A model generated the notes under the pieces. It had not been told where the DNA came from and ran no database searches. It worked only from the letters and a program-made list of their open reading frames with translations. From positions 1-64,000 of IMG/VR virus record IMGVR_UViG_3300047499_000113: DNA of 64,000 nucleotides; one strand, written 5' to 3'. The position numbers were made by a program, and so were the translations under genes. This document shows, in pieces, positions 1-64,000 of this stretch (position 1 is its first letter; each line of letters starts with the position of its first letter).

Positions 1-435
1 GTAGACGCGTACGAGCAAATACTGGTTGCTCCGCAGGTTGTGGCCCTTGATGACCTTCGCCATCTGGCCAGGGAAGAGCGGGAAGGAGACCGGGCCAGGG
101 ATGTTGACCTTGCGGCCGACCAGGAGATCCGCTTGCGACGCCTTGCCCTGACCGCTCGGGTGCTTGTGGTCACCCTTGTCCGTGTACGCCGGGTTCTTCA
201 GGACGACGTAGTAAGCCTCCGGGGCCGTCACGTGGGTGTGAACGGCGCGCTCGACGGGCGCGTCCAAGAACTTCTTGGTCTTCGGATCGAAGACGACGAG
301 CTTGTCGCCGTCACCGAGCGTGACCTTGGTGGGTCCGACGTAGACGTTGACCTCGCCTTTCGTGTTGTCCCGAACGTGGATCCACTCGTTGGGTGCGAGG
401 ACGATGTCCCTGTTCCTGCGGTCTTCTTCGGCCAT
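1..435 (-). CDS. Major vault protein (MVP)-like protein, N-terminal part (runs off left edge)
   Basis: Not in ORF track. ATG at 435 preceded by AAGGAGG; open to base 1. Translation MAEEDRRNRDIVLAPNEWIHVRDNTKGEVNVYVGPTKVTL...VTAPEAYYVVLKNP...GRKVNIPGPVSFPLFPGQMAKVIKGHNLRSNQYLLVRVY matches MVP N-terminal repeats (cf. recalled human MVP YIHVLDQNSNVSRVEVGP, VTVPPRHYCTVANP, PFPLYPGE). Confidence 0.8.
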   Translation of the reverse strand, partial: MAEEDRRNRDIVLAPNEWIHVRDNTKGEVNVYVGPTKVTLGDGDKLVVFDPKTKKFLDAPVERAVHTHVTAPEAYYVVLKNPAYTDKGDHKHPSGQGKASQADLLVGRKVNIPGPVSFPLFPGQMAKVIKGHNLRSNQYLLVRVY

Positions 436-477
436 GTGCGCCTCCTTGGGGGCAGATGCTGGAGGTTACACCGGCGT

Positions 478-828
478 CTAGGTCAGCATGACCTGCTCGA
501 CGATACTGTAGGGGCAGCCGTTGTCCGGGTGGATTTTCAGATGGTGCCTGGGCATATAGCACTCAGGGCAACAATCCGCGCTGTGGACAATTGCAGTGGG
601 GCCTTTGCCGTCAGGCCGAACTTCTGTGGGCAGGACGTGGATTTTCAGCCTGGGCCCAGACTCCGTCTTTTCCACGGAGATGGAAGCTTTGCCCACGAGC
701 AGGTCCCACTTCTCGATCTCCGTGAAGGCTTCGGCCAACACCGGCTTCAGGATTTCGAAAGCGGGCTCCTCGATGAGCCAGTCAGGGTCGGCTTCTACTT
801 CGGCGTTCCAATGGCTGATGACTGCCAC
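478..828 (-). CDS. Hypothetical protein with C-terminal Cys/His cluster (possible Zn finger)
   Basis: 116 aa ORF between DnaB and the MVP-like gene; CCPEC-x4-HH-x3-H-x4-C at the C-terminus. Confidence 0.65.
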   Translation of the reverse strand: MAVISHWNAEVEADPDWLIEEPAFEILKPVLAEAFTEIEKWDLLVGKASISVEKTESGPRLKIHVLPTEVRPDGKGPTAIVHSADCCPECYMPRHHLKIHPDNGCPYSIVEQVMLT

Positions 829-844
829 GAAGAGACGCTACCGG

Positions 845-2371
845 TCATGAGCCAGTCATCAGCATGTCGTCCATCGTGAGCGTCGTCGCCCGAAGGAGTG
901 CCTGGTCCGTATTCTTGTCCAGAAGACCCGACTCGATGTGGCGCATGCGCTTGGACTGCCAGATGATCTTACCTATCATCCTGTCGAAGATGGCGTTGTC
1001 ACGGTTCTTCATGCAGCCGAGGTAGAACTTGCCATCTTTACGGAGCTGCGGGTTCAAGTATGTGTACGTGATGACGTCGGCGTCCTGCTCGATGCGGTTG
1101 GCGTACGAAATGGCCTCGAACCCGTAGCGACCGTCTTCTTTGTCCGCTTTGACCTTGCCTTGACGGTTGATCTGGTAGAGACCGAAGACCGGCACCGTGC
1201 GGCCTCGAGCGAAGGACAGTGCCATCATGCGGCACTCGGACACGACGTTGTTGACGGCGTCGACCGTGCTCGTGGTCCGCACCTTCGACCTGAGCCAGCC
1301 CATGTGGTCGAGGACGATGCCATCGCAGCCCCACTTGTTGTGGAACATCTCGGCGCGGCGGTAGACATCTTCGACCGGGGTGCCTGTGATGGCTGACGCC
1401 GGTCTCCAGATGTAGAGCCTGCCGGGACACGTGGCCTTGAAGTCCTGCGCGACTATCTTGAGGCGCTGCTCGCCGAGTTCGTCCAGCTCGTAGTCTCGGA
1501 CCTTCTGGTAGTCGAGTCCGACGTAGCATTGATCCGGGGGCAGCCCGCGGCGCCTGTCCTGCTCGTACCAATCGGTGACGAACTTGCCGTGGGACGAGTG
1601 CACAACGAACAGCTGCCGGCGAAGCTGCTTATACGGCATTTCGAAGATGCCGTAGAAGATGTTGCGGCCGAACAAATACGCGTTGTTGTAGGCGTAGTTG
1701 AGCGCGAGAGTTGTCTTCAGTTCACCCGGGGCGGCGCAGTGGACCCAAAACTCGCCTGACCGGTGACCCTTACACACGGCGTCGACAGGCTCGAGCCCGA
1801 TGATGTTGCGTCCCGCGAACTTGCTGGTGAGCTTGCCTTTGTCGTACTCCTCGAGGAATTCCTCGGCGTCCTCCGTGACGATGCCCTCGAGCTTCTCGCC
1901 GGACTCGACGCGCGAGAAGTCCGACATCTTTTCGTAGATGAAGTTGATGGCGTCGTTGACGCCTTTGAGGACTTTCTTGCCGTTGATCGGCTTCTCGAGA
2001 TTGCGGCCGTGCTCGGCAATCGCTGAAGCGTCGCGCGCTGCAAGGATGAACGACTTGACCTGCTGTTGCTCTTGCTCGGAGCGGACGACTGACAGGAAGT
2101 TGGTGCGGATGTAGGGCTGGGCTTTCTTGAGTTCCTCCAGCCTCGTGCAGACCTCGACCTCATCCTGCTTCTCGAAGTAGTCGCGCACCAGGGTGAAATC
2201 TGGCGGCGCCGACATTTGGTTGAAGAAGGTCTTGAGGTACTGGTAGATCTTGCGGTCTTCCTCGTGCGGGTACTCAAGCTCATACTCTTGCAGGCGCATC
2301 CAGTTCTGGAGCGCTTCATCCACCTCGGGATGACCACCCACCTGCATGAGACTGCGGAGTATTCTATCCAC
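845..2371 (-). CDS. dnaB: Replicative DnaB-like (SF4) helicase
   Basis: Variant Walker A CAAPGELKTT, catalytic Glu in FEM, Walker B GIVLDH, QINR motif, IEQDAD, KNRD arginine finger. Confidence 0.85.
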   Translation of the reverse strand: MDRILRSLMQVGGHPEVDEALQNWMRLQEYELEYPHEEDRKIYQYLKTFFNQMSAPPDFTLVRDYFEKQDEVEVCTRLEELKKAQPYIRTNFLSVVRSEQEQQQVKSFILAARDASAIAEHGRNLEKPINGKKVLKGVNDAINFIYEKMSDFSRVESGEKLEGIVTEDAEEFLEEYDKGKLTSKFAGRNIIGLEPVDAVCKGHRSGEFWVHCAAPGELKTTLALNYAYNNAYLFGRNIFYGIFEMPYKQLRRQLFVVHSSHGKFVTDWYEQDRRRGLPPDQCYVGLDYQKVRDYELDELGEQRLKIVAQDFKATCPGRLYIWRPASAITGTPVEDVYRRAEMFHNKWGCDGIVLDHMGWLRSKVRTTSTVDAVNNVVSECRMMALSFARGRTVPVFGLYQINRQGKVKADKEDGRYGFEAISYANRIEQDADVITYTYLNPQLRKDGKFYLGCMKNRDNAIFDRMIGKIIWQSKRMRHIESGLLDKNTDQALLRATTLTMDDMLMTGS

Positions 2372-3219
2372 TAGAACCTCTTGCTCGGCTTGACGCCCTT
2401 ACCGAAGTTTTCGAACCCTGACGGCATTTCATCGGGCGCATCGGGCACAGACCGGATTTGCCTGACTGGAGCCTTCGGCTTAGGCGAAGGAGACGCTACC
2501 GGTTCCTTTCTTGGGGTAGGGGCTGGACTCGGACTGGCATGTACAGGCTCTGGAGCGAGCGGGCTGCTCTCGAGCGATGTTGGCGGCGGAGGTACGTAAT
2601 TGTCCGGCAGAATCGCTTCGACCCGGACTTGAACGAGGGAGCGCAGGATGGCGCCAATGGTCTCGGACCAAGCGAAACTGCTATCGTGGAAAGGCTCGCG
2701 TTTGTCCGACACCATCCACAGGGGTTGCTTGCGGTCGAGCCTGTAGCACATCGCCTCTTCGAGAGCACCAGAGGCGGCCCGGTTCTTGGACTTGAGTTCG
2801 TTGAGCTTGATGAGGAGAAGGTCCGGGGATTTGACCAAGTCCTCGATGTTGTTGTAGACAGGCTCTTTGCTGAACTCACCACGAGCCTTGGACGACGTCG
2901 ACCCGACGTAAACGTCGCGGATTTCGCGGTCAGACGTGATGCGGACGAACTTGTTGCTATACTTGATCATGACGAGCTTGATGAAAGCTCGCATGTCAGC
3001 CTGGTAGGCCGTGATGTGCAGCGATCTGTTGATGGCGTCCATCAGGCGCGTCTTGCCGTCCGGAAGAAGCGCCCTGATATGGCCCTCGAGGACCGGGGCC
3101 GTGCGGATGAAGGCGGGCATGGCCGCAGCGATGCGCCGAAGCTCGGCGCACTCGCATTCGTAGAGCTTTCCCTCGCGCTCTACGACGCCTTGTCCTCCGC
3201 AAATCGCACAGGCAGCCAC
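2371..3219 (-). CDS. DnaC/IstB-like helicase-loader homologue, degenerate ATPase
   Basis: N-terminal Zn motif CAICGGQG...CEC; PDLLLIKL at the Walker B position; R..RKQPLWMVSD segment; overlaps dnaB start; no intact P-loop. Confidence 0.6.
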   Translation of the reverse strand: MAACAICGGQGVVEREGKLYECECAELRRIAAAMPAFIRTAPVLEGHIRALLPDGKTRLMDAINRSLHITAYQADMRAFIKLVMIKYSNKFVRITSDREIRDVYVGSTSSKARGEFSKEPVYNNIEDLVKSPDLLLIKLNELKSKNRAASGALEEAMCYRLDRKQPLWMVSDKREPFHDSSFAWSETIGAILRSLVQVRVEAILPDNYVPPPPTSLESSPLAPEPVHASPSPAPTPRKEPVASPSPKPKAPVRQIRSVPDAPDEMPSGFENFGKGVKPSKRF

Positions 3220-3230
3220 GGGCCGGGACC

Positions 3231-5303
3231 TTACACGTCCGAAAAGTCAATCGCGATGTCGGCGATCTTGTAGTTATCCTCAGCAACAGTTGTAAATGAC
3301 TGCTTGGCGGTTGACTTCTTGACTTTCTTGGCTTTGACGGGCGTCTTGGACTTGTCGGTGAGCAGACCCTGGAGAACGTCCTGCAGAGCGTTCTGCTCCA
3401 CGAACTTGAGGCCATCCTTGAGATTCTCGCCGGCGACTTTGTCCGCGAGCTTCTTCTTGGTCCGCAGGGCTTTGAGTACCTGGTGGTCGATGGTCTTGCT
3501 TTCATCACGCTTGCGGCCGAGGAAGTGATGGGCGACCACCATCTTGTGCAGCGAGCCGATGCGAAGCGCGCGTCCGATGAGCTGCAAGTAATCGCCCCAG
3601 CTCCACGGCAGGTCGAGCAAGCCGAAGTGCTCGGCTGAGTGCAGGTTGAGGCTTTCCGAGCCGGCGGTCGTGATGAGGATGACGTTCACGCCGGAGTTCA
3701 TGTCCTGGAACATCGCACGGTTCTTGTCGCGAACCTGTGCGTTGTTCTCTTTGCCCGTAATGCGCGTGCAGGCGATGTCCTTGTCCTTCAGGGCCTTCTC
3801 GACGAGCGAAATCATGCGCTCGAACTTCGAGAACACGATGACCTTCTGATCGGCCGCCTCGGTCTGCAGAAGCTCGATGAGTGCATCGATCTTGGACGAC
3901 GGGCCCTTGTACGGCTCGCCGTTCTCGTCCATCAGCAGCTCGGGCGAATCGCACGCCTGCTGGCACATCACCATCGCCGACAGAAGCTCGGAGTCGGACG
4001 TGTCCGGGTCGTTGTTCTTGTTGATGAGCCCGTTCTCGGCCAGGTCATACAGCTCTTCCTGCAGCTCGGTCAGCTCGCACTCGATCTCCATCGAGACAAG
4101 CTCCGGAAGCTCCTTGGCCACGTCGTGCTTTTTGCGCGACAGGTAGTAGGGCTCGATTATCTCGACAAACTTCTCGAGGTTCTTGTACCCGACGACCAGC
4201 AGGACGTTGCGCCCTCCGCCGATGGACTGCAATCTCGTGACGCAGAACTGCTCGTGGAAATGCGAGATCTTGGGGAAGAGCGACGGTTGCAGAATCCGGA
4301 AGAGGCTCCAGAATTCCATGAGTCGGTTCTTGACTGGCGTCGCCGTCAGGCCGTAGGCGCGCTGGGCCACCTTCGCCAGCATTGCCGTCTTCTCGTGGAA
4401 CTGGCTCTTGTGATTCTTGAGTTTGTGCATCTCATCCATGACGAGAAGGAACTTCAGATGCGGATGAGCCTTTCGCATCTTCTGCACGTAGTCGATGATC
4501 CCCGGAACCTTCTTCGGGGGAGCGAACTCGTCGCGCAGCGCCTTGAGCTTGGCCTCCGCGTCTACGGCTGACTGCCTCCGCTCGAGGTAAGCTGTGAAGA
4601 CCTGCGCGTCCGCTTCCGTGAACATGCTGGGCGGCTGCGGCTTCGTCTCGTAATTGACGAAATCCGCCAGGTATTGGTGCACCTGCCACGGGTGCTCACG
4701 GAAGTAGGCGTCGAACTTCTCCTTCTCAGCTTCGAAAAGGGTCGCCGCTTCTTTGCTCGCCGCTCGAGCGGCGTCCAATTCCTTCTGGAAGCCCTTGCGC
4801 GGTGACTTGCCCTTCTCCTTGATCACCGCCTCGTGCATGTCGTACATGATCATGTCGTACGACAAGATCAGCAGGCGTTTCTTGTCCGGGTCGTACGTGG
4901 AAAAGAACTGCTCGTAGATTTCGTGCCGGCGAAAGGGTGAGCCGTGGACTGTGACGGCCTCCATGCCCTGCATGAAGCGCTTCGTCTCGCCTTCCCACTG
5001 GAAGAGTGCCGACTTTGTGGTGATGATGATAGGAACGTATTCCGGCTCCTTCATCCAAATGTAGCCGATGGTCGACAGGACCTCGAGCGTCTTGCCGAGG
5101 CCGGTGTCGTCTCCGAGGAGCATGCGCTCGACTTGGAGCATGTTGAGGACGCCCTGCGCCTGGTAGACGCGCAGCTTGACGTCCCTCTCGTCGCCGTACT
5201 CATCCGTGTACTTTTCCCTAAGATAGGGAGACGGCTTGAGCGCCAGATCCGGCTTGGTCCGAATCTGTCGGATTTTGGCGAGAAGATCGGGTGAGATCAT
5301 CAC
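3231..5303 (-). CDS. SNF2-family (SF2) helicase/ATPase
   Basis: LGDDTGLGKT (I), VMDEMH (II), LTATPVKN (III), KVIVFS (IV), AGSESLNL (V), QLIGRALRIG (VI). Confidence 0.9.
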   Translation of the reverse strand: MMISPDLLAKIRQIRTKPDLALKPSPYLREKYTDEYGDERDVKLRVYQAQGVLNMLQVERMLLGDDTGLGKTLEVLSTIGYIWMKEPEYVPIIITTKSALFQWEGETKRFMQGMEAVTVHGSPFRRHEIYEQFFSTYDPDKKRLLILSYDMIMYDMHEAVIKEKGKSPRKGFQKELDAARAASKEAATLFEAEKEKFDAYFREHPWQVHQYLADFVNYETKPQPPSMFTEADAQVFTAYLERRQSAVDAEAKLKALRDEFAPPKKVPGIIDYVQKMRKAHPHLKFLLVMDEMHKLKNHKSQFHEKTAMLAKVAQRAYGLTATPVKNRLMEFWSLFRILQPSLFPKISHFHEQFCVTRLQSIGGGRNVLLVVGYKNLEKFVEIIEPYYLSRKKHDVAKELPELVSMEIECELTELQEELYDLAENGLINKNNDPDTSDSELLSAMVMCQQACDSPELLMDENGEPYKGPSSKIDALIELLQTEAADQKVIVFSKFERMISLVEKALKDKDIACTRITGKENNAQVRDKNRAMFQDMNSGVNVILITTAGSESLNLHSAEHFGLLDLPWSWGDYLQLIGRALRIGSLHKMVVAHHFLGRKRDESKTIDHQVLKALRTKKKLADKVAGENLKDGLKFVEQNALQDVLQGLLTDKSKTPVKAKKVKKSTAKQSFTTVAEDNYKIADIAIDFSDV

Positions 5304-5311
5304 CCGATCTT
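5283..5311. promoter_or_regulatory. Perfect 12-bp inverted repeat over the SNF2 start codon
   Basis: AAGATCGGGTGA (5283-5294), 5-nt loop, TCACCCGATCTT (5300-5311); contains the GTG/ATG start. Confidence 0.6.
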
Positions 5312-5326
5312 ACAACTATCGAAGCG

Positions 5327-5767
5327 TCAGTGCTTGGAAGCGCCGCCGCAGTTCCAGCCCATTGCCTGCACGTCAGCCGAGGTCTTGGCACCGAGCAGAT
5401 CGTTGCAGGTGAGGCCCTGCTGGGTCTTGGGGTTGCGGATGACGCGGTTGGCCTGCGCGAGCGACAGAACCTTGGCGCAATCCGCCTGCTGGGCGCAGCC
5501 CATGGCGGCCATCTGAGCGCATGCCTTGGCGCACGGATCCGTGGGAGCCGGAGGAGCTGCATCCTGCGCCGGAGTCGGAGCGGGAGCTGCATCGACCGCA
5601 GGCGTCGGCGTGGGGGCCGAATCCATGGTCGGGACAGGCGGCGGAGGGCTTCCGTCGGGTCCTCCGTCCGGTGCCGGTGGGTTGGGCGGGGTCGGAGGGC
5701 ACCCCGCCATGCCGAGCGTCGACACGGCCAGGAAGAGCCCGAGAAGGGGGATCGCTGTCTTCTTCAT
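5327..5767 (-). CDS. Lipoprotein with Pro-rich linker and Cys-rich C-terminal domain
   Basis: Likely start ATG 5767 (MKKTAIPLLGLFLAVSTLGMAGC, lipobox), overlapping the peptidase stop; PPTPPNPPAPDGG linker; six Cys in the C-terminal domain. Confidence 0.75.
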   Translation of the reverse strand: MKKTAIPLLGLFLAVSTLGMAGCPPTPPNPPAPDGGPDGSPPPPVPTMDSAPTPTPAVDAAPAPTPAQDAAPPAPTDPCAKACAQMAAMGCAQQADCAKVLSLAQANRVIRNPKTQQGLTCNDLLGAKTSADVQAMGWNCGGASKH

Positions 5768-6636
5768 CACGCAGCCGCCTTCTGGACCTGGACGTCCATC
5801 ACGTAAAGCTCCCAGGCCGCCTTGACCCACGCCTCGGAAACGAGGCAGCGACCGTTGTCACACCAGCCGGTACCCCAGCTGTTGGTGAGGATGAAGGTGC
5901 GGGTTCCGTCCGCGTTGGTGGTGTAGCCCGACAGGTAGATGGCGTGGCCACCGCCGTTCGGGTCGTTCGTGTTCGGAGGCTGCGCCACCTGGCCCGGCTG
6001 CAGCTGCTCGAACGCCGTGTCGACGAACGCCGCGACGTAGACCGGGAAACCGGCGGCGAGAGCCGCAGCCACCTGATCCGAAACGTTCGCTGCACTCGGG
6101 TCGATGGCGTACTCGCCCGTGACGATGGTGGTGCCAGCTGCCTGGAGCTGGTTGGCGTCCACCTCGTTGTTGACGTTCGCCGGCTGAGCCGTCGTGTCAG
6201 CATCCGACCAGATGTCGGAGTTGCGGCCGTCCGGAGTCGGGCCCTGCATCGGAGCAACGCCGAACTGCGCGCATGCCGTGAACACGTCCGCGGGCTCGGC
6301 GCCCGAGTCGGTGAGAAGCGGCAGGGGCTGACCCGCCGGCGTCTGCGCCGCGCGCTCGATTCCTCGAGTAGCGGCGTACGTCTCGCGCGGCGAAGGCTCG
6401 AACCCGATCTGGATGCCCGCCTTGCGGCAAGCTGTGGAGGTGCTGCCCGACAGCGAGTGCGCCGTGCAGGAGCCCGTCTGGCCCTGATCGAGCCGCGGGG
6501 GCTCCCACTGGGACAGGTCGACGGACGCCGGAACGGTGGCCGCAAGGAGTGCGGCAATCGCCGGGTGGGTGGCCGCCGCTTTCTTGGAGGCGACCTTCGA
6601 CGGATGACTGCGCTTTGCACCCTTTGCGAACGGCAT
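5767..6636 (-). CDS. Papain-family (C1A) cysteine peptidase
   Basis: DQGQTGSCTAH (oxyanion Gln plus catalytic Cys), GGHAIYLSGY (His), TNSWGTGW (Asn); PASVDL mature N-terminus after a short basic propeptide. Confidence 0.9.
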   Translation of the reverse strand: MPFAKGAKRSHPSKVASKKAAATHPAIAALLAATVPASVDLSQWEPPRLDQGQTGSCTAHSLSGSTSTACRKAGIQIGFEPSPRETYAATRGIERAAQTPAGQPLPLLTDSGAEPADVFTACAQFGVAPMQGPTPDGRNSDIWSDADTTAQPANVNNEVDANQLQAAGTTIVTGEYAIDPSAANVSDQVAAALAAGFPVYVAAFVDTAFEQLQPGQVAQPPNTNDPNGGGHAIYLSGYTTNADGTRTFILTNSWGTGWCDNGRCLVSEAWVKAAWELYVMDVQVQKAAA

Positions 6637-7059
6637 TTACTTGGCTCCCGCTGCCTTCTGGGCTCGGACGTTGGACTGCAGCGTCTTGAAGTTCGCGAGG
6701 AGAGAGACCGACACGCAATTGGGCAGGCCGTACGCCGGCTTGCCGGAACCACATTTCATGTCGCTCGCCGCCACGGCCGCGCCAGCTTCCTGCGGCTGGT
6801 CGTAGTAATTGATGATGCTGGCGATGATCTGCTCGACATCAGCCAGGGTCGAGCCGATGCACGCGCCGGTGATCTTGAGCGGGTCGGTCACGCCTTGGAA
6901 CATCTCGGCGATGACGCAGCTGGCGATCTGGCCAACGTCCGTCGTCACCTGGCCGCTATTGCTGGCCCACCAGCCACAGCCAGTCTGCGTTGCTGTGGTG
7001 CCGCCGATAGCGACACCCATACCCACGATGATTGCGATTGGAGCCAGTTTGCGAATCAC
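6637..7059 (-). CDS. Putative lipoprotein / membrane-anchored protein
   Basis: MIRKLAPIAIIVGMGVAIGG...QTGC signal with lipobox-like Cys; further Cys pairs; coupled to both neighbours. Confidence 0.65.
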   Translation of the reverse strand: MIRKLAPIAIIVGMGVAIGGTTATQTGCGWWASNSGQVTTDVGQIASCVIAEMFQGVTDPLKITGACIGSTLADVEQIIASIINYYDQPQEAGAAVAASDMKCGSGKPAYGLPNCVSVSLLANFKTLQSNVRAQKAAGAK

Positions 7060-7508
7060 TTGCCACCTCCATCAGCCGCCGGCGCAGCAGGTGCCGGGGT
7101 GGGCGTTTTGCCCTGGGAAGACTTGTGCGCGATGAGGTGGGCATGGCACGCAGCGCCCGCGCCAGCTGACGACAGCGCCATGACGCCAGCGATGATGGCG
7201 TTCAGAATGGACGAGCCGTTGACACCGGAAGCGCCCTGCAGCGACAGACCGAAGGCCGTCAGGAATGAACCAGCCAGAGTCAGGTAGGGGATCCACGCCT
7301 TAGGCGTGGTCGCGACCCCGAAGAGACTGCCAGTGTTGACGGCCTGTCCAATGAAGCCCGCGAGCAGAGCGACGATGGTCACGATCGCCGTCTGTGTCGA
7401 AATCGTGACAGCCGCAGCGGGGGCCGCAGTCTGCGCGAAAGCGAGGCTCGCGAAGGACATGACGACGCCGAAAGTGAGGGCGAACGTCAGGGTAGATCGG
7501 AACTTCAT
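7056..7508 (-). CDS. Holin-like multi-pass membrane protein
   Basis: 150 aa; signal-like N-terminus and three hydrophobic segments (AIVTIVALLAGFIG, KAWIPYLTLAGSFLTAFGL, ILNAIIAGVMAL); GAGG RBS; first gene of the cassette downstream of the tail genes. Confidence 0.55.
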   Translation of the reverse strand: MKFRSTLTFALTFGVVMSFASLAFAQTAAPAAAVTISTQTAIVTIVALLAGFIGQAVNTGSLFGVATTPKAWIPYLTLAGSFLTAFGLSLQGASGVNGSSILNAIIAGVMALSSAGAGAACHAHLIAHKSSQGKTPTPAPAAPAADGGGK

Positions 7509-7537
7509 GGGAAATACCTCGCCCCAGGAGGCCCATG
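7506..7537 (-). promoter_or_regulatory. Stem-loop sequestering RBS and ATG of the holin-like gene
   Basis: Minus strand CATGGG-CCTC-CTGGGGC-GAGG-TATTT-CCCATG: CATGGG/CCCATG and CCTC/GAGG pair. Confidence 0.4.
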
Positions 7538-7546
7538 AAAGTTCTA
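7535..7546 (-). promoter_or_regulatory. Candidate late-promoter motif TAG-N7-AT
   Basis: TAGAACTTTCAT; the same pattern recurs upstream of several structural genes. Confidence 0.45.
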
Positions 7547-7613
7547 GCCGCTTACGGGGTACAGCCGTAAATCCAGAAGGGGATTATGTAGCCAATTGGA
7601 GGAGATAGAACAA

Positions 7614-8222
7614 ATGAAGTCGCTGAAGGTTGTCTCGGTCAGTCTGGTGTTCGTTGCAGCGCTCGTGGGCTGCACTTCCGACGCGTTCACGTCGGGCGAC
7701 CTGCCGGACTCGGGAACCGACTCCGGAGACCCGACCGAAGGTTCGGTCGGAAACGACTCCGGCGGCGACAGCGCCAAGGTGGGAGATCCCGATACTGGCG
7801 TGGATGCGGGCCCAGGGATCGACACCGGCACGACGGACACCGGGACGCCCGACTCCGGCACCGACACGGGGACGACAGACTCCGGGACAGTGGATTCCGG
7901 CACCGACACGGGGACGACAGACTCCGGCGCCGACGCCGCCGACGCCGCCGACGCGAGCTGTTTCACGGTCCCCTCTGGCTCCACCGGAGTCACCTGCGAC
8001 TCCTGCATGAAGTCGTCGCCGTGCGCCAGTCAGCGAGACATCTGCATCGCTCAGTGCGGTCCCTCGGGATGCGCCGACGCCTGGGAGGGTTTCCTCGCCT
8101 GCATCGACCTGAACCCGGATGCCGGCGGGACTCTCTGCGCCAGCACCTGGCTCTCGGACAGCCCCGTGGAGGCCAACCTAGCCTCCTGCGGCAACACCTT
8201 CTGCAGCAGCCAGTGTCAGTAG
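7614..8222 (+). CDS. Myxobacterial-type Cys-rich lipoprotein (moron-like, opposite strand)
   Basis: GGAGGAG RBS, ATG 7614; MKSLKVVSVSLVFVAALVGC lipobox; DSG/DTG/DAG low-complexity linker; Cys-rich C-terminal domain. Confidence 0.8.
   Translation: MKSLKVVSVSLVFVAALVGCTSDAFTSGDLPDSGTDSGDPTEGSVGNDSGGDSAKVGDPDTGVDAGPGIDTGTTDTGTPDSGTDTGTTDSGTVDSGTDTGTTDSGADAADAADASCFTVPSGSTGVTCDSCMKSSPCASQRDICIAQCGPSGCADAWEGFLACIDLNPDAGGTLCASTWLSDSPVEANLASCGNTFCSSQCQ
7854..7927 (+). repeat. 32-bp direct repeat inside lipoprotein linker
   Basis: TCCGGCACCGACACGGGGACGACAGACTCCGG at 7854-7885 and 7896-7927 (encodes SGTDTGTTDSG twice). Confidence 0.9.
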
Positions 8223-8223
8223 G

Positions 8224-8850
8224 TCACTTGGGCTTCTGAACGAGGCCCATGCGCTCGGCAAGAGAGCGCATGACAGCATCACGCTCCTGGTCGTCCAGTT
8301 CATCCCAAGTCTTGCCGGCAGCGGAAGCCTTCGGCGAGGCGAGCTTCGCCTCGAGGCGAGCTTTACCGATCTGAGCCGCCGGGTGATGCTGGATAGCCGG
8401 AACGATGGTCACCGTAGGCTGGGCGGGCACCGTATCCGCAGGGGCGACCCCAGGAACGATGGAGCGATTCACCAGCAATTGGTTGCCGGACACGTTTGTC
8501 TTGGTGGCGACTTCGTACACGTGAGTGACGGTTTCGAAAACGACGGCGACACGCTTGCCGTAGTCGGCATACCAAAGATCACGAGTGGCCTGGTCCATGG
8601 CGTGGCTGATGTAAGCCGAGGGGAGCGCTGCCATCACCAAGGGCTGAGACGGGTCCTTGGACCAAAGACTACCCTGGATGGCATCTCCGAAATCGGAGAA
8701 CGACACATCATTCGGGAGCGTGTACTTGACGCCCGCCACGTAGAACACGCCGGCGCGAAGTATGTATTGCTGGCCAACAATATCGATGCGGTAGTTCAGA
8801 TCCAACTGACCGGCCGCGCCGACACCGTTATGGTAGTAGATCCCGAACAT
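8224..8850 (-). CDS. Hypothetical protein, possible tail-fibre-associated/chaperone
   Basis: 208 aa, TAATG-coupled to the upstream fibre gene; helical C-terminus. Confidence 0.6.
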   Translation of the reverse strand: MFGIYYHNGVGAAGQLDLNYRIDIVGQQYILRAGVFYVAGVKYTLPNDVSFSDFGDAIQGSLWSKDPSQPLVMAALPSAYISHAMDQATRDLWYADYGKRVAVVFETVTHVYEVATKTNVSGNQLLVNRSIVPGVAPADTVPAQPTVTIVPAIQHHPAAQIGKARLEAKLASPKASAAGKTWDELDDQERDAVMRSLAERMGLVQKPK

Positions 8851-11800
8851 TATTGTCTACCCGTAATGATGAAGGTGAAACCGCCGGACTGATTCGCGTT
8901 GTTGAAGTTAATGGACGTTGAGCTGATACCGCTCGATAGAACTGCCTGAGCCTGACTGAACGAAGACGTGTACATCGAGGCGAGCTGCAGGGACGGCCCC
9001 AGACCAGACACGAAGAAGAGCGGAGTGATTGCACAGGCAATCGATCCCTGACCGGCTCCAGTATCTGTGTTCGACGGGTTGGCATAGAAGTTAATAAGGA
9101 TCTGTCCGCCAAACCCTCCGCCACCGTTGAAAATGGCATAGCTGTGCACGTTCCAGGAGTCGTACTCCTGGAACGTGGGGTGTCCACCACTGTCAGTAGT
9201 GACAAAGATCGTGCCCCACGCCTTGATGACGTTTGCGCCGTTGACGGTGTTCTGAAGCGCCGCGGCGTTGTATGTGTCACCCAGGTGGGTGAGAGCGATG
9301 CCGTTGTCGCTGAATCCCTGGATGCAGGTCCAGCTCCCGTCCGACCAGTTTCCCCCGGGCTGGAAAACTGAGAAGTTGTACATGTACCCGGCCCCGTAGT
9401 TGCTACTCCCGAAGAGGAAGTTGCTTCCAGACCAGACGGTCATGAAGGCGTTCTGTCCAGGAACGTCAGGAACCCACACGCTTCCGTTCCAACTGGCGTT
9501 AGTTGTGATGGCATACCAGTCGTTGTTGCCGGGCCCGTATCCGCCGTTGCCGGAAAAATTCCAGCCTCGGTAGTGGCGAATACAGACTCCTTGGCCTTGA
9601 CCACCGAGAGCCCACGTGATGTGACCGTTATTCCCATCCGGAGCGACGGCGGCTGCGTTAGCAATTTGCACCGAAGTCCCAGAGATCACGTTGACGATCT
9701 GGAAATGCCCGTTGTTGTTGCCGTTGGCAGCTCCAGTGAAATACAGGTACATGCCCTGCATGTTGTTCGTCATACTGGCGAGGCCCGTGATCGTGGCGAG
9801 CCCGGCAGACACAGCCGAAATGGTGCAACCTCCGTTGCGGCCAGCAGCGAACAAATAATCCGAGCCCTGCGGCCCAGTGCCGTACTCCGCTACCAGGATG
9901 CGCATTCCGCTGTCCGGGTGTGCCGGAACTGAGATGCGCGCGGCCAACTCAGAGGCGAGAGTCGCGGGAGCCAGCTCTCCGAGACGGAGATTGTTCGCCG
10001 TAACGATCCCGGCGTTGCCCTGGTTTCCGTTGATGGAGAACGGGAGAATGCTGTTCGGAGCGCTCGCGGGACCGTTTGGGGCCCACGTCGCCCACGGCGT
10101 GTTGTCGGCGGCTCCGCGGTGCCAATGGAGGAATTGGCTGCCGAAACCGCCGCCCGCGAGCATTTGAACAGCGTTGGCAGCCACGCCGTTGACGTCTTTC
10201 GCCCACGCAACACCATTCCAGGCCGCGTTGATCGTGAACCAATAGTCCGTCTCGTTGGACGGATTCATCTGTGCGTAGATGCGGATGCTGGGGCTCGCGG
10301 TGGGGCTCTGAGCCTCCCAAATCAGAGTGAAGGTACTCGGCGCGGTCTGCGCGAGAAACCGCGGGATGAGATTCTCGTTGCTGGCGGTCGATTGCGTGCC
10401 GGCCAGGATGAAGGCCAGCGCTCCGTTGAGCGCTCCGGACGGGTCGAAACCAACGGGCGGCGTGCCCGTACCGAGCGGAGAACCAGCAAACGTGAACGGG
10501 CTGGCGACCGCGGGGCCCGCGTAGAGAAACTCCATTTTGGGCTGGCCCGTGACGGTGCTCTGCCCGATGTAAACGGCGGACGCCGATTGCCCGGCCGTAT
10601 CTTTCCTCCAGTTGATGGGGAACCCGACAGGACCGTTCCAATACGCGTTGCAGGTGACCCACAGTCCAGCTTGCGAGTCAGCGAAGAGCCGCATGATCTG
10701 CTGAGCATTGGAGCCGGTCAGACCAGCGACCGACACTCCCTCCCACAGGAGGGTCATGCCACTGCCTTGCGAACTCGAGAACGGCGTAACGATGCGCGGC
10801 GTCTGGTTCGCCTGCAGGTACCCGAGGTTACGCGCTCCGAGTGTGAGCGAGTCGATGCTCAGCACGTCGACGATCTTGCGCAGCAAGTCTGGATTGATCT
10901 TGCCGTCCGGACCGAGAAGCGCCGAGATGCCAAGATTTTCCGTGCCCGCCCCAGGCTGTGCCAGCTGCGGGTCGTCGGTGGCAAGGAACTTCTCGGTGGT
11001 GGTCTCGATGTTCTCCGGCACCTCCCCGAACTCCATCATCTCGGGGATCATCGCGTGCACGACGGGAGGCGTGACCGCCTCGATGCCGATTGCCGTAGTA
11101 CCCGTGACGCTGGTGCCTGACAGACCGAGCTTCGCCATCACGGCAGAAGAACCCGAGACCGTGATGCTCGCCGGAGTTCCGTACGGATCGTCGGTGGTGT
11201 GGTCGGGGCAAACGAAGGCGATTTCTTCGACCGTCGTCGCATTGCCGAATGGCTTGGCCACCACGGAGCCCGAATAAACTCCAGGCACAAGGCCGAGTTT
11301 GTCGAGGGTAGTCGTGAAGTTGTTGGTCGGCAGCGGGCTGGCGCCGAAGAGGTCACCCGCCATGATCTGCACGGTGGAACTCGGACCGCTCGTCAGATGG
11401 CTGGTGATTTGGAGAGTCCCGAAATTCGAAACCGCAGCCGATCCCTGGGCAGCCTGTCCGGCCGTGCTGATGGCGGCGTTGATGAAGTTCACTAGGTCGG
11501 ATGTCGAGTAGACGCCCGTGGTCGGATAGATCTGAATCGGCGTGTTGCCGTTCAGAACGATGAAGAACATGTCCTGGCCAGTGATGAACTGCCAGGGCCC
11601 AGCAACAGCACCGATGACGCCGCCACGACCGGCCTCGGTCCCCGCCGGGAATCCAGCTCCAGCGGCTGCCGCGTTCCAGGCCGCATTCACGGCGCTGATG
11701 ACGTCTTGCGCACCGGTCGGCGCCACGCCAAACGTGATAGTGAGGACGTAGGTCTGGATGCTGAAGTTGTGGGACGGATTCGGATAGAGCGCCGGATTGA

Positions 11801-12716
11801 CCGTATTGACCGTGACCGTGAAGCTGTCGCTCGTGGTCAGCGAAGAAAAGTTGCCGCCACTCGTGATGACCTTGCCGGGTACGGAGCCCTGACGGACGTA
11901 CGACACCACGAACTTCGGATTGTTCGAGATGCCCGGGATTTGCTGCAGCCGTCCGTAGATGGACTGGCCAGGCGGATAGAGCGGTATGTTTCCGAGGCCG
12001 CTGACGTTGATCTGAATGGGGGTCTGCGTGATCGCCGGCGACGAGTCCGGGTTGCGGAGCTGGATGAATCCGCCGAAACCATCCGTCGACTGCGTGATGA
12101 TGCCGCGCACCGGCGAAGAAATGCCCGTGACAGTGGCCGTGTTTCCTGGCGCCAATCCGAGCGCAGTGCACACGCCGACCGTGACGTCATTGACCGTCAG
12201 GAAGGCAGAAGAGCCAGTCGTGTAGCCCGAGGGACCCGCAGACTGGAGAACGAGCTGGCCGTTGATGTTTTGCGCGACCGGAGATGACGGGTTGACTCCG
12301 GCGACAGTGAGGGCCGCGTTGATACGCGCTGCCACCTTGGACGTCGTGATGTACGGATTGCCGCCGATGTTGACGACGTCGCTCGGTTGGAACGTGATGA
12401 GGACAGGGTTGCTCGAGTTGACGTTCGGGAGCGTGATGGTGAAAGACGCGCCCGCGACGACGGGCGACACGAACGGACCCTGCGCGCCGATGATGAACGC
12501 CGACGCATCCGACTCCGCGCCGCCGGGCGTCTGCGTGATGGTCTGCTGCAGGAATTCGTTGTAGTAGTTTTCCGAGATCGTGTTCTGGATGGTCTGAACA
12601 GTGCCGCCAGGAACGTCCGGCGTGCCGAACGGAATGGGCGTCGCCACACCGATCGTGTCGATCCGGGTGAAGTACGACCGCTGGTCCTTGATCTGTTCTT
12701 TGCGCGGCTGAGTCAT
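8850..12716 (-). CDS. Large tail fibre / virion structural protein (1288 aa)
   Basis: G/S/T/N-rich; three INAA...LGL beta modules; three NA-x-WNG-(x)n-W-xx-D repeats; fibre-like C-terminus (KAWGTI). Confidence 0.7.
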   Translation of the reverse strand: MTQPRKEQIKDQRSYFTRIDTIGVATPIPFGTPDVPGGTVQTIQNTISENYYNEFLQQTITQTPGGAESDASAFIIGAQGPFVSPVVAGASFTITLPNVNSSNPVLITFQPSDVVNIGGNPYITTSKVAARINAALTVAGVNPSSPVAQNINGQLVLQSAGPSGYTTGSSAFLTVNDVTVGVCTALGLAPGNTATVTGISSPVRGIITQSTDGFGGFIQLRNPDSSPAITQTPIQINVSGLGNIPLYPPGQSIYGRLQQIPGISNNPKFVVSYVRQGSVPGKVITSGGNFSSLTTSDSFTVTVNTVNPALYPNPSHNFSIQTYVLTITFGVAPTGAQDVISAVNAAWNAAAAGAGFPAGTEAGRGGVIGAVAGPWQFITGQDMFFIVLNGNTPIQIYPTTGVYSTSDLVNFINAAISTAGQAAQGSAAVSNFGTLQITSHLTSGPSSTVQIMAGDLFGASPLPTNNFTTTLDKLGLVPGVYSGSVVAKPFGNATTVEEIAFVCPDHTTDDPYGTPASITVSGSSAVMAKLGLSGTSVTGTTAIGIEAVTPPVVHAMIPEMMEFGEVPENIETTTEKFLATDDPQLAQPGAGTENLGISALLGPDGKINPDLLRKIVDVLSIDSLTLGARNLGYLQANQTPRIVTPFSSSQGSGMTLLWEGVSVAGLTGSNAQQIMRLFADSQAGLWVTCNAYWNGPVGFPINWRKDTAGQSASAVYIGQSTVTGQPKMEFLYAGPAVASPFTFAGSPLGTGTPPVGFDPSGALNGALAFILAGTQSTASNENLIPRFLAQTAPSTFTLIWEAQSPTASPSIRIYAQMNPSNETDYWFTINAAWNGVAWAKDVNGVAANAVQMLAGGGFGSQFLHWHRGAADNTPWATWAPNGPASAPNSILPFSINGNQGNAGIVTANNLRLGELAPATLASELAARISVPAHPDSGMRILVAEYGTGPQGSDYLFAAGRNGGCTISAVSAGLATITGLASMTNNMQGMYLYFTGAANGNNNGHFQIVNVISGTSVQIANAAAVAPDGNNGHITWALGGQGQGVCIRHYRGWNFSGNGGYGPGNNDWYAITTNASWNGSVWVPDVPGQNAFMTVWSGSNFLFGSSNYGAGYMYNFSVFQPGGNWSDGSWTCIQGFSDNGIALTHLGDTYNAAALQNTVNGANVIKAWGTIFVTTDSGGHPTFQEYDSWNVHSYAIFNGGGGFGGQILINFYANPSNTDTGAGQGSIACAITPLFFVSGLGPSLQLASMYTSSFSQAQAVLSSGISSTSINFNNANQSGGFTFIITGRQ

Positions 12717-12728
12717 CGAATGTCCCTA

Positions 12729-15700
12729 TCAGAACAAGAGGTACCAGAATTCGACGATGTCGGTCGTCAGAAGAGCTGGATTGCTCCCGGAGACGATGTA
12801 TGTGACGGTTTGGTTGGTGGTGCCGCCAACTGTGTAGTTGAGCCCGTACTGGAGTTTGACGCCGTTGAGGAACATCTGCACGGCGGTCGGATCGAGCGGG
12901 CGGTTCGGAAGGGTGAAGGTGAGCTGCCCGTCCGAGGTGACCGGAAGGGTGATCTGCTCCTGCGAGTTGAGGGACACGTCCGACGACCCGAAGAACAGGG
13001 GGTTGTCGAAGATGTTCGTAACGAAAAGGGCCGGCGGAACCGGGAGAATGCCGGTGTTGACGTAGCCACGGCGCTTCTCCAAGGGCTTACCCAGGAGACG
13101 GTACCTGTCGACAGCGGTGAACCCTTCGTTGGTACCGGCAGCCGAGTGCGACACGTTCGTATCGCGGAAATAGGCCGGCACCGCCTGGGTGACGACGAAC
13201 ATCTGCAGCTCGTTGCCCATGTGGATCTCGGTGGAGCCCACAGACTCCGGCTGAGAACGCACAAGGAATGCGGAGCCGACGAGAAGCGACCCGGCGTTGA
13301 TGTTCGGGCGGACTTTCGGGAACCTCGAGGAGATCGGACCACCGACCCAAGGTGGCGTGACCGACCAGGCCGCACCTCCACGCGTCGTCTTGAACACCGT
13401 CGTACTGGCAGGATTCGCGGTGCCGTCGACTCGAATGACGGCTTCGGAACCAACGCCAGTCGTGCCCGATGTGTTGCCGCAGATGAACTCCGTGCCCTCC
13501 CAGGTCGATTCGCCAGGCGCGCTCGGGGCGAGCGACGCCTCGTAGTTCTGGAAGGTGAACGTGCCGACTGCGTTGGCGCCGACACCCGTGGAGTTGATCT
13601 GCTGGTAGAGGGTCTTGCCGACGAAGTCCTTGTCTCGGAAGTAGATGCCCATCGGCAGTTGCGAAGTGGCACCTGCGAATTCCGGCGGGACGAAGTTGTC
13701 GTAGACCGGATCCAAGCCACCGATCTTGGTCGGTGGGCGAGTCGCGACACCTGTGGGCGGAGTCGGTGAGTTAACGACCGGAAAGAGCTGGTCCGACCAG
13801 TCCTCGTAACCAACACGGTTCGCCGAGAAGCGACGTGCGAGATCGAGCAGGGTCCCGGCGTAATCCGGCGGGTTGTTCGGTGCCTCAAACGTGTCGAGGA
13901 GGGGTAGCGGCTGCGAACCCGAGAGACGACCCGTCCCGAGCGACATCACGAAGCTCGTGGACGCGAGCACCTCGAAACCGGTCTCGTTCGGGAGAGCCAG
14001 GCTCGAGATGGGACCCAGCGGGCTCGTGAAGATCGACGTGGCTTCTCCGACCGTCAGCGGTCCGAGCCTGTAGAGGTCGTCCGAATAGGCGTTCTGAGTT
14101 CCGAATGGATCGCCTTGGTACGGCTGGCGGCTGTAGTAGATCGTCAGCTCGTTGTTCGAAGCATTGCTCGAGAGCGGCGCCGGCGCGATGATGCCGATGG
14201 TGCCGTCCTGCGAGGTCGAGAACTGATCCTGCAGGATGACTCCGCCGCCCGTGTTCTTGGCGACGCAAACGCGTCCGTTGGTCTGCAGGAAGCCTCGATC
14301 GAATCCGAACAGGACGCACTCGACAACGAACTGGGCATTGTTGAAGTTCGTACCCGAAGGTGCCTTCGTGAAGTCCAGGCAATCGGCCGAGAGGATGAAG
14401 TATGGGTCTCCGTTGGCGTCCACGTTGAGCAGGACGGTCGGGCCGTCGTAGCTGTCGTGCAGGAGGTTGACGTCTGCTCCCGGCTGGCCAACGAACTGGC
14501 GATTGTTATTGAACGGGCTCGAGATGGGCTGCACCGCCGATCCCTGACGGAGATAGACGCCGGTGATGCGCGCCGGCGCGAGGAACGGCGGGAACTGAAT
14601 GCCCTGGAAGGGGCCGCCGTTGGCCGACTGGAGAGAGTTGTTCGTGTACTTGGTACCGAAGATGGAGAGAATACCCGCCTGCGTGCCGTAGGTCTCGCCA
14701 ACATTTGGCGTGACGATGTAGTAGCCCGGCGCGCTCGGATACGAGACGATATTCTCGTTGTAGCTCGAGTTGTTCAGGTTCGGGCCTTCTTGCGCCACGA
14801 ACATGAAATTCAGGCCGCTGGGAAACACGGCGTTGGTCGTCGCCTGCAGAGGGATGTGATGCAGACCCGGCCGCGGCAGATACTCCCACGGGATCTCGAA
14901 GTAGAGGCTGTTGACACCGTGGTAGAACAGGTTGAGGGCGTCGATGGTCGTCTGAGGCACGACCGGGTGCACGATATTGACGCCGTTCTGGTCCAGGCTC
15001 GGCATCGCGCCCTGGTACTGGATCGTCGGATTGAAGTACCAGTTGAGCTGCTGGCCGTTGCGCGCGAGAAGCTGCGGGACACGGACTTCGCGGTACGGAG
15101 CCGCGTAGACGGTCTTGCTGCCCGGGTCGACCATCACCTCGGAAGTCCGCGCGAGATTCCGGTTTACACCGGTCTGCACGTACGGCGAGTCGCCAAGATA
15201 CGTCGGGATCATGCGCGAAATGCCGGACAGGCCGCCGCGCAGAAGGGTCTGCGTCGTGTTGGACGCCGACCCGCGGTACCAAACCGTGTGGATGTAGTCC
15301 GGCTTGTGAGACAAGCCGCGACCAGCTCCGTAGACGACGGCGAAGTCGATGTGCATCACGACATTCGTGACGTAAGGAATCGCCGTGTTGCCCTGGAGAG
15401 CGTCCTTGAACTCCTGCAGTTCGGTGTCGACGCCACCGCTTTGGAAGCGGATGACGAGGTTTCCGTTCACATCGGTGGTGACGCTCAGGCCTTGACCGCT
15501 CTTGAGGACCTTGTTTCCCTGCGTCGGGAAGAGAAGATCCGGGTTGGAAGTCGTAGGCGCGGTCGTACCGGCCGACGTGACGACCTCGCCAGTCGTCATC
15601 GTGCCCGAACCGCCTGTGCACCCCGTGAAGCTCGAGCCGGAGATGGAGGTGTAGTTGACCGTCGAGCCGTTGATGTTGATGGTTCCGCCGCTCGAGGAGA

Positions 15701-17579
15701 AGCCCGAGGTCGAAGCCACGAAGATGGTTGCCTGAGGCAACGTCTGGCCGTTCGAACCTGCGGCGATCGTCGTCGATGGCAGCGATCCGTTGGGGTCCGA
15801 CGTCATTCCTTCGAATCGGATGACGACGGCGTCCGGGTCCTCGGAAGGCAACACGAACCTGACTTGATCCGAGTCCGAGCCCGGCATACCCGCGGCGAAT
15901 GGGGAGAGCTGGATGGTGATGGAGTCGCCGTTCCACCACGATGGGTAGAGGCCGCCCGACAGTCGGTTACCGGGCACGTGGATGGGCGGGGTGCCTGTCC
16001 ACAGAACCTCGACGTTGTAAGGGGCGACCGTGAACTGCAGCGGCGTGTCGATGAGCTGCGAGTTCGAAGGAACGACCACCGGGACGTTGAAGCGCTGCGT
16101 GGTCACCGCATCCGAGAACATGCGGCGGTTTCCATCCGGAGCATCGAGTCTCGTCAGCCCTCCGACGAACACTGAAGAATCGGTGATGCGGTCGCCGTAG
16201 AAGGTAACGGGTCCTGCCGAGTTCGTGCTTCCGAAACGCTTCCAGGTCGAGCGCAGGTTGCCCTTGAGAAGCTCGATGAAGTTCGTCTTGAGGATGCTGT
16301 CGTAGTCGAACTTGTCCGCCACCGAGTGGCGCATGTCGAGAATGTCAGTCGCCGCGATTTGGTCGGCGAACAGCCCGTCCGGGCGAATCGTGTACTCGAT
16401 GAGGGGAGTACCCGAGTTGTGCGCGCGGATCGTCGTCTGGAGCTGGCCGCGGTCGATGGTGCAGGTGAACGACGTCGGCGAGTTCTGCACGACGTTGTTG
16501 ATGCGGATGATCTCGTCGTTGAGGTAAAAATACGCCTCGCCAAACGAGTTCATCGTCTGCAGCACGGTGCCGGCGATGCTGTTGATGGTGAAAGACGTGT
16601 CGGTCAGCCCCATTGCGGATTGGAGCGCGAGAGAGGCCGTGTACATCGTCGCGTCGGAACGGGAGATGGCGACGCTATTGCGATTGAACGCGCCGGCGAG
16701 GTTGCCCGTGTCGGAAAACCCTGCTCCGTTGCGACGGAAAACGGTGCAGATGGGGATGGCATAAACGTAGCCGTCTGAGGTTCCGAAAGTCGCCGGGTCG
16801 CCGGTCCCCGCACGCCAAAGGCCCGGGTCGCCGAGCGTCTGGCGCATGTTGGTGAAGGGGACGCTCGAGGGCTGCAGCAGGAGGCCCTGCGCGAACACGA
16901 GACTCGGGTCGAACCCTTCTGGATACTGCGCGATGTTGATTCCCTGGACGACGCGGATGCGGTACTGGACCTGCACGCGCTTCGTGGTCGGGAAGTTCAT
17001 GTCCGGATCGATGAGGTCGTCCGGGATGTAGCTGAAACCGCCTTCGACGTTGCCGAATCTATAGATGAACCCGCGCTGCGGCTTGCCTGGTGCGACACCC
17101 GGAGGGGCGGGATCCACGTCGATGACTGCCTGCCACACCTCGAGGAACACGAACTCGGCGATGTTGCCGCCCGTCGAGGTCGACGGAGGATTGAGCAGGA
17201 TTTTGTTCCAGGTGTCGACGTCGTCGGCTGCCAGCGGGGGCTCGCCGGTCTCCGTCCCTGCCACAGGGATAGGCCACCCGTTGACGACAGCCCACGTGAG
17301 GTTACGGACCTCGCCCGGAGTGTTGCGACCGAAATAGAACAGGTTCGAGTTGTTGACGTTCGTGAAGAAGTCGGCCTTTGGATTGGCCTCGTTCATCAGC
17401 CATCCGGAAGGCATCTCGGCGCGGAGAGCCTCTGCACGCGATTCCCAGTCGACAAGCGAAACGAGGTTCAGCTCGGAGTCGAGCGGTGGCTTGTTCGCCT
17501 GGAATACAACGACAGCAAATTGCTTGTCGCGGTCGTCCGTGTACCGGGAGACTCCGGGGCCTAGGGGATTAGTCGGCAT
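12729..17579 (-). CDS. Large baseplate/tail-fibre-attachment protein (1616 aa), paralog of 26891..29632
   Basis: N-terminal VVFQANKPPLDSELN, FLEVW, TTKRVQVQYRIRV, DGYVYAIPICTVFRRN, RPDGLFADQI motifs shared with 26891..29632. Confidence 0.7.
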   Translation of the reverse strand: MPTNPLGPGVSRYTDDRDKQFAVVVFQANKPPLDSELNLVSLVDWESRAEALRAEMPSGWLMNEANPKADFFTNVNNSNLFYFGRNTPGEVRNLTWAVVNGWPIPVAGTETGEPPLAADDVDTWNKILLNPPSTSTGGNIAEFVFLEVWQAVIDVDPAPPGVAPGKPQRGFIYRFGNVEGGFSYIPDDLIDPDMNFPTTKRVQVQYRIRVVQGINIAQYPEGFDPSLVFAQGLLLQPSSVPFTNMRQTLGDPGLWRAGTGDPATFGTSDGYVYAIPICTVFRRNGAGFSDTGNLAGAFNRNSVAISRSDATMYTASLALQSAMGLTDTSFTINSIAGTVLQTMNSFGEAYFYLNDEIIRINNVVQNSPTSFTCTIDRGQLQTTIRAHNSGTPLIEYTIRPDGLFADQIAATDILDMRHSVADKFDYDSILKTNFIELLKGNLRSTWKRFGSTNSAGPVTFYGDRITDSSVFVGGLTRLDAPDGNRRMFSDAVTTQRFNVPVVVPSNSQLIDTPLQFTVAPYNVEVLWTGTPPIHVPGNRLSGGLYPSWWNGDSITIQLSPFAAGMPGSDSDQVRFVLPSEDPDAVVIRFEGMTSDPNGSLPSTTIAAGSNGQTLPQATIFVASTSGFSSSGGTININGSTVNYTSISGSSFTGCTGGSGTMTTGEVVTSAGTTAPTTSNPDLLFPTQGNKVLKSGQGLSVTTDVNGNLVIRFQSGGVDTELQEFKDALQGNTAIPYVTNVVMHIDFAVVYGAGRGLSHKPDYIHTVWYRGSASNTTQTLLRGGLSGISRMIPTYLGDSPYVQTGVNRNLARTSEVMVDPGSKTVYAAPYREVRVPQLLARNGQQLNWYFNPTIQYQGAMPSLDQNGVNIVHPVVPQTTIDALNLFYHGVNSLYFEIPWEYLPRPGLHHIPLQATTNAVFPSGLNFMFVAQEGPNLNNSSYNENIVSYPSAPGYYIVTPNVGETYGTQAGILSIFGTKYTNNSLQSANGGPFQGIQFPPFLAPARITGVYLRQGSAVQPISSPFNNNRQFVGQPGADVNLLHDSYDGPTVLLNVDANGDPYFILSADCLDFTKAPSGTNFNNAQFVVECVLFGFDRGFLQTNGRVCVAKNTGGGVILQDQFSTSQDGTIGIIAPAPLSSNASNNELTIYYSRQPYQGDPFGTQNAYSDDLYRLGPLTVGEATSIFTSPLGPISSLALPNETGFEVLASTSFVMSLGTGRLSGSQPLPLLDTFEAPNNPPDYAGTLLDLARRFSANRVGYEDWSDQLFPVVNSPTPPTGVATRPPTKIGGLDPVYDNFVPPEFAGATSQLPMGIYFRDKDFVGKTLYQQINSTGVGANAVGTFTFQNYEASLAPSAPGESTWEGTEFICGNTSGTTGVGSEAVIRVDGTANPASTTVFKTTRGGAAWSVTPPWVGGPISSRFPKVRPNINAGSLLVGSAFLVRSQPESVGSTEIHMGNELQMFVVTQAVPAYFRDTNVSHSAAGTNEGFTAVDRYRLLGKPLEKRRGYVNTGILPVPPALFVTNIFDNPLFFGSSDVSLNSQEQITLPVTSDGQLTFTLPNRPLDPTAVQMFLNGVKLQYGLNYTVGGTTNQTVTYIVSGSNPALLTTDIVEFWYLLF

Positions 17580-17629
17580 GTCCTAGCAGATCTCCGCTTC
17601 GAACCTTCAGGGTCTATGACCCCGGCAGC

Positions 17630-17641
17630 ATAAGCGTCCTA
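17630..17641 (-). promoter_or_regulatory. Candidate late-promoter motif TAG-N7-AT
   Basis: TAGGACGCTTAT upstream of 17579. Confidence 0.45.
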
Positions 17642-17654
17642 GCCACACTACCGC

Positions 17655-18326
17655 CTATCCGTAGATCAGGTACCAGTCCGAGACGTGGTACGGGATGGTG
17701 GAGTTGTTGATGAACTTGAGCCGGAAAGTCGCGGGATATGTGATGTTTGTCGGCACCGCGGAATCCGGCGTCGGAGTCGCGATGTCTGCGAAAGGCCCGG
17801 TCGACTGGCAAACGCTGACCGAAAACGTCGCGTTGTCGAAGTTCTCGAATGAACTGGTGCTAGGGTTGTACCCATAGAGGAGCTTGCTGATCGGCGTCGG
17901 GGACGTCGGATTCTGAACATCAACCGGAGAACGGAAGAGGCTGAATCCGCCGTAGTGGAGGCACGTTTGGTGCGCACCTGCCGCAATGGAGATCGGGTTC
18001 GTGAGGAGGGTGCCTCCAGGATAGATAACCGTCCGCTTGTTCGGTCCTAGCTCGATACCTGAAGAATTCACCGAGTCGACGTTGGGACTCGAGATGAGTT
18101 CGTCGGAGATGACGTTCGGGAAAGGGATGTTCTGCGACGTGAAAAAGACCGCCCACGCGTTCGATTTCTGCGTGATGAGGTCCGAAATGCTGTTGTCCGT
18201 GTTCGGAGAAACGGTCCCTATCTGCGGAGGGATGTCGATGACGTAGTGGCCACTGATGTCGAACAGCAGCGGCTCTTCGTAGACGCCGTGGATCGTATTC
18301 GTGGCGGGGTCGATAAGGACCTTCAT
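17655..18326 (-). CDS. Hypothetical virion protein
   Basis: 223 aa ORF with GAGG RBS in the structural operon. Confidence 0.7.
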   Translation of the reverse strand: MKVLIDPATNTIHGVYEEPLLFDISGHYVIDIPPQIGTVSPNTDNSISDLITQKSNAWAVFFTSQNIPFPNVISDELISSPNVDSVNSSGIELGPNKRTVIYPGGTLLTNPISIAAGAHQTCLHYGGFSLFRSPVDVQNPTSPTPISKLLYGYNPSTSSFENFDNATFSVSVCQSTGPFADIATPTPDSAVPTNITYPATFRLKFINNSTIPYHVSDWYLIYG

Positions 18327-18378
18327 TGAGACCTCAGCAACTGGTGTTCAGACACTACCAGCCCACGAGGTCCGACCG

Positions 18379-18390
18379 ATGAAGCTCCTA
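18379..18390 (-). promoter_or_regulatory. Candidate late-promoter motif TAG-N7-AT
   Basis: TAGGAGCTTCAT upstream of 18326. Confidence 0.45.
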
Positions 18391-18391
18391 A

Positions 18392-18811
18392 CTACCCGCT
18401 GGATGCGACGTCGTGAACAGTGAAGATTCCCTGATAAAAATAGACCGTGAGCGGGTAGACTGCGCTCAAAGGAGACACCTGCACCGAAATGCTTCCCGTG
18501 GAATTTATGACCCTGTGAATCCTGATGCTTCCGTGACCTGAAATGGTCTGGACCACTCCTCCGCCAGAGATGGGTTCCCCACCGAGAGCGAACTGGACGA
18601 GCAACTGTATCGGCTGTTCGACGAACACACTCAGTGCAACATGGGCGAGAAACGTGTTTCCAAGACTAGGCGAAATCCCAATCCCGTTGGTAGTGGCGTT
18701 GGAGAAGTCACCCTGGTTTTCCCATGCGATATTCTGAGGGGTCCCGTTCGTCCAGATGTACGCGGCGTCCGGATCAGTGAGTCGGAACAGGTTGGAAAGC
18801 TCGCCGTACAT
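18392..18811 (-). CDS. C1q/BclA-CTD-like beta-sandwich protein, paralog 3
   Basis: YGELSN...IAWENQGDFS...YFYQGIFTVHD; aligns with the two adjacent upstream genes. Confidence 0.6.
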   Translation of the reverse strand: MYGELSNLFRLTDPDAAYIWTNGTPQNIAWENQGDFSNATTNGIGISPSLGNTFLAHVALSVFVEQPIQLLVQFALGGEPISGGGVVQTISGHGSIRIHRVINSTGSISVQVSPLSAVYPLTVYFYQGIFTVHDVASSG

Positions 18812-18817
18812 GCTGCC

Positions 18818-19243
18818 TCACGTATCGAGGTCTTGGATGGTGAAGGCGCCTTGATAGAAAGACGCCGTGCACGGAAGCGAGGGCAGAGACACCAAGTTCA
18901 CCCCGAGTCTCACGGAATCGCCAGTCCTTAGGGCCACCATCTTTTGCAGGCTCACCACTCGAGACCCGCCGAAAACTGAGCATGTGATCCCAGCGATATT
19001 CCCTCCCGCTGTGGAGAGAAACTGGAAAAAGAGTTGTATCGGCTGGCCCGTGTAAACAGACACGCTGGCCTTGAGCAGAAACTCACCGGCACCGGACACA
19101 ACGAATCCATTGTTCGACACAGTGACACCCGACAGGTCACTGCTTGACGTCCACGGGACTGCTTGTGTCTTGTATCTTGTCCAGGTGAGAGTTACCTCGG
19201 CGGGGTACATCAAGCTGACGTCGTTGTAGAGCTGGCCGTACAT
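18818..19243 (-). CDS. C1q/BclA-CTD-like beta-sandwich protein, paralog 2
   Basis: YGQLYND...VPWTSSSDLS...SFYQGAFTIQD. Confidence 0.6.
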   Translation of the reverse strand: MYGQLYNDVSLMYPAEVTLTWTRYKTQAVPWTSSSDLSGVTVSNNGFVVSGAGEFLLKASVSVYTGQPIQLFFQFLSTAGGNIAGITCSVFGGSRVVSLQKMVALRTGDSVRLGVNLVSLPSLPCTASFYQGAFTIQDLDT

Positions 19244-19680
19244 CAGTTTATTCCTTCGACAGAAAAAGCTCCCTGGAAGAAATAGACTGTAATCGGACTA
19301 GGAATCGGATTCGCAATGTTCACTTGCACAATGGCGGTGTCTTCCCCCGCAAGATAGCCCAGTTGCTGCAAGGAGACAGTCGTGACGCCCGGAAAAGCGT
19401 TTACGGTCACACCTGCAACGGGCAGGACCACACCGTCCGTCTGAAATGAGAACACCAGTTCGACGGGCGTCGGCGAGTAGAAACTAATGCTCGCAGTGAG
19501 CGAATATTCGATCGTGGGACCGATTTGGAGACCGTTCCCATTCCGGTTTATCCCGTTGAACGAGCCGGAATTTCGCCACGGCACGATCTGAACCGCCGGA
19601 AGCGATACCCACGCGAGAGCTGCTCCCGGGTCGGTCATCGACCAGTCGCTGTACAACTCACCGAAAGTTCCGGGGTCCAC
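19243..19680 (-). CDS. C1q/BclA-CTD-like beta-sandwich protein, paralog 1
   Basis: FGELYSD...VPWRNSGSFN...YFFQGAFSVEG. Confidence 0.6.
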   Translation of the reverse strand: MDPGTFGELYSDWSMTDPGAALAWVSLPAVQIVPWRNSGSFNGINRNGNGLQIGPTIEYSLTASISFYSPTPVELVFSFQTDGVVLPVAGVTVNAFPGVTTVSLQQLGYLAGEDTAIVQVNIANPIPSPITVYFFQGAFSVEGIN

Positions 19681-19693
19681 GCCCGGATGAGCG

Positions 19694-19705
19694 ATAGGAG
19701 CGCTA
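19694..19705 (-). promoter_or_regulatory. Candidate late-promoter motif TAG-N7-AT
   Basis: TAGCGCTCCTAT upstream of 19680. Confidence 0.4.
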
Positions 19706-19709
19706 GAGA

Positions 19710-21275
19710 CTAGAAGCCGGTGATCTGATACTGCAGCGTCTCGGACCCGACCGTGTGCGAGTACACGTTAATGTAGCTCTGGAACGGTGAATTCTGGAAC
19801 GCAGCCGCCCAAAGAGTTCCGGCAGCAGTCGATGATTTGACGGCGTTGATTTGTCCGGTGACGCCGGTGTAAATGGTCGAAACTAGCGTGGCCGAGGAGT
19901 TGTATCGAGCCACCCACTGATAGGTCGACAGTCCCGGCCCATTGATCTGCACGAACATCGTGTTGTCGATGGGATCGTAGTCCAACCGGCCCGTGATGAG
20001 AGTCGTCGCATACGGGGCTGGCGAAGTAGGCAGTGTGATGTATGGAGACCCGTCGGCAAAGATCTGAGCGGTTGATCCTCCGAAAGTCTGGTACGGGGAA
20101 TTCGGATTTCCGCCAATAGACCACATGACGTGGCCAAAAATGTAGTCCACCCAATAAGTAGTCGGGTACGTGTTGGCGCTGTTGTATTGAGTGGACGAAA
20201 CCGTGGCTAGGGTTGAGGCATTCACCTCGAATAGCACTTCATAGTCACCAAAGAAGAAGCTGATGTTGTCAGCTGTGCCTCCCCAAAGGTGACCAGTGCT
20301 GGAGTTGTACCCCATATGGCGGAGGTTCCAGTTGAACCCCGTGTACGTGTCGGTATTGGCTGCAACTGGAGTGACTGCAGTCGGAAACGCCGTGATAGCA
20401 GCTGCCGTATTGAACTGCAGGATGTTCGCGCCGGAAGTGGGGTGGATGTTTATGTCGCTGACGCAAGTATAGAGAGAGCCACCCGTGGCGACTGCTGAGT
20501 CCGGAAAAATGACAGCATATTGAACGCCACCATAGAGTGGATTCATGTACCCAACGACATTGAGCGTCGACTTGTCGATGACTAGGATGTACACGGTGCT
20601 ACCCTGGCCAGATGGTAGCGCATACACATAGTTCGCATCGGCTGCGAAGGCTGCCGCTCCGCGATTCGAACCAGTCCAACCGGCGGATACGGGCACGTTG
20701 ATCACCGCATGGGTGGCGCCCGTCGTCCCATCCAAAACTGGAATGACGGCAGTCGTTTGCTCGACATCAGCGACGTACATCAAGTTGTTGACTGAGTCGT
20801 AGTACAAGTCCTGGATGAATTTGAACGGCGTAAGTGGGAATGGCGTCGGTTGAACAGCCTTTGTGATGAAAACGTCTGCGGTGACGTTCACGACAGCCTG
20901 AGTGCTGCCGGTGTTGAACACCATCTGCAGGCGGTCAGGACTGGATGCTGCAGTCACTGTGAAGGTCCAGGAGGACGCGGAAGAACTTCCGAACTGATCA
21001 ACAGTATCCGAGGCACTAACTACCGTGACGCCGGCGATTCGACTTACCGCGAACCTCTGGACGAAGGACTGAGAGGCTGTCGAAGTGAGGATGTAACCGT
21101 TTGCGCTCACGCGGATTTCAATGGTTCCGCTGTAGCCACTCGGCAGGACAAAGTACGTGTTGATCGGCCCGACAGCACCAGAGGGACCGGCGTTGACCAG
21201 TGCAATAGACTCTCCGACCGCGTTGCCGGGTGTGGACCCGGTGAGAGTGACGTCGGGGAGAGGCTGGAAAGTCAT
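19710..21275 (-). CDS. Putative receptor-binding protein: shared N-terminal adaptor plus beta-propeller
   Basis: N-terminus PLPDVTLTGSTPG...SFVQRF...SSWT...SPDR...TGST shared with 21278..22735 and 22738..23790; propeller blades DLYYDSVNNLMYVAD etc. Confidence 0.65.
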   Translation of the reverse strand: MTFQPLPDVTLTGSTPGNAVGESIALVNAGPSGAVGPINTYFVLPSGYSGTIEIRVSANGYILTSTASQSFVQRFAVSRIAGVTVVSASDTVDQFGSSSASSWTFTVTAASSPDRLQMVFNTGSTQAVVNVTADVFITKAVQPTPFPLTPFKFIQDLYYDSVNNLMYVADVEQTTAVIPVLDGTTGATHAVINVPVSAGWTGSNRGAAAFAADANYVYALPSGQGSTVYILVIDKSTLNVVGYMNPLYGGVQYAVIFPDSAVATGGSLYTCVSDINIHPTSGANILQFNTAAAITAFPTAVTPVAANTDTYTGFNWNLRHMGYNSSTGHLWGGTADNISFFFGDYEVLFEVNASTLATVSSTQYNSANTYPTTYWVDYIFGHVMWSIGGNPNSPYQTFGGSTAQIFADGSPYITLPTSPAPYATTLITGRLDYDPIDNTMFVQINGPGLSTYQWVARYNSSATLVSTIYTGVTGQINAVKSSTAAGTLWAAAFQNSPFQSYINVYSHTVGSETLQYQITGF

Positions 21276-22710
21276 GGTCAGTATTGGGTGATGGTTGCCA
21301 GGAAGGATTCTGTCCCTATGCCTGTTGAATAGATATCGATGTGTCCTTTGGCGGGCGAAAAGTCGTACTGCCCGACCCAGAGCCCCAGGGGCTCAGCCGC
21401 AGCGACGTAAGCGCGGCCGTTCACGCCTGCATTACCGAAGATGGAGGCTTGCGTGTTGGAGCTTGCAGCAATGCGCCAGATGTTCTGAGCACCGTAGCTG
21501 TTACCATTGAGCATGGCTGCAAGCACGGTGTCATGGTATGGGTCGTACGAGATCGCCGTTGGTGCGGGAAGACCGGAGGCAGGTGCAGGAGCACTCGCGC
21601 TCAAGAAGATGAAAGTTGATAGGTCACGAAGCACCGAGCCTGGCGTGCTGTCGAAGTTGTAGTTCGGAGCGTTGAAATTACCGTGACCGATGCAGAACCA
21701 AACCGACGAGTCCGCGAAACAGCCGTGGTAGGTGAACACGCCTTCGGTTGTCGGATTGGTGTCGATCGAGTACGTGGTGACGGAGCTTTCAGACAGAGCA
21801 CTTGTGAGCTGCACCAAAACAGCCTGTGACGACGAGACGTAACATCCTGCCCACAGAAGGCTGTCGTTCGGGTCCCAAACAATCCCGCGGAAATCGCGGC
21901 TCACAGTCGTATTGGCATCCGGCGACGCGGGTGTCGGGTATGACGAGATGACCGACGAGATGGTAAACCGGTAGATGATGTTCCCGGACAACGAGATCGC
22001 GTACAAGTGCGTTCCGTCCGAAGCCAGGTCGTAACCACCGAACCCCGTGGAAAGGTTGGCGATGCCGATGATGGAGCAGTGCACAGGGTCGATGATGAGA
22101 ATGTGCTTCTGGAACCAATTGCTAGCGTAGATGTACGTGCCGTCACCAATGATCCGTGTGGCACCGGTCGTCCAGCTGGCACTGGTGGCGTTGACAACCG
22201 CTTTCGGGCTGCGAGTCGCGGCCTGGAAAACCGGGATATCTGGATTCGAGAGATTCGGGTCTCCAATCCACATATTGTCGTTGGTGGAATCGTAGAACAG
22301 ATCCCAAACCTGAACGAACGAGCGGACCGGCGGAGCAGTCCCAGGCTTGATGGACCTCGTGACCTGTATGTCGGCTCGCACGGATGTGTAAGCCTGGGTA
22401 CTGCCGGTCGTGAATGTGAGGGCGAATCTGTCCGGACTCGAGCCCACTGAAGCGGTCACCGTCCACGACGAGGCACCTGCATCGCCAAGCTGATCCAGCG
22501 TATTGGACGCGACGATTGTCGTCACACCTGAATCTCGGCGGACACAAAACCTACGAATGAAAGACTGGGAAACAAACGCTCCCGAGATGATGCCGCTGGC
22601 AGCTACCCGAACTTGGAGTGTGAAGCTCTCGTTGTCGGTTAGGGTGAAGTGAGGCAGCAACTCCACAGACTCGCCCGTCGCGAATCCAGGTGTGGACCCG
22701 GTGAGAGTGA
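21229..22710. repeat. 22-bp identical repeat in the 5' ends of two RBP paralogs
   Basis: GGTGTGGACCCGGTGAGAGTGA at 21229-21250 and 22689-22710. Confidence 0.85.
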
Positions 22711-22735
22711 TGTCGGGAAGCGGTAGAAAGCTCAT
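21278..22735 (-). CDS. Putative receptor-binding protein: shared N-terminal adaptor plus beta-propeller
   Basis: Same adaptor; DLFYDSTNDNMWIGD, DLASDGTHLYA, GIVWDPNDSLLWAG blades. Confidence 0.65.
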   Translation of the reverse strand: MSFLPLPDITLTGSTPGFATGESVELLPHFTLTDNESFTLQVRVAASGIISGAFVSQSFIRRFCVRRDSGVTTIVASNTLDQLGDAGASSWTVTASVGSSPDRFALTFTTGSTQAYTSVRADIQVTRSIKPGTAPPVRSFVQVWDLFYDSTNDNMWIGDPNLSNPDIPVFQAATRSPKAVVNATSASWTTGATRIIGDGTYIYASNWFQKHILIIDPVHCSIIGIANLSTGFGGYDLASDGTHLYAISLSGNIIYRFTISSVISSYPTPASPDANTTVSRDFRGIVWDPNDSLLWAGCYVSSSQAVLVQLTSALSESSVTTYSIDTNPTTEGVFTYHGCFADSSVWFCIGHGNFNAPNYNFDSTPGSVLRDLSTFIFLSASAPAPASGLPAPTAISYDPYHDTVLAAMLNGNSYGAQNIWRIAASSNTQASIFGNAGVNGRAYVAAAEPLGLWVGQYDFSPAKGHIDIYSTGIGTESFLATITQY

Positions 22736-22737
22736 GA

Positions 22738-23790
22738 TTAGAACAACGCAATCTTGTAACGGGCGCTCGCGTAATTCATGTATTGCGCGATTTCAGCTGC
22801 ATTGATGACACGAGGCCACAGGATTTGCTCGGCGACATAAGACTGGTTGCTGCCAAGATTTTGATCGAGACTTGATGTGATGGTGGTTGGGGTCGTACCA
22901 CTCCCCGTCGCTCGAACAGCTGTCCCGTTCACGTAGAGACTGACCGCACCACCCGAGGTGAATGTGCCAATGATGATACCCGGCACAGCTCCGAGGGTCA
23001 CTCCAGTATACTCGACGACGCTACCTTCGTAGATGTATGGGTAGCAAGGAGACGACGAAACGCCTGTGCTTGGACCTGTGGTCTGCCAGACGAAGGTCCC
23101 TCCCGCCAGTCCGCCCCTATAAACCGAGGCAATCGTCCAGCCAACGGCTGAATTCAGGGAGAGCGCACCTGAGAACAGCTCTCCGAGAACGGCGGCCGGG
23201 GATCCGATTGAAGCTTGATGGTTGAATGTTGAATCGGACGCGTTCCATAGCGGCTGTTGCGAAGGCGTCGACTGTGACAGGTCTGTGTGGAAACTGGTCT
23301 GATCGGCCCAAAACGACACGTTGCCGGCGTTCAGAGTCACACCAAGATCGGCTCTGTGAGCTTCGATGGGGCCGACCGGGATCGAGAGCAGGAAGTTGTT
23401 CGGTTCGACGGTGACCCGAATGTCGGCCGTGACGTTGACGATGGACCTCGTGCTTCCAGTCGTAAACGTGAGTTTGAATCTGTCAGGGCTCGTCCCAACA
23501 GTCGCAGCCAACGTCCATGAGGAACCACCGGAATCTCCGAAAGCATCCTGGGAATCGCTGGCGACAATAGTAATCACCCCCAAGCTGCGTCTCACGGAGA
23601 ACCTCTGCACGAAGGATCGGATCGTCCTCGTGGCAGGATAGACATAGCCTGCAGCCACCACGCGCACTTCGAACGTCAAGCTATGATTGTCAGCGGGCGT
23701 GAAGTGCGGCAAAAGTTCGACAGATTCGCCCGTGACAGAACCCGGAGTGCTGCCCTTGAGAGAAATGTCGGGTAGCGGCAGGTAGCTCAT
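22738..23790 (-). CDS. Putative receptor-binding protein: shared N-terminal adaptor plus LamG/concanavalin-like domain
   Basis: Likely start ATG 23790 (MSYLPLPD); VSFWADQ...LSQSTPSQQP, SLYVNG, VAEQILWPRVINAAEIAQYMNY pattern typical of phage LamG-like lectin domains. Confidence 0.65.
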   Translation of the reverse strand: MSYLPLPDISLKGSTPGSVTGESVELLPHFTPADNHSLTFEVRVVAAGYVYPATRTIRSFVQRFSVRRSLGVITIVASDSQDAFGDSGGSSWTLAATVGTSPDRFKLTFTTGSTRSIVNVTADIRVTVEPNNFLLSIPVGPIEAHRADLGVTLNAGNVSFWADQTSFHTDLSQSTPSQQPLWNASDSTFNHQASIGSPAAVLGELFSGALSLNSAVGWTIASVYRGGLAGGTFVWQTTGPSTGVSSSPCYPYIYEGSVVEYTGVTLGAVPGIIIGTFTSGGAVSLYVNGTAVRATGSGTTPTTITSSLDQNLGSNQSYVAEQILWPRVINAAEIAQYMNYASARYKIALF

Positions 23791-24728
23791 CAGACGATCT
23801 TGTAGTGACTGCCCGTCCATTGCCAGTCGATAGACTGGCTGTTCACGGAGATTTGGACTGACGTCGCGAAATTCCCTTGATTGTTCGGATCCTCGATGGG
23901 ACGGCTGGCTTGACTCTGGACCGTGATCGGATAGGTCGCAGCGAATCCTGTGTCATCAGTCACTCGGAAGAGCTGCTGGGTTGTGGGCAGGGTGAGGTCC
24001 GGAGCGTTGACTGTCGTGGTAGCCACGCTCGTGTCTACGATGGCCTGCAAGTGAGAGGAGTCGAGAGTGCCGGTCGATGGGTTGGCGTTCCCAACATTGA
24101 TGAAGCCGACCGGAACACCGATAACAGTTCCTCCTCCACCAGAGGCATTGGAAGAGATGACCTTCCACTGGTCATAAGATTCCACGAACTCCCACGTAAC
24201 GACTTGCGAATTCGTGTGGATGGTAACGCTGGACGAATAGGTTCCAGGACTGTTCGGGTCCTCGATCTGGAATCCGTTGCCGTAGACCGTGATGTTGTTG
24301 GTTGCAGCGTTATTGTTTGCGTCAGCAACCGTGCAAACCCAGTCGATGGTCCCGTAAGTCGTCGCATCTATCAGGTTGACTGTCACCGGTCCTGACAGAG
24401 TGTCCACCATCGCTGTCAGCGACGTTGGCGTCAGCGTGATGGTGCTGGAGCTGAGAGTCTGACCTGCTTGACGGCCTCCATTCGAGAATCCGAGAGGCCG
24501 GTTCATATAGCGAATGCTATTGAAATTCCTGTCTTCCCATGCGCCAGTGTAGAGGGCAATGGTGTTGATACCGAGGCCCGACTGGTAAATCGGGACAACG
24601 ACAGTTCCGGAACTGTCAACTGCTATTCCTCGAGGAGATGCACCCAATCCCGGAGACTGTGTAGTAAACAGAATCTCCCCCGTCTCGGGATGTATGCGAT
24701 AGACTGTCGAGGGGCTTGCGGCAGGCAT
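23790..24728 (-). CDS. Fibre protein with two T4 gp34-like beta repeats; probably the C-terminal part of 24732..26891
   Basis: Two copies of VDT-x4-5-TVN...D...AAT.xITV...IEDPN...NSQ...W; in frame with the upstream ORF, separated only by TAA-ACC. Confidence 0.6.
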   Translation of the reverse strand: MPAASPSTVYRIHPETGEILFTTQSPGLGASPRGIAVDSSGTVVVPIYQSGLGINTIALYTGAWEDRNFNSIRYMNRPLGFSNGGRQAGQTLSSSTITLTPTSLTAMVDTLSGPVTVNLIDATTYGTIDWVCTVADANNNAATNNITVYGNGFQIEDPNSPGTYSSSVTIHTNSQVVTWEFVESYDQWKVISSNASGGGGTVIGVPVGFINVGNANPSTGTLDSSHLQAIVDTSVATTTVNAPDLTLPTTQQLFRVTDDTGFAATYPITVQSQASRPIEDPNNQGNFATSVQISVNSQSIDWQWTGSHYKIV

Positions 24729-24731
24729 GGT

Positions 24732-26891
24732 TTATGGATTCCCGATAGATGCGTAAATGGAAACCCCGTCCCACACCAATCGACCGCCGAACGGTGCAGG
24801 AATCGTCACTGACGAGATCTCAGATCCGATCTGAGTCTCCGTACCCACTCCTGTCGTGTAGCGGAATAGACCTCGAGTCGGGAAATCAGCGACGGTAACC
24901 CAAATGGCTGTGGGAGTTATGACCGCGGAACTGTTTCCACCAATAGGTGGAACCCACGTCGACACTTCAAGATTAGTCGATGTGCTAACGCGACTGACGC
25001 TCTCGCTCTCATCACCAACCAGAATAGTGCCGAACGTGGCATCGTAGCTCAAGGCGCTTGATGTGCTTGTAGAAGTGACGATGTTCGTGAATGCACCGCC
25101 AGCGGGGAACGCGGTCGGATCGACTCGGAAAAGATTCCCCGAGTACCCGCTAAAGACGGAGCCCGTGGACGCCCAGATAGACCCGGCCGCCGCAAGAACG
25201 AACTGGATGCACGGGTAGGCACTTCCTGTTCCCGGGAAATCGAAGTGAGAAATTTCGACCAGAGTGCTCGTGTTTAGCTTCACGAGTGACTCGGTGACTC
25301 CAGTTTCGTTTTGAGTACCTGCGAAAACGGTCCCCGTCACTGGGTCATAGGCACAAGCGTGGTATCCACGCTGTACGGGCGAAGTGACCGATGGTCCGAT
25401 AGCCGACGGATATGAGGACAACGCCGTGGCAATGGAATACTTCTGGATGTTGCTGCTTGTGAGGCTCGAGTAGTTACTCGCAACGATGTAGATGTTGCCA
25501 GCCCCGTCGAGGGTTTGGTCCTGCACGGTAAGACCGGCACCGGCATCCAGCATCCCAACGATAGCACCTGTCGTCTTGTTGACGATGATCAGGTACCTAT
25601 CGAATCCGAACCCGTTAGAGATGTAGACGTAGTTGGAGTCACCGATGACTCGACTGGCGCCGTTTCCAATGGCAGTAAGATCAACCGCTAGGTCTCCAGC
25701 TTGAGTAGCTGCCTTTATCGAGACGGCCGTGCCGAGCTTCTGGTCGGCCACCCACACATTGTCGTTGGGAGCGTCGTAGAACAGATCTCTGGGGCTAGAG
25801 AAACTGACTGTATCGCCAGACGCCGGCAGTGGAATCACTGGACCAGCGTTTCCAGACGTCAGGTCCCACGCGTAGATCGTCGGAATACCAGAATTGCTCG
25901 CAAGAATACGAGCAAACCGTCCATCCGAGATCATATCCAGGGCCGTCACACCGGTCGCGATTGTACTCACTTGAGTAAGCGAGTAGGTAGAGAAATTGAT
26001 AGAGAATTTGACTAGACTTTGGCTAGTGTTATATGCGACCCAAAGGAATCCGGCGTCATCGAGAAACATCGCGTTTGGCGCGTCGCCTGTTGTAAACGCA
26101 TCGTGAATGGTGCCAACAGAATCCACGATGTAGATGTGCCCGTTGGTCGCGCTGAAAGCGAATTGCGGGGTGGTGCTTAGAACTGGGTCACCACCACCGC
26201 CTCCAATGAAGCACGCACGCACGGGTGCTGACGTCGTCGCAGTGTGGTAACTCTGGACGTAATACATGTTCGGGGGCGTGCCATTGATTGTTCCGCATTC
26301 TACGAACAACCCGTCGGGAAAAGCCCCGAAAATGTTATCCTGAGGAGACGGGAACACCGTTCCCGTCTGGCCACGAATGCCGATCAAGTCGACCGGCGTG
26401 TCCCCATAATTGGTCAGCGAGCCACTCATCACTGATTGCGGAACGAACAGGTCGATACCAACGAGAGCACCCGGTGTTTTGGAATATCCAACATAGAAAA
26501 ACTTGTCACCGATGAAACATGTGGCGATTCCAGCCACCTGAGTTAGATAGTCGGTGAGTACGCTGATCCCGAGGTTGGCTGGAAAAATGTAGCCGGGGGA
26601 TATTGGCGTATTGGAAGCGAGCAAATCGTTCCTTCGCAGGAATGGCTGCTTCCTTGTGCGCAGAGTAGTCGCGTTATCCGTGAACCCACCGCCGCCTGTG
26701 ATGTTGATCGTAGCCACACCGCTGCCGGCGTCCGCCGCGGTCACACTCCCAGTGAGATTGAGGATGGTATGCGGGTTATTCGGGATGGGAGTGCCAGCCT
26801 GCTCGATGCTGACACCCGGAGTCCCACCACCAGCTCCCGATTCAACGGGAACGACGGGCTCTGGAGTAAGCTGTACGAACGGCCTGGGCAT
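24732..26891 (-). CDS. Beta-propeller tail/receptor-binding protein
   Basis: Contains a propeller paralogous to 19710..21275 and 21278..22735 (DLFYDAPNDNVWVAD...RYTTGVGTET) plus additional blades. Confidence 0.65.
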   Translation of the reverse strand: MPRPFVQLTPEPVVPVESGAGGGTPGVSIEQAGTPIPNNPHTILNLTGSVTAADAGSGVATINITGGGGFTDNATTLRTRKQPFLRRNDLLASNTPISPGYIFPANLGISVLTDYLTQVAGIATCFIGDKFFYVGYSKTPGALVGIDLFVPQSVMSGSLTNYGDTPVDLIGIRGQTGTVFPSPQDNIFGAFPDGLFVECGTINGTPPNMYYVQSYHTATTSAPVRACFIGGGGGDPVLSTTPQFAFSATNGHIYIVDSVGTIHDAFTTGDAPNAMFLDDAGFLWVAYNTSQSLVKFSINFSTYSLTQVSTIATGVTALDMISDGRFARILASNSGIPTIYAWDLTSGNAGPVIPLPASGDTVSFSSPRDLFYDAPNDNVWVADQKLGTAVSIKAATQAGDLAVDLTAIGNGASRVIGDSNYVYISNGFGFDRYLIIVNKTTGAIVGMLDAGAGLTVQDQTLDGAGNIYIVASNYSSLTSSNIQKYSIATALSSYPSAIGPSVTSPVQRGYHACAYDPVTGTVFAGTQNETGVTESLVKLNTSTLVEISHFDFPGTGSAYPCIQFVLAAAGSIWASTGSVFSGYSGNLFRVDPTAFPAGGAFTNIVTSTSTSSALSYDATFGTILVGDESESVSRVSTSTNLEVSTWVPPIGGNSSAVITPTAIWVTVADFPTRGLFRYTTGVGTETQIGSEISSVTIPAPFGGRLVWDGVSIYASIGNP

Positions 26892-29632
26892 TAGTGCGCC
26901 ACCCTTCTCGGATTGAGCATGTTCCCGGGAACTCGATAGACCGCAGCAGCGCTGTCACTGAGACCGGGCTGCAATCCGATGTTCACGTTCTGGTCGAACT
27001 CACCCCAGCGACTAAAGACGACCATAACGAGAGTGCCCTTCCTCCCGATGCTTCCTACACCGATGCCTCCATTGAAATCGGCTCGCAGTTCCATGAGAAC
27101 GGGGAACGCCACTTTGTGCTGCTGCGCCAAAGACATCGACTGACCCCAAATGACGGGCGAGTAAATCGGAGGACTCCCGGAATCGGATCGCGGCCAGAAG
27201 TTCCGGTTGTCACCATCGATTGTCGTGTCTGGCGCGAGCTTGTAGAGCTGCACCTGGCCGGGATCGGGAGAGTATGGGATCATCGCCTGCAACTGCAGAT
27301 AGCCGGCGTTGATGCCGAATCCGACAACCGAAATTGCACTCGGGGAATCGAGCCGTGCCTCCGGGTAATCCGATGGTGGTAGCAAACCGATCGGAATTTG
27401 AGCGCTGGGAGAGACATACGGGAACGAATCGTCCGGGCTACCCGATCCTTGAGTGAGCAGGTGAATGGCTTTGGGGATCGCGCGAGCGTAGAGCGGCAAC
27501 GTGATCGGACCACCCGACGGGACCGGAATGGACTGAATCGCTGCAGTGTTGTACCAGATCTGGTACGAATCGTCCGGCGCGGCACCGACCGTAGGAAGAG
27601 GACGAAGCGCTACGAAGGTCGCCTGCACTGGCGTGTTGGCCGAGACAGCGGGGCTCAAAGTTACCTGCGTGTAGTTCGCGTTCACCACGTACGCAGTCGT
27701 CGTATACGGCGGGTTGATACCGTCGTTGATGGATACGGTTCCGGAGAGCTTCTCCGGGATCCAGATAGCCGCACCGGTGGAATCCGCGTAGTACATGTTC
27801 GGCCCCTGCGCAGTCGTGCGAAGACGCGCCGCGACCTCACGATGCCCTGGATTGGCCCACCAGAGGTTGGTCGTGTCAGTCGGAGACCCGGGATTCGTGA
27901 GTGCGAACCGTCCGCCGTCACTCGTTGGCGAAAGCTGAGTGGCGTCTACCCACACCGGTAGACTGGCTGCCGGTGGAGTCCAGAACGCCACCGAATTGAG
28001 CATGTTGCGTTTGGTGCCGTTGTCATTCAAGTATTCTATCCACAGCTCTGCTTGGATCGTGAAGCTCGAGCCAGGGGCTGTGTTGAGGTTGACTGTAACC
28101 GTGTCTATTGGGCCACCGAGCGTGCTGGCAGTCAGAACGACCGACTGCGCGAAGACCGTGTTGGTCAGATCCGTCAGGTCGAGGTCTGTACTCGAGACGA
28201 GCATCCGCAAGGATCCAACACCAGAGATGTTCGTCCCGGCGGGGGCCAAAGCGGCGAGATTCACAGTGCCGGGCGCCAGGTACACAGGTGACAACGCATT
28301 GAGGTGAAACACCACGGTAGTCGTGGAACCCGTCTGCGACCCGCTCGTGACAGCAATCGACTCGGTAATCGATCTGTCGCTGAAGTTGATACGAACGCCG
28401 TCAGAAGTCCCAATGTGACCAGGCGGGCTCGTGATGTCGTCCTTGTAAAGGAACGAGGTTCCGCCGATGACGTTCGAGATGCCGAAGTCTTGATTGTACT
28501 CGAGTTCGGTAGCGAGTGTGTTGTCGAGAAGGCGTTGGAACGTCTTGTCGAGGACTTCCGTCAGATCCCACGCCACGCCCTTGCGCAGATCGAGAACATC
28601 CGACACGACGATCTGATCGGCGTACAGGTTGTCGGGTCGACCGGAAACCGCCGATCCCATGAGCCCGGCACCATTGACGTTGGTCATCCTGTCGAACGGT
28701 GCGCTATTACGACGGAAGACCGCACAAATCGGAACGGCGTACATGTAGCCGTCGACTGTCCCGAGCAGCGCCGCAGAAGGAGAGTCTCCCGTACCAGCTA
28801 TCCAGAGCCCAGCGTCTCCGGGCGAAGGCATGTACTGAAACCCCGTGGGAGATCCATCGGGACCCGGAGAAGGGTAAGCGGGGATAGTGTTGGCGACTGC
28901 GACAGGGCAGTCGAGTCCGTCCGGAAAAGCCTGCAGCCATTTGTCCGGAAGATTCGAGATGACTCGATATCTGTACTGGATCTGGACTCGCCTCGCAGTT
29001 TCCTCAGCAAAGGTCGGATCCACGAGGTCGTCCGACAAATTCTGGTTGGGACTGACGTCGGGACTTTTGACGTTGCCGTAGCGCAAAATCTGCCCGGCCT
29101 GGCTTTTGTTCGTCGAGTCCGGGGCCGGCGACACCAAAGCCCTCCAGACCTCGAGAATGACCAGATCGGTGCGTTCTCCGCCAAGAGGCGGAGCCGGAAG
29201 AACAACGTAGTTCGTTCCTTGCACGCCGTAATTGGGCAGCGTCGTGTTGGCTTCGATGGCCGTGAGGTTGAAGTTCACGAGCCAGCCGTTGACGTTCACC
29301 GTCGAGGCGGATAGAGCGAACGTGTTGGCCGTGGTCGAAGACGTCGTGTCAGGCGCTAGAAACGTGTAGTCTCCCGTGACGTTCGAGCGCTCGAGGAAAT
29401 CTGCGTTGAGCCATCCCGAAGGGAGAAACTGCTGACTCAGGAGCCGAATGCCGGCCGCCCCAAGGATCGACTGCAGGAGGTTGATCTCCCAGTCGGCGGA
29501 CGGCTTGTTCTGCTGGATGACAAGCTGCTCCCACGAGTGGTCCTGGGACGTGTATGCGCCACTCCCGTTCGCAGGTTCCTGGACCTTCTGCGGGTTCTGA
29601 CTGACGTTCGGTCCGAGGTTCTCGAATCCCAT
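26891..29632 (-). CDS. Baseplate/tail-fibre-attachment protein (913 aa), paralog of 12729..17579
   Basis: QQNKPSADWEIN, ILEVW, ETARRVQIQYRYRV, DGYMYAVPICAVFRRN, RPDNLYADQI. Confidence 0.7.
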   Translation of the reverse strand: MGFENLGPNVSQNPQKVQEPANGSGAYTSQDHSWEQLVIQQNKPSADWEINLLQSILGAAGIRLLSQQFLPSGWLNADFLERSNVTGDYTFLAPDTTSSTTANTFALSASTVNVNGWLVNFNLTAIEANTTLPNYGVQGTNYVVLPAPPLGGERTDLVILEVWRALVSPAPDSTNKSQAGQILRYGNVKSPDVSPNQNLSDDLVDPTFAEETARRVQIQYRYRVISNLPDKWLQAFPDGLDCPVAVANTIPAYPSPGPDGSPTGFQYMPSPGDAGLWIAGTGDSPSAALLGTVDGYMYAVPICAVFRRNSAPFDRMTNVNGAGLMGSAVSGRPDNLYADQIVVSDVLDLRKGVAWDLTEVLDKTFQRLLDNTLATELEYNQDFGISNVIGGTSFLYKDDITSPPGHIGTSDGVRINFSDRSITESIAVTSGSQTGSTTTVVFHLNALSPVYLAPGTVNLAALAPAGTNISGVGSLRMLVSSTDLDLTDLTNTVFAQSVVLTASTLGGPIDTVTVNLNTAPGSSFTIQAELWIEYLNDNGTKRNMLNSVAFWTPPAASLPVWVDATQLSPTSDGGRFALTNPGSPTDTTNLWWANPGHREVAARLRTTAQGPNMYYADSTGAAIWIPEKLSGTVSINDGINPPYTTTAYVVNANYTQVTLSPAVSANTPVQATFVALRPLPTVGAAPDDSYQIWYNTAAIQSIPVPSGGPITLPLYARAIPKAIHLLTQGSGSPDDSFPYVSPSAQIPIGLLPPSDYPEARLDSPSAISVVGFGINAGYLQLQAMIPYSPDPGQVQLYKLAPDTTIDGDNRNFWPRSDSGSPPIYSPVIWGQSMSLAQQHKVAFPVLMELRADFNGGIGVGSIGRKGTLVMVVFSRWGEFDQNVNIGLQPGLSDSAAAVYRVPGNMLNPRRVAH

Positions 29633-29659
29633 TCAGGCGCCTACCGTTCAGAGGGAGTG

Positions 29660-29671
29660 ACAAGGAACCTA
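29660..29671 (-). promoter_or_regulatory. Candidate late-promoter motif (variant)
   Basis: TAGGTTCCTTGT upstream of 29632; TAG is also the upstream stop codon. Confidence 0.3.
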
Positions 29672-30286
29672 TCGCCGGTACCCTGTCACCGGCATGTTGA
29701 TGACATCACTTTGCTTGTCAGATGTGGCCATGTCGACGAAGAAGACTTGAGCTTCGGTATCCATCGCTCGGGCGATCATCAGCCGGTCGTCCCCGGACAC
29801 GAGATGTGGTGTTCCGTCGCCTAGGATAAGAACAATAGGAGCTGCCACAGTCTGCCCCGTAGCGATGGTGTCGAGAGTCGGCTGCAAGTCCATGTCTCGC
29901 AGCGCGGCACGCTTTTCGGCCTCTTCCATTGACTCGATAGTCCAGGATTCCGAATTGGCGAGCATCGACCAAATCTGCGGCGACAGCTGGCACATGTGTC
30001 CGCGCCCAGCTTTCGACTGGATGTCGGACACGTCGAGTCCGAGGCTCTCGGCCACTTTCTGGAATTTCTCCTGCTCGGCCTCGAGGTCAGGAGTCTTCCA
30101 CTTGATAGTCGTCGCACGCTTCTCTTCCCAAATCTTGGCGTAGACGTCGGAGGGGATGTCCTCACGCCAGTATTTCGGTGCCTCTTCCGGAGGCGGCGGT
30201 TCGCGACCCGGCCACCACTGCAGCTCGCGTTTGATCTGCGTGGCAGCAACTCGAGCCGCAATCCTGAGAAGGCGGCTGAGTTCCAT
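29669..30286 (-). CDS. ParB/sulfiredoxin-like domain protein
   Basis: C-terminal APIVLILGDGTPHLVSGDDRLMIARA resembles the ParB-N PI-V...L-x-x-G-x-x-R motif; charged composition unlike neighbours. Confidence 0.55.
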   Translation of the reverse strand: MELSRLLRIAARVAATQIKRELQWWPGREPPPPEEAPKYWREDIPSDVYAKIWEEKRATTIKWKTPDLEAEQEKFQKVAESLGLDVSDIQSKAGRGHMCQLSPQIWSMLANSESWTIESMEEAEKRAALRDMDLQPTLDTIATGQTVAAPIVLILGDGTPHLVSGDDRLMIARAMDTEAQVFFVDMATSDKQSDVINMPVTGYRR

Positions 30287-30942
30287 CAGAAAGTGAGCCT
30301 CCAGGTCCAGGCAAGAGTGCTGGTCGCGGGCTTGTTGATGACAGGAAAGGTCAGGTAGTTGACCAGCGTGTCGAGACCCACGAGGTCGACGGTCGGATCG
30401 TAAAGCCCGTTCGGCGGGAGCACCGGGTTACGGATCGACATGTTCGTCGAAATGTCGCCGCCGAGGAGGCCCATCTCGACGATGGGGCCTACGGCCTCCG
30501 ACTCGGCAAACGTAGTGGTGAAGTCCACGACGTTTGTCGGGACTCCGGCGATCGTTCCGTCCTGGTTGATGAAGTTCGTGTTCTGAATCGCCTTACGAGC
30601 CAGCTCGTTCCAGAGCGACCGCTGTGTGTTGTTGGCTGGCGGCGGGTTCATCGGATTCCAGGAAAGATCTCCTGTTCCGACAGCGAGCGCGAACACGCCG
30701 AACGAAGGTTCCGACTGATGGGCGATGGGAGTGCCGGTGCCCTTCATCAGGCGCGCGATGAGGACGGAGGCGTCCATCGTCACCACGTTCTTGAAATGAC
30801 CCTTCGTCACTTCCCCGGTCTGGGTGTTGCGAAGCTCCCAAAACACCTCGCCGCGGACGCCGCGATATTGGTCGTGTGCGCGGCCCTGGAGCGCGAACCT
30901 GGGCAGCGCATCCACGGCCTTTTTGACGATATCTCGAAGCAT
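30286..30942 (-). CDS. Baseplate wedge / tail-collar fibre-like protein
   Basis: Likely start ATG 30942 after AAGGAG; NVVT...IARL...LAVGTG...ELARK...FTTTFAESEAVGPIVEMGL...FPVINK...WRLTF pattern. Confidence 0.7.
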   Translation of the reverse strand: MLRDIVKKAVDALPRFALQGRAHDQYRGVRGEVFWELRNTQTGEVTKGHFKNVVTMDASVLIARLMKGTGTPIAHQSEPSFGVFALAVGTGDLSWNPMNPPPANNTQRSLWNELARKAIQNTNFINQDGTIAGVPTNVVDFTTTFAESEAVGPIVEMGLLGGDISTNMSIRNPVLPPNGLYDPTVDLVGLDTLVNYLTFPVINKPATSTLAWTWRLTF

Positions 30943-30974
30943 TCCGGGCTCCTTGAACTTGGTGATCGTACCGG

Positions 30975-31802
30975 TCAGTAAAGGATGATTGTTTGCTTCC
31001 CGGTCGGCACGTCGGTGAGCACCCCCGTGGCGTCTGCCTGAGTCGTCTTGAGCTGAACGAAAGGTGCCTGCGAAGGGCCGGCGTTCCACGAATTCCAGAC
31101 AGGGAGGTAGCCTGGGTTGTTCATGTCGGGCGGATACGCGCGCCCGCTCGGGGTGGGAAGCGGAGGGCCCCACAGGAAAGGCCGGTAATTCGTGGTTTTC
31201 TTCGGATCAGGCTCATATTTGTCAGCTGCGTGGACGTTCACCTCCACCGAGTCCACATCGAGTTGGCTGCCTGCATTCGACTCTTGAAGCGCCGGCGAGA
31301 AAAAGACCTGTCCTTGACCGCCGGCGAGGATGCCGGACCGGACCTCTCCTGTAAACTCGGCGAGCGGAATGCTGGTCAGCGGGACTCCCAAAGGAGTCGG
31401 CGGATACTGGACATTCGGCTTGGCCTGGACCATGTACGACTGCGTGGTCGTACCGCCATCGGTGGTGCTCGCCTGGACGACAACAGAGACTGTGGCCGGA
31501 TAGTCAAAACCGGCTATGATGTTGAAAGAATAGCCGTTGTCCGGGATGCTATACTCGTAGCTCGAGCCCGTGAACTGCGGATCGAAACTCGCGGTGCTTC
31601 CATCGAAGCACGGCAAGGCAGCGATGCTGATCTGCACGGTCGACAGATCGATGAGTCCGCCCTGGACTCCGATCGTCAGCTGAATCGCGTTCGTGCCTGT
31701 GGGTATAAGGTCGCCGGGCTCCGGATTGAGCCCGGTCAAATATATGACACCACCACCGCCGTAGTTTGAGCCGAATTCTGCGCCCCAGCCAGGTGCGGGC
31801 AT
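30975..31802 (-). CDS. Virion structural protein (Ig-like N-terminus)
   Basis: 275 aa, GGAGG RBS; LNPEPG...IDLSTVQI beta-rich pattern. Confidence 0.65.
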   Translation of the reverse strand: MPAPGWGAEFGSNYGGGGVIYLTGLNPEPGDLIPTGTNAIQLTIGVQGGLIDLSTVQISIAALPCFDGSTASFDPQFTGSSYEYSIPDNGYSFNIIAGFDYPATVSVVVQASTTDGGTTTQSYMVQAKPNVQYPPTPLGVPLTSIPLAEFTGEVRSGILAGGQGQVFFSPALQESNAGSQLDVDSVEVNVHAADKYEPDPKKTTNYRPFLWGPPLPTPSGRAYPPDMNNPGYLPVWNSWNAGPSQAPFVQLKTTQADATGVLTDVPTGKQTIILY

Positions 31803-31828
31803 TCCGATGCCTCCACCGCACGTTACCC

Positions 31829-31840
31829 ATTAGGCGCCTA
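31829..31840 (-). promoter_or_regulatory. Candidate late-promoter motif TAG-N7-AT (includes palindrome TAGGCGCCTA)
   Basis: TAGGCGCCTAAT upstream of 31802. Confidence 0.45.
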
Positions 31841-31873
31841 GCTGCAGGGCTCGGTATTTAGTTACAGATACCC

Positions 31874-34800
31874 TCAGCTCAGCACAGCGATGGAGAACGA
31901 ATTGGTCGCTGCAGTGCGTATCAGCTTGTAAGTGTGGAAATTCCCGTCTGCCCAGTTGAAAGCTCGACGGAAAAGGCACTTGTTGGCGTTGAGGTCCTGG
32001 ATCTTGATGAAGTTCACGCTGTTGACGGTGTCGAAACCGATGGCTGCCGTGAACCCGGGACCCGCCATGCCGCTGATACCGATGTAGATATTCGTGTCGC
32101 CCGTGATGGGGTCTGGCACCGCCGCGTTGATGCGCACGCTGAAGGTCACGTCGAAATCCAGCGACGTGGCGTCGGGTAGTCCGGACGGGCTGATGTACAC
32201 GGTCTTGGTACCTGTGCCCGTCGTGCTGTAACGCAAGAAGTCGGTCACGCCCACGCTCAGGAGCTGGAGGGTGACCGCTCCCGGATTGTCCGCCGCCAGG
32301 ACGAACGGCGTGAACTGCGCCACGTCGAGTCCGAGCTTGATTGACGCCGGCCCGCCGACGAAGATTGAAGAGGGTGGACCGATGGTGGGACTGGTCAGGC
32401 GCAGCCTTCCGTCGCCATTATTTGACGCAAAGTTCGCCGGGATTCCCGGCGTTCCGTTGATACGAGACACGACCGCGCCGATGGTAGTGTCCGTCGCCTG
32501 GAACTGGACGATAATCGGTGGGTTTGTATCGATCGCAATACTCAGATTATCGCCGGCCTCGATGGAGAATGGTTGAACATTGGCTCCGACCAAGTTGACC
32601 TGTTCGGGGAACGAGCCGCCTTCGTACGAGAGCGTGTGATCGGTCTGGTACTTCAGACCGCCCATGTGAAGGGTTTCGTCATCCGAAAACGGAGCGACGA
32701 GTCCAGCCTCTCCCGTCGTTATGGGGAAGAACTTCAGATTCTCGTACAGGACGCCGGACGGCGGGTCGATGTGAATGAAGATGGAGTTGCCGTGGACGCC
32801 CGGCTGAGTCAGGTGCAAGTTGTACGCGAGGTTGATGGCATCGGCGAGGACTGCCATCGTTCCTTCGTCGACAGCATCTGGGGCAGTCACCACATTCACG
32901 GTGTCATTCATCACGTGGGCGGGAGCGTCCGAGTCGTTGACGACGGCCACTCTGTGCGCGTTGAAGTTGGCCTTGAGGGCGTTCGCCAAGGCGATACCGG
33001 TCGGCAAATCCACCGCCGGCGGCAGGAGCACGGCGTCGAACTGGTCGTTGGACAAGTGCACGCGGTACTGCACGACGTGCTTGTTGAACGCCGCGAGGAG
33101 GTTGTTCAGGACAACGAGAGTTCCGGCGAGGAATGGCTGTACGACGAACGCCGTGCCGAGATTGTAGCCCTCGAGGTCCACGATGAGGTGGGAATCCTGG
33201 ACCAGGATGTGCTGGTTGTAGTGGTTGGCGAGGTTGTTCGCGAAGGTGATTCCGGTGGGCAGGTCGACAGGCGGAGAATCGGAGTCGCTGTTGAAGCGGT
33301 CGATCCCTTTGTGCACGCCGGGCGCGTTCGGTCGATCGACGTTGACGATGTGCCGATTGAACTGAGTCTCGATGTCCGGCAGGAGGGCGAGAGCGCTCGG
33401 CAGGTCGAAGCAGGGCGGAGCTGTCGAAATGTCGACAGTGTCTGGCCGAACGTGCACTCCCACTTCCGACAAGTGGGCGTTGTAGAACGCCTGCAGGTCG
33501 TTGGACAGAGTGATGAGAGTCGGCAGATCCGATGCGGTGAGAGGCTCGAGGTTGATGATGTCGATGACGTTGTGAGGCCAGGTCCTTTCGACGTGCTCGA
33601 CGAAGACCTGTTGGAAATTCTGCACCAGAGTGGCCAGGCTGGGTGCATCCGTCGCCGGCGGAGCCGTAATGGCGAACAGAGTGTCCGCGATGACGTGGAC
33701 GCCGGCGGCCACGCGGTGAGCTTCGTAATTCGTGCGCACCTGATTCATCGCCGAGATGGCGTTGGGCAAGTTGAACATGCCCGGGATGGGAACGGTGTCT
33801 CCTGGATCGTTCGTCTGATGAACGCCTGGCGAAATGAGGTGATTGTTGAAGGTCGGAATGACCTGCGTGAAGACGATGGAAATGAGTTCCGTGATGGGCG
33901 TGTCGGACGACGTCGCGTTGGTGGTGTCGTCCTCGAGGTCTGAGAGGAACCCACTCTCATCGACGAACTGAAGGGCGGGGACGGCCTCTTGCAGAGTCGC
34001 GGTCTTGCTCAGCCCACCACGCGACTGCAAATCCTGCGTCATGGGCACCGGAGGAGTGCCCTCGCCCAGGTTTGTGAAGGCGGCCAGAGCCGGGTTCGAC
34101 AAGAAGTCGTCGGAAGGAGTCCCTCCCGAGTAAACCGTGAAACCTGCGTGCTCATGTGGCAGCTGAGTGTGCAGGTGCTCAGGAGAGACGACCGCGTTGG
34201 CCTGATTGAGCGTCTGGTGCGGCGGGATGAGGCGATTGGTCAGCGTCAGCTTGCCGATCGAATACTTGATCGGACCCCAAATGACGCGAGCGATTTCTTC
34301 GGGGTCGAAACACCCGAACGCGATGCATTCCCTGTTGCCAGTAATCGGCTGCAGGAAACTCGCCGCAACCCCTGGAAGCTTGATAGCGTCGTAGTTGATG
34401 GAGATGACGGGGATGTTACCGCCGTCGAGAAAGACGGACACATTCCCTGACGGGTCACGCACCACACGATAAGTGTGGGACTGAGTCCAATCGACCTGAG
34501 AGATGTAGTACGAGGCAAGAAGCGACGGATCTCCGCCCGAGTAGATACCGATGAATCTCCTGGAAGCCGCCGTAGGATCTGCGACCTTCAGGTCGCGGAA
34601 TCCGCAGACCGACCTCCAGTCGACCACGGACATCGCTGTACTCGGGTCGCCGTTGCCGACCGCCGTACCGCCAGACCCAAAAGTCATGGCTGGACCGACG
34701 ACACCAGGGTGGAGGCTGTTGTACGAGAAATTCCCGAGCGAGATGTTATCGCCCAGGACTATGCAGATCCCGGCTGTCTTGTTCGTGAACAGGTCGACTG

Positions 34801-37800
34801 AGTGGATCTGCCCATCATTCCAGGCGAACGGGAAAGCTGCTTGCTGATCGAGAAAGCCGGTTGTCGAATTGTACGACAGCACATTGATATATGTGCCGCC
34901 GAATTGGTCTACCGCGTACTGCAGCTCTACATTCTTGCCGGACGTGCCTTCATCGACGTTGACGAGGACTCCAGCGAATTGCAAATTGGTCCCCGAGACG
35001 ATCGGGTTCCCCGGAGTGAATGACACGACAGCGAGCCGGAAGTCGACCTTCCAGTCCACAGCGGGATTGAAGACGGGGCTCGTGTACAGAGTGTTGTTCA
35101 GAGTGTAGACAAGGAAGTCGCTGGTGCTCGAGTCCGTGATCCGCATCGTGCGGCCGAGCATCTCGGACGCCTGGCTTCCAGAAGCCACCCAGTCTGGCGT
35201 GTCCTGGTCCGGGAAAGTCGCGCCAAACCAAGAGACTTTGGGTTCAGGATTGGAGTCGCGTCCGAAGTATGTGCCCAGGGCCAGACCCAACTTCTCCAGT
35301 GCGTTTCCGCCGAGAAGTCGGAGCTGAGAATTCGCGCCGAGCGTCTGATCCGTCAGAACGATGGCGCCGGAGCCGTTGTCCGCGGCGAGCGCGAAGCCTA
35401 CCGCGGCGTTGATGACGGTCGAAACCTGCGCTGTGGTCGTCGCTGGTGAGGTGAAAGTGACGGTGATGGGCTCCGCCGAACCGATGCCAATAATGGCGGT
35501 GTCGTTGGTGGCGATGCCGAAAGGTTGCGTCGATGTCCCGGTGACAGTGGCCGCGCTCGGGGTGTCCTGCAGGAACAGAAGCCACGTCGAGAAGATGTCA
35601 TCGTCGATGAAGACGCCGGCGCCCTTGTTGTCCAGGCTGAATGTGTAGAATCCAAGGCTCGCCGTGAACTCCACGGTGCTGGCGGCCACTCGAGTGAGGA
35701 TAGGCTCGAGCCGCAAGAACCCGCGATACGCACCGGTTGTCATACCGAGCGCGGCAATGTCATCGAGCGGAGCGCTGGCAGTCGAATCCAGGACGAGCTT
35801 GTTGAGCGACAGTCGCTCGAAACCCGACTGCCCAATAGTGATCCACGGGGCGGTGGGGTCGAGTTCCGGGAGGACCGTGGGCTCGTAGTCGACCGCTTTG
35901 TTGTCGCCAATCTGGTCTTCGTCGATGGGCGTGACATCAACGCGGATGAAAGCCCACTTGCTGGTCGAAGTGCTTCGGCGCCACACAGCACCGAAGAACA
36001 CTTGCGACATCGGATTGAGCCGAATGTCGACGTCGGACGTTGCAGGAAGCTGCGCGTGGGTCACGCTTGCTGTGGGGACAACAGCGCCGCTGGTGTAGAG
36101 GGAAACGTTCCCCTCCGAGTCGCGGAAGATGCGGTAAGTCGCGTCGATGGACCAGTTGACTGCTCCACTGACCCAGCTGTCCTCGAACTCCGGGAAGCCA
36201 GAGTTGGTGAGAAACCCGATCTGCTGCACCAGACCCACCGAGTTGACGGTGTCGTTGTTGTAGTGGATGCCAGGAGCGGTCAGGTGCGTGTTGAGGTTGT
36301 CACGCAGCTGGTTGACCAGGGCGAGAGCGCTCGGGAGATCTGTCGAGTCCGGCGCCGTAATCTGGTCGGCCGAGTCAGCGAGCACGTGAATGTGACCGCC
36401 GCCGTAGGACATGTGCTGATTCATCAGCACTTTGAGGCGGTTCGCGAGGATGATGAGAGAGGTGAGATCCGTCGCGTTGACGATATCCACCGTGTCTATA
36501 GTGTCGTTCGGCCGATGCACACCCGTAAGGATAAGGTGAGCGTCGAAAGCGGCCGACAGATCGTTCACCATTGCAATGGCGGACGAAAGATTATTGGCGT
36601 CGGTGAGGAGCAAGCCGACCAGAGCGACTTTTTGACCATCCGCGAGGCCGAAGCCGACGCCCGTGAAGGTCCCATCCGGAACGGTCTGCGACACGCTCAC
36701 GCGGAAAGCTGCGGAGACTGTGCTGTCGAAAGTGAGGTCGATGGGATGCGTGTAGAAAGGAGGCTCGATTCCCGGACCTGGACTCGGGTTAGAGTCCACA
36801 ATGGTGAGCCCGGTCCCTCCAGGAGCCAAGCTCATCGTGCCTTGACCCTCGAGCGTCCAGGGGTCTGTCGCCTGATCGGGCAGAGCCGTCGGGTCGTACC
36901 TAATCACGACCTCGAACACTTCAGCGTTGAGGACCGGGAAGAAAACCCGGTTAGTTGGCACGTTCAGCAGCAGCGTGTTCGGATCGTTGAGGACAGCGCT
37001 GTAGCTGCGCTGGAGCATCTTGTACTTCCAGCCCGTGCGCAGCGGTTGATACGGAGACTTGATGGTGGGAAGCGCGTTCGTCGGGTCGACGAGGGTTGCT
37101 TTGGCCCGATACGTGTAACCCGGCACGCCCATGAATCCGCGGTTGCCGGATTCGTTGAGGACGAACTCTGGAGAGTTGAGCCTCTGAAACTGCGTCGGTG
37201 GATTTCCGAGAAAATCGTAGTTGATGGTGACGGTGTCGGTCGGTTGTGGTGTGTTCGTCAGCACCACTGCACCGAGGAGACCGAAGACAGCGTCGACACT
37301 GGTCTCGATGCCGTTGACGAAGACCTGCACATCTGCAGGGCTGTCAGCCACTTCCCCGATGCGCGGGTCCGAGAGAACCCAATTGAATGGACCGATGTTG
37401 ACGCCCGACTGGAAGGCGACTTGAGCGGATGGAACCGTGACCCTGTCGACCGTGTCTCTCTCGTAGTGGTAGACGCCGCTGTCACGGTGAAGTTCGTACG
37501 CTTGCCGGAGAGCGTTGGCCAGATAGAACGCGCTTGCCAGATTGCTCGCTGGCGGCAAGAGCACGACGTCTTGCGAGTCAGGATTGAGGTGAACGGGAGG
37601 AACGCCGCCGGTGAGCCCGATGTGGTTGAGGAACTTCGGCAGAAGCTCGTTGAGGAGAATGATCACACTCGACAAGTCCACCGAATTTTGCGCCAGAACC
37701 ACGTCTGCCGGGTCGATGGTGCCGTGCACATATGGCGGCGCTCCCGTCCCGCCATTGACCACGTGGGCGTTGAACTCAGCCTTGATGTTGTTGGCCAAGG

Positions 37801-38116
37801 CAACGACGGCCGCAAGCGTCACCTGAGGATCCGAAGCGTCTAGCGTCGCGTTGCCAAGTGCCAGAGTCGTCGAATTCGGCACCGCCGCGATGGGAAAAGT
37901 GCCATCATTGCGTCCGTGCGGACTGCCGGAGATGGTGATCGTCTTGCCGATGAAGGTCAGGTCGAACGATGCAGTCGGGATCTGCACCAGGTTCGGACCG
38001 ATGACCATGAGGTTGGAGCCTGTGAGCAGCGGGAGTGGCTGCTTGACGATCACACCCTTGTTGGTGAACAAGGTGCGGTCGCGCACAGACTGGAGGGCGG
38101 AGAGCGGGACAGTCAT
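31874..38116 (-). CDS. Giant virion protein (2080 aa) with 15 His-pair helical repeats and lectin-like beta domains
   Basis: Repeats DL-x7-N-xL-x3-(F/Y)N-xH...GVH-x3-D in clusters of 3, 3 and 9; beta-sandwich segments; INAA...LGL modules. Confidence 0.75.
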   Translation of the reverse strand: MTVPLSALQSVRDRTLFTNKGVIVKQPLPLLTGSNLMVIGPNLVQIPTASFDLTFIGKTITISGSPHGRNDGTFPIAAVPNSTTLALGNATLDASDPQVTLAAVVALANNIKAEFNAHVVNGGTGAPPYVHGTIDPADVVLAQNSVDLSSVIILLNELLPKFLNHIGLTGGVPPVHLNPDSQDVVLLPPASNLASAFYLANALRQAYELHRDSGVYHYERDTVDRVTVPSAQVAFQSGVNIGPFNWVLSDPRIGEVADSPADVQVFVNGIETSVDAVFGLLGAVVLTNTPQPTDTVTINYDFLGNPPTQFQRLNSPEFVLNESGNRGFMGVPGYTYRAKATLVDPTNALPTIKSPYQPLRTGWKYKMLQRSYSAVLNDPNTLLLNVPTNRVFFPVLNAEVFEVVIRYDPTALPDQATDPWTLEGQGTMSLAPGGTGLTIVDSNPSPGPGIEPPFYTHPIDLTFDSTVSAAFRVSVSQTVPDGTFTGVGFGLADGQKVALVGLLLTDANNLSSAIAMVNDLSAAFDAHLILTGVHRPNDTIDTVDIVNATDLTSLIILANRLKVLMNQHMSYGGGHIHVLADSADQITAPDSTDLPSALALVNQLRDNLNTHLTAPGIHYNNDTVNSVGLVQQIGFLTNSGFPEFEDSWVSGAVNWSIDATYRIFRDSEGNVSLYTSGAVVPTASVTHAQLPATSDVDIRLNPMSQVFFGAVWRRSTSTSKWAFIRVDVTPIDEDQIGDNKAVDYEPTVLPELDPTAPWITIGQSGFERLSLNKLVLDSTASAPLDDIAALGMTTGAYRGFLRLEPILTRVAASTVEFTASLGFYTFSLDNKGAGVFIDDDIFSTWLLFLQDTPSAATVTGTSTQPFGIATNDTAIIGIGSAEPITVTFTSPATTTAQVSTVINAAVGFALAADNGSGAIVLTDQTLGANSQLRLLGGNALEKLGLALGTYFGRDSNPEPKVSWFGATFPDQDTPDWVASGSQASEMLGRTMRITDSSTSDFLVYTLNNTLYTSPVFNPAVDWKVDFRLAVVSFTPGNPIVSGTNLQFAGVLVNVDEGTSGKNVELQYAVDQFGGTYINVLSYNSTTGFLDQQAAFPFAWNDGQIHSVDLFTNKTAGICIVLGDNISLGNFSYNSLHPGVVGPAMTFGSGGTAVGNGDPSTAMSVVDWRSVCGFRDLKVADPTAASRRFIGIYSGGDPSLLASYYISQVDWTQSHTYRVVRDPSGNVSVFLDGGNIPVISINYDAIKLPGVAASFLQPITGNRECIAFGCFDPEEIARVIWGPIKYSIGKLTLTNRLIPPHQTLNQANAVVSPEHLHTQLPHEHAGFTVYSGGTPSDDFLSNPALAAFTNLGEGTPPVPMTQDLQSRGGLSKTATLQEAVPALQFVDESGFLSDLEDDTTNATSSDTPITELISIVFTQVIPTFNNHLISPGVHQTNDPGDTVPIPGMFNLPNAISAMNQVRTNYEAHRVAAGVHVIADTLFAITAPPATDAPSLATLVQNFQQVFVEHVERTWPHNVIDIINLEPLTASDLPTLITLSNDLQAFYNAHLSEVGVHVRPDTVDISTAPPCFDLPSALALLPDIETQFNRHIVNVDRPNAPGVHKGIDRFNSDSDSPPVDLPTGITFANNLANHYNQHILVQDSHLIVDLEGYNLGTAFVVQPFLAGTLVVLNNLLAAFNKHVVQYRVHLSNDQFDAVLLPPAVDLPTGIALANALKANFNAHRVAVVNDSDAPAHVMNDTVNVVTAPDAVDEGTMAVLADAINLAYNLHLTQPGVHGNSIFIHIDPPSGVLYENLKFFPITTGEAGLVAPFSDDETLHMGGLKYQTDHTLSYEGGSFPEQVNLVGANVQPFSIEAGDNLSIAIDTNPPIIVQFQATDTTIGAVVSRINGTPGIPANFASNNGDGRLRLTSPTIGPPSSIFVGGPASIKLGLDVAQFTPFVLAADNPGAVTLQLLSVGVTDFLRYSTTGTGTKTVYISPSGLPDATSLDFDVTFSVRINAAVPDPITGDTNIYIGISGMAGPGFTAAIGFDTVNSVNFIKIQDLNANKCLFRRAFNWADGNFHTYKLIRTAATNSFSIAVLS

Positions 38117-40158
38117 CAGGCGCTCACGATCTCGTTTCCGTAGAGGTCCTGCACTCCGTAGATATCAAGAGAGTATTGGGCTTTGGCCATTCCGATGACG
38201 TTGATGCTCAGAACTCTATCGTCGACCCACTCCGAGCCCTTCGTCAACAGTCCCGGTGGCCCAGTAATGACGATGTCCGCCGGCGTGAGTGCGGCCGGGC
38301 GGATGGGTTTAGAGAAGTAGACTTGCACGGCGTCCTGCTCCCAGCGAACACCATTGTTCGTATCGACTACGCCAATCTTCGGGATGGCCGACGCTACGAA
38401 TGGAGGCGGCTCCACACCGATGAAGGGAGCCTGGATCATGAACCTCCTCGGCACGGTGCCGTTCCTCACGTCGATGAAGGAATACTGCGATTGCGCCTTC
38501 ACCTGATAGGCCGCACCGTTGAGCATCCCGAGGTCGATCTGAAGAGTGTCGTAGAGTTTGGCCGAGTAGAGCGACACGCCAGCGGAATTGTGAACGCCCA
38601 CGTTCACGTTGTGCGCCGTGAACGAGTTGGTCAGCCGCTCGAGAAGCAGAACGGCGGAGGGGAGGTCCGTCGCGTACCGCATCCGGACCAAGTTCGGATC
38701 CGGATAGTTGTGGTAGACAGTCGAGCTGGCGTGGTCGAGGTAGATGTCGCGCACGCGGTTGACTGCGGCGATGGCCGAAGCGAGACTGGCTACCGGGAAT
38801 TCGCTCGGCAAGAAGTAGTTGATGAAGTCGGGTTGCACATGTCCCGCGCCGTACGGCGTCGTGATGTGCTGATTGTACGACTGCATCAGGTCGGTGACGG
38901 CCAGAACGAGAGCCTGGATGGAAGCGGTGACGTCGGCTCCGTCTGTAGGAACAGCGCTCGTTGGTCCAAGCACTGAAAGACTTTGGAGTGCCGGAAGCTG
39001 GATTCCCTGCGAGAATCGGAAACCCGCTTGTTGCGGGATCACCTGAGTGCCGACCACACGAGGCGGCGTCGCCAGAGGAAGAACTGAAATGCTGCCTGTG
39101 TAATCACCAGGATTCGTTGTACGAGCGAGATCTTCGCTTTGAATTTGCGCAGTCAGCTGGTACGACGGATTCGGGCTCGTCGCCGCGACCTCCACCTGGG
39201 CGAAATACGTGCAGGTATCCACCGCCGGGAACGCGAGGCCGTCCTGTGCCGAACTCCAATCGCGCACCGACTTGATGACCACGGGCGAACCGTTGGACGT
39301 CACCGTCCAGTTCGCGGTGTTGATGACCTCAGCATGGGCCATCGTGCAGCTGAAGAACACGTTGATGAAGGCGCGGTTGTACCCGCTGGGTGCGTCGGAA
39401 ACGCTGTCGACCCATGCATCGATGATCTGCGGCTGGCTGAGGACAGCGTATGTGTAAGGCTGCGGTGCCCGCAAAGTCAGTGACAGAGGGATAGTAGCCT
39501 GCACTTGATTGTACGACCCGTCGACCACGTCCGCGAACGAGATGGTGTAGCTCGAGGCTGTGTCCATCGCCGGATTCAGCTCGAACCGAAGGACGTTGGC
39601 CGGGAACGATCCATCCCACGGAATGCGGGTCATGGGTTGAGGTGTCCCTCCCATTGCCGCCTGGATGGTCGCTGTGCACGCTGGAGAACTCGGACCTACG
39701 GACCGGTCGAAATAGATGTCGACCATATTCCGGAGCGAGAGAAACGCTCCGATGGCCAGAGGAGGGTTCGGCACGTTTGCCCGAAAGTTTCCAGCACTCG
39801 GAGTCACACTGTTGCCATCTGGACTCGTGACGCCGACGATGGAGAGCGCGTAGACCGTCTGGAATGTGAGCGACTGATTGAGCGTGAGGGCGACGGACCT
39901 ATGGTCCGCGTCGTAGAAAGAGACGGTGACTACGACCGGGACGTAGTTCGGGACCGGGCCGCTGACGGCGAGCATCGAGTAAGCGCCCGGTTGAAGGGCG
40001 GACTCGTCAACTTGGTCGTCGAACTGAACTCGAATAGTTCGCTGATCAAGCACGTGCGGTGTGAACCCGAACGGCAGAGGCGGAAACTGGCCGATACCGC
40101 CAAGAACGATCTTGCCTAGCTGGCTACCGGCGCCTCCGAGCTGTCCAGTGAACGGCAT
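38116..40158 (-). CDS. Virion protein with Ig-like (Big_5-type) domains and three His-pair repeats
   Basis: TIRVQFDDQVD, VDIYFDRSV, VQVYFSKPI...GVQDLYGN Ig-like patterns; YNQH...GH, YLDH...YH, FTAH...GVH. Confidence 0.7.
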   Translation of the reverse strand: MPFTGQLGGAGSQLGKIVLGGIGQFPPLPFGFTPHVLDQRTIRVQFDDQVDESALQPGAYSMLAVSGPVPNYVPVVVTVSFYDADHRSVALTLNQSLTFQTVYALSIVGVTSPDGNSVTPSAGNFRANVPNPPLAIGAFLSLRNMVDIYFDRSVGPSSPACTATIQAAMGGTPQPMTRIPWDGSFPANVLRFELNPAMDTASSYTISFADVVDGSYNQVQATIPLSLTLRAPQPYTYAVLSQPQIIDAWVDSVSDAPSGYNRAFINVFFSCTMAHAEVINTANWTVTSNGSPVVIKSVRDWSSAQDGLAFPAVDTCTYFAQVEVAATSPNPSYQLTAQIQSEDLARTTNPGDYTGSISVLPLATPPRVVGTQVIPQQAGFRFSQGIQLPALQSLSVLGPTSAVPTDGADVTASIQALVLAVTDLMQSYNQHITTPYGAGHVQPDFINYFLPSEFPVASLASAIAAVNRVRDIYLDHASSTVYHNYPDPNLVRMRYATDLPSAVLLLERLTNSFTAHNVNVGVHNSAGVSLYSAKLYDTLQIDLGMLNGAAYQVKAQSQYSFIDVRNGTVPRRFMIQAPFIGVEPPPFVASAIPKIGVVDTNNGVRWEQDAVQVYFSKPIRPAALTPADIVITGPPGLLTKGSEWVDDRVLSINVIGMAKAQYSLDIYGVQDLYGNEIVSA

Positions 40159-40169
40159 AAGGCACCTTA

Positions 40170-41795
40170 CTAGAAGGTAGCGATCAGCATCCAGTCATTT
40201 TGCCCGTCGCTGACAAACATGTAGGAGGTGCGTGAACTGACGGGTGTGAACGAGAGCCCAGTCTGCCCGTCCATTGTGTCCGCCCCGGTTGGAACCAAGC
40301 CGACTGCATTCGTCGAGGTCGCGATGGCCTTGACCACGATGGGAATGCCGTAGTAGAGAGCGGCCTCAGGGAAGAGGACGTTGACCGGCTGGTGCGTGGA
40401 ATTCACGCGCACGATCTGTCCGGGCTCCGCAAGGACAGTGATCGCCGATTGCTCAGGCGTGGGGGAATAGCTGGTGTTGATGGGCCCGGTGACGCCTTGC
40501 GGTCCCTGAATACCCGTAGCACCGATGGGCCCTTGAGGACCTGTGGCGCCTTGCGGTCCAGTCGGTCCGATGGCACCCTGAGGACCAATATCGCCGGTCG
40601 GGCCCTGTACACCAGTGGCTCCCGGGGGCCCGCCAAAAGGACCAGTTGGTCCTTGATCTCCCTGCGGCCCCGTGGCACCCGCAGGTCCGGTCGGACCCGT
40701 CGCGCCCGTGAGACCCTGGTTTCCTTGGGGGCCCTGGACGCCGGTCGCGCCTTGCGGGCCGGTCGCCCCAACAGGGCCAGTTGGCCCGAGAGGGCCGGTG
40801 AATCCGATAGGCCCGGGAGTCCCTTCGATACCCTGGACGCCGGTCGCTCCTTGGGGTCCCGTCGCACCTTGCGGGCCGACTGCACCCGTAGGGCCGGGCG
40901 GACCACCGAATGGGCCGGTGGGTCCTTGCGGACCAGCGGAGCCCGTTGGTCCGGCAGGCCCTGCAGGGCCTGTTGCACCAGCTTGACCGGTTCCCTCGAG
41001 CGCAATGGCTGAAAGGTTGCCCGCGTCGAACTGGATTTGGTTGCCACCTACGCTTCGCCACTGGACTTTGACGGTATACGTCCCGGCGGGAAGTTGAGTG
41101 CTAACAAAGTTGTTCGAGACAATTGCGGCTTCGTTAGTGTTCACCTCATTGCGCCGAATCTCCGAGCTAAGTTGCCCGTCGATGTAGAGAATGATGCCGA
41201 TGGACTCCGTGGTGCTAATCTGCTCCCACTGGATATCGGTTTGAGCGTAAATAGCGCAAGTTGCGCTGGTCGTAATAGTCGTGCCGAGCCCAGGAACATC
41301 GACAAACGACGTCGACGTAGTTGTGGCGGGCCCGACTGCAGATGCGTAGGCAGAATCGATCGGGTTGTTCGGACCTGCAGGCCCTGTAGCGCCATCAGCC
41401 CCGGTGGCTCCCGGGATACCCTGCGGCCCCTGGATTCCCTGCGGACCCTGAGGGCCAGTGGAGCCCTGCGGACCGATTGCCCCGGTTGGTCCCTGGACAC
41501 CGGTGGGCCCGATGGTGCCCTCGACGAAATTGGTCAGAGCGCCAGCAGTCAAAACGTGAGTGACAGTCGCTCCCGGGAGGTGCTGAGCCGGAGGCGTGTT
41601 CTCGATGCCGCGGATGACAGAGAAGACGCTGCCCTGAATACCCGTCACCAGCATCAACTCGTTGTCGATGCGGATGCGGAACTGCGGCGCCGGCGGGAAC
41701 TGGGTGACGTTCGTCGTCTGGACGTAGTTCGTCACTGCGTCCAGCGGCAGCTGCAGAGTCCCCTGGGCTGTGTTGGCAAATTGCTCTTGGGCCAT
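40170..41795 (-). CDS. Collagen-like tail fibre
   Basis: Two long Gly-X-Y tracts (approx. 41370-41520 and 40485-40995) flanking a beta-sandwich; fibre-type N-terminus ([10 protein letters not shown]...RGIENT) and gp34-like C-terminal repeat. Confidence 0.85.
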
Positions 41796-41830
41796 TTTGC
41801 ACCCGCGCAGGGCGGTTATTCACAGGTGCA

Positions 41831-41842
41831 ATAAGAGCCCCA
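41831..41842 (-). promoter_or_regulatory. Candidate late-promoter motif (variant)
   Basis: TGGGGCTCTTAT upstream of 41795. Confidence 0.3.
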
Positions 41843-41844
41843 GA

Positions 41845-42690
41845 CTAGAAATCGCTGCTGTGATCTTCTCCGACCACTTGCTTGGCCCGTTTGAAGCCCG
41901 CGGTGTCCAACCCGGCGATCCCCTCGACGAACTTCCGGAAGTCCTCGTAGCTGTAGTTCGAGAGCGCGAAGGTGAACGAATCCGTCACCTTGGCTGGCTG
42001 CGGAGAGACCCCGTTCGGCCCGGGAGGTTGCTGCTGGCCGATGTAGGTATCTTGCAGGATATACTTGAGTCTGTAGAGCGTGTGCGCCGGACGGATGATC
42101 CCGAGCAGAAGTCGGATGTTCTTGTCGGCCAGGAAAATGTCGACGTTTTGGTTGGCGAACGGCAAGAAGATATCGACCTCGAAGCCGAACTCATCCGAGA
42201 TGTCGAGACCTGACGCCGGATTGCGCGCCTCGAGGAAGTTCTCCCGCACGATGACTGTGCCGCCAGTCACCAGTTCGACAGCCTTCTGAATGGACGCTGG
42301 AATGGAGCCCTTGAAGTAGATGGAGACGAGCTGCTGCAAGAACGCGCGAAATTGCAAATCAGTCTGGTCGATGGTCGGCATTTGGCCGGCGCCGTAGCCG
42401 AACGACTTCGGGAAAAGCATGACAGTGAGGACCTGCCACAGATACTCGCCGCGCGTCGCCGAGAAGTATGTGTCGTTCTGGATGTCCGAGAGCATGAGGC
42501 GGACTCGAGCCAGAGCGATAGCCATCGCCTTTAGCTCGCGCGCATAGTTCGGGCCGTCGATCTTCGAGGTGAAGTATGACGACAGAAGCGAAATGAGAAT
42601 GGTGAACTCGCGCTGAGTTTCCTGCAGGAGACGGTTGTTGTACTCCTCACCACTCTCGAAGACGTTCTGGTTAACCCGAACGATGGCCAT
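41845..42690 (-). CDS. Baseplate wedge protein, P2 gpI/XkdU-like
   Basis: Follows baseplate J; FRAFL...YFKGSIPASIQKAV...LLGIIRPAHT motif. Confidence 0.7.
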   Translation of the reverse strand: MAIVRVNQNVFESGEEYNNRLLQETQREFTILISLLSSYFTSKIDGPNYARELKAMAIALARVRLMLSDIQNDTYFSATRGEYLWQVLTVMLFPKSFGYGAGQMPTIDQTDLQFRAFLQQLVSIYFKGSIPASIQKAVELVTGGTVIVRENFLEARNPASGLDISDEFGFEVDIFLPFANQNVDIFLADKNIRLLLGIIRPAHTLYRLKYILQDTYIGQQQPPGPNGVSPQPAKVTDSFTFALSNYSYEDFRKFVEGIAGLDTAGFKRAKQVVGEDHSSDF

Positions 42691-45600
42691 CAGCTACCCG
42701 TTGCTGCTCGGTACGTGATGGTGAGGCTCCCCGGCGTGAGGTACTCGACCGACGAAGTCGAGATGTCCTTCGACCCAGTGTCCTTGTTGACGATGTAGGT
42801 CGCCGAGAACGTGTGGTTTCCCGGAACGTCAGGCGGCTGGATGCCATTGTTGAGCGAGATGACCACGTGATTGGCCGTCAAAGCGATTCTCGCCGCGGCG
42901 ATGGCAGACGGAGTGACGTATGTCGGGGCGAGCGTCGCATCGTCCGAGTAACCTTGGATGATGGCGCCCTGTGCGCCGATAATCCAAGCCTGTCCGACGG
43001 CGGAACCAACAGTTGCCAGTGACATCGCCGGCGTCATCTGCAGGTTGTCCATGAAGACGCCGTGGAAGATGGTCGCGGGACCGCCGCCGTCTGTCGTGTT
43101 GAACGGAAGAGCCTGCTGCAGAATGTAGACCGCATTGTTGAATTGAGACAGAGACGACAGGAAGATTCCGTCCGGAGGAATCGAATCACGCAGCCGCATG
43201 GCGCCCGTCGCCAAGGTAAGCTGCGTGAACGGCTGCACGATGAACTGCACGCCCGTGTCCGAGTCTTTGACCGTTTGGGTCATATCGGACTGATAGATCG
43301 TGCCGCCAACCGGCTTCGAGTCCGTGAGCACGGTGACTGCTGTACGGATGTTGCTATCGACCGATACCTGGTTAGCGTTGGGGTTGAGCTGCACGGTCAT
43401 CTCGGTCGACAGTGGATTTTCGACTGCCTGCTTGACCAAGACGTCGGCCGTCGCGTGCCGCATCGTCGCGTACTGCGACTGGAGCTGCTGCAGAACGTCG
43501 TTGATGACGTACGTAACGGCAAAGTTCTCGTCGTGTTCGTAGTCGACCGAGACCGTGGCTCCCGTAGGAATCGTGGAGCTGCTCGAACGCACGATTTGCA
43601 ACGGCGTGGTCTGCGTTCCAGGAATGATGAGATAATCGGCGTTCGGCGAACTCGGGCCGTTGTATTGGATGGTCCTGTCTTGCGAGTACACGTTCAAACT
43701 GAACGTGTTGACGCCGACCGAATCGAGCGGCTCGTTGATCTCTCCGATGAGAACGTGCAGCTCGTTGTTGACCGCGATGGATGCGCCAGAAGGAACCGAC
43801 CCGATTTGGTTGATCTCGATGTAGTCGGTCGCGATGGTGCTCTCTCCATCGATGAGAGGATCCTGCAGCTTGTACAGGGTGTACCCGTTGACCGAGTCGA
43901 GAGCGCCAGAAACCTGTCCGACGACTGACGTGACCCGCAAGATAGGCTGCAGAGTCGCCGTGAACTGGTTGTTGCTTCGGTACCGATAGTCGCCCTCGAT
44001 GAAGTCGTCGATGTTGGTGGTCGGCTGCGGAATGAGCGTCGAGAGCTGGATGGTGTTGTAGTTCAGGATGACGACGCCAGTCAGGTCGTATGCAGCGGTT
44101 GGCAGGATCGAGTGGTTGTAGAGCCCGAGGTCTTGCGACGGGTTGAAGAGCATCTGCTCTATCGGGTTGTTCTGCGAAAGCCGCGAGTCCTGCGCTTGGA
44201 AGATGAGATTGACGGCGTCGATGACGGTGAATTTGACGTTGTTCGCTTCCTGGAACTGGAAAGCGAAAGTCTCGGTCACCGTGCGCTCGTTGGTTCCCTT
44301 GACGTAGACATCGACTTTGCCGCCGATGTGCTTCATGCGCACTGGGTCCCAGTCGCGCTCCATGAACGGATCACCGGCCTGGATGACCGCCACTTGCAGG
44401 ACGCCGGGCGTCGCCAGAGCGGTCTTTTGGTAACCTCCGGGAGTGCCTGTGTCGAGCGACGACAAGGCATTCATCGACAGCTCGGCCACATCCAGGTTGC
44501 TGCCTTGGTCTTGGCCGAAGTTTGCTGACACCTCGTTGATCGTCTGCAGTCCGGTGGCTCCGGAGCTGACCGTGTCGAGAGATCCCGCCGGCACGTTCCC
44601 CGCGGAACCCGGCGTCTGTGCGATCATCTGAACGGTGATTTCGTACCGCTTGGTCTGCGGATTGTAGTACGCCTGCGCGTTGGCAGCCGAGAGCGTGACC
44701 TGTCCCTTGGTCACGAACGTCGGCGCCGCGGTATTCGTCGACGAGCTGACAATGGCTCCCTGGATGACGATGAGGTCCTTCGTCGGCAGAGCCGTCGTGT
44801 AGAAAGTCTGCGTCACCTGCGCCGGCAAAGGCCCGGGACGAGTCACACCGTAGTTCTGCGCGAGAGAATCGAACGCAGAGTTGATGATGGTCTGGACCGT
44901 CGCATCGTCGAAAACCGTGAGCGCCGTCTTGAGGTTCTGCTTGTACTGCGACTGCGCAACCGGGATGGAAATTCCAGTCAGGCCCGGGTCGTCGATGGCA
45001 AGAAGCGCCGGGAACGACTTGCTCCTCGAGACGAAGTCCGCCAGAAAGTAGGCTTTCTGGATTTCGTTCGAGAACGGCTCGATGTGAACCTCGCGGACGG
45101 TGCTGCCCGGGATGAGGCTCAGGGTCGGATTGGTCTTTTGGATCTCGCCGATGTAGTCCTGGGCGACCGAGCTTTGATCCCGGATGCGGATGCCGCGTAC
45201 TTGAGTATTGAGCGGCAGCGGCGCTCCCGTCAACTCCGCCGAGTAGCGACTCTCCTGAAGGACTCCTGTAGTCGTGTCGAAGTACACAGCCGTGATGACG
45301 TAATAGAGCGGCTGCGAGTTGTCGACCACCGAGAAGGTGTCGTTGTTCAGGATGCCGGATCCGAGGCTCGCCGTCCTGTCGTGGTTGAACAGGAAGTTGT
45401 TGACCTGCAGGAGCTTGGTGACCGTGACCTCGTACCTGTAGGCGTCAGCCGTGATTAGCGGGATGAAGTTCACCGCCTGCGTAGCGATGGTCTCCTGGGT
45501 CACGGGGTCTGTGGTCGTGGCCACGACCTTGAGCTGCGCCGTGTTGAAGTTGGCGACCGCCGGATTCGGGAAGTCGTAGCTGACGTCCGAGAGCGGGAGC

Positions 45601-46142
45601 AGAGTTGTGTCTGTACTGATGGCCGCGCTATATGGAATGAGGTCTTGGTTGAGCTTCAGGTACCCGGAGCCTGTCCCTTGGGAGCCCGTCGAGCAGTAGA
45701 CGTTGAAGCCGACAGGTGCGATGGGCGAAGAGTCGGACCAAACGATGTCGACGCTCGTCGCGTGCCTGTTCAGCGAGATTCCAGTCGGTGGCGACTGGAC
45801 GGTGAGCAGGTCGACATCCGTGACCACCGTCACAGTGATAGTCGAGGTTGGGCTCACGCTGCCATTGAGGTCGATGGCACGGAGCTGGATGGTATTGATC
45901 CCGAGGTTCAGCTGCAGGCCGGACGGAATGCTCGCCGGATTGGGGATCGTGAAATTCGGCAGCACGAGCTGCACGAGCGTTGGATCCGATACGAACCCCG
46001 CGCCGTTGACGTTGATCTGGACGTCGATCGTCGACGAATCGACCGAGCCCGAAAAGAACAACGCGAACAAGTTCGTGGTCATCACCAGGTTGATGGTGGT
46101 GCCAGAACCGTCAGGGAAGTTGATCAGGGGCGCGGTCGCCAT
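42690..46142 (-). CDS. Baseplate J-like (gp6/gp47-type) wedge protein
   Basis: Likely start ATG 46142; IPGSTVRE, DSLAQNYGVTR, AQTPGSAGNVPAG, GTPGGY...PGVLQV...GKVDVYV. Confidence 0.85.
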   Translation of the reverse strand: MATAPLINFPDGSGTTINLVMTTNLFALFFSGSVDSSTIDVQINVNGAGFVSDPTLVQLVLPNFTIPNPASIPSGLQLNLGINTIQLRAIDLNGSVSPTSTITVTVVTDVDLLTVQSPPTGISLNRHATSVDIVWSDSSPIAPVGFNVYCSTGSQGTGSGYLKLNQDLIPYSAAISTDTTLLPLSDVSYDFPNPAVANFNTAQLKVVATTTDPVTQETIATQAVNFIPLITADAYRYEVTVTKLLQVNNFLFNHDRTASLGSGILNNDTFSVVDNSQPLYYVITAVYFDTTTGVLQESRYSAELTGAPLPLNTQVRGIRIRDQSSVAQDYIGEIQKTNPTLSLIPGSTVREVHIEPFSNEIQKAYFLADFVSRSKSFPALLAIDDPGLTGISIPVAQSQYKQNLKTALTVFDDATVQTIINSAFDSLAQNYGVTRPGPLPAQVTQTFYTTALPTKDLIVIQGAIVSSSTNTAAPTFVTKGQVTLSAANAQAYYNPQTKRYEITVQMIAQTPGSAGNVPAGSLDTVSSGATGLQTINEVSANFGQDQGSNLDVAELSMNALSSLDTGTPGGYQKTALATPGVLQVAVIQAGDPFMERDWDPVRMKHIGGKVDVYVKGTNERTVTETFAFQFQEANNVKFTVIDAVNLIFQAQDSRLSQNNPIEQMLFNPSQDLGLYNHSILPTAAYDLTGVVILNYNTIQLSTLIPQPTTNIDDFIEGDYRYRSNNQFTATLQPILRVTSVVGQVSGALDSVNGYTLYKLQDPLIDGESTIATDYIEINQIGSVPSGASIAVNNELHVLIGEINEPLDSVGVNTFSLNVYSQDRTIQYNGPSSPNADYLIIPGTQTTPLQIVRSSSSTIPTGATVSVDYEHDENFAVTYVINDVLQQLQSQYATMRHATADVLVKQAVENPLSTEMTVQLNPNANQVSVDSNIRTAVTVLTDSKPVGGTIYQSDMTQTVKDSDTGVQFIVQPFTQLTLATGAMRLRDSIPPDGIFLSSLSQFNNAVYILQQALPFNTTDGGGPATIFHGVFMDNLQMTPAMSLATVGSAVGQAWIIGAQGAIIQGYSDDATLAPTYVTPSAIAAARIALTANHVVISLNNGIQPPDVPGNHTFSATYIVNKDTGSKDISTSSVEYLTPGSLTITYRAATGS

Positions 46143-46175
46143 GCCTACCCACAATACGGGGATAAGAACTGGATG

Positions 46176-47363
46176 CTAACCGCGCAGCAGAAAGCCCGGG
46201 TTGCCTGCGAAGAGGAGATTCTGCTGCGGATTTCCCTGGTTCAGGACGGTCAGGGGGTTCGGCAGGCCGATGATCCGTGTCAGCTGGACGGGGGTGCGAC
46301 TTCTCGACACCACCGAAGCGGACACGAGGAACGTCGTCGGGTCGTCTTGCGCCTGCTGCGCCGACACGTTCGTGAGCTGGAGGGGGTATTCGGCGTCGGA
46401 CACCTGCTGGAACGGGAAGTTGGCGTCCTGGCGCTGCTTGATGTTCTGGTACGTAGCGAAAGCTGACGTAACATCCGACGTGAGCAGGGCACTCACGTTG
46501 ACCAAGCCAGTCGTCCCCTTTCCGCCGACGCGGTTGATGAGGTTCGACCCGAGCCAAGGCCACTTCCAGTGGGATCCTATCTGAGTGAACAGGAACTTGT
46601 CGAATTCCTGCGCCAGTAGATCTGCGTTCTCGACCGTTTCGTATGTGCTGTTGACGATGTTGTAATCGAACTCGATGCGGATGCCGAAGCACCTGCGGCA
46701 TTGAGAGGCCGTCGTCTGGTAATTCGCTTGGACGATGGGCTGGTTACCGCGCAGGGGCTCGGACAGCTGAATGATGCGATCGGTCTCGAGGGGCGAGAGG
46801 GGATCCCTGGCTAGACCCCAGCTCGGGAAAAGCTTGTACCCCGACACGACACGCCCAGGAATGATTCCGAGCGCGCTGTAGGCCCCGAGCGTCCTTGCCG
46901 TCGTGATGAGGGAGCTGGTTTTGTCCGACCATCTCGGGTCGACGAACGTGAAAGCCCGGCCGTTGATTGGCGTCGGAGTGCTCACGATGACACGGTTGTT
47001 CTGAACCGCGGCCAGGAGACCGCCCGGGAGCTTTCCGTTCAAATCCGCGGCCAGGTCGTTAGCGCTGACCGAAACTCCCGGGTTGAGCTGGATGAAGAAC
47101 GGAGTCTCCTGTCCGAGCTGGAAGTAGAACATGTCGCTCTGGCCGGAGATGATGCGATACGGCGCCGGGTTGGAGAACGGAAGGCTCGCCGTCGAATAGA
47201 GACCAGTCTGCGGAACTTGGACCCCGTTGATATACAGGGTCACGAGCTGACTGAACGGCGGCCTCTGGAACCGAATAGTAGTCTGGAACGTCGGATCGAG
47301 CGTGACCGTCTCGAACAGCACTTGGTGAGGACAGGGCTTCTCGAGAGCGAAGTCGAAGCTCAT
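46176..47363 (-). CDS. Baseplate protein with C-terminal gp25/GPW-like domain
   Basis: LLAQEFDKFLFTQIGSHWKWPWLGSNL resembles the gp25 motif; CPH and CRRC Cys motifs; lies upstream of baseplate J. Confidence 0.7.
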   Translation of the reverse strand: MSFDFALEKPCPHQVLFETVTLDPTFQTTIRFQRPPFSQLVTLYINGVQVPQTGLYSTASLPFSNPAPYRIISGQSDMFYFQLGQETPFFIQLNPGVSVSANDLAADLNGKLPGGLLAAVQNNRVIVSTPTPINGRAFTFVDPRWSDKTSSLITTARTLGAYSALGIIPGRVVSGYKLFPSWGLARDPLSPLETDRIIQLSEPLRGNQPIVQANYQTTASQCRRCFGIRIEFDYNIVNSTYETVENADLLAQEFDKFLFTQIGSHWKWPWLGSNLINRVGGKGTTGLVNVSALLTSDVTSAFATYQNIKQRQDANFPFQQVSDAEYPLQLTNVSAQQAQDDPTTFLVSASVVSRSRTPVQLTRIIGLPNPLTVLNQGNPQQNLLFAGNPGFLLRG

Positions 47364-48098
47364 TAGAACAACCTCTGGTTGTCGGCGTCAGCTTCCACGA
47401 TCGTGTTCGGAGCGGAAGTATCGCCTGGCCTGCCGATGTTGAATCCGAAAATGTCGGCCAGGTCCTCCAGGACGTTCATGGCTCCCGGGCGGTGGAACAG
47501 AGTTACCAGATTGGCGATCTGGCCCTGCACGTCGTTCGTCGTGCCCGGAGCGATCATTGCAGTGAGCAGGTCAATCTCTATCTGCAGCTGGTCCGAGTAA
47601 TCGAGGGCGCGCTTGATCTTGAACTCGATGTGCTCGCGCTTCCTCTTGATGGACTCGAGCTGCCACTTCTTGAACTGCTCCATCGGGTAACCGAGGTCTC
47701 GGTCGAACCTCTGGTTGCCTCGGTACTGCTTACCGTTGGAGAAAGAGTCGGAGAACCCGAGCTGCGCAATCCCTGATGCGTCATCGGTGTCGATGGGCGG
47801 ACCCGGCATGAGATACACAGGGTCGTCGGACGTACGCAGTAGAAAGTCGCGCTCCGGGAAACCACCCAACGCCCGGTACGCCTGCAGGAGCTTCGCGCCG
47901 TGACTCGTCGCGGGCGTCACCGTGAAAGACAACGGCGTGTTGTCGGAGTTGTACTGGGTACTGAAGAGTCCGACCGTGGCCTGCTCCCGTTGAAGCCACG
48001 CGATGCGCGCACCAATGTCCGGGGCTTGGATAAGTGCGTATTGTCGCAGCTCTTCCCACTGGCCAGTCGTAAAAGTCCCGTAGAAAGTTAAAAGCCAT
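47363..48098 (-). CDS. Conserved-looking tail/baseplate protein with apparent +1 frameshift after codon 5
   Basis: ATG GCT TTT AAC TTT C TAC GGG ACT...: ATG 48098 is one base out of frame with the long ORF; removing one base gives MAFNFYGTFTTGQWEE (244 aa). Confidence 0.55.
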
Positions 48099-48105
48099 CG
48101 AGCTA

Positions 48106-48798
48106 CTACCCCACCTGTCCCTTTCTTCTCTGGTGGATGCATAAGCCTCCACCAAGATGTTTGCTGAAATTGCAGTTCCAGCAAAGCAGTTGGAATAAAG
48201 AGACGGTGACCGTCCCGTTTAAAATTTTCAAGTAAAGGTCTGTACTTCCACGTGGAAGACTAGTTTGAATGTTACCATCATTGGCAACATGATCTACTGT
48301 TAGCTTCAACAAATTAGGTTCTGAACAACAAGTGCATACTCCACCAAGAAGCTCAATGACTTCTTTTTTGAGTCGGGCCCGCCTGAGTCGACGATTTTGG
48401 TTTCGGATACTTTTGCTAAAGAAAGACCTGTTAATTAGGTCATCAGAGTCATTACAACTGCGACAGAGGATTCGATATCGGGCTTTATCTGCAGTACCAT
48501 TTAGAATAGCTCTTTTGATCTGATCGGGGTGGCGAGTCGCCCTCTCTACATGGCCATCATTATGTACATGATCGATGGTCAAGAATTCTAGCTCATACTC
48601 TCCACAATCAGTACATGACCCGCCCAAGAGAGCGAAGCATTCGGCTCTCATAGTAGCATTTAACTCACGGATTTGACGAGCTGAGCACGGAGCACAAACC
48701 CGTCGAGTTATGGCAGCTTTCCGACTATGCCTAAAAAACCCATTGGGGGGCTCTGGCGCCCCACAATATCGGCAAGTTTTTTGAGCTAATAAGGCCAT
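48106..48798 (-). CDS. Free-standing tandem (double) HNH homing endonuclease-like protein
   Basis: Two copies of LGG-x-C-xx-C-x-E...LT(I/V)DH...DG...LC-xx-CN; N-terminal CxxC pairs; visibly AT-rich versus flanks. Confidence 0.85.
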   Translation of the reverse strand: MALLAQKTCRYCGAPEPPNGFFRHSRKAAITRRVCAPCSARQIRELNATMRAECFALLGGSCTDCGEYELEFLTIDHVHNDGHVERATRHPDQIKRAILNGTADKARYRILCRSCNDSDDLINRSFFSKSIRNQNRRLRRARLKKEVIELLGGVCTCCSEPNLLKLTVDHVANDGNIQTSLPRGSTDLYLKILNGTVTVSLFQLLCWNCNFSKHLGGGLCIHQRRKGQVG

Positions 48799-48814
48799 CT
48801 CTACTCCACACTAC

Positions 48815-51151
48815 TCATAGCTGGCCAGCGCTCATGATGAAGGCGAGTGCCTGGAAGGCAGCGATGAATCCCTGGCCCGGACCTCCGAACGTCATCACCA
48901 ATCCTGAGTGAAGCCCGAACGGAGAAGTTCCGGGCTTGCTTCCCGAGGCAATGAGAGCTTGAGCCAAGTCGTCGGCCGAGCCGTTGACGTTACTATATCC
49001 CAGGATGGATAGATTTAGCGTGATGTCGAGCAGCTCCAGAAGTTGCAGGATCGTATTCAGAAGGTCCTCGATCTGCTGAATCTTCTGAATAATGGTTTGG
49101 ATGATGGCTTCGATCTCGGCGATGATGCTTTGAAGCGCCTTCATCAGAGCGAGCAAGAACTGCTCGAGGTCGTAGATGAATGGGATGAAGGCAGGGAACA
49201 TGTCCCCCAGCGTGACCGAGTACCACGACAGATACCCGACGCCAGCTGTGGCGCTCACACAAGTCGTCAGGAACTGGGCGAGTGCAGTGCGCTCTTCGGC
49301 GGAGACCGAGATGTCGCCCGAATTGCCAAAGGTGTAGCTTGTGCCTACAGGCAACGGGCCAGTGAGTGGTTTGCCAGACGCATAAGTCTGCTCCTGCGCC
49401 AGGTACGTCGCAATGGCTGCCTGGGACGTGGGGCTGTAGCCGTTGACGATGCCTGGGAATTTCCAGGAGACGGCCGGACCGGGACGGTTACTCGCCCCGG
49501 CCGGCGAAATCTTGGCCAGAACGGTTGTGGTCGCGTTTGGATTTGTTCCGCCCTGCACGCCAAGGATTTTGTCGATGGTGTGCGAGAGAGGCTGCTGCGA
49601 ACCGTCGTTGTTCTGGACTTTGGTGTTCCACTGCTTGGCCAGAACGTTCTGCAGCTGGACGTTCATGTTGGCAAGTGCCGAATTCGACAGACGCCGACAA
49701 GTTGACTGGAAGATGATGTTCCCGAAGATGGCTTGGGAGTCATTGACCGCCTTCTTGAGCGGTCCCATCTGGCCGGCGAGCTGGCCGATTGTGCCCCAGC
49801 CGGTCTTCTGCTGCTGCGTGAAAGGACTGTCGCCCGACTGCGCCGGCGGAAGCTCGAAGTTGAGCAGAACCGCTGCCTGGACTGCGTCGTTGATATTCGT
49901 GTACGGGTTGAAGTTCCCGGAGTCAGGCCAACCCGGAGGGACCATGCCTTTGACCACAGGACTTGGCAGTCCCATGATGACGCCATCGCCGTACCGGATG
50001 AATACCTTGTTGCCGGAGTCCTTGCGCAGAGTCGGGTCGTTAGCGACCGCCTGCACGGCCGACATGATCGCTTCTTGCTCGAGAAAGGCGTTGGACGGGT
50101 CGCCTGTGACGAGGGTGCTCGTGGCCAACCAAGCGCTCGGAGTTCCGAAGTACGCGCGGACTCTGTAGTAGTAGACCACGCCGGCGACGAGATTCGGGTC
50201 CTTGTCGACGTAGCGATATGTGCCAGTTGCGAACCCGGACGCCAGCTCTGCACCACTGACAACAACCTTCGTCGCGAAGTTGCGATAGACGTTGCCATTT
50301 TCTTCCCGCATGTCCACCATGCCGGTGGGCGTCGGGAAGTTGTACTTCTGCATCAGCGGGGTGAGCTGCGTATTGCTGATGCCGTTCTTCGGCTCCACCA
50401 TGACGTTTTCGCCGGTCGGAGTCGTGCTGCGCTCGACGACGAATTGTGGGAACCGGAAAGCGTTGACGAAACTCGTCAGGTGCGAGATGAAGCTCGGTTG
50501 GTTGACGCCGAGAGGAGCATTAGGCATTCTCCACTCGAGAACCAACTGCTTGGCGTAACTCTGCGGACCCGAGCCGATGCTCGAGAACAAATCGGCGAAC
50601 TGCTGCACAGCATCGCCGCTCTGGAAGACCGGCTTGACCGTCAGCTCCACCGGCGCAGGTAGCGCCATCAAGAAGTTCGGGTGCTTGAAGAAGTTCAGCA
50701 GCGCCAGGAGCTGCGTCATCAAGTCGCCTGGCGAGTCCTCCCCAATGTAGAGGATGAGCATCGCCACCGCGGACCCCGGCGGATACCTCGGCCGGAAGAT
50801 GTCCGACGAATCGTAGAACTTCGCGAAGACCTTCGACTGAAACGCTGGATACGAGCCACTAACCGACTGGAACACCGCCCCAATGTCTTGTGCTCCAAAG
50901 TTTGGATGCACGAGCAATATGGCGAAGCCTGTGGCTTGTAGCTGATTGATTATCGCTCGGACCGCGGCAAGCAGCAGAGCGATCAGGGCCAGAATCGGAT
51001 TGAGCAGGTCGAGAAGGAACGCCTTGATAAGGTCCAGCAGAGCCTCGAGGATGGCCTGCACAGTCTCCAGGATCTGCAGCGCCGCTTGAATAGGCGGGCG
51101 GAGCGGCGCAAACGGATCGAAGTGGATACTGAGTGTGGACCAGTCAGCCAT
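48815..51151 (-). CDS. Baseplate-region structural protein (778 aa) with amphipathic helical ends and FN3-like segment
   Basis: Leu/Ile heptad-rich N- and C-termini; YRYVD...GVVYYYRVRA. Confidence 0.7.
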   Translation of the reverse strand: MADWSTLSIHFDPFAPLRPPIQAALQILETVQAILEALLDLIKAFLLDLLNPILALIALLLAAVRAIINQLQATGFAILLVHPNFGAQDIGAVFQSVSGSYPAFQSKVFAKFYDSSDIFRPRYPPGSAVAMLILYIGEDSPGDLMTQLLALLNFFKHPNFLMALPAPVELTVKPVFQSGDAVQQFADLFSSIGSGPQSYAKQLVLEWRMPNAPLGVNQPSFISHLTSFVNAFRFPQFVVERSTTPTGENVMVEPKNGISNTQLTPLMQKYNFPTPTGMVDMREENGNVYRNFATKVVVSGAELASGFATGTYRYVDKDPNLVAGVVYYYRVRAYFGTPSAWLATSTLVTGDPSNAFLEQEAIMSAVQAVANDPTLRKDSGNKVFIRYGDGVIMGLPSPVVKGMVPPGWPDSGNFNPYTNINDAVQAAVLLNFELPPAQSGDSPFTQQQKTGWGTIGQLAGQMGPLKKAVNDSQAIFGNIIFQSTCRRLSNSALANMNVQLQNVLAKQWNTKVQNNDGSQQPLSHTIDKILGVQGGTNPNATTTVLAKISPAGASNRPGPAVSWKFPGIVNGYSPTSQAAIATYLAQEQTYASGKPLTGPLPVGTSYTFGNSGDISVSAEERTALAQFLTTCVSATAGVGYLSWYSVTLGDMFPAFIPFIYDLEQFLLALMKALQSIIAEIEAIIQTIIQKIQQIEDLLNTILQLLELLDITLNLSILGYSNVNGSADDLAQALIASGSKPGTSPFGLHSGLVMTFGGPGQGFIAAFQALAFIMSAGQL

Positions 51152-51318
51152 TACTTCCTCAAGCTATCGCGAGCGCCGACCATGCGCTGCAACTCGGCCT
51201 TCTTCTCCTTGAGCATGTCATCGAGTCTGTCCTTAACCACCGTCAAAAGTTCTCGAACACCCTTGAACGAGACCTCTTGGTTGTGTTTCCACTCGGGCGG
51301 CTTGGGTGCTTCAGGCAT
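51151..51318 (-). CDS. Small coiled-coil protein (55 aa), not in ORF track
   Basis: AGGAG RBS, ATG 51318; MPEAPKPPEWKHNQEVSFKGVRELLTVVKDRLDDMLKEKKAELQRMVGARDSLRK; TAATG overlap with the next gene; fills the gap exactly. Confidence 0.75.
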   Translation of the reverse strand: MPEAPKPPEWKHNQEVSFKGVRELLTVVKDRLDDMLKEKKAELQRMVGARDSLRK

Positions 51319-51327
51319 GACTGACTC

Positions 51328-54300
51328 CTAGGTTGGCAGCGATTGAATGATGAGGAGTTTCTGCTGATTTGCCACGAGGTTCGCCGTGTTGACGATGCGC
51401 TGAGCCATGGCTTGAACCTGCTGCACAAGCAAGCCGCTCTGCTTGTCGGTGCGTTGCTGGATCCACAGATATCGGGCGTTGTAGAGATTATCTCCAGATC
51501 CGAGCAAGCTCTCCAGGGCTTGGATGAAGCCTGTGAGGGCCGTCTGCCTTGTCTGGACGATAGGGAGTCTGTTCTGCGCGTTCGCAGCAGTGATGGTGGT
51601 TTGCCAAGCTTGCGTCTGCTGATAGAACTGCAGCGTCGACGCAAGGAAACTCGAGGCGAACTGGAACTCCGGAGACGACAAGAACGACCAGGGCTGGAAA
51701 ATGATGTACGGGGAGTTCGCCGACAGAGACGGGAACGCAGCAGGGAACGGGGACCCGGGGTTTATCGTGACCGTGGTGTTGGTCAGCGAGGCAATGGCGT
51801 AGAGCCCTTGGTTGGGACCCGATGTGACGTACAGGTAGCTCCCGCTCGTAATGGGCGGCTCCGCCGTGGAGAAGTTAGCACTTGGGTCGCTCAGCACCGT
51901 GGCGCTCGAGGGCGTCGCAGTGGAGCTTGCCGCTTGCTGCTGACCGTAGGACCGGATGGCGATGTCGATGGAGACAAGCTCCGAGTTGATGGTGCCGATG
52001 AGCTGCGGCGGGACGGGCTGCAGCTCGGTGTTGACGTTCAGGACCTTCAACTCTCCGTCGACGATCTTGTTGATGTCGCCCGCCACGAAATCGATGGCGT
52101 AGTAATCGTGGCCTATGGCGTCGCTCAGAGGGAAAGCGGGGCTCACGGTGAACGACGTCGGACCGATGATGGTAGCGACGACACTCTGCTGGCCAGCGTT
52201 CGGACCGTCGATGAAGATGATGGTCTGACCCACTGTGGGTTGCGCGTATGGATTGGGAGCGATGGCGAATATGGTGGTGCCGCCAGCTACGCCGCCGAAC
52301 CCAATCAGAGCCAGAGTCGTGATCTCGTAGCTGAGATAGTCGGCTTCTCCGATGCGGTTGACTGGAGGATTTGGGAGTCGACCGTCATCGTTCGTGAGTT
52401 TGCCGTCGAGCACAGGGATGCGACGAGGAGTCGTATCCGAGTTCACGAAAGTCACGCTGCAGTCGACCAGCTCGTTGCCGTTGACGGTCGTCTGGCCCGA
52501 ATTGAAGGGCGGAGGCAGGGCTGAGTTGTGGAACGTGCCATCGTCATTGTTGACGCTGAAGTCGCGTCCAGGAACGTAGTATGGCCCGGACTGACCGGTG
52601 TCGATAGACACGCCACCCTTCTGCATCGTGACGGAGGTGCCGGACACGACGAGCGTCCAGTGATTATTCGTGTCTGGGCCCGAGATGCTCGAGATGGTAC
52701 CTTCCGCTCCGTTGGGAGAGCCGTCCGGATTGTAGAACTGGACTTTCTTGCCCGTGGCAAACATGGGGATGAGGTTCGACGTGTCGCCATTGGTCGTAAC
52801 GACAGCCGTGGTATTACCGCCACTCCCCACAGCCGACACAACCGGCGAGTACGCGGCCGAACCCTTCGTCGTCGAGACCGACGTGAGGTTGTTGATGTTC
52901 GTGCTACCGATGGTCGTCCCGAAATAGAACGGAACGAGAGAGAACTGTGTTTGACCGTTCAGAGCCACAGTAACGAACGGATCAGCTGTCGGATAGATCC
53001 GTGACAGGCTGTTGGGCTCGTACATGTAGCCGTAGACGGGCACTTCCTGGAAGACGAGCGGAGGTCCGAAACTCGTCAGCTGCAGATTGCTGTAGAGGAC
53101 GATCTTGTCGTCGATGTCGTTGGTGATCTGCGCGTACGTCGTGACGACGTTGCTCTCTCCGCTGTAGCGGAATTTGCCACTGAGGCCGCCCACCACGCGG
53201 CCGTCGAGGTCACCCAGGATGTCCTCATAGTTGTTGATGAGGGTGTTGTAGAAGAAGAGGAGCCTCTGGACAACGATGTCTTCGTTGCCGAGATGCTGCT
53301 CGAGCCAATAGAGGCTCTGCGTTCCCTGGTCCTTCGTGGCAGGAGAGGACTGGCTTTGAATGTTCGGGCCAGAACTGCTTGTGGCGGTCTGTTGGAGCAG
53401 AGCCGTGACGATCGGAATGTACGAGACGATCGTCTCCACGTTGTAGAAGAACGTGTCGGGAGAATAGAGATCGTAACTTTCGGCCAGATTTTGGCCGAGC
53501 ATTCCGTTCGATTGACTCGGAACTATGAGGCACGCGTAGTTGAATGAGAACTGAGTCCCGGTGGGTTGCGACGAGCGAGCCACGTAGAGAACGCTCAGAG
53601 TCGACCCATATCCGATGGCCTTGTTGAGCGTGATGGTGCCGCCGTCCGCAACCGTGTAATCGATTCCTTGACGGAGGACAGCCGGAGATGCTCCTCCCTG
53701 CACGAGCGTGAGCGGGAAGGTCAAAGTCGCGGTCTCCGACGTCTGAAACGCCGTCCCGGCCTGGCCCACGGGCCGCACAGTGTGCTGCAGAGTGGAAATG
53801 ATGTAGTTTCGGAGCGCTTTGTCCGCGAGAGTCACGGACGAAACATTTTGCGTCGGATCGTAGGTCGAACTCAGGATGAGATACGGGTCCCCATCGATAA
53901 GAACAATCGTGTTTTGTTGGTAGCTCGCCGTGACGTCGTCGCTGATGCTCAGCACGTTGGTGTTGTTCGCCAACATGTCGACCGCGTTAGTCTCGGTCAC
54001 CATGTACGTCGGCGCATTCGATCCGGCGATCGGAGCGCAGAACTGGACGGCGGTGGGCGCGCTCCCGGGCTGCCCATTCGTGTAGTTGCATGGAGCGAAG
54101 TTGAACTGCACGGTCGTCGTATCGGACGACGCGTTGTAGGTGACATCGCCGATCATGACGATGTCTATCTTGTTGATCAGAAAGGCTCCTCCCTTTTGCA
54201 GGATGGAGGTCTGGTTCCCGTTGAACGTTGCCGATGTGGCGCCCGCAGAAATTTGCGGGTAGTCGACTGAAATCGGACTGTTGACCAGTGAGAAGTTGGT

Positions 54301-56697
54301 GTTGCCTCCTGGAGCCTCAGCGACGTAGTAGTCGAGGACCACCACGTTCGACGACGTCAGTATCTGGTTGTAGCTGAGGGTACTGGGAGCGATGAAGTTG
54401 AAGGATGTAGGATCCTGCGTGACGCCATCGATGTAGAGCGTGATGCCCTGGCCCGTCTGGACAGTGTTCCCGTTGGGGTTGAACGTGATGACGCTCGTCC
54501 CGGGAACGAAAGTCGCCGTCTCTTGCCGGATCTTGAAGGCCGCAAGTTCGGTGACGGGAGTCGGAGTGACAGTGACCCCATTGTCTGGCGACTGTTGCCA
54601 GATATAGGAGATCTTGTAGACGTCGCCAGGCTGCGCCGGCGTCGTCAGGTTGACTTGCCCAGTGTTGATGAAAACGGAGAACTGCGATGGGTCGAGCGCA
54701 GTGAACAAACCGTTGACGCTCTTGGCCTTCGACAAGGTGAAGGTTCGAAGCGGCGGATTGAATGCGGCGAAGAATCTGTCCGCGATGATCTCACGGTTGG
54801 CGCGTACGTCAGCGTTGGTCGCGCCGACGGACACAAACGGAGGGTCTACCAGCAGGGTGTGCGAGTTCTGAACGCCAATGATGGAGTAGAGATTGACGTT
54901 CGGGCCCTGCGCCACCAATAGAAACATCCCGACATTGGAAGAGGTGAAGTTCGCTGTCGGGGCCACAAAGGTGTTGGGCAGCGTGACTGTCCCAGCGATG
55001 TTCAGGATGTTGCTCGGGTCATCTTCACCGACCGGCTGCAGGAAATCGAGAGTGCCGGCGTTCGGATCGAAATTGAAATCGATATTGGGCGTGAGAGGAA
55101 CGGGACTGGTCTGACCAGGGAGTTGTCTGGTGACTTCGAATCCATCGGCCAGGACTGCGGAGTCTGCCAGCTTGATCGACGATGTGGCTGCCTCGAGCGT
55201 CTGCGTGACAGTCTTCCGGATGGTGAATTTAACCTGCTTGTTGTCGAGGTCGAGAGCATATCCGAGGGCCTGCTGAGTCGGATCGGTCGCGTCCACGAGA
55301 GGGCCAGTAAACGTGCCTCCTCCAGTCGCCTGCTGGACCGCGAAAGCGAGCTGCGAGTCCTGAAGCGGAATGGTTGGCAGCATCACGAATGGAGAGGCTG
55401 TCATCCCGGCTTGAATTACTTGGTTCTGCACCAAGTACAGATTCGTGAAATCCGGCGTCTGCTCCGGTCCTCCGCCGTTGACTCCGCTTCGATAGAACTG
55501 CACGGCCACGCCGCGCTCCATGTTGAGCACGCCGTCGATGAACCAGAAAATGAGACCGTTCAGATTCTGCGCGTCAGTCTGGTTGATGTAAATGTTGCCG
55601 TTCGAGACGTCGATGAGGACTTGTCCCTGCGATGGGCCCGACAAACCTCCTTGCGACGAATTCCCGAGCACCACTATGAAGTAGTATCTCGGAGCGTTTG
55701 CCGGTTCGGCGAAGAAGATGTAACGAGATGAGTCGAGCGACGTGTTGGCGAAGAGCGGGTTGATGCCTATCGGATTGGGGTAGAAGGTCGACGTGCCGTT
55801 GATGATGCCAACGAGCGTCCGGGTGAAGGTGAGTTGACCGAGAGTGACTCCGTCGTAGTAGGCGCTCCTGCCCGGATTGGCGACTATGTCCGCCGCTGCG
55901 AACAAGACTCGTCCGGTATCCTGCGCCCAAGCGACAGAACCCGCAGGAGGCGCGACCATGCTCGCCTCGGTTGCGTACGGGATCGGAGTCAGGTACGGCT
56001 CGTACCTGATGCGAATGCGCGGGATTTGTCCAGTGCCGGGAATCGGATTGAGGTAAAGAAAATAACTCTCCGATCCCGAGAGCGGGAGCTGGCCGATTAT
56101 TCCCTTGGATTGACTCCTCGGAAAGAACGCTTGCTGAGAAACGTAGACCGACTGGCCTTTGTACGACGCGTTGGCCAGGTCCACGGTCCCGAAATTCAGG
56201 TTGCCGGTGCTGAGAGCGAGCTGAACAGTGCCAGCCGGAGGATTTGTGAAATCAGCATTCGACTCAACTATCTGAACTGTGAAGACAGTCTGTCGCGGAA
56301 TGCCGATGAAGATGTAGTAAGGAGCCTCTGCCGGCGAAACCGTTTGATCGGGAATGGGCGCGACGAGAGCTGGCGAATTGCCAAACGTGCCGATGTTGAA
56401 CGGCGGCCCTCCCGGCAGCGTGTTCCAGCGCCGAGAAAACATGTCGTAGTCGAACCTAGTGACGGTCGCATTGTTGCGGCACCAGAGAATGGAAAGATTC
56501 GGATCGGCGATCTCGATGCCCTTCGTCCCGGCAGTCTGCCCAGCCACGAAGAGCATGTACTCAGCACGGCCCAACGATTCGGAGTTGTCCAGAGCAGTCT
56601 GATCCGTCACATACGTCCGTGGCGGAAACGTAAACGGACTGTTGCCACTGGCGACGCGGATACCCTCGAGAAGGCAGCCGCTCGTGTCCAAACTCAT
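51328..56697 (-). CDS. Giant baseplate/virion structural protein (1789 aa)
   Basis: Long beta-rich ORF in the baseplate operon; repeated G-x-(V/L)-x-(F/L) and GPN-x-G modules. Confidence 0.75.
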   Translation of the reverse strand: MSLDTSGCLLEGIRVASGNSPFTFPPRTYVTDQTALDNSESLGRAEYMLFVAGQTAGTKGIEIADPNLSILWCRNNATVTRFDYDMFSRRWNTLPGGPPFNIGTFGNSPALVAPIPDQTVSPAEAPYYIFIGIPRQTVFTVQIVESNADFTNPPAGTVQLALSTGNLNFGTVDLANASYKGQSVYVSQQAFFPRSQSKGIIGQLPLSGSESYFLYLNPIPGTGQIPRIRIRYEPYLTPIPYATEASMVAPPAGSVAWAQDTGRVLFAAADIVANPGRSAYYDGVTLGQLTFTRTLVGIINGTSTFYPNPIGINPLFANTSLDSSRYIFFAEPANAPRYYFIVVLGNSSQGGLSGPSQGQVLIDVSNGNIYINQTDAQNLNGLIFWFIDGVLNMERGVAVQFYRSGVNGGGPEQTPDFTNLYLVQNQVIQAGMTASPFVMLPTIPLQDSQLAFAVQQATGGGTFTGPLVDATDPTQQALGYALDLDNKQVKFTIRKTVTQTLEAATSSIKLADSAVLADGFEVTRQLPGQTSPVPLTPNIDFNFDPNAGTLDFLQPVGEDDPSNILNIAGTVTLPNTFVAPTANFTSSNVGMFLLVAQGPNVNLYSIIGVQNSHTLLVDPPFVSVGATNADVRANREIIADRFFAAFNPPLRTFTLSKAKSVNGLFTALDPSQFSVFINTGQVNLTTPAQPGDVYKISYIWQQSPDNGVTVTPTPVTELAAFKIRQETATFVPGTSVITFNPNGNTVQTGQGITLYIDGVTQDPTSFNFIAPSTLSYNQILTSSNVVVLDYYVAEAPGGNTNFSLVNSPISVDYPQISAGATSATFNGNQTSILQKGGAFLINKIDIVMIGDVTYNASSDTTTVQFNFAPCNYTNGQPGSAPTAVQFCAPIAGSNAPTYMVTETNAVDMLANNTNVLSISDDVTASYQQNTIVLIDGDPYLILSSTYDPTQNVSSVTLADKALRNYIISTLQHTVRPVGQAGTAFQTSETATLTFPLTLVQGGASPAVLRQGIDYTVADGGTITLNKAIGYGSTLSVLYVARSSQPTGTQFSFNYACLIVPSQSNGMLGQNLAESYDLYSPDTFFYNVETIVSYIPIVTALLQQTATSSSGPNIQSQSSPATKDQGTQSLYWLEQHLGNEDIVVQRLLFFYNTLINNYEDILGDLDGRVVGGLSGKFRYSGESNVVTTYAQITNDIDDKIVLYSNLQLTSFGPPLVFQEVPVYGYMYEPNSLSRIYPTADPFVTVALNGQTQFSLVPFYFGTTIGSTNINNLTSVSTTKGSAAYSPVVSAVGSGGNTTAVVTTNGDTSNLIPMFATGKKVQFYNPDGSPNGAEGTISSISGPDTNNHWTLVVSGTSVTMQKGGVSIDTGQSGPYYVPGRDFSVNNDDGTFHNSALPPPFNSGQTTVNGNELVDCSVTFVNSDTTPRRIPVLDGKLTNDDGRLPNPPVNRIGEADYLSYEITTLALIGFGGVAGGTTIFAIAPNPYAQPTVGQTIIFIDGPNAGQQSVVATIIGPTSFTVSPAFPLSDAIGHDYYAIDFVAGDINKIVDGELKVLNVNTELQPVPPQLIGTINSELVSIDIAIRSYGQQQAASSTATPSSATVLSDPSANFSTAEPPITSGSYLYVTSGPNQGLYAIASLTNTTVTINPGSPFPAAFPSLSANSPYIIFQPWSFLSSPEFQFASSFLASTLQFYQQTQAWQTTITAANAQNRLPIVQTRQTALTGFIQALESLLGSGDNLYNARYLWIQQRTDKQSGLLVQQVQAMAQRIVNTANLVANQQKLLIIQSLPT

Positions 56698-56712
56698 GCG
56701 GAGACCCTACCT

Positions 56713-57291
56713 TCAGACAATCTTCCCAATACCTGGGCCAGCAGAAGCTACGATATTCGGCGTTCCAACCAAAGCGGTAACTCCGATAGCTGAAGCGATC
56801 ACGGCGTCAAGGCCAAGACCGACCGCCAAACCCAGATTGGTTGACATGGTTCCCATCATACCGGCTGTTTTGAACGCCGCAGCAAATAGACCGCCTCCGG
56901 AACCGTTCGGAATGAGCTGCAGTTTTCCCACGCCGATGCCGACCAGAGGATTCGTGAGTTGGACCTGAGCGGCCACGAGTGAAACCGATATCCCAAGGGA
57001 GATGGCATTCGCCTGCGCAGGCATCATTGGGCCGATGATCCCGTGTCCAGCAAGACTTGCGGTCATGGCTGGGAGGAGCAAGCCTTCCGAGAGCACAATG
57101 GTTGGACAGATTCCTTGTCCGACGCCCAGGGTTCCTGCATCGATGGAAGTGACGGTTATCCCTGCCTGCAGATACTGAAGGAGCCCCAACGCCAGGCCAG
57201 TAGCGAATTGCGTGACGCTTGGGCCAATCTGCGCATTGGCCTCGAGCGTATCTAGAAAGATGGCTGTAACAGAGCCCGGAGTGAGTGCCAT
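56713..57291 (-). CDS. Gly-rich spike-associated structural protein
   Basis: 192 aa directly after the spike gene; three internal Gly/Ala-rich helical repeats (A-x-A/G-(I/L/V)-x-LG). Confidence 0.6.
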   Translation of the reverse strand: MALTPGSVTAIFLDTLEANAQIGPSVTQFATGLALGLLQYLQAGITVTSIDAGTLGVGQGICPTIVLSEGLLLPAMTASLAGHGIIGPMMPAQANAISLGISVSLVAAQVQLTNPLVGIGVGKLQLIPNGSGGGLFAAAFKTAGMMGTMSTNLGLAVGLGLDAVIASAIGVTALVGTPNIVASAGPGIGKIV

Positions 57292-57292
57292 T

Positions 57293-59659
57293 TCAACCCA
57301 AGGAGATGTTGGGAACGCCGAGCAGAGGAATACCGACTATGTAGTCCAGCATCGGCGAAGGCGGACCCGGGATACCCGCCACTGCGAATCCAACTGCGCC
57401 AGCTCCGATGGCGACCACAGGCGCTACGATGGAAGCCAGGACGCCGCTCGTGAGCGTCGCAGCAAGAGATGAGGTCAAAGACATCGGACCAGCGCCGGCG
57501 GTCAGGGCTAGGTTACCCGCTCCGACCGTGACCGCGAAGTTTCCCGTTCCGACGTTCTGCAGAAGATTACCCGCCGCCACCGTGGAGATGAAGTTGCCGG
57601 CGGTGCACGTATCGGTGATTCCTGTGCCCGCGACCACCGTCCGAGCGAATCCGCCGACAAGAGCGGTGCTGCTGTCGATGCCGGTCAGAAGGGTCTTGAT
57701 GTGTCCAAGTGCGTAGGACGTCATCACGGGCTGCGTGCCCACATACTGCTTCTGCGTGTTGCCGAGGACGGTCTCTCCGAGGTCACCCATGCAGGTCGTC
57801 GCCTGTCCACCGGGACCGGCGGCGAGAGTGATTTTCTGACCCGACTGCGCGTTCTCGCCGCCGGCATTGTTGATGATGCTGCCCTGCCAGGTCACCATCT
57901 TGGTCCCGGTGCCCGCTTCGAGAACGGAACCTAGGTATCGACTATCATCGGCGACGCCCGTGCCTGGGTCAGCATTGTGATTCTTGACGATGCCGCCCTG
58001 CAGATTCAGGACGATGGAAGCGCCCGAGTAGGTACCTCCCGTGAGTCTTCCGATATCGAGGTTCACACCACCCGTCATGCGAATGTCGACGCTGGTGTTG
58101 TTATTGTTCTCGTCAGCACCAATGATCGCCTTGACGAGCCCGAGAATGTTGAGGTCGACCGACTTTCCCTTCTCCTCGGGCTCGCCGGCCTGCGTCTTCG
58201 GGATATGGCAGAGGACTTTGCCTTCCTTGGTGATTCCGAAGACGTACTGATTGGTGCTGCCCGGGTAGGGCGAGTAGAGACGAAAGAGACGCGCGAGACC
58301 CACGGCGTCCATCACGCCGAGACGGTTCACGGTATCGACAGGTTCGAATGCTGGTCCGCTACTTGGGATTCCCTGATCCGGATTGTTGAATACGCGCATG
58401 CCGAGCACGCGCTTGTAAAGCGGCCTACCGGAATCTGTGAAGAAATCGTTGCCGACTACTGTGCCGAGGACGTCCTCGATGTAGACCGGAGCCGGCGAGT
58501 CGATCTGAAACCCGTCTCCTTCCTCGGTGACAGCCATGGTGCCGTCCGAGAGGTGCTGTATCTCTCTGCGATCCTCCGTGTAAGCGAGAGTCGTCTGAGC
58601 GAAGCTGTTGGCGGGTTCACCCTGGACGATGTATGAGACGTGCTGGCCGTCCGGCATGACGACCGGCGGATAGAAGACGAGAGTGTTCGTGTCTCCCGGC
58701 TGGGTCTTGGAAGTGTTCTCCGGGTTGATGCTGTAACCCGCCGGCGTCGTTTGGTCTTGGAAGTTGAGGGTTCCGTCCGCGTTGATGAGTCCGAATCCGA
58801 GCAGAGTGTCGTACGCCGGATTTCGGTCGATGGGCTCGCCGTTGGCGTCGAGCGTGGTGGACGTCCCTGGCGAGATGACCTGCGCGGGCTGGTCATTATT
58901 GTCCAGAGGGTAAAGATCCGGCAGGAATGCGAAGGCGTTGCGCTTGATGAGCCCGCGGCGATAGTAGCCCGCGGCGTTGGCCGTGAATTCGTTGCGGACT
59001 TGAAGGATGGCGCTCTGGTCCGAATCGCGTAGCCGGATCTCGTTGCCAGCCCGGTTCGTCAGGAGCACATCCCTGTCGAGGATCATGTCCGAGCCGCCGC
59101 TCGAGGAAGCGATATAATCTCCTGGATAACCCTTCCTCGCCTTGAGTCGAATGACTCCAAGATTCTGCCGCGGGTCGTCGGCGAGAGTCGGGTCTATCTG
59201 AAGGACTGCCGCAGCGTCAGCGGGGTTCGCCGAGGAGAACGGCTCGTAATCCCGAGCGATGAACGTGCCGGGAGAGAGAAAAGTCAGGATGTATGGCCTG
59301 AAGCCGCGACCGTGAGCGTCGAACTTCTTCCACCCGATGATGACCTTGGAGCCGGGCTCCGGGATGTTTCCTGACCAGCTCCTTGGACCTGCGCCGCCGG
59401 AGCCGGGGATGGGAACGTCGTGGTACTCGCCCTGCATCGAGTCCACGCGAACCGAGCAAACCATCGTCTCGGTGTCGACGTGGATGATGTGTCCAGCGTG
59501 AAGGTAGGCATACTGCTCGCGACCGACGTTCGTCGCTTGCTTGGCGCCGCCCGGGTATCGTCCAGGGTCACGGCTCGGTATGACGGGGCCATGCGGCCTG
59601 TCCGGCAGATCCGCGGGACCTCTCCTGCTTCCAGTACCACCACCAGTCGGACCGGCCAT
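57293..59659 (-). CDS. Baseplate central spike, gpV/gp5-like
   Basis: N-terminal OB-fold pattern GHIIHVD...VCSV...IPEPGSKVIIGW; C-terminal beta-helix-like xxAGN repeats; start ATG 59659 or GTG 59680. Confidence 0.7.
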   Translation of the reverse strand: MAGPTGGGTGSRRGPADLPDRPHGPVIPSRDPGRYPGGAKQATNVGREQYAYLHAGHIIHVDTETMVCSVRVDSMQGEYHDVPIPGSGGAGPRSWSGNIPEPGSKVIIGWKKFDAHGRGFRPYILTFLSPGTFIARDYEPFSSANPADAAAVLQIDPTLADDPRQNLGVIRLKARKGYPGDYIASSSGGSDMILDRDVLLTNRAGNEIRLRDSDQSAILQVRNEFTANAAGYYRRGLIKRNAFAFLPDLYPLDNNDQPAQVISPGTSTTLDANGEPIDRNPAYDTLLGFGLINADGTLNFQDQTTPAGYSINPENTSKTQPGDTNTLVFYPPVVMPDGQHVSYIVQGEPANSFAQTTLAYTEDRREIQHLSDGTMAVTEEGDGFQIDSPAPVYIEDVLGTVVGNDFFTDSGRPLYKRVLGMRVFNNPDQGIPSSGPAFEPVDTVNRLGVMDAVGLARLFRLYSPYPGSTNQYVFGITKEGKVLCHIPKTQAGEPEEKGKSVDLNILGLVKAIIGADENNNNTSVDIRMTGGVNLDIGRLTGGTYSGASIVLNLQGGIVKNHNADPGTGVADDSRYLGSVLEAGTGTKMVTWQGSIINNAGGENAQSGQKITLAAGPGGQATTCMGDLGETVLGNTQKQYVGTQPVMTSYALGHIKTLLTGIDSSTALVGGFARTVVAGTGITDTCTAGNFISTVAAGNLLQNVGTGNFAVTVGAGNLALTAGAGPMSLTSSLAATLTSGVLASIVAPVVAIGAGAVGFAVAGIPGPPSPMLDYIVGIPLLGVPNISLG

Positions 59660-59691
59660 GTTCAACGGTACGATCACCAAAAGGTTTAGGC

Positions 59692-60093
59692 ATGGCGAAG
59701 GTACTCATTCAGGTCTGCACGATGGCTGGGGCGCTGATCGATAACGGCAAGTGGATGGTCGATTTCCCGGCCTCGCTTCAGCAGGACCAAACGGTGTCCT
59801 TCAGCATGCCGATCAAGGACGCCGCGCTGATCGGATACCTCGGCAAGGTCCAGCAGCGGAGCTGCATCGTCGACAAGGAAGGCAACGATTACGTTGTCTC
59901 CGTGTCCTGCAAGGTCATGCGGATCCGCCACATGGTCAACACGACGAGCCACACGGCGGAGTCGATGGCGTACGCCACACCTGAAGACCGGCTCGCCGAA
60001 CACGTAATGCTCTATATGCTCATTCCGAGCAAGTGCGATCCGAAGTTCGTGCGCGTCGTGCGAGGAGCTGCCGCAGCTCCGCCGGCGGCCTAA
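59692..60093 (+). CDS. Hypothetical protein on the opposite strand within the baseplate operon
   Basis: 133 aa with GC3-rich codons; stop overlaps the stop of the convergent hub gene. Confidence 0.65.
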   Translation: MAKVLIQVCTMAGALIDNGKWMVDFPASLQQDQTVSFSMPIKDAALIGYLGKVQQRSCIVDKEGNDYVVSVSCKVMRIRHMVNTTSHTAESMAYATPEDRLAEHVMLYMLIPSKCDPKFVRVVRGAAAAPPAA

Positions 60094-63000
60094 GCACTAC
60101 CTTTAACCGTGCCCGGGTAGTAGCCCGACGTGTCAGTGCTCGGAAGAGAATCCGCCTGCTGCTGCGCGAGTTGCTGATTCGTCGTCGGGTTGAGAATCGC
60201 GCTACGGATGTTCGGCGTCGGCTGAACAATGGTGGCTTGCACCTGGGGAGCCGGCTGGGTGATGGTCACGTCAGACACAGGCGCAGGGACAGGGACTTGC
60301 GGAGTCTGCTGAGTGACCACGCCGGATGGCGGATTCGTAGTGACCGAGAACTGCGGCGCTCCGGGCGTGGCTTGCGCCAGGCTCTGATTGATTGAAGTCT
60401 CGCCGTTGTTCCATGCTTGACTGAAGGCCGCCACCGCGTTGCCTGTCTGATTGAAGTTGAAGTTGACCTGGCTTTGGAGTTGTTGAAGGGCGCTCGGGTT
60501 CCCGAGCGCCGCTTGACTGAACATCGGGAACTGAGTCGGGTCTCCGAGCACGTTCCCTTGCGTATCGGCATTGAATAGGTTGTTGACGACGCCAAGGCTC
60601 TGGCCCGTATCCTGAAGCTCACGCTGCGCGTTGCCCTGCTGGTACTGCTGCGAGAACTGTTGACCGAGATAGATGCCCAGCTGGGTGAAAAAGTCCGACG
60701 GGCTCGCGGCGCCAATGATAGCACCGGTCGGATTCGTCACCTGGAATCCGTCGCCCGCGCCAGCACCGAGCACGTCGTTGATCTGCTGGTTGGAAAAGGC
60801 TGTGCCTGTGGGCACGAGCTGAGAGCCTCCTTGGAGAACTGCCTGGATGAGACTTTGCGGAAGGATCGTCAGCCACTCGGCTCGATCGAGACCGCAAGCA
60901 CAGTTCGGTGCCGCGTTATCCAGGCCCTGAATGCTCACCTGAGGAGAAAGCTCTCCAAGCGTAGTTGCATCTCGTATCTGATCGGCCTCAATCCACACGC
61001 CTTGGCCAGTGTTCTGCGCCATATTGGTCGTGTACGTGGCCTGGCTCGTGAACTGGATCTGGCTGACCTGGCCGGTCGGAGAGCCCGTTCCCTGAAAGCT
61101 CGCTCCTGTGACCCAATCTTCGGGCTGCATCGTCTCGAACTGCGCCGCGAAGTTGACAGAAGAAGCCATTCCGGGCTGCACAGGCGTGGCGTCGGACAAG
61201 ATTCCGGCCGTGGCCGCGAACTGAATGTTGAGCTGGTTGACTGTTTGACCCGGAGTGGTGGCAGTCGGGCCCGCGGAGATCTGCACGCCACCTTGATCGA
61301 TGAAGGCTCCTCGTCCGTACCTGTAGTGTCCGACCACTTCGAATCCGAACTCGTCCGAGACAGGCCGGATGATGATGTTGAGAGAAGGAAGAATCCGGAG
61401 GTTGCCGTAACCCTGTTGGATCTGTGCGAGCTTCTGCTGCGCGGCCGTGAGAGTTGCCGTCGCCATCATCACCGTCTGCTGGGCGGCGGTCACAGCGTCA
61501 GATTGGGCAGTAGACTGCGTGTTGGTGGCAGTCGCCGCGGTCCCGGTGCCGGTCGGGTTAGTGGTGTTGCCTGTATTTGTAGTGCTGTTGCCTGCAGCAG
61601 CGGCATTTTTCGCCTTCTGCGCAGCGACAAGCGCCGTGTTCGCAGCGGTGACCTGAGCCTGCGCGGCCTTCACTGCGGCCTGCGCTGCCGCGATGTTCTG
61701 CGCTATTTGCTGCTGGTTCTGCTGCTGAAGTTGCTGATAGCTTGCAGTATTTGTACTGCCGCCGAGGATCTGCAGAATCGGTTGCGGCGTATTGGGGTCG
61801 ACGGTGCCAGCACCCCACGTGATAGAAGTGGCAGGAATAACCGCAATATCCTTGAAAACACTGCCTTGGTCCCACGCGTAGTCGTAGGCACCGGCATTCG
61901 TCATCCCAGCTTCATACCTATGCGCGCGCAGACGTTGCAGAAGCTGACCTTTCTGATCATCCTGCAAGTGCTTGAGGATGTCGAGCTGGATCGTGTTGTA
62001 GGACAGCTGCGTTCCGGTCGTCGAAGTAGACCCGGGAACCTTATGCTGCTGATTCTGGTTGGGCGCTGACTGCGTAGATCCGAACGATTGGATAATCTTC
62101 TGCAGGTTGTCGCCGTTGAGCTGCGACCGGAACACCATCACCACATTCGGGAACCCGAGCAACTGACCGCTCTTCGGGTCACGAATGGCAACGGGTTGCC
62201 CTGCGGTAACCTGGTTTCCTTGCGTCTGTGCGAGACCAGAACTCGCCCCAGCCTGGTCGGGGAACGTGATGGAGTACGTGTTCTCCGTTCCTTGGACGGT
62301 CTTGTTCGGGCTCGTCGTATTGAAATTCTTGACCGTGACCGACTTCGTGCCCGATTGCTTGATGACGCCGATGTTGTTCGGCGCAATGAACGGTTGGCGC
62401 CTCGCGATGAGGGTCAGAGTGGTCGTAGCTTGGCCACCAACCGAGAACTGGTGCGCGATTCCCTGGATGTAAAAGAACGAGTTGTAGTAGGGAACCCAAA
62501 CAGGGAATCCCAGGCGCAGTTCCGGGCGCATCGGGATGGTGATGGTCCCGTTCTGACGTTTGGCGTTGGTCCGGTCGAGATAGTCCATCAAGTGGAAGAA
62601 GAGCTTGCGAGGGTCGCCAGCCCACTCAGTGGAGTAGTCGAGACGTCGGAAACCATAACGCCTCAGCAGGTGGAAATCGAAGACGCCGGTGCGCGGAGTC
62701 GTGATTTCGTCGTTCAGACCCCAATCCATCACGCCACCGAACGCATTGCCGCTCGAGGTGATGTGCGTGTAGACTTCTTGCTCGGTGTCAGTCAGGCTGT
62801 CGTCGATGATCTCGAAGTCGTTGATCCACGACACCGGCTTGTTCGGGATGACGTTCAGATTGTAGAACGGCGGCTTGAAGACGATGTCGCCACACGGGTC
62901 GCAGAAGAACTCGTAAGCGATCTGGTCGCGAGCCTGGAGAGCGACGGAGAGTTTCGTCTGGATCTCGTTTTGGAACAACTCGACGTCGCCGGCTTTCACG

Positions 63001-63884
63001 AGTTCCTTCTTGAACGTCGCGATTTCTGACGGCTGAATGGTGAAAAGCTGCGTCTCCTGGTTTTGGTTGGCCAGCTTCTGCTCGTTCTGGAGCATCGGCT
63101 CAAAGAGTTGGACCGGGGAGACCGTGCCGCCGCCACCCGTGAACTGATACGATTGTCCCGAGGACCCGTAAAGGACGAGACTGTTCCAGATATTCGAGAA
63201 TTTGTACTGCCAATAGGTCATGATGTCTTTAGCGTAGGAGCCAATGACACCCTTCTCCGGACCTTTCTCGGGCAGGAATGAAGTGAAGGAGCCCGTACTG
63301 AGCGAGAAGTCGCCCATCGCCTCCTTCGCGAGCTGGATGATGGTCGTATAGGGGTTGAGCCCGGCGAACTGGTTTTGCCAGAGCTGGTAACCGCCGGCGC
63401 TCGATCCGAAGCTCTCGAGGAATGCAGGGTTGATGGTGACGTTGGTGACTTCCCACCAACGCAGAATATCCTTGCATTGGATCTGGATAGTCGTGCTTCC
63501 GCCCGACCAGTCCTTCGTCACGCTCGAGACGACACCCCAAAAGATGCGGTAATATTGGGGAAATCCGCCAATGAGGTAGTAGCCCTTGGCGTAGATTTCG
63601 ACCTCCATCATCGGAATGACGACGAACTGTCCGTTGACGTAGAACGTGTTGACGTCGTTGTCCGGGATGGTCAACGTGATGGTGGCCGAACCTGGCGGCG
63701 AATCGACGCTGGCCTCTGTGGAGATGCCCGTGATGTAGTCGTTGAAGTTGATCGGTTGTTGGCATTCGCCGCACGCGATGATGGACGTCTCGCCCTGGAG
63801 GGCGACATACACGTCCGGCGCGATCGTCACATACGGACGAGTATTGGGTGCCCACGTACCGCGGAAGCCAGAGATCCTAGGCAT
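60090..63884 (-). CDS. Baseplate hub / tail protein, gpD (late control D)/Mu gp44-like, with long C-terminal extension
   Basis: SVDSPPGSATITL, YEFFCDPCGDIVFKPPFY, GTITIPMRPELRLGFPV...YIQGIAHQFSVGGQATTTLTL. Confidence 0.75.
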   Translation of the reverse strand: MPRISGFRGTWAPNTRPYVTIAPDVYVALQGETSIIACGECQQPINFNDYITGISTEASVDSPPGSATITLTIPDNDVNTFYVNGQFVVIPMMEVEIYAKGYYLIGGFPQYYRIFWGVVSSVTKDWSGGSTTIQIQCKDILRWWEVTNVTINPAFLESFGSSAGGYQLWQNQFAGLNPYTTIIQLAKEAMGDFSLSTGSFTSFLPEKGPEKGVIGSYAKDIMTYWQYKFSNIWNSLVLYGSSGQSYQFTGGGGTVSPVQLFEPMLQNEQKLANQNQETQLFTIQPSEIATFKKELVKAGDVELFQNEIQTKLSVALQARDQIAYEFFCDPCGDIVFKPPFYNLNVIPNKPVSWINDFEIIDDSLTDTEQEVYTHITSSGNAFGGVMDWGLNDEITTPRTGVFDFHLLRRYGFRRLDYSTEWAGDPRKLFFHLMDYLDRTNAKRQNGTITIPMRPELRLGFPVWVPYYNSFFYIQGIAHQFSVGGQATTTLTLIARRQPFIAPNNIGVIKQSGTKSVTVKNFNTTSPNKTVQGTENTYSITFPDQAGASSGLAQTQGNQVTAGQPVAIRDPKSGQLLGFPNVVMVFRSQLNGDNLQKIIQSFGSTQSAPNQNQQHKVPGSTSTTGTQLSYNTIQLDILKHLQDDQKGQLLQRLRAHRYEAGMTNAGAYDYAWDQGSVFKDIAVIPATSITWGAGTVDPNTPQPILQILGGSTNTASYQQLQQQNQQQIAQNIAAAQAAVKAAQAQVTAANTALVAAQKAKNAAAAGNSTTNTGNTTNPTGTGTAATATNTQSTAQSDAVTAAQQTVMMATATLTAAQQKLAQIQQGYGNLRILPSLNIIIRPVSDEFGFEVVGHYRYGRGAFIDQGGVQISAGPTATTPGQTVNQLNIQFAATAGILSDATPVQPGMASSVNFAAQFETMQPEDWVTGASFQGTGSPTGQVSQIQFTSQATYTTNMAQNTGQGVWIEADQIRDATTLGELSPQVSIQGLDNAAPNCACGLDRAEWLTILPQSLIQAVLQGGSQLVPTGTAFSNQQINDVLGAGAGDGFQVTNPTGAIIGAASPSDFFTQLGIYLGQQFSQQYQQGNAQRELQDTGQSLGVVNNLFNADTQGNVLGDPTQFPMFSQAALGNPSALQQLQSQVNFNFNQTGNAVAAFSQAWNNGETSINQSLAQATPGAPQFSVTTNPPSGVVTQQTPQVPVPAPVSDVTITQPAPQVQATIVQPTPNIRSAILNPTTNQQLAQQQADSLPSTDTSGYYPGTVKGSA

Positions 63885-64000
63885 CAGAACCCCGGCCCAA
63901 AATTACCGCTGTTGGGGCTGTTGATGCCCGGCGGAACAGCTCCAGCCGGAGTGAACCCAGAGCCCGGTTGGCCGTACGTCGAGATGAAGGTGTCCGACAC
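63884..64000 (-). CDS. 3' end of upstream tail gene (partial)
   Basis: Open from 64000 (VSDTFISTYGQPGSGFTPAGAVPPGINSPNSGNFGPGF*) with TGATG overlap onto the hub start. Confidence 0.65.
   Translation of the reverse strand: MSDTFISTYGQPGSGFTPAGAVPPGINSPNSGNFGPGF

Follow-up and report, generated by a model that had tools for sequence, protein, structure and literature searches.

What is the repeated unit with paired histidines that recurs in two large proteins of an uncultivated giant phage, and does each group of three such units form one domain that may hold a metal ion? We examined the proteins in a window of 64,000 nucleotides (positions 1 to 64,000 of the 240-kb IMG/VR record IMGVR_UViG_3300047499_000113), in which a sequence-only reading had counted 18 copies of a unit of about 40 amino acids, P-x-A-x-DL-x7-N-x-L-x3-(F/Y)-N-x-H-x(6-13)-H-x3-D, in groups of three. 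It had proposed that each triplet is a single-chain pseudo-trimeric three-helix bundle with a six-His metal site (about six sites in total), inserted as a mobile domain into virion proteins. The observation holds: all 18 units are present on the minus strand, within about 25–40 nt of the positions originally assigned to them, and the motif is accurate. The interpretation is supported in part.

Genomic setting and distribution of the repeat

Fifteen units, or five triplets, are located in protein A (2080 aa, 31874–38116, minus strand), a virion protein of the tail/baseplate module, and three are located in protein B (680 aa, 38116–40158, minus strand), which also has an N-terminal Big_5 Ig-like domain. 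The ATG of gene A overlaps the stop codon of gene B by 1 nt. A collagen-like tail-fibre gene (40170–41795, minus strand; PF01391, E = 7e-31, with matches to tail-fibre PHROGs) lies immediately upstream of B, and a Baseplate_J/baseplate wedge subunit gene (42690–46154, minus strand; PF04865, E = 1.9e-10; phrog_6, E = 4e-19) places A and B in a baseplate/tail-fibre module.

Specifically, triplet A-I occupies 37436–37840 (residues 93–227 of A, with His pairs 118/131, 165/176 and 210/217), and triplet A-II occupies 36233–36613 (residues 502–628, with His pairs 527/534, 568/577 and 611/618). The remaining nine units of A, at 32762–33916, were divided into triplets A-III (33551–33916; units 7–9, residues 1401–1522), A-IV (33155–33550; units 10–12, residues 1523–1654) and A-V (32762–33154; units 13–15, residues 1655–1785), with the phase taken from the structure prediction described below. 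The last arm of A-V lacks the Asp and runs into the next beta domain. Triplet B-I occupies 38560–38943 (residues 406–533 of B), and its six His (H431, H440, H476, H483, H516 and H523) are invariant in 17 homologues that are 35–80 per cent identical to B.

The repeat is not a chance pattern. In a six-frame search of the whole record with a profile hidden Markov model (HMM) of the unit, each unit scored an i-Evalue of 1e-11 to 1e-16, and an HMM built mostly from foreign units recovered the same 18 (i-Evalues between 1e-13 and 1e-4). The only other hits are six units in a third protein outside the window (protein C, 86833–92763 of the record, minus strand), so that the copy numbers in this genome are 3, 3, 9, 3 and 6. 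Among the 18 window units, the two His are the only invariant columns, and they are separated by six residues in 12 units and by 8–12 residues in the other six. A profile of 360 units from the family gives P1 A3 D5 L6 S/T8 L12 N14 L16 Y/F20 N21 H23 x6 H30 x3 D34 x2 N37.

The unit profile finds at least 936 protein clusters (at 50 per cent identity), but the module is nearly absent from cultured phages (1 of 50,697 records). A tblastn search of INPHARED returned one uncultured phage for the window triplet and none for the relative P0121, and a search of IMG/VR for loci related to protein B found no relatives. Fifty-eight small relatives fall into about 40 different non-repeat architectures, whose partners include Baseplate_J/phrog_6, the major tail PHROGs 9522, 10528 and 4574, baseplate PHROGs and head-fibre proteins. 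The same module is therefore fused to unrelated structural proteins and is mobile. The genes surrounding the small relatives that we inspected are unannotated, the source names are all "hypothetical protein", and no host was inferred.

A match to an already characterised family had been named in advance as grounds for rejecting the proposal, and we found none in the collections searched. No Pfam hit covers the repeat in A or B, and a set of 122 triplets gave only scattered hits (STALD, DUF1467 and others) that we consider chance, as are the NCBIfam hits (lumazine synthase and others) and a triosephosphate isomerase hit in a profile search of PDB sequences. PF12789 (PTR) and PF22337 (Phage_fiber_rpt), suggested by an ESM-atlas feature search, have no match in the whole record. 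The closest lead is the 67-position PHROG profile phrog_6994 ("head fiber protein"), which weakly matches the helix half of the unit. It matched 8 of 58 small relatives, with a best whole-protein E-value of 1.4e-8 for the relative P0081, in which no single stretch was significant on its own, and it matched two units of this genome at E = 8e-4 and 2e-3. The matches cover only about 28 of 67 positions (approximately 26–57), proteins A and B do not reach E = 0.01 in an hmmscan search, and at the loose limit used for the genome search (E ≤ 10) the same search also gave hits in 6 of 14 unrelated control genomes; membership of this family is thus left undecided.

The triplet as the predicted unit of folding and the unit of change

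AlphaFold2 folds triplet A-II (modelled from window positions 36221–36631) as a compact domain with a pLDDT of 96.6 and a pTM of 0.90. The model has three helices (residues 15–33, 56–74 and 99–117), and the linkers of 22–24 residues are also modelled at high confidence. The first His of each unit (H1) lies in the last turn of each predicted helix, whereas the second (H2) lies in a coil or beta-bridge. Convergence of the His in such a model had been proposed as a criterion for the metal site, but atomic coordinates were not examined, and neither the His geometry nor the helix orientation was inspected. For the nine-unit array, the model is only of moderate confidence (pLDDT of 67.8, based on six sequences), but confidence drops exactly after helices 3 and 6.

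The predicted fold has no clear counterpart among solved or predicted structures. The best Foldseek match in the PDB has an E-value of 0.76 and a TM-score of 0.2, the best match in BFVD has an E-value of 1.1, and among AFDB clusters only two uncharacterised sequence homologues were found (TM-scores of 0.74–0.80). In a wider structural search (VIA), the best Z score was 6.7, to generic helical proteins. Weak resemblances are to other pseudo-threefold or parallel-core designs, namely single-chain gp41-5 (Z = 5.9) and the BARA domain of Vps30/Atg6 and Beclin 1 (PDB 3vp7 and 4ddp; Z = 5.2–5.5, about 107 residues aligned at about 3.2 Å), but these scores are at noise level for helical proteins. As proposed for the triplet, the BARA domain is a single chain of three repeats, each an extended element plus a helix, that close with pseudo-threefold symmetry into a compact domain. 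However, it is a eukaryotic membrane-binding domain without the His set and without sequence similarity to the triplet; the comparison is a topological analogy only and does not settle a relationship.

Whether copy number is a multiple of three in homologues had also been set out as a test, and the claim that it always is proved too strong. It holds in this genome, but by HMM count it holds for 98 of 148 representative proteins (binomial P-value = 3e-16 against 1/3), and 84 per cent of runs of three or more units are multiples of three. Most apparent deviations are degenerate units that fall below the threshold, but genuine exceptions exist (relatives P0081, P0115 and P0076), including a period-2 super-repeat in which every second arm lacks His (P0081) and 25-residue helix-only units; the unit can therefore also be used in another assembly mode. 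Orthologues of A (1800–2580 aa) share its layout and always have 3 + 3 units at the N-terminus, whereas most of their C-terminal arrays span about 3, 6, 9, 12 or 18 units, indicating that the triplet is the unit of change. Additionally, 12 of 152 isolated triplets are circularly permuted (arm-helix-arm-helix-arm-helix), yet they retain three helices and three arms and, in the seven examples read, six His, which is what a closed ring predicts.

The six His are near-invariant across the family. In the alignment of 122 triplets, five His columns are invariant and the sixth is His in 110 of 122; of 288 full-length triplet matches, 280 have six His and eight have five; and very diverged units still keep an H...H pair. 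Because almost no triplet has lost a His, co-loss of the His could not be analysed, and a mean-field direct coupling analysis (DCA) of the 288 triplets was discarded because it was dominated by terminal-gap and alignment-shift artefacts. In the unit profile, hydrophobic positions 6, 9/10, 13, 16 and 20 are followed by H23, forming an a/d stripe with H1 in a "d" core position, and N21 and D34 are conserved next to the His and could be second-shell partners. The H1–H2 loop tolerates 6–12 residues and, in protein C, a whole E1_FCCH domain, and it is therefore a surface loop at one pole.

A putative single-chain histidine cage

Taken together, we regard the triplet as a new domain family, probably with a new fold, and plausibly as a single-chain analogue of the HxH histidine cage. 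In the explanation that we favour, with moderate confidence, each group of three units of about 42 residues is one autonomous domain of about 125–135 residues. Each unit would comprise an amphipathic helix, whose last core position is H1, and an ordered, mostly extended arm that carries H2 in V-H-x3-D-x2-N. Three helices and three arms would close into a pseudo-threefold ring, with a parallel three-helix bundle as the core and the arms running back along it, bringing three H1 and three H2 to one pole. The most likely reason for the near-absolute conservation of the six His would be that they hold a buried metal ion on or near the pseudo-threefold axis, in one six-His site or in two stacked sites that also use the conserved Asp. 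The domain would then act as a rigid, metal-stapled building block or knob, spliced singly or in strings into exposed virion proteins, here in two proteins of the baseplate/tail-fibre module and elsewhere in baseplate wedge, tail tube and head-fibre proteins. Our analysis demonstrates the repeat and its distribution, the conservation of the six His, the modularity of the triplet and its circular permutation, and, as a prediction, the compact three-helix fold, whereas the parallel orientation of the helices, the convergence of the His, metal binding and the structural role are our inferences. Metal binding was not assayed and no metal complex was modelled, so that support for the metal site comes only from sequence logic (the six near-invariant His and the core position of H1).

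The precedent for such a site is sound, as the sequence-only reading had assumed: in trimeric phage fibres and spikes (P2 gpV apex, T4 gp37, R-type pyocin fibre and phi92 spike), the intermolecular HxH cage binds Fe(II) (or Zn) octahedrally with six His (PMC6116203; bioRxiv 10.1101/2023.02.25.529910). As in those cages, two His per protomer-equivalent, times three, would give six His around a (pseudo)threefold axis in a phage tail or fibre protein, and the His are conserved far more strongly than the rest of the sequence. However, the three "protomers" here would be consecutive repeats of one chain, the motif is H-x(6–12)-H rather than HxH, H1 lies in a predicted alpha-helix rather than in beta-structure, and there is no sequence similarity to the known cages. 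No oligomer was modelled, and although the monomer model, the copy numbers and the circular permutation point indirectly to an intrachain arrangement, they do not decide between one chain and three. Moreover, the cage of P2 gpV is dispensable in the laboratory, so that conservation alone does not define a role. A His at an a/d core position of three parallel helices, the geometry implied by the heptad position of H1, gives a three-His metal site on the axis in designed three-stranded coiled coils that bind Zn(II) (TRI/CoilSer type), but those are synthetic peptides that assemble from three chains and have no second ring of His and no arms, and the comparison was not tested here. The module also resembles the accessory Ig-like, FN3, BACON and Big domains of phage structural proteins in being mobile, in being fused or inserted into unrelated virion proteins and in often occurring in tandem, but it has a predicted helical core with extended arms instead of a beta sandwich, and it carries the six-His signature.

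A bolder version of this reading, which we put forward only tentatively, is that the triplet is a new fold that recreates within one polypeptide the Fe/Zn-binding cage so far known only between three chains, as a portable "metal rivet" that uncultivated and giant phages string along baseplate, tail, fibre and head-fibre proteins. The period-2 and helix-only relatives would then be the trans-assembling, homotrimeric form of the same unit, and the family would capture an evolutionary transition between an intermolecular trimer and a single-chain pseudo-trimer. If the six His do hold a metal, the domain would be a single-chain form of a cage whose role is still debated and, as a monomer of about 130 residues, far easier to study than a trimeric fibre. 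Defining the family would annotate part of many very large "dark" virion proteins of giant phages, and the domain is a natural, compact, pseudo-symmetric three-helix scaffold with a probable axial metal site, which is of interest for protein design.

Alternative readings

The strongest alternative, which we nevertheless consider unlikely, retains the closed three-helix domain but without a metal: the His would form a buried polar layer, a His-Asp/Asn hydrogen-bond network or an anion/water site that fixes the register of the bundle or makes the domain pH-sensitive, acting as a trigger on acidification. The conserved N21, D34 and N37 sit next to the His and could pair with them directly, buried polar layers that set register are known in trimeric coiled coils, and the cage of P2 can be replaced by Phe with a wild-type phenotype. 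However, the retention of six His in 280 of 288 triplets, without any recurring conservative substitute such as Gln, Asn or Tyr, is more typical of ligands than of packing residues, and six imidazoles per domain at one pole, in two rings of three, would fit metal coordination. The pH-trigger and iron-mimicry roles suggested in the sequence-only reading were not examined.

It is doubtful that the helices instead assemble between chains, with the host proteins as homotrimers, true trimeric coiled coils, intermolecular His sites and an incidental triplet organisation. Collagen-like and fibre genes lie next door, and some relatives have arrays that are not multiples of three, with a period-2 or helix-only layout; one of these matches phrog_6994, and they may indeed assemble in trans. 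Against this reading, a single triplet is predicted to fold compactly without partners, copy number clusters on 3, 6, 9, 12 and 18, circular permutation conserves exactly three helices and three arms, and the module also sits in baseplate-wedge and major-tail proteins, which are not trimeric fibres.

Equally doubtful is a primary role as a binding module (an adhesin) for host-surface glycans or environmental polymers, like that of Ig-like, FN3 and BACON decorations on other phages, with the His as a binding or catalytic site rather than a structural staple: the domain is promiscuously fused to many exposed virion proteins, is displayed in many copies (eight domains in three proteins of this phage) and, in MW202476.1, is encoded between the portal/head-side genes and the tail sheath gene, but its conserved positions are the core stripe and the His/Asp/Asn, its surface positions are highly variable without an evident conserved patch, and nothing else in the sequence suggests catalysis, although binding and a structural metal are not mutually exclusive. 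We also considered and dropped an isopeptide or ester cross-link, because the only Lys-rich position is K/R-mixed and the S/T and D positions fit, by inference, a helix N-cap.

Genomic setting and occurrence of the repeat

The 240,015-bp IMG/VR virus record, of which the window covers the first 64 kb, is estimated by CheckV to be 56 per cent complete. It is therefore a fragment of a very large phage, whose genome is probably over 400 kb. Close homologs of protein B, the shorter of the two repeat-bearing proteins in the window, lie on contigs of 242-445 kb. The repeat-bearing genes sit in a long minus-strand block of large genes. In transcription order, this block comprises a Baseplate_J/baseplate-wedge gene (42690-46154; PF04865, E-value 1.9e-10; phrog_6, E-value 4e-19), a 281-aa open reading frame (ORF), a collagen-like tail-fiber gene directly upstream of the gene for protein B (40170-41795, minus strand), protein B itself (38116-40158; 680 aa, with an N-terminal Big_5 domain), and protein A (31874-38116; 2080 aa). 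The collagen-like gene encodes a 541-aa protein with long collagen triple-helix repeats (PF01391, E-value 7e-31) and matches to many tail-fiber PHROGs. The stop codon of gene B and the ATG of gene A overlap by one base (TGATG, 38114-38118), which suggests translational coupling of the two repeat-bearing proteins.

Most neighboring large proteins have no PHROG or Pfam match, and the same is true of many of the large minus-strand proteins of the record (up to 1789 aa). DnaB-like and other helicase genes lie at 845-5303. A 719-aa protein encoded at 24732-26891 (minus strand) has sub-threshold hits to NHL-repeat and 7-bladed beta-propeller families (E-values 0.003-0.009), and may be a propeller-type receptor-binding protein.

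Translation of the two genes and anchoring on the motif [F/Y/L]-x-x-H gave 15 units in protein A (aa 93-227, 502-628, and 1401-1785) and 3 units in protein B (aa 406-533). The observation made in the sequence-only reading, that 18 such units occur at these places, is thus confirmed. The 18 units align over about 41 columns, with 20-46 per cent identity to the reference unit, and exactly two columns, both His, are invariant. In a six-frame search of the whole record, a hidden Markov model (HMM) of the unit scored every unit at an i-Evalue of 1e-11 to 1e-16, and a second HMM, made from 360 units mostly of other proteins, recovered the same 18. The only other matches in the record are six units in a third giant protein, a 1977-codon open frame outside the window (86833-92763 of the record, minus strand). 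In the first triplet of this protein, E1_FCCH-like beta domains (PF16190, E-value 2.9e-10) are inserted between units, and one lies inside the loop between the two His of a unit. Copy numbers in this genome are therefore 3, 3, 9, 3, and 6.

Relationship to known families and distribution

A match to an already characterized family had been named in advance as an outcome that would count against the proposal, and we found no known family that covers the repeat. Pfam gave no match on the repeat in A or B, only noise for 122 triplets, and nothing consistent for 58 relatives. NCBIfam gave no match. A profile search of PDB sequences returned only a chance hit to TIM. Two families suggested by an ESM-atlas feature search, PF12789 and PF22337, do not match anywhere in the record. 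PHROGs gave no hit for A or B, although phrog_6994 ('head fiber protein', 67 positions) weakly matches the helix half of some units (E-values of 8e-4 and 2e-3 in this genome) and 8 of the 58 relatives; this is a lead and does not establish membership. The same profile weakly matches (E-value 0.018) a stretch at 20319-20411 (minus strand) within a 521-aa ORF (19710-21275), where the unit HMMs do not detect a unit. In the C-terminal part of A (32390-32527, aa 1864-1909), there is a weak Flagellin_IN-like motif (PF07196, E-value 0.06, below the cut-off), and by eye a similar 'I-x-V-x-F-...-I-N-...-G-x-L-x-L' stretch lies in the middle of A (about 35360-35550, aa ~855-920) and near the C-termini of some relatives. 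Literature searches found the intermolecular HxH histidine cage, but nothing like a single-chain version of it.

Among 1.84 billion cluster representatives, the unit profile finds 936 at E-value <=1e-3 and 431 at E-value <=1e-10. All source names seen are 'hypothetical protein', and the best ESM-atlas cluster is a 177-aa hypothetical protein family that is 91 per cent viral. Among 50,697 deposited phage genomes, only one uncultured phage (MW202476.1) matches, in which a 178-aa protein is encoded between the portal/head-side genes and the tail sheath gene. After masking of the repeat, 58 small relatives fall into about 40 unrelated architectures, and partner domains include Baseplate_J/phrog_6, other baseplate PHROGs, the major tail protein PHROGs 9522, 10528, and 4574, and head fiber. 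The module is mobile among virion proteins, as the sequence-only reading had proposed.

Three units as one predicted domain

Several lines of evidence indicate that three units make one domain. In the alignment of 122 triplets there are six His columns, of which five are invariant and the sixth is His in 110 of 122. Of 288 full-length triplet matches, 280 have six His and 8 have five. Modeling of a single triplet had been put forward as a test, and AlphaFold2 (AF2), run on the alignment of 122 triplets, folds A aa 496-632 with a mean pLDDT of 96.6 and a pTM of 0.90. This triplet was modeled from 36221-36631 (minus strand), and its six His are H527, H534, H568, H577, H611, and H618. The model has three helices (15-33, 56-74, and 99-117), and the connections of 22-24 residues between them are also predicted with confidence. 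The AF2 model of the nine-unit array of A, which uses only six sequences and reaches a pLDDT of 67.8 and a pTM of 0.42, gives nine helices and loses confidence exactly after helix 3 and helix 6. This suggests three beads with the phase units 7-9, 10-12, and 13-15.

Whether copy numbers in homologs are multiples of three had likewise been specified as a test. Orthologs of A always carry 3+3 units near the N-terminus, and most of their C-terminal arrays span about 3, 6, 9, 12, or 18 units, while several others are 4+5, split by an insertion. Across 148 representative proteins, the totals are multiples of three in 98 (P = 3e-16 against an expectation of 1/3), and 84 per cent of runs of three or more units are multiples of three. 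Apparent runs of one or two units are flanked by degenerate units that still keep an H...H pair. Additionally, 12 of 152 isolated triplets are circularly permuted: an arm of the type that carries the second His precedes helix 1 and none follows helix 3, so that three helices and three arms are kept. The seven permuted examples that were read also keep six His. A closed ring in which arm 3 packs beside helix 1 predicts exactly this arrangement.

Comparison of the predicted fold with known structures gave no clear counterpart. Foldseek found no match in the PDB (best E-value 0.76, TM 0.2) or in BFVD, and the AFDB clusters hold only two uncharacterized sequence homologs (TM 0.74-0.80). A search independent of Foldseek gave Z-scores of at most 6.7 to generic helical proteins, among them the BARA domain (three beta-alpha repeats; Z 5.2-5.5) and single-chain gp41-5 (Z 5.9). 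Both are consistent with, but do not prove, a parallel core with return elements. The repeat, which is real, highly non-random, and uncharacterized, is best described as a new domain family of ~130 residues and probably a new fold.

Placement of the histidines and departures from the rule of three

The profile of 360 units shows hydrophobic residues at positions 6, 9/10, 13, 16, and 20, followed by His at position 23 (H1; 100 per cent). This is an a/d heptad stripe whose next core 'd' position is the first His. The second His, at position 30 (H2), is 99 per cent conserved, is preceded by a hydrophobic residue, and is followed by D34 (88 per cent) and N37 (63 per cent), whereas N21 (58 per cent) precedes H1. 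If the three helices are parallel and in register, the three H1 residues face the axis in one layer and the three H2 residues lie a few residues further along at the same pole. Three equivalent repeats, long ordered return arms, and the circular permutation imply that arrangement, which was not seen directly. The loop between H1 and H2 varies from 6 to 12 residues and, in the third protein, hosts a whole E1_FCCH domain; it is therefore an exposed loop.

The interpretation offered in the sequence-only reading is thus supported in part. The evidence is good for the single-chain three-helix reading, which rests on a predicted structure together with the counts and the permutation, and for mobility among virion proteins, whereas the metal site is plausible and attractive but unproven, being inferred from the sequence. 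The key inference, that the six His of a triplet form a single octahedral site, was not put to the test, as neither the geometry of the His in the models nor a complex of the triplet with Fe was examined. Alternatives are a His3 site plus a His3/Asp3 site, three 2-His-1-Asp sites, or a metal-free polar layer.

The further claim that units always occur in multiples of three has real exceptions among the relatives. P0081, the relative that best matches phrog_6994, has an 81-aa super-repeat of period 2 in which every second unit lacks the arm His. P0115 has 25-aa helix-only units, and P0076 has an array of about ten units. These may be trans-assembling (homotrimeric) forms of the same unit, but that is speculation. 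Other relatives (P0028, P0040, P0041, and P0045) carry tandem repeats of ~17-18 aa of the arm motif alone (G-T-A-x-I-H-x-x-D-D-x-x-N-x-V-x-A) without the helix, and the His-Asp arm can therefore exist as an independent repeat.
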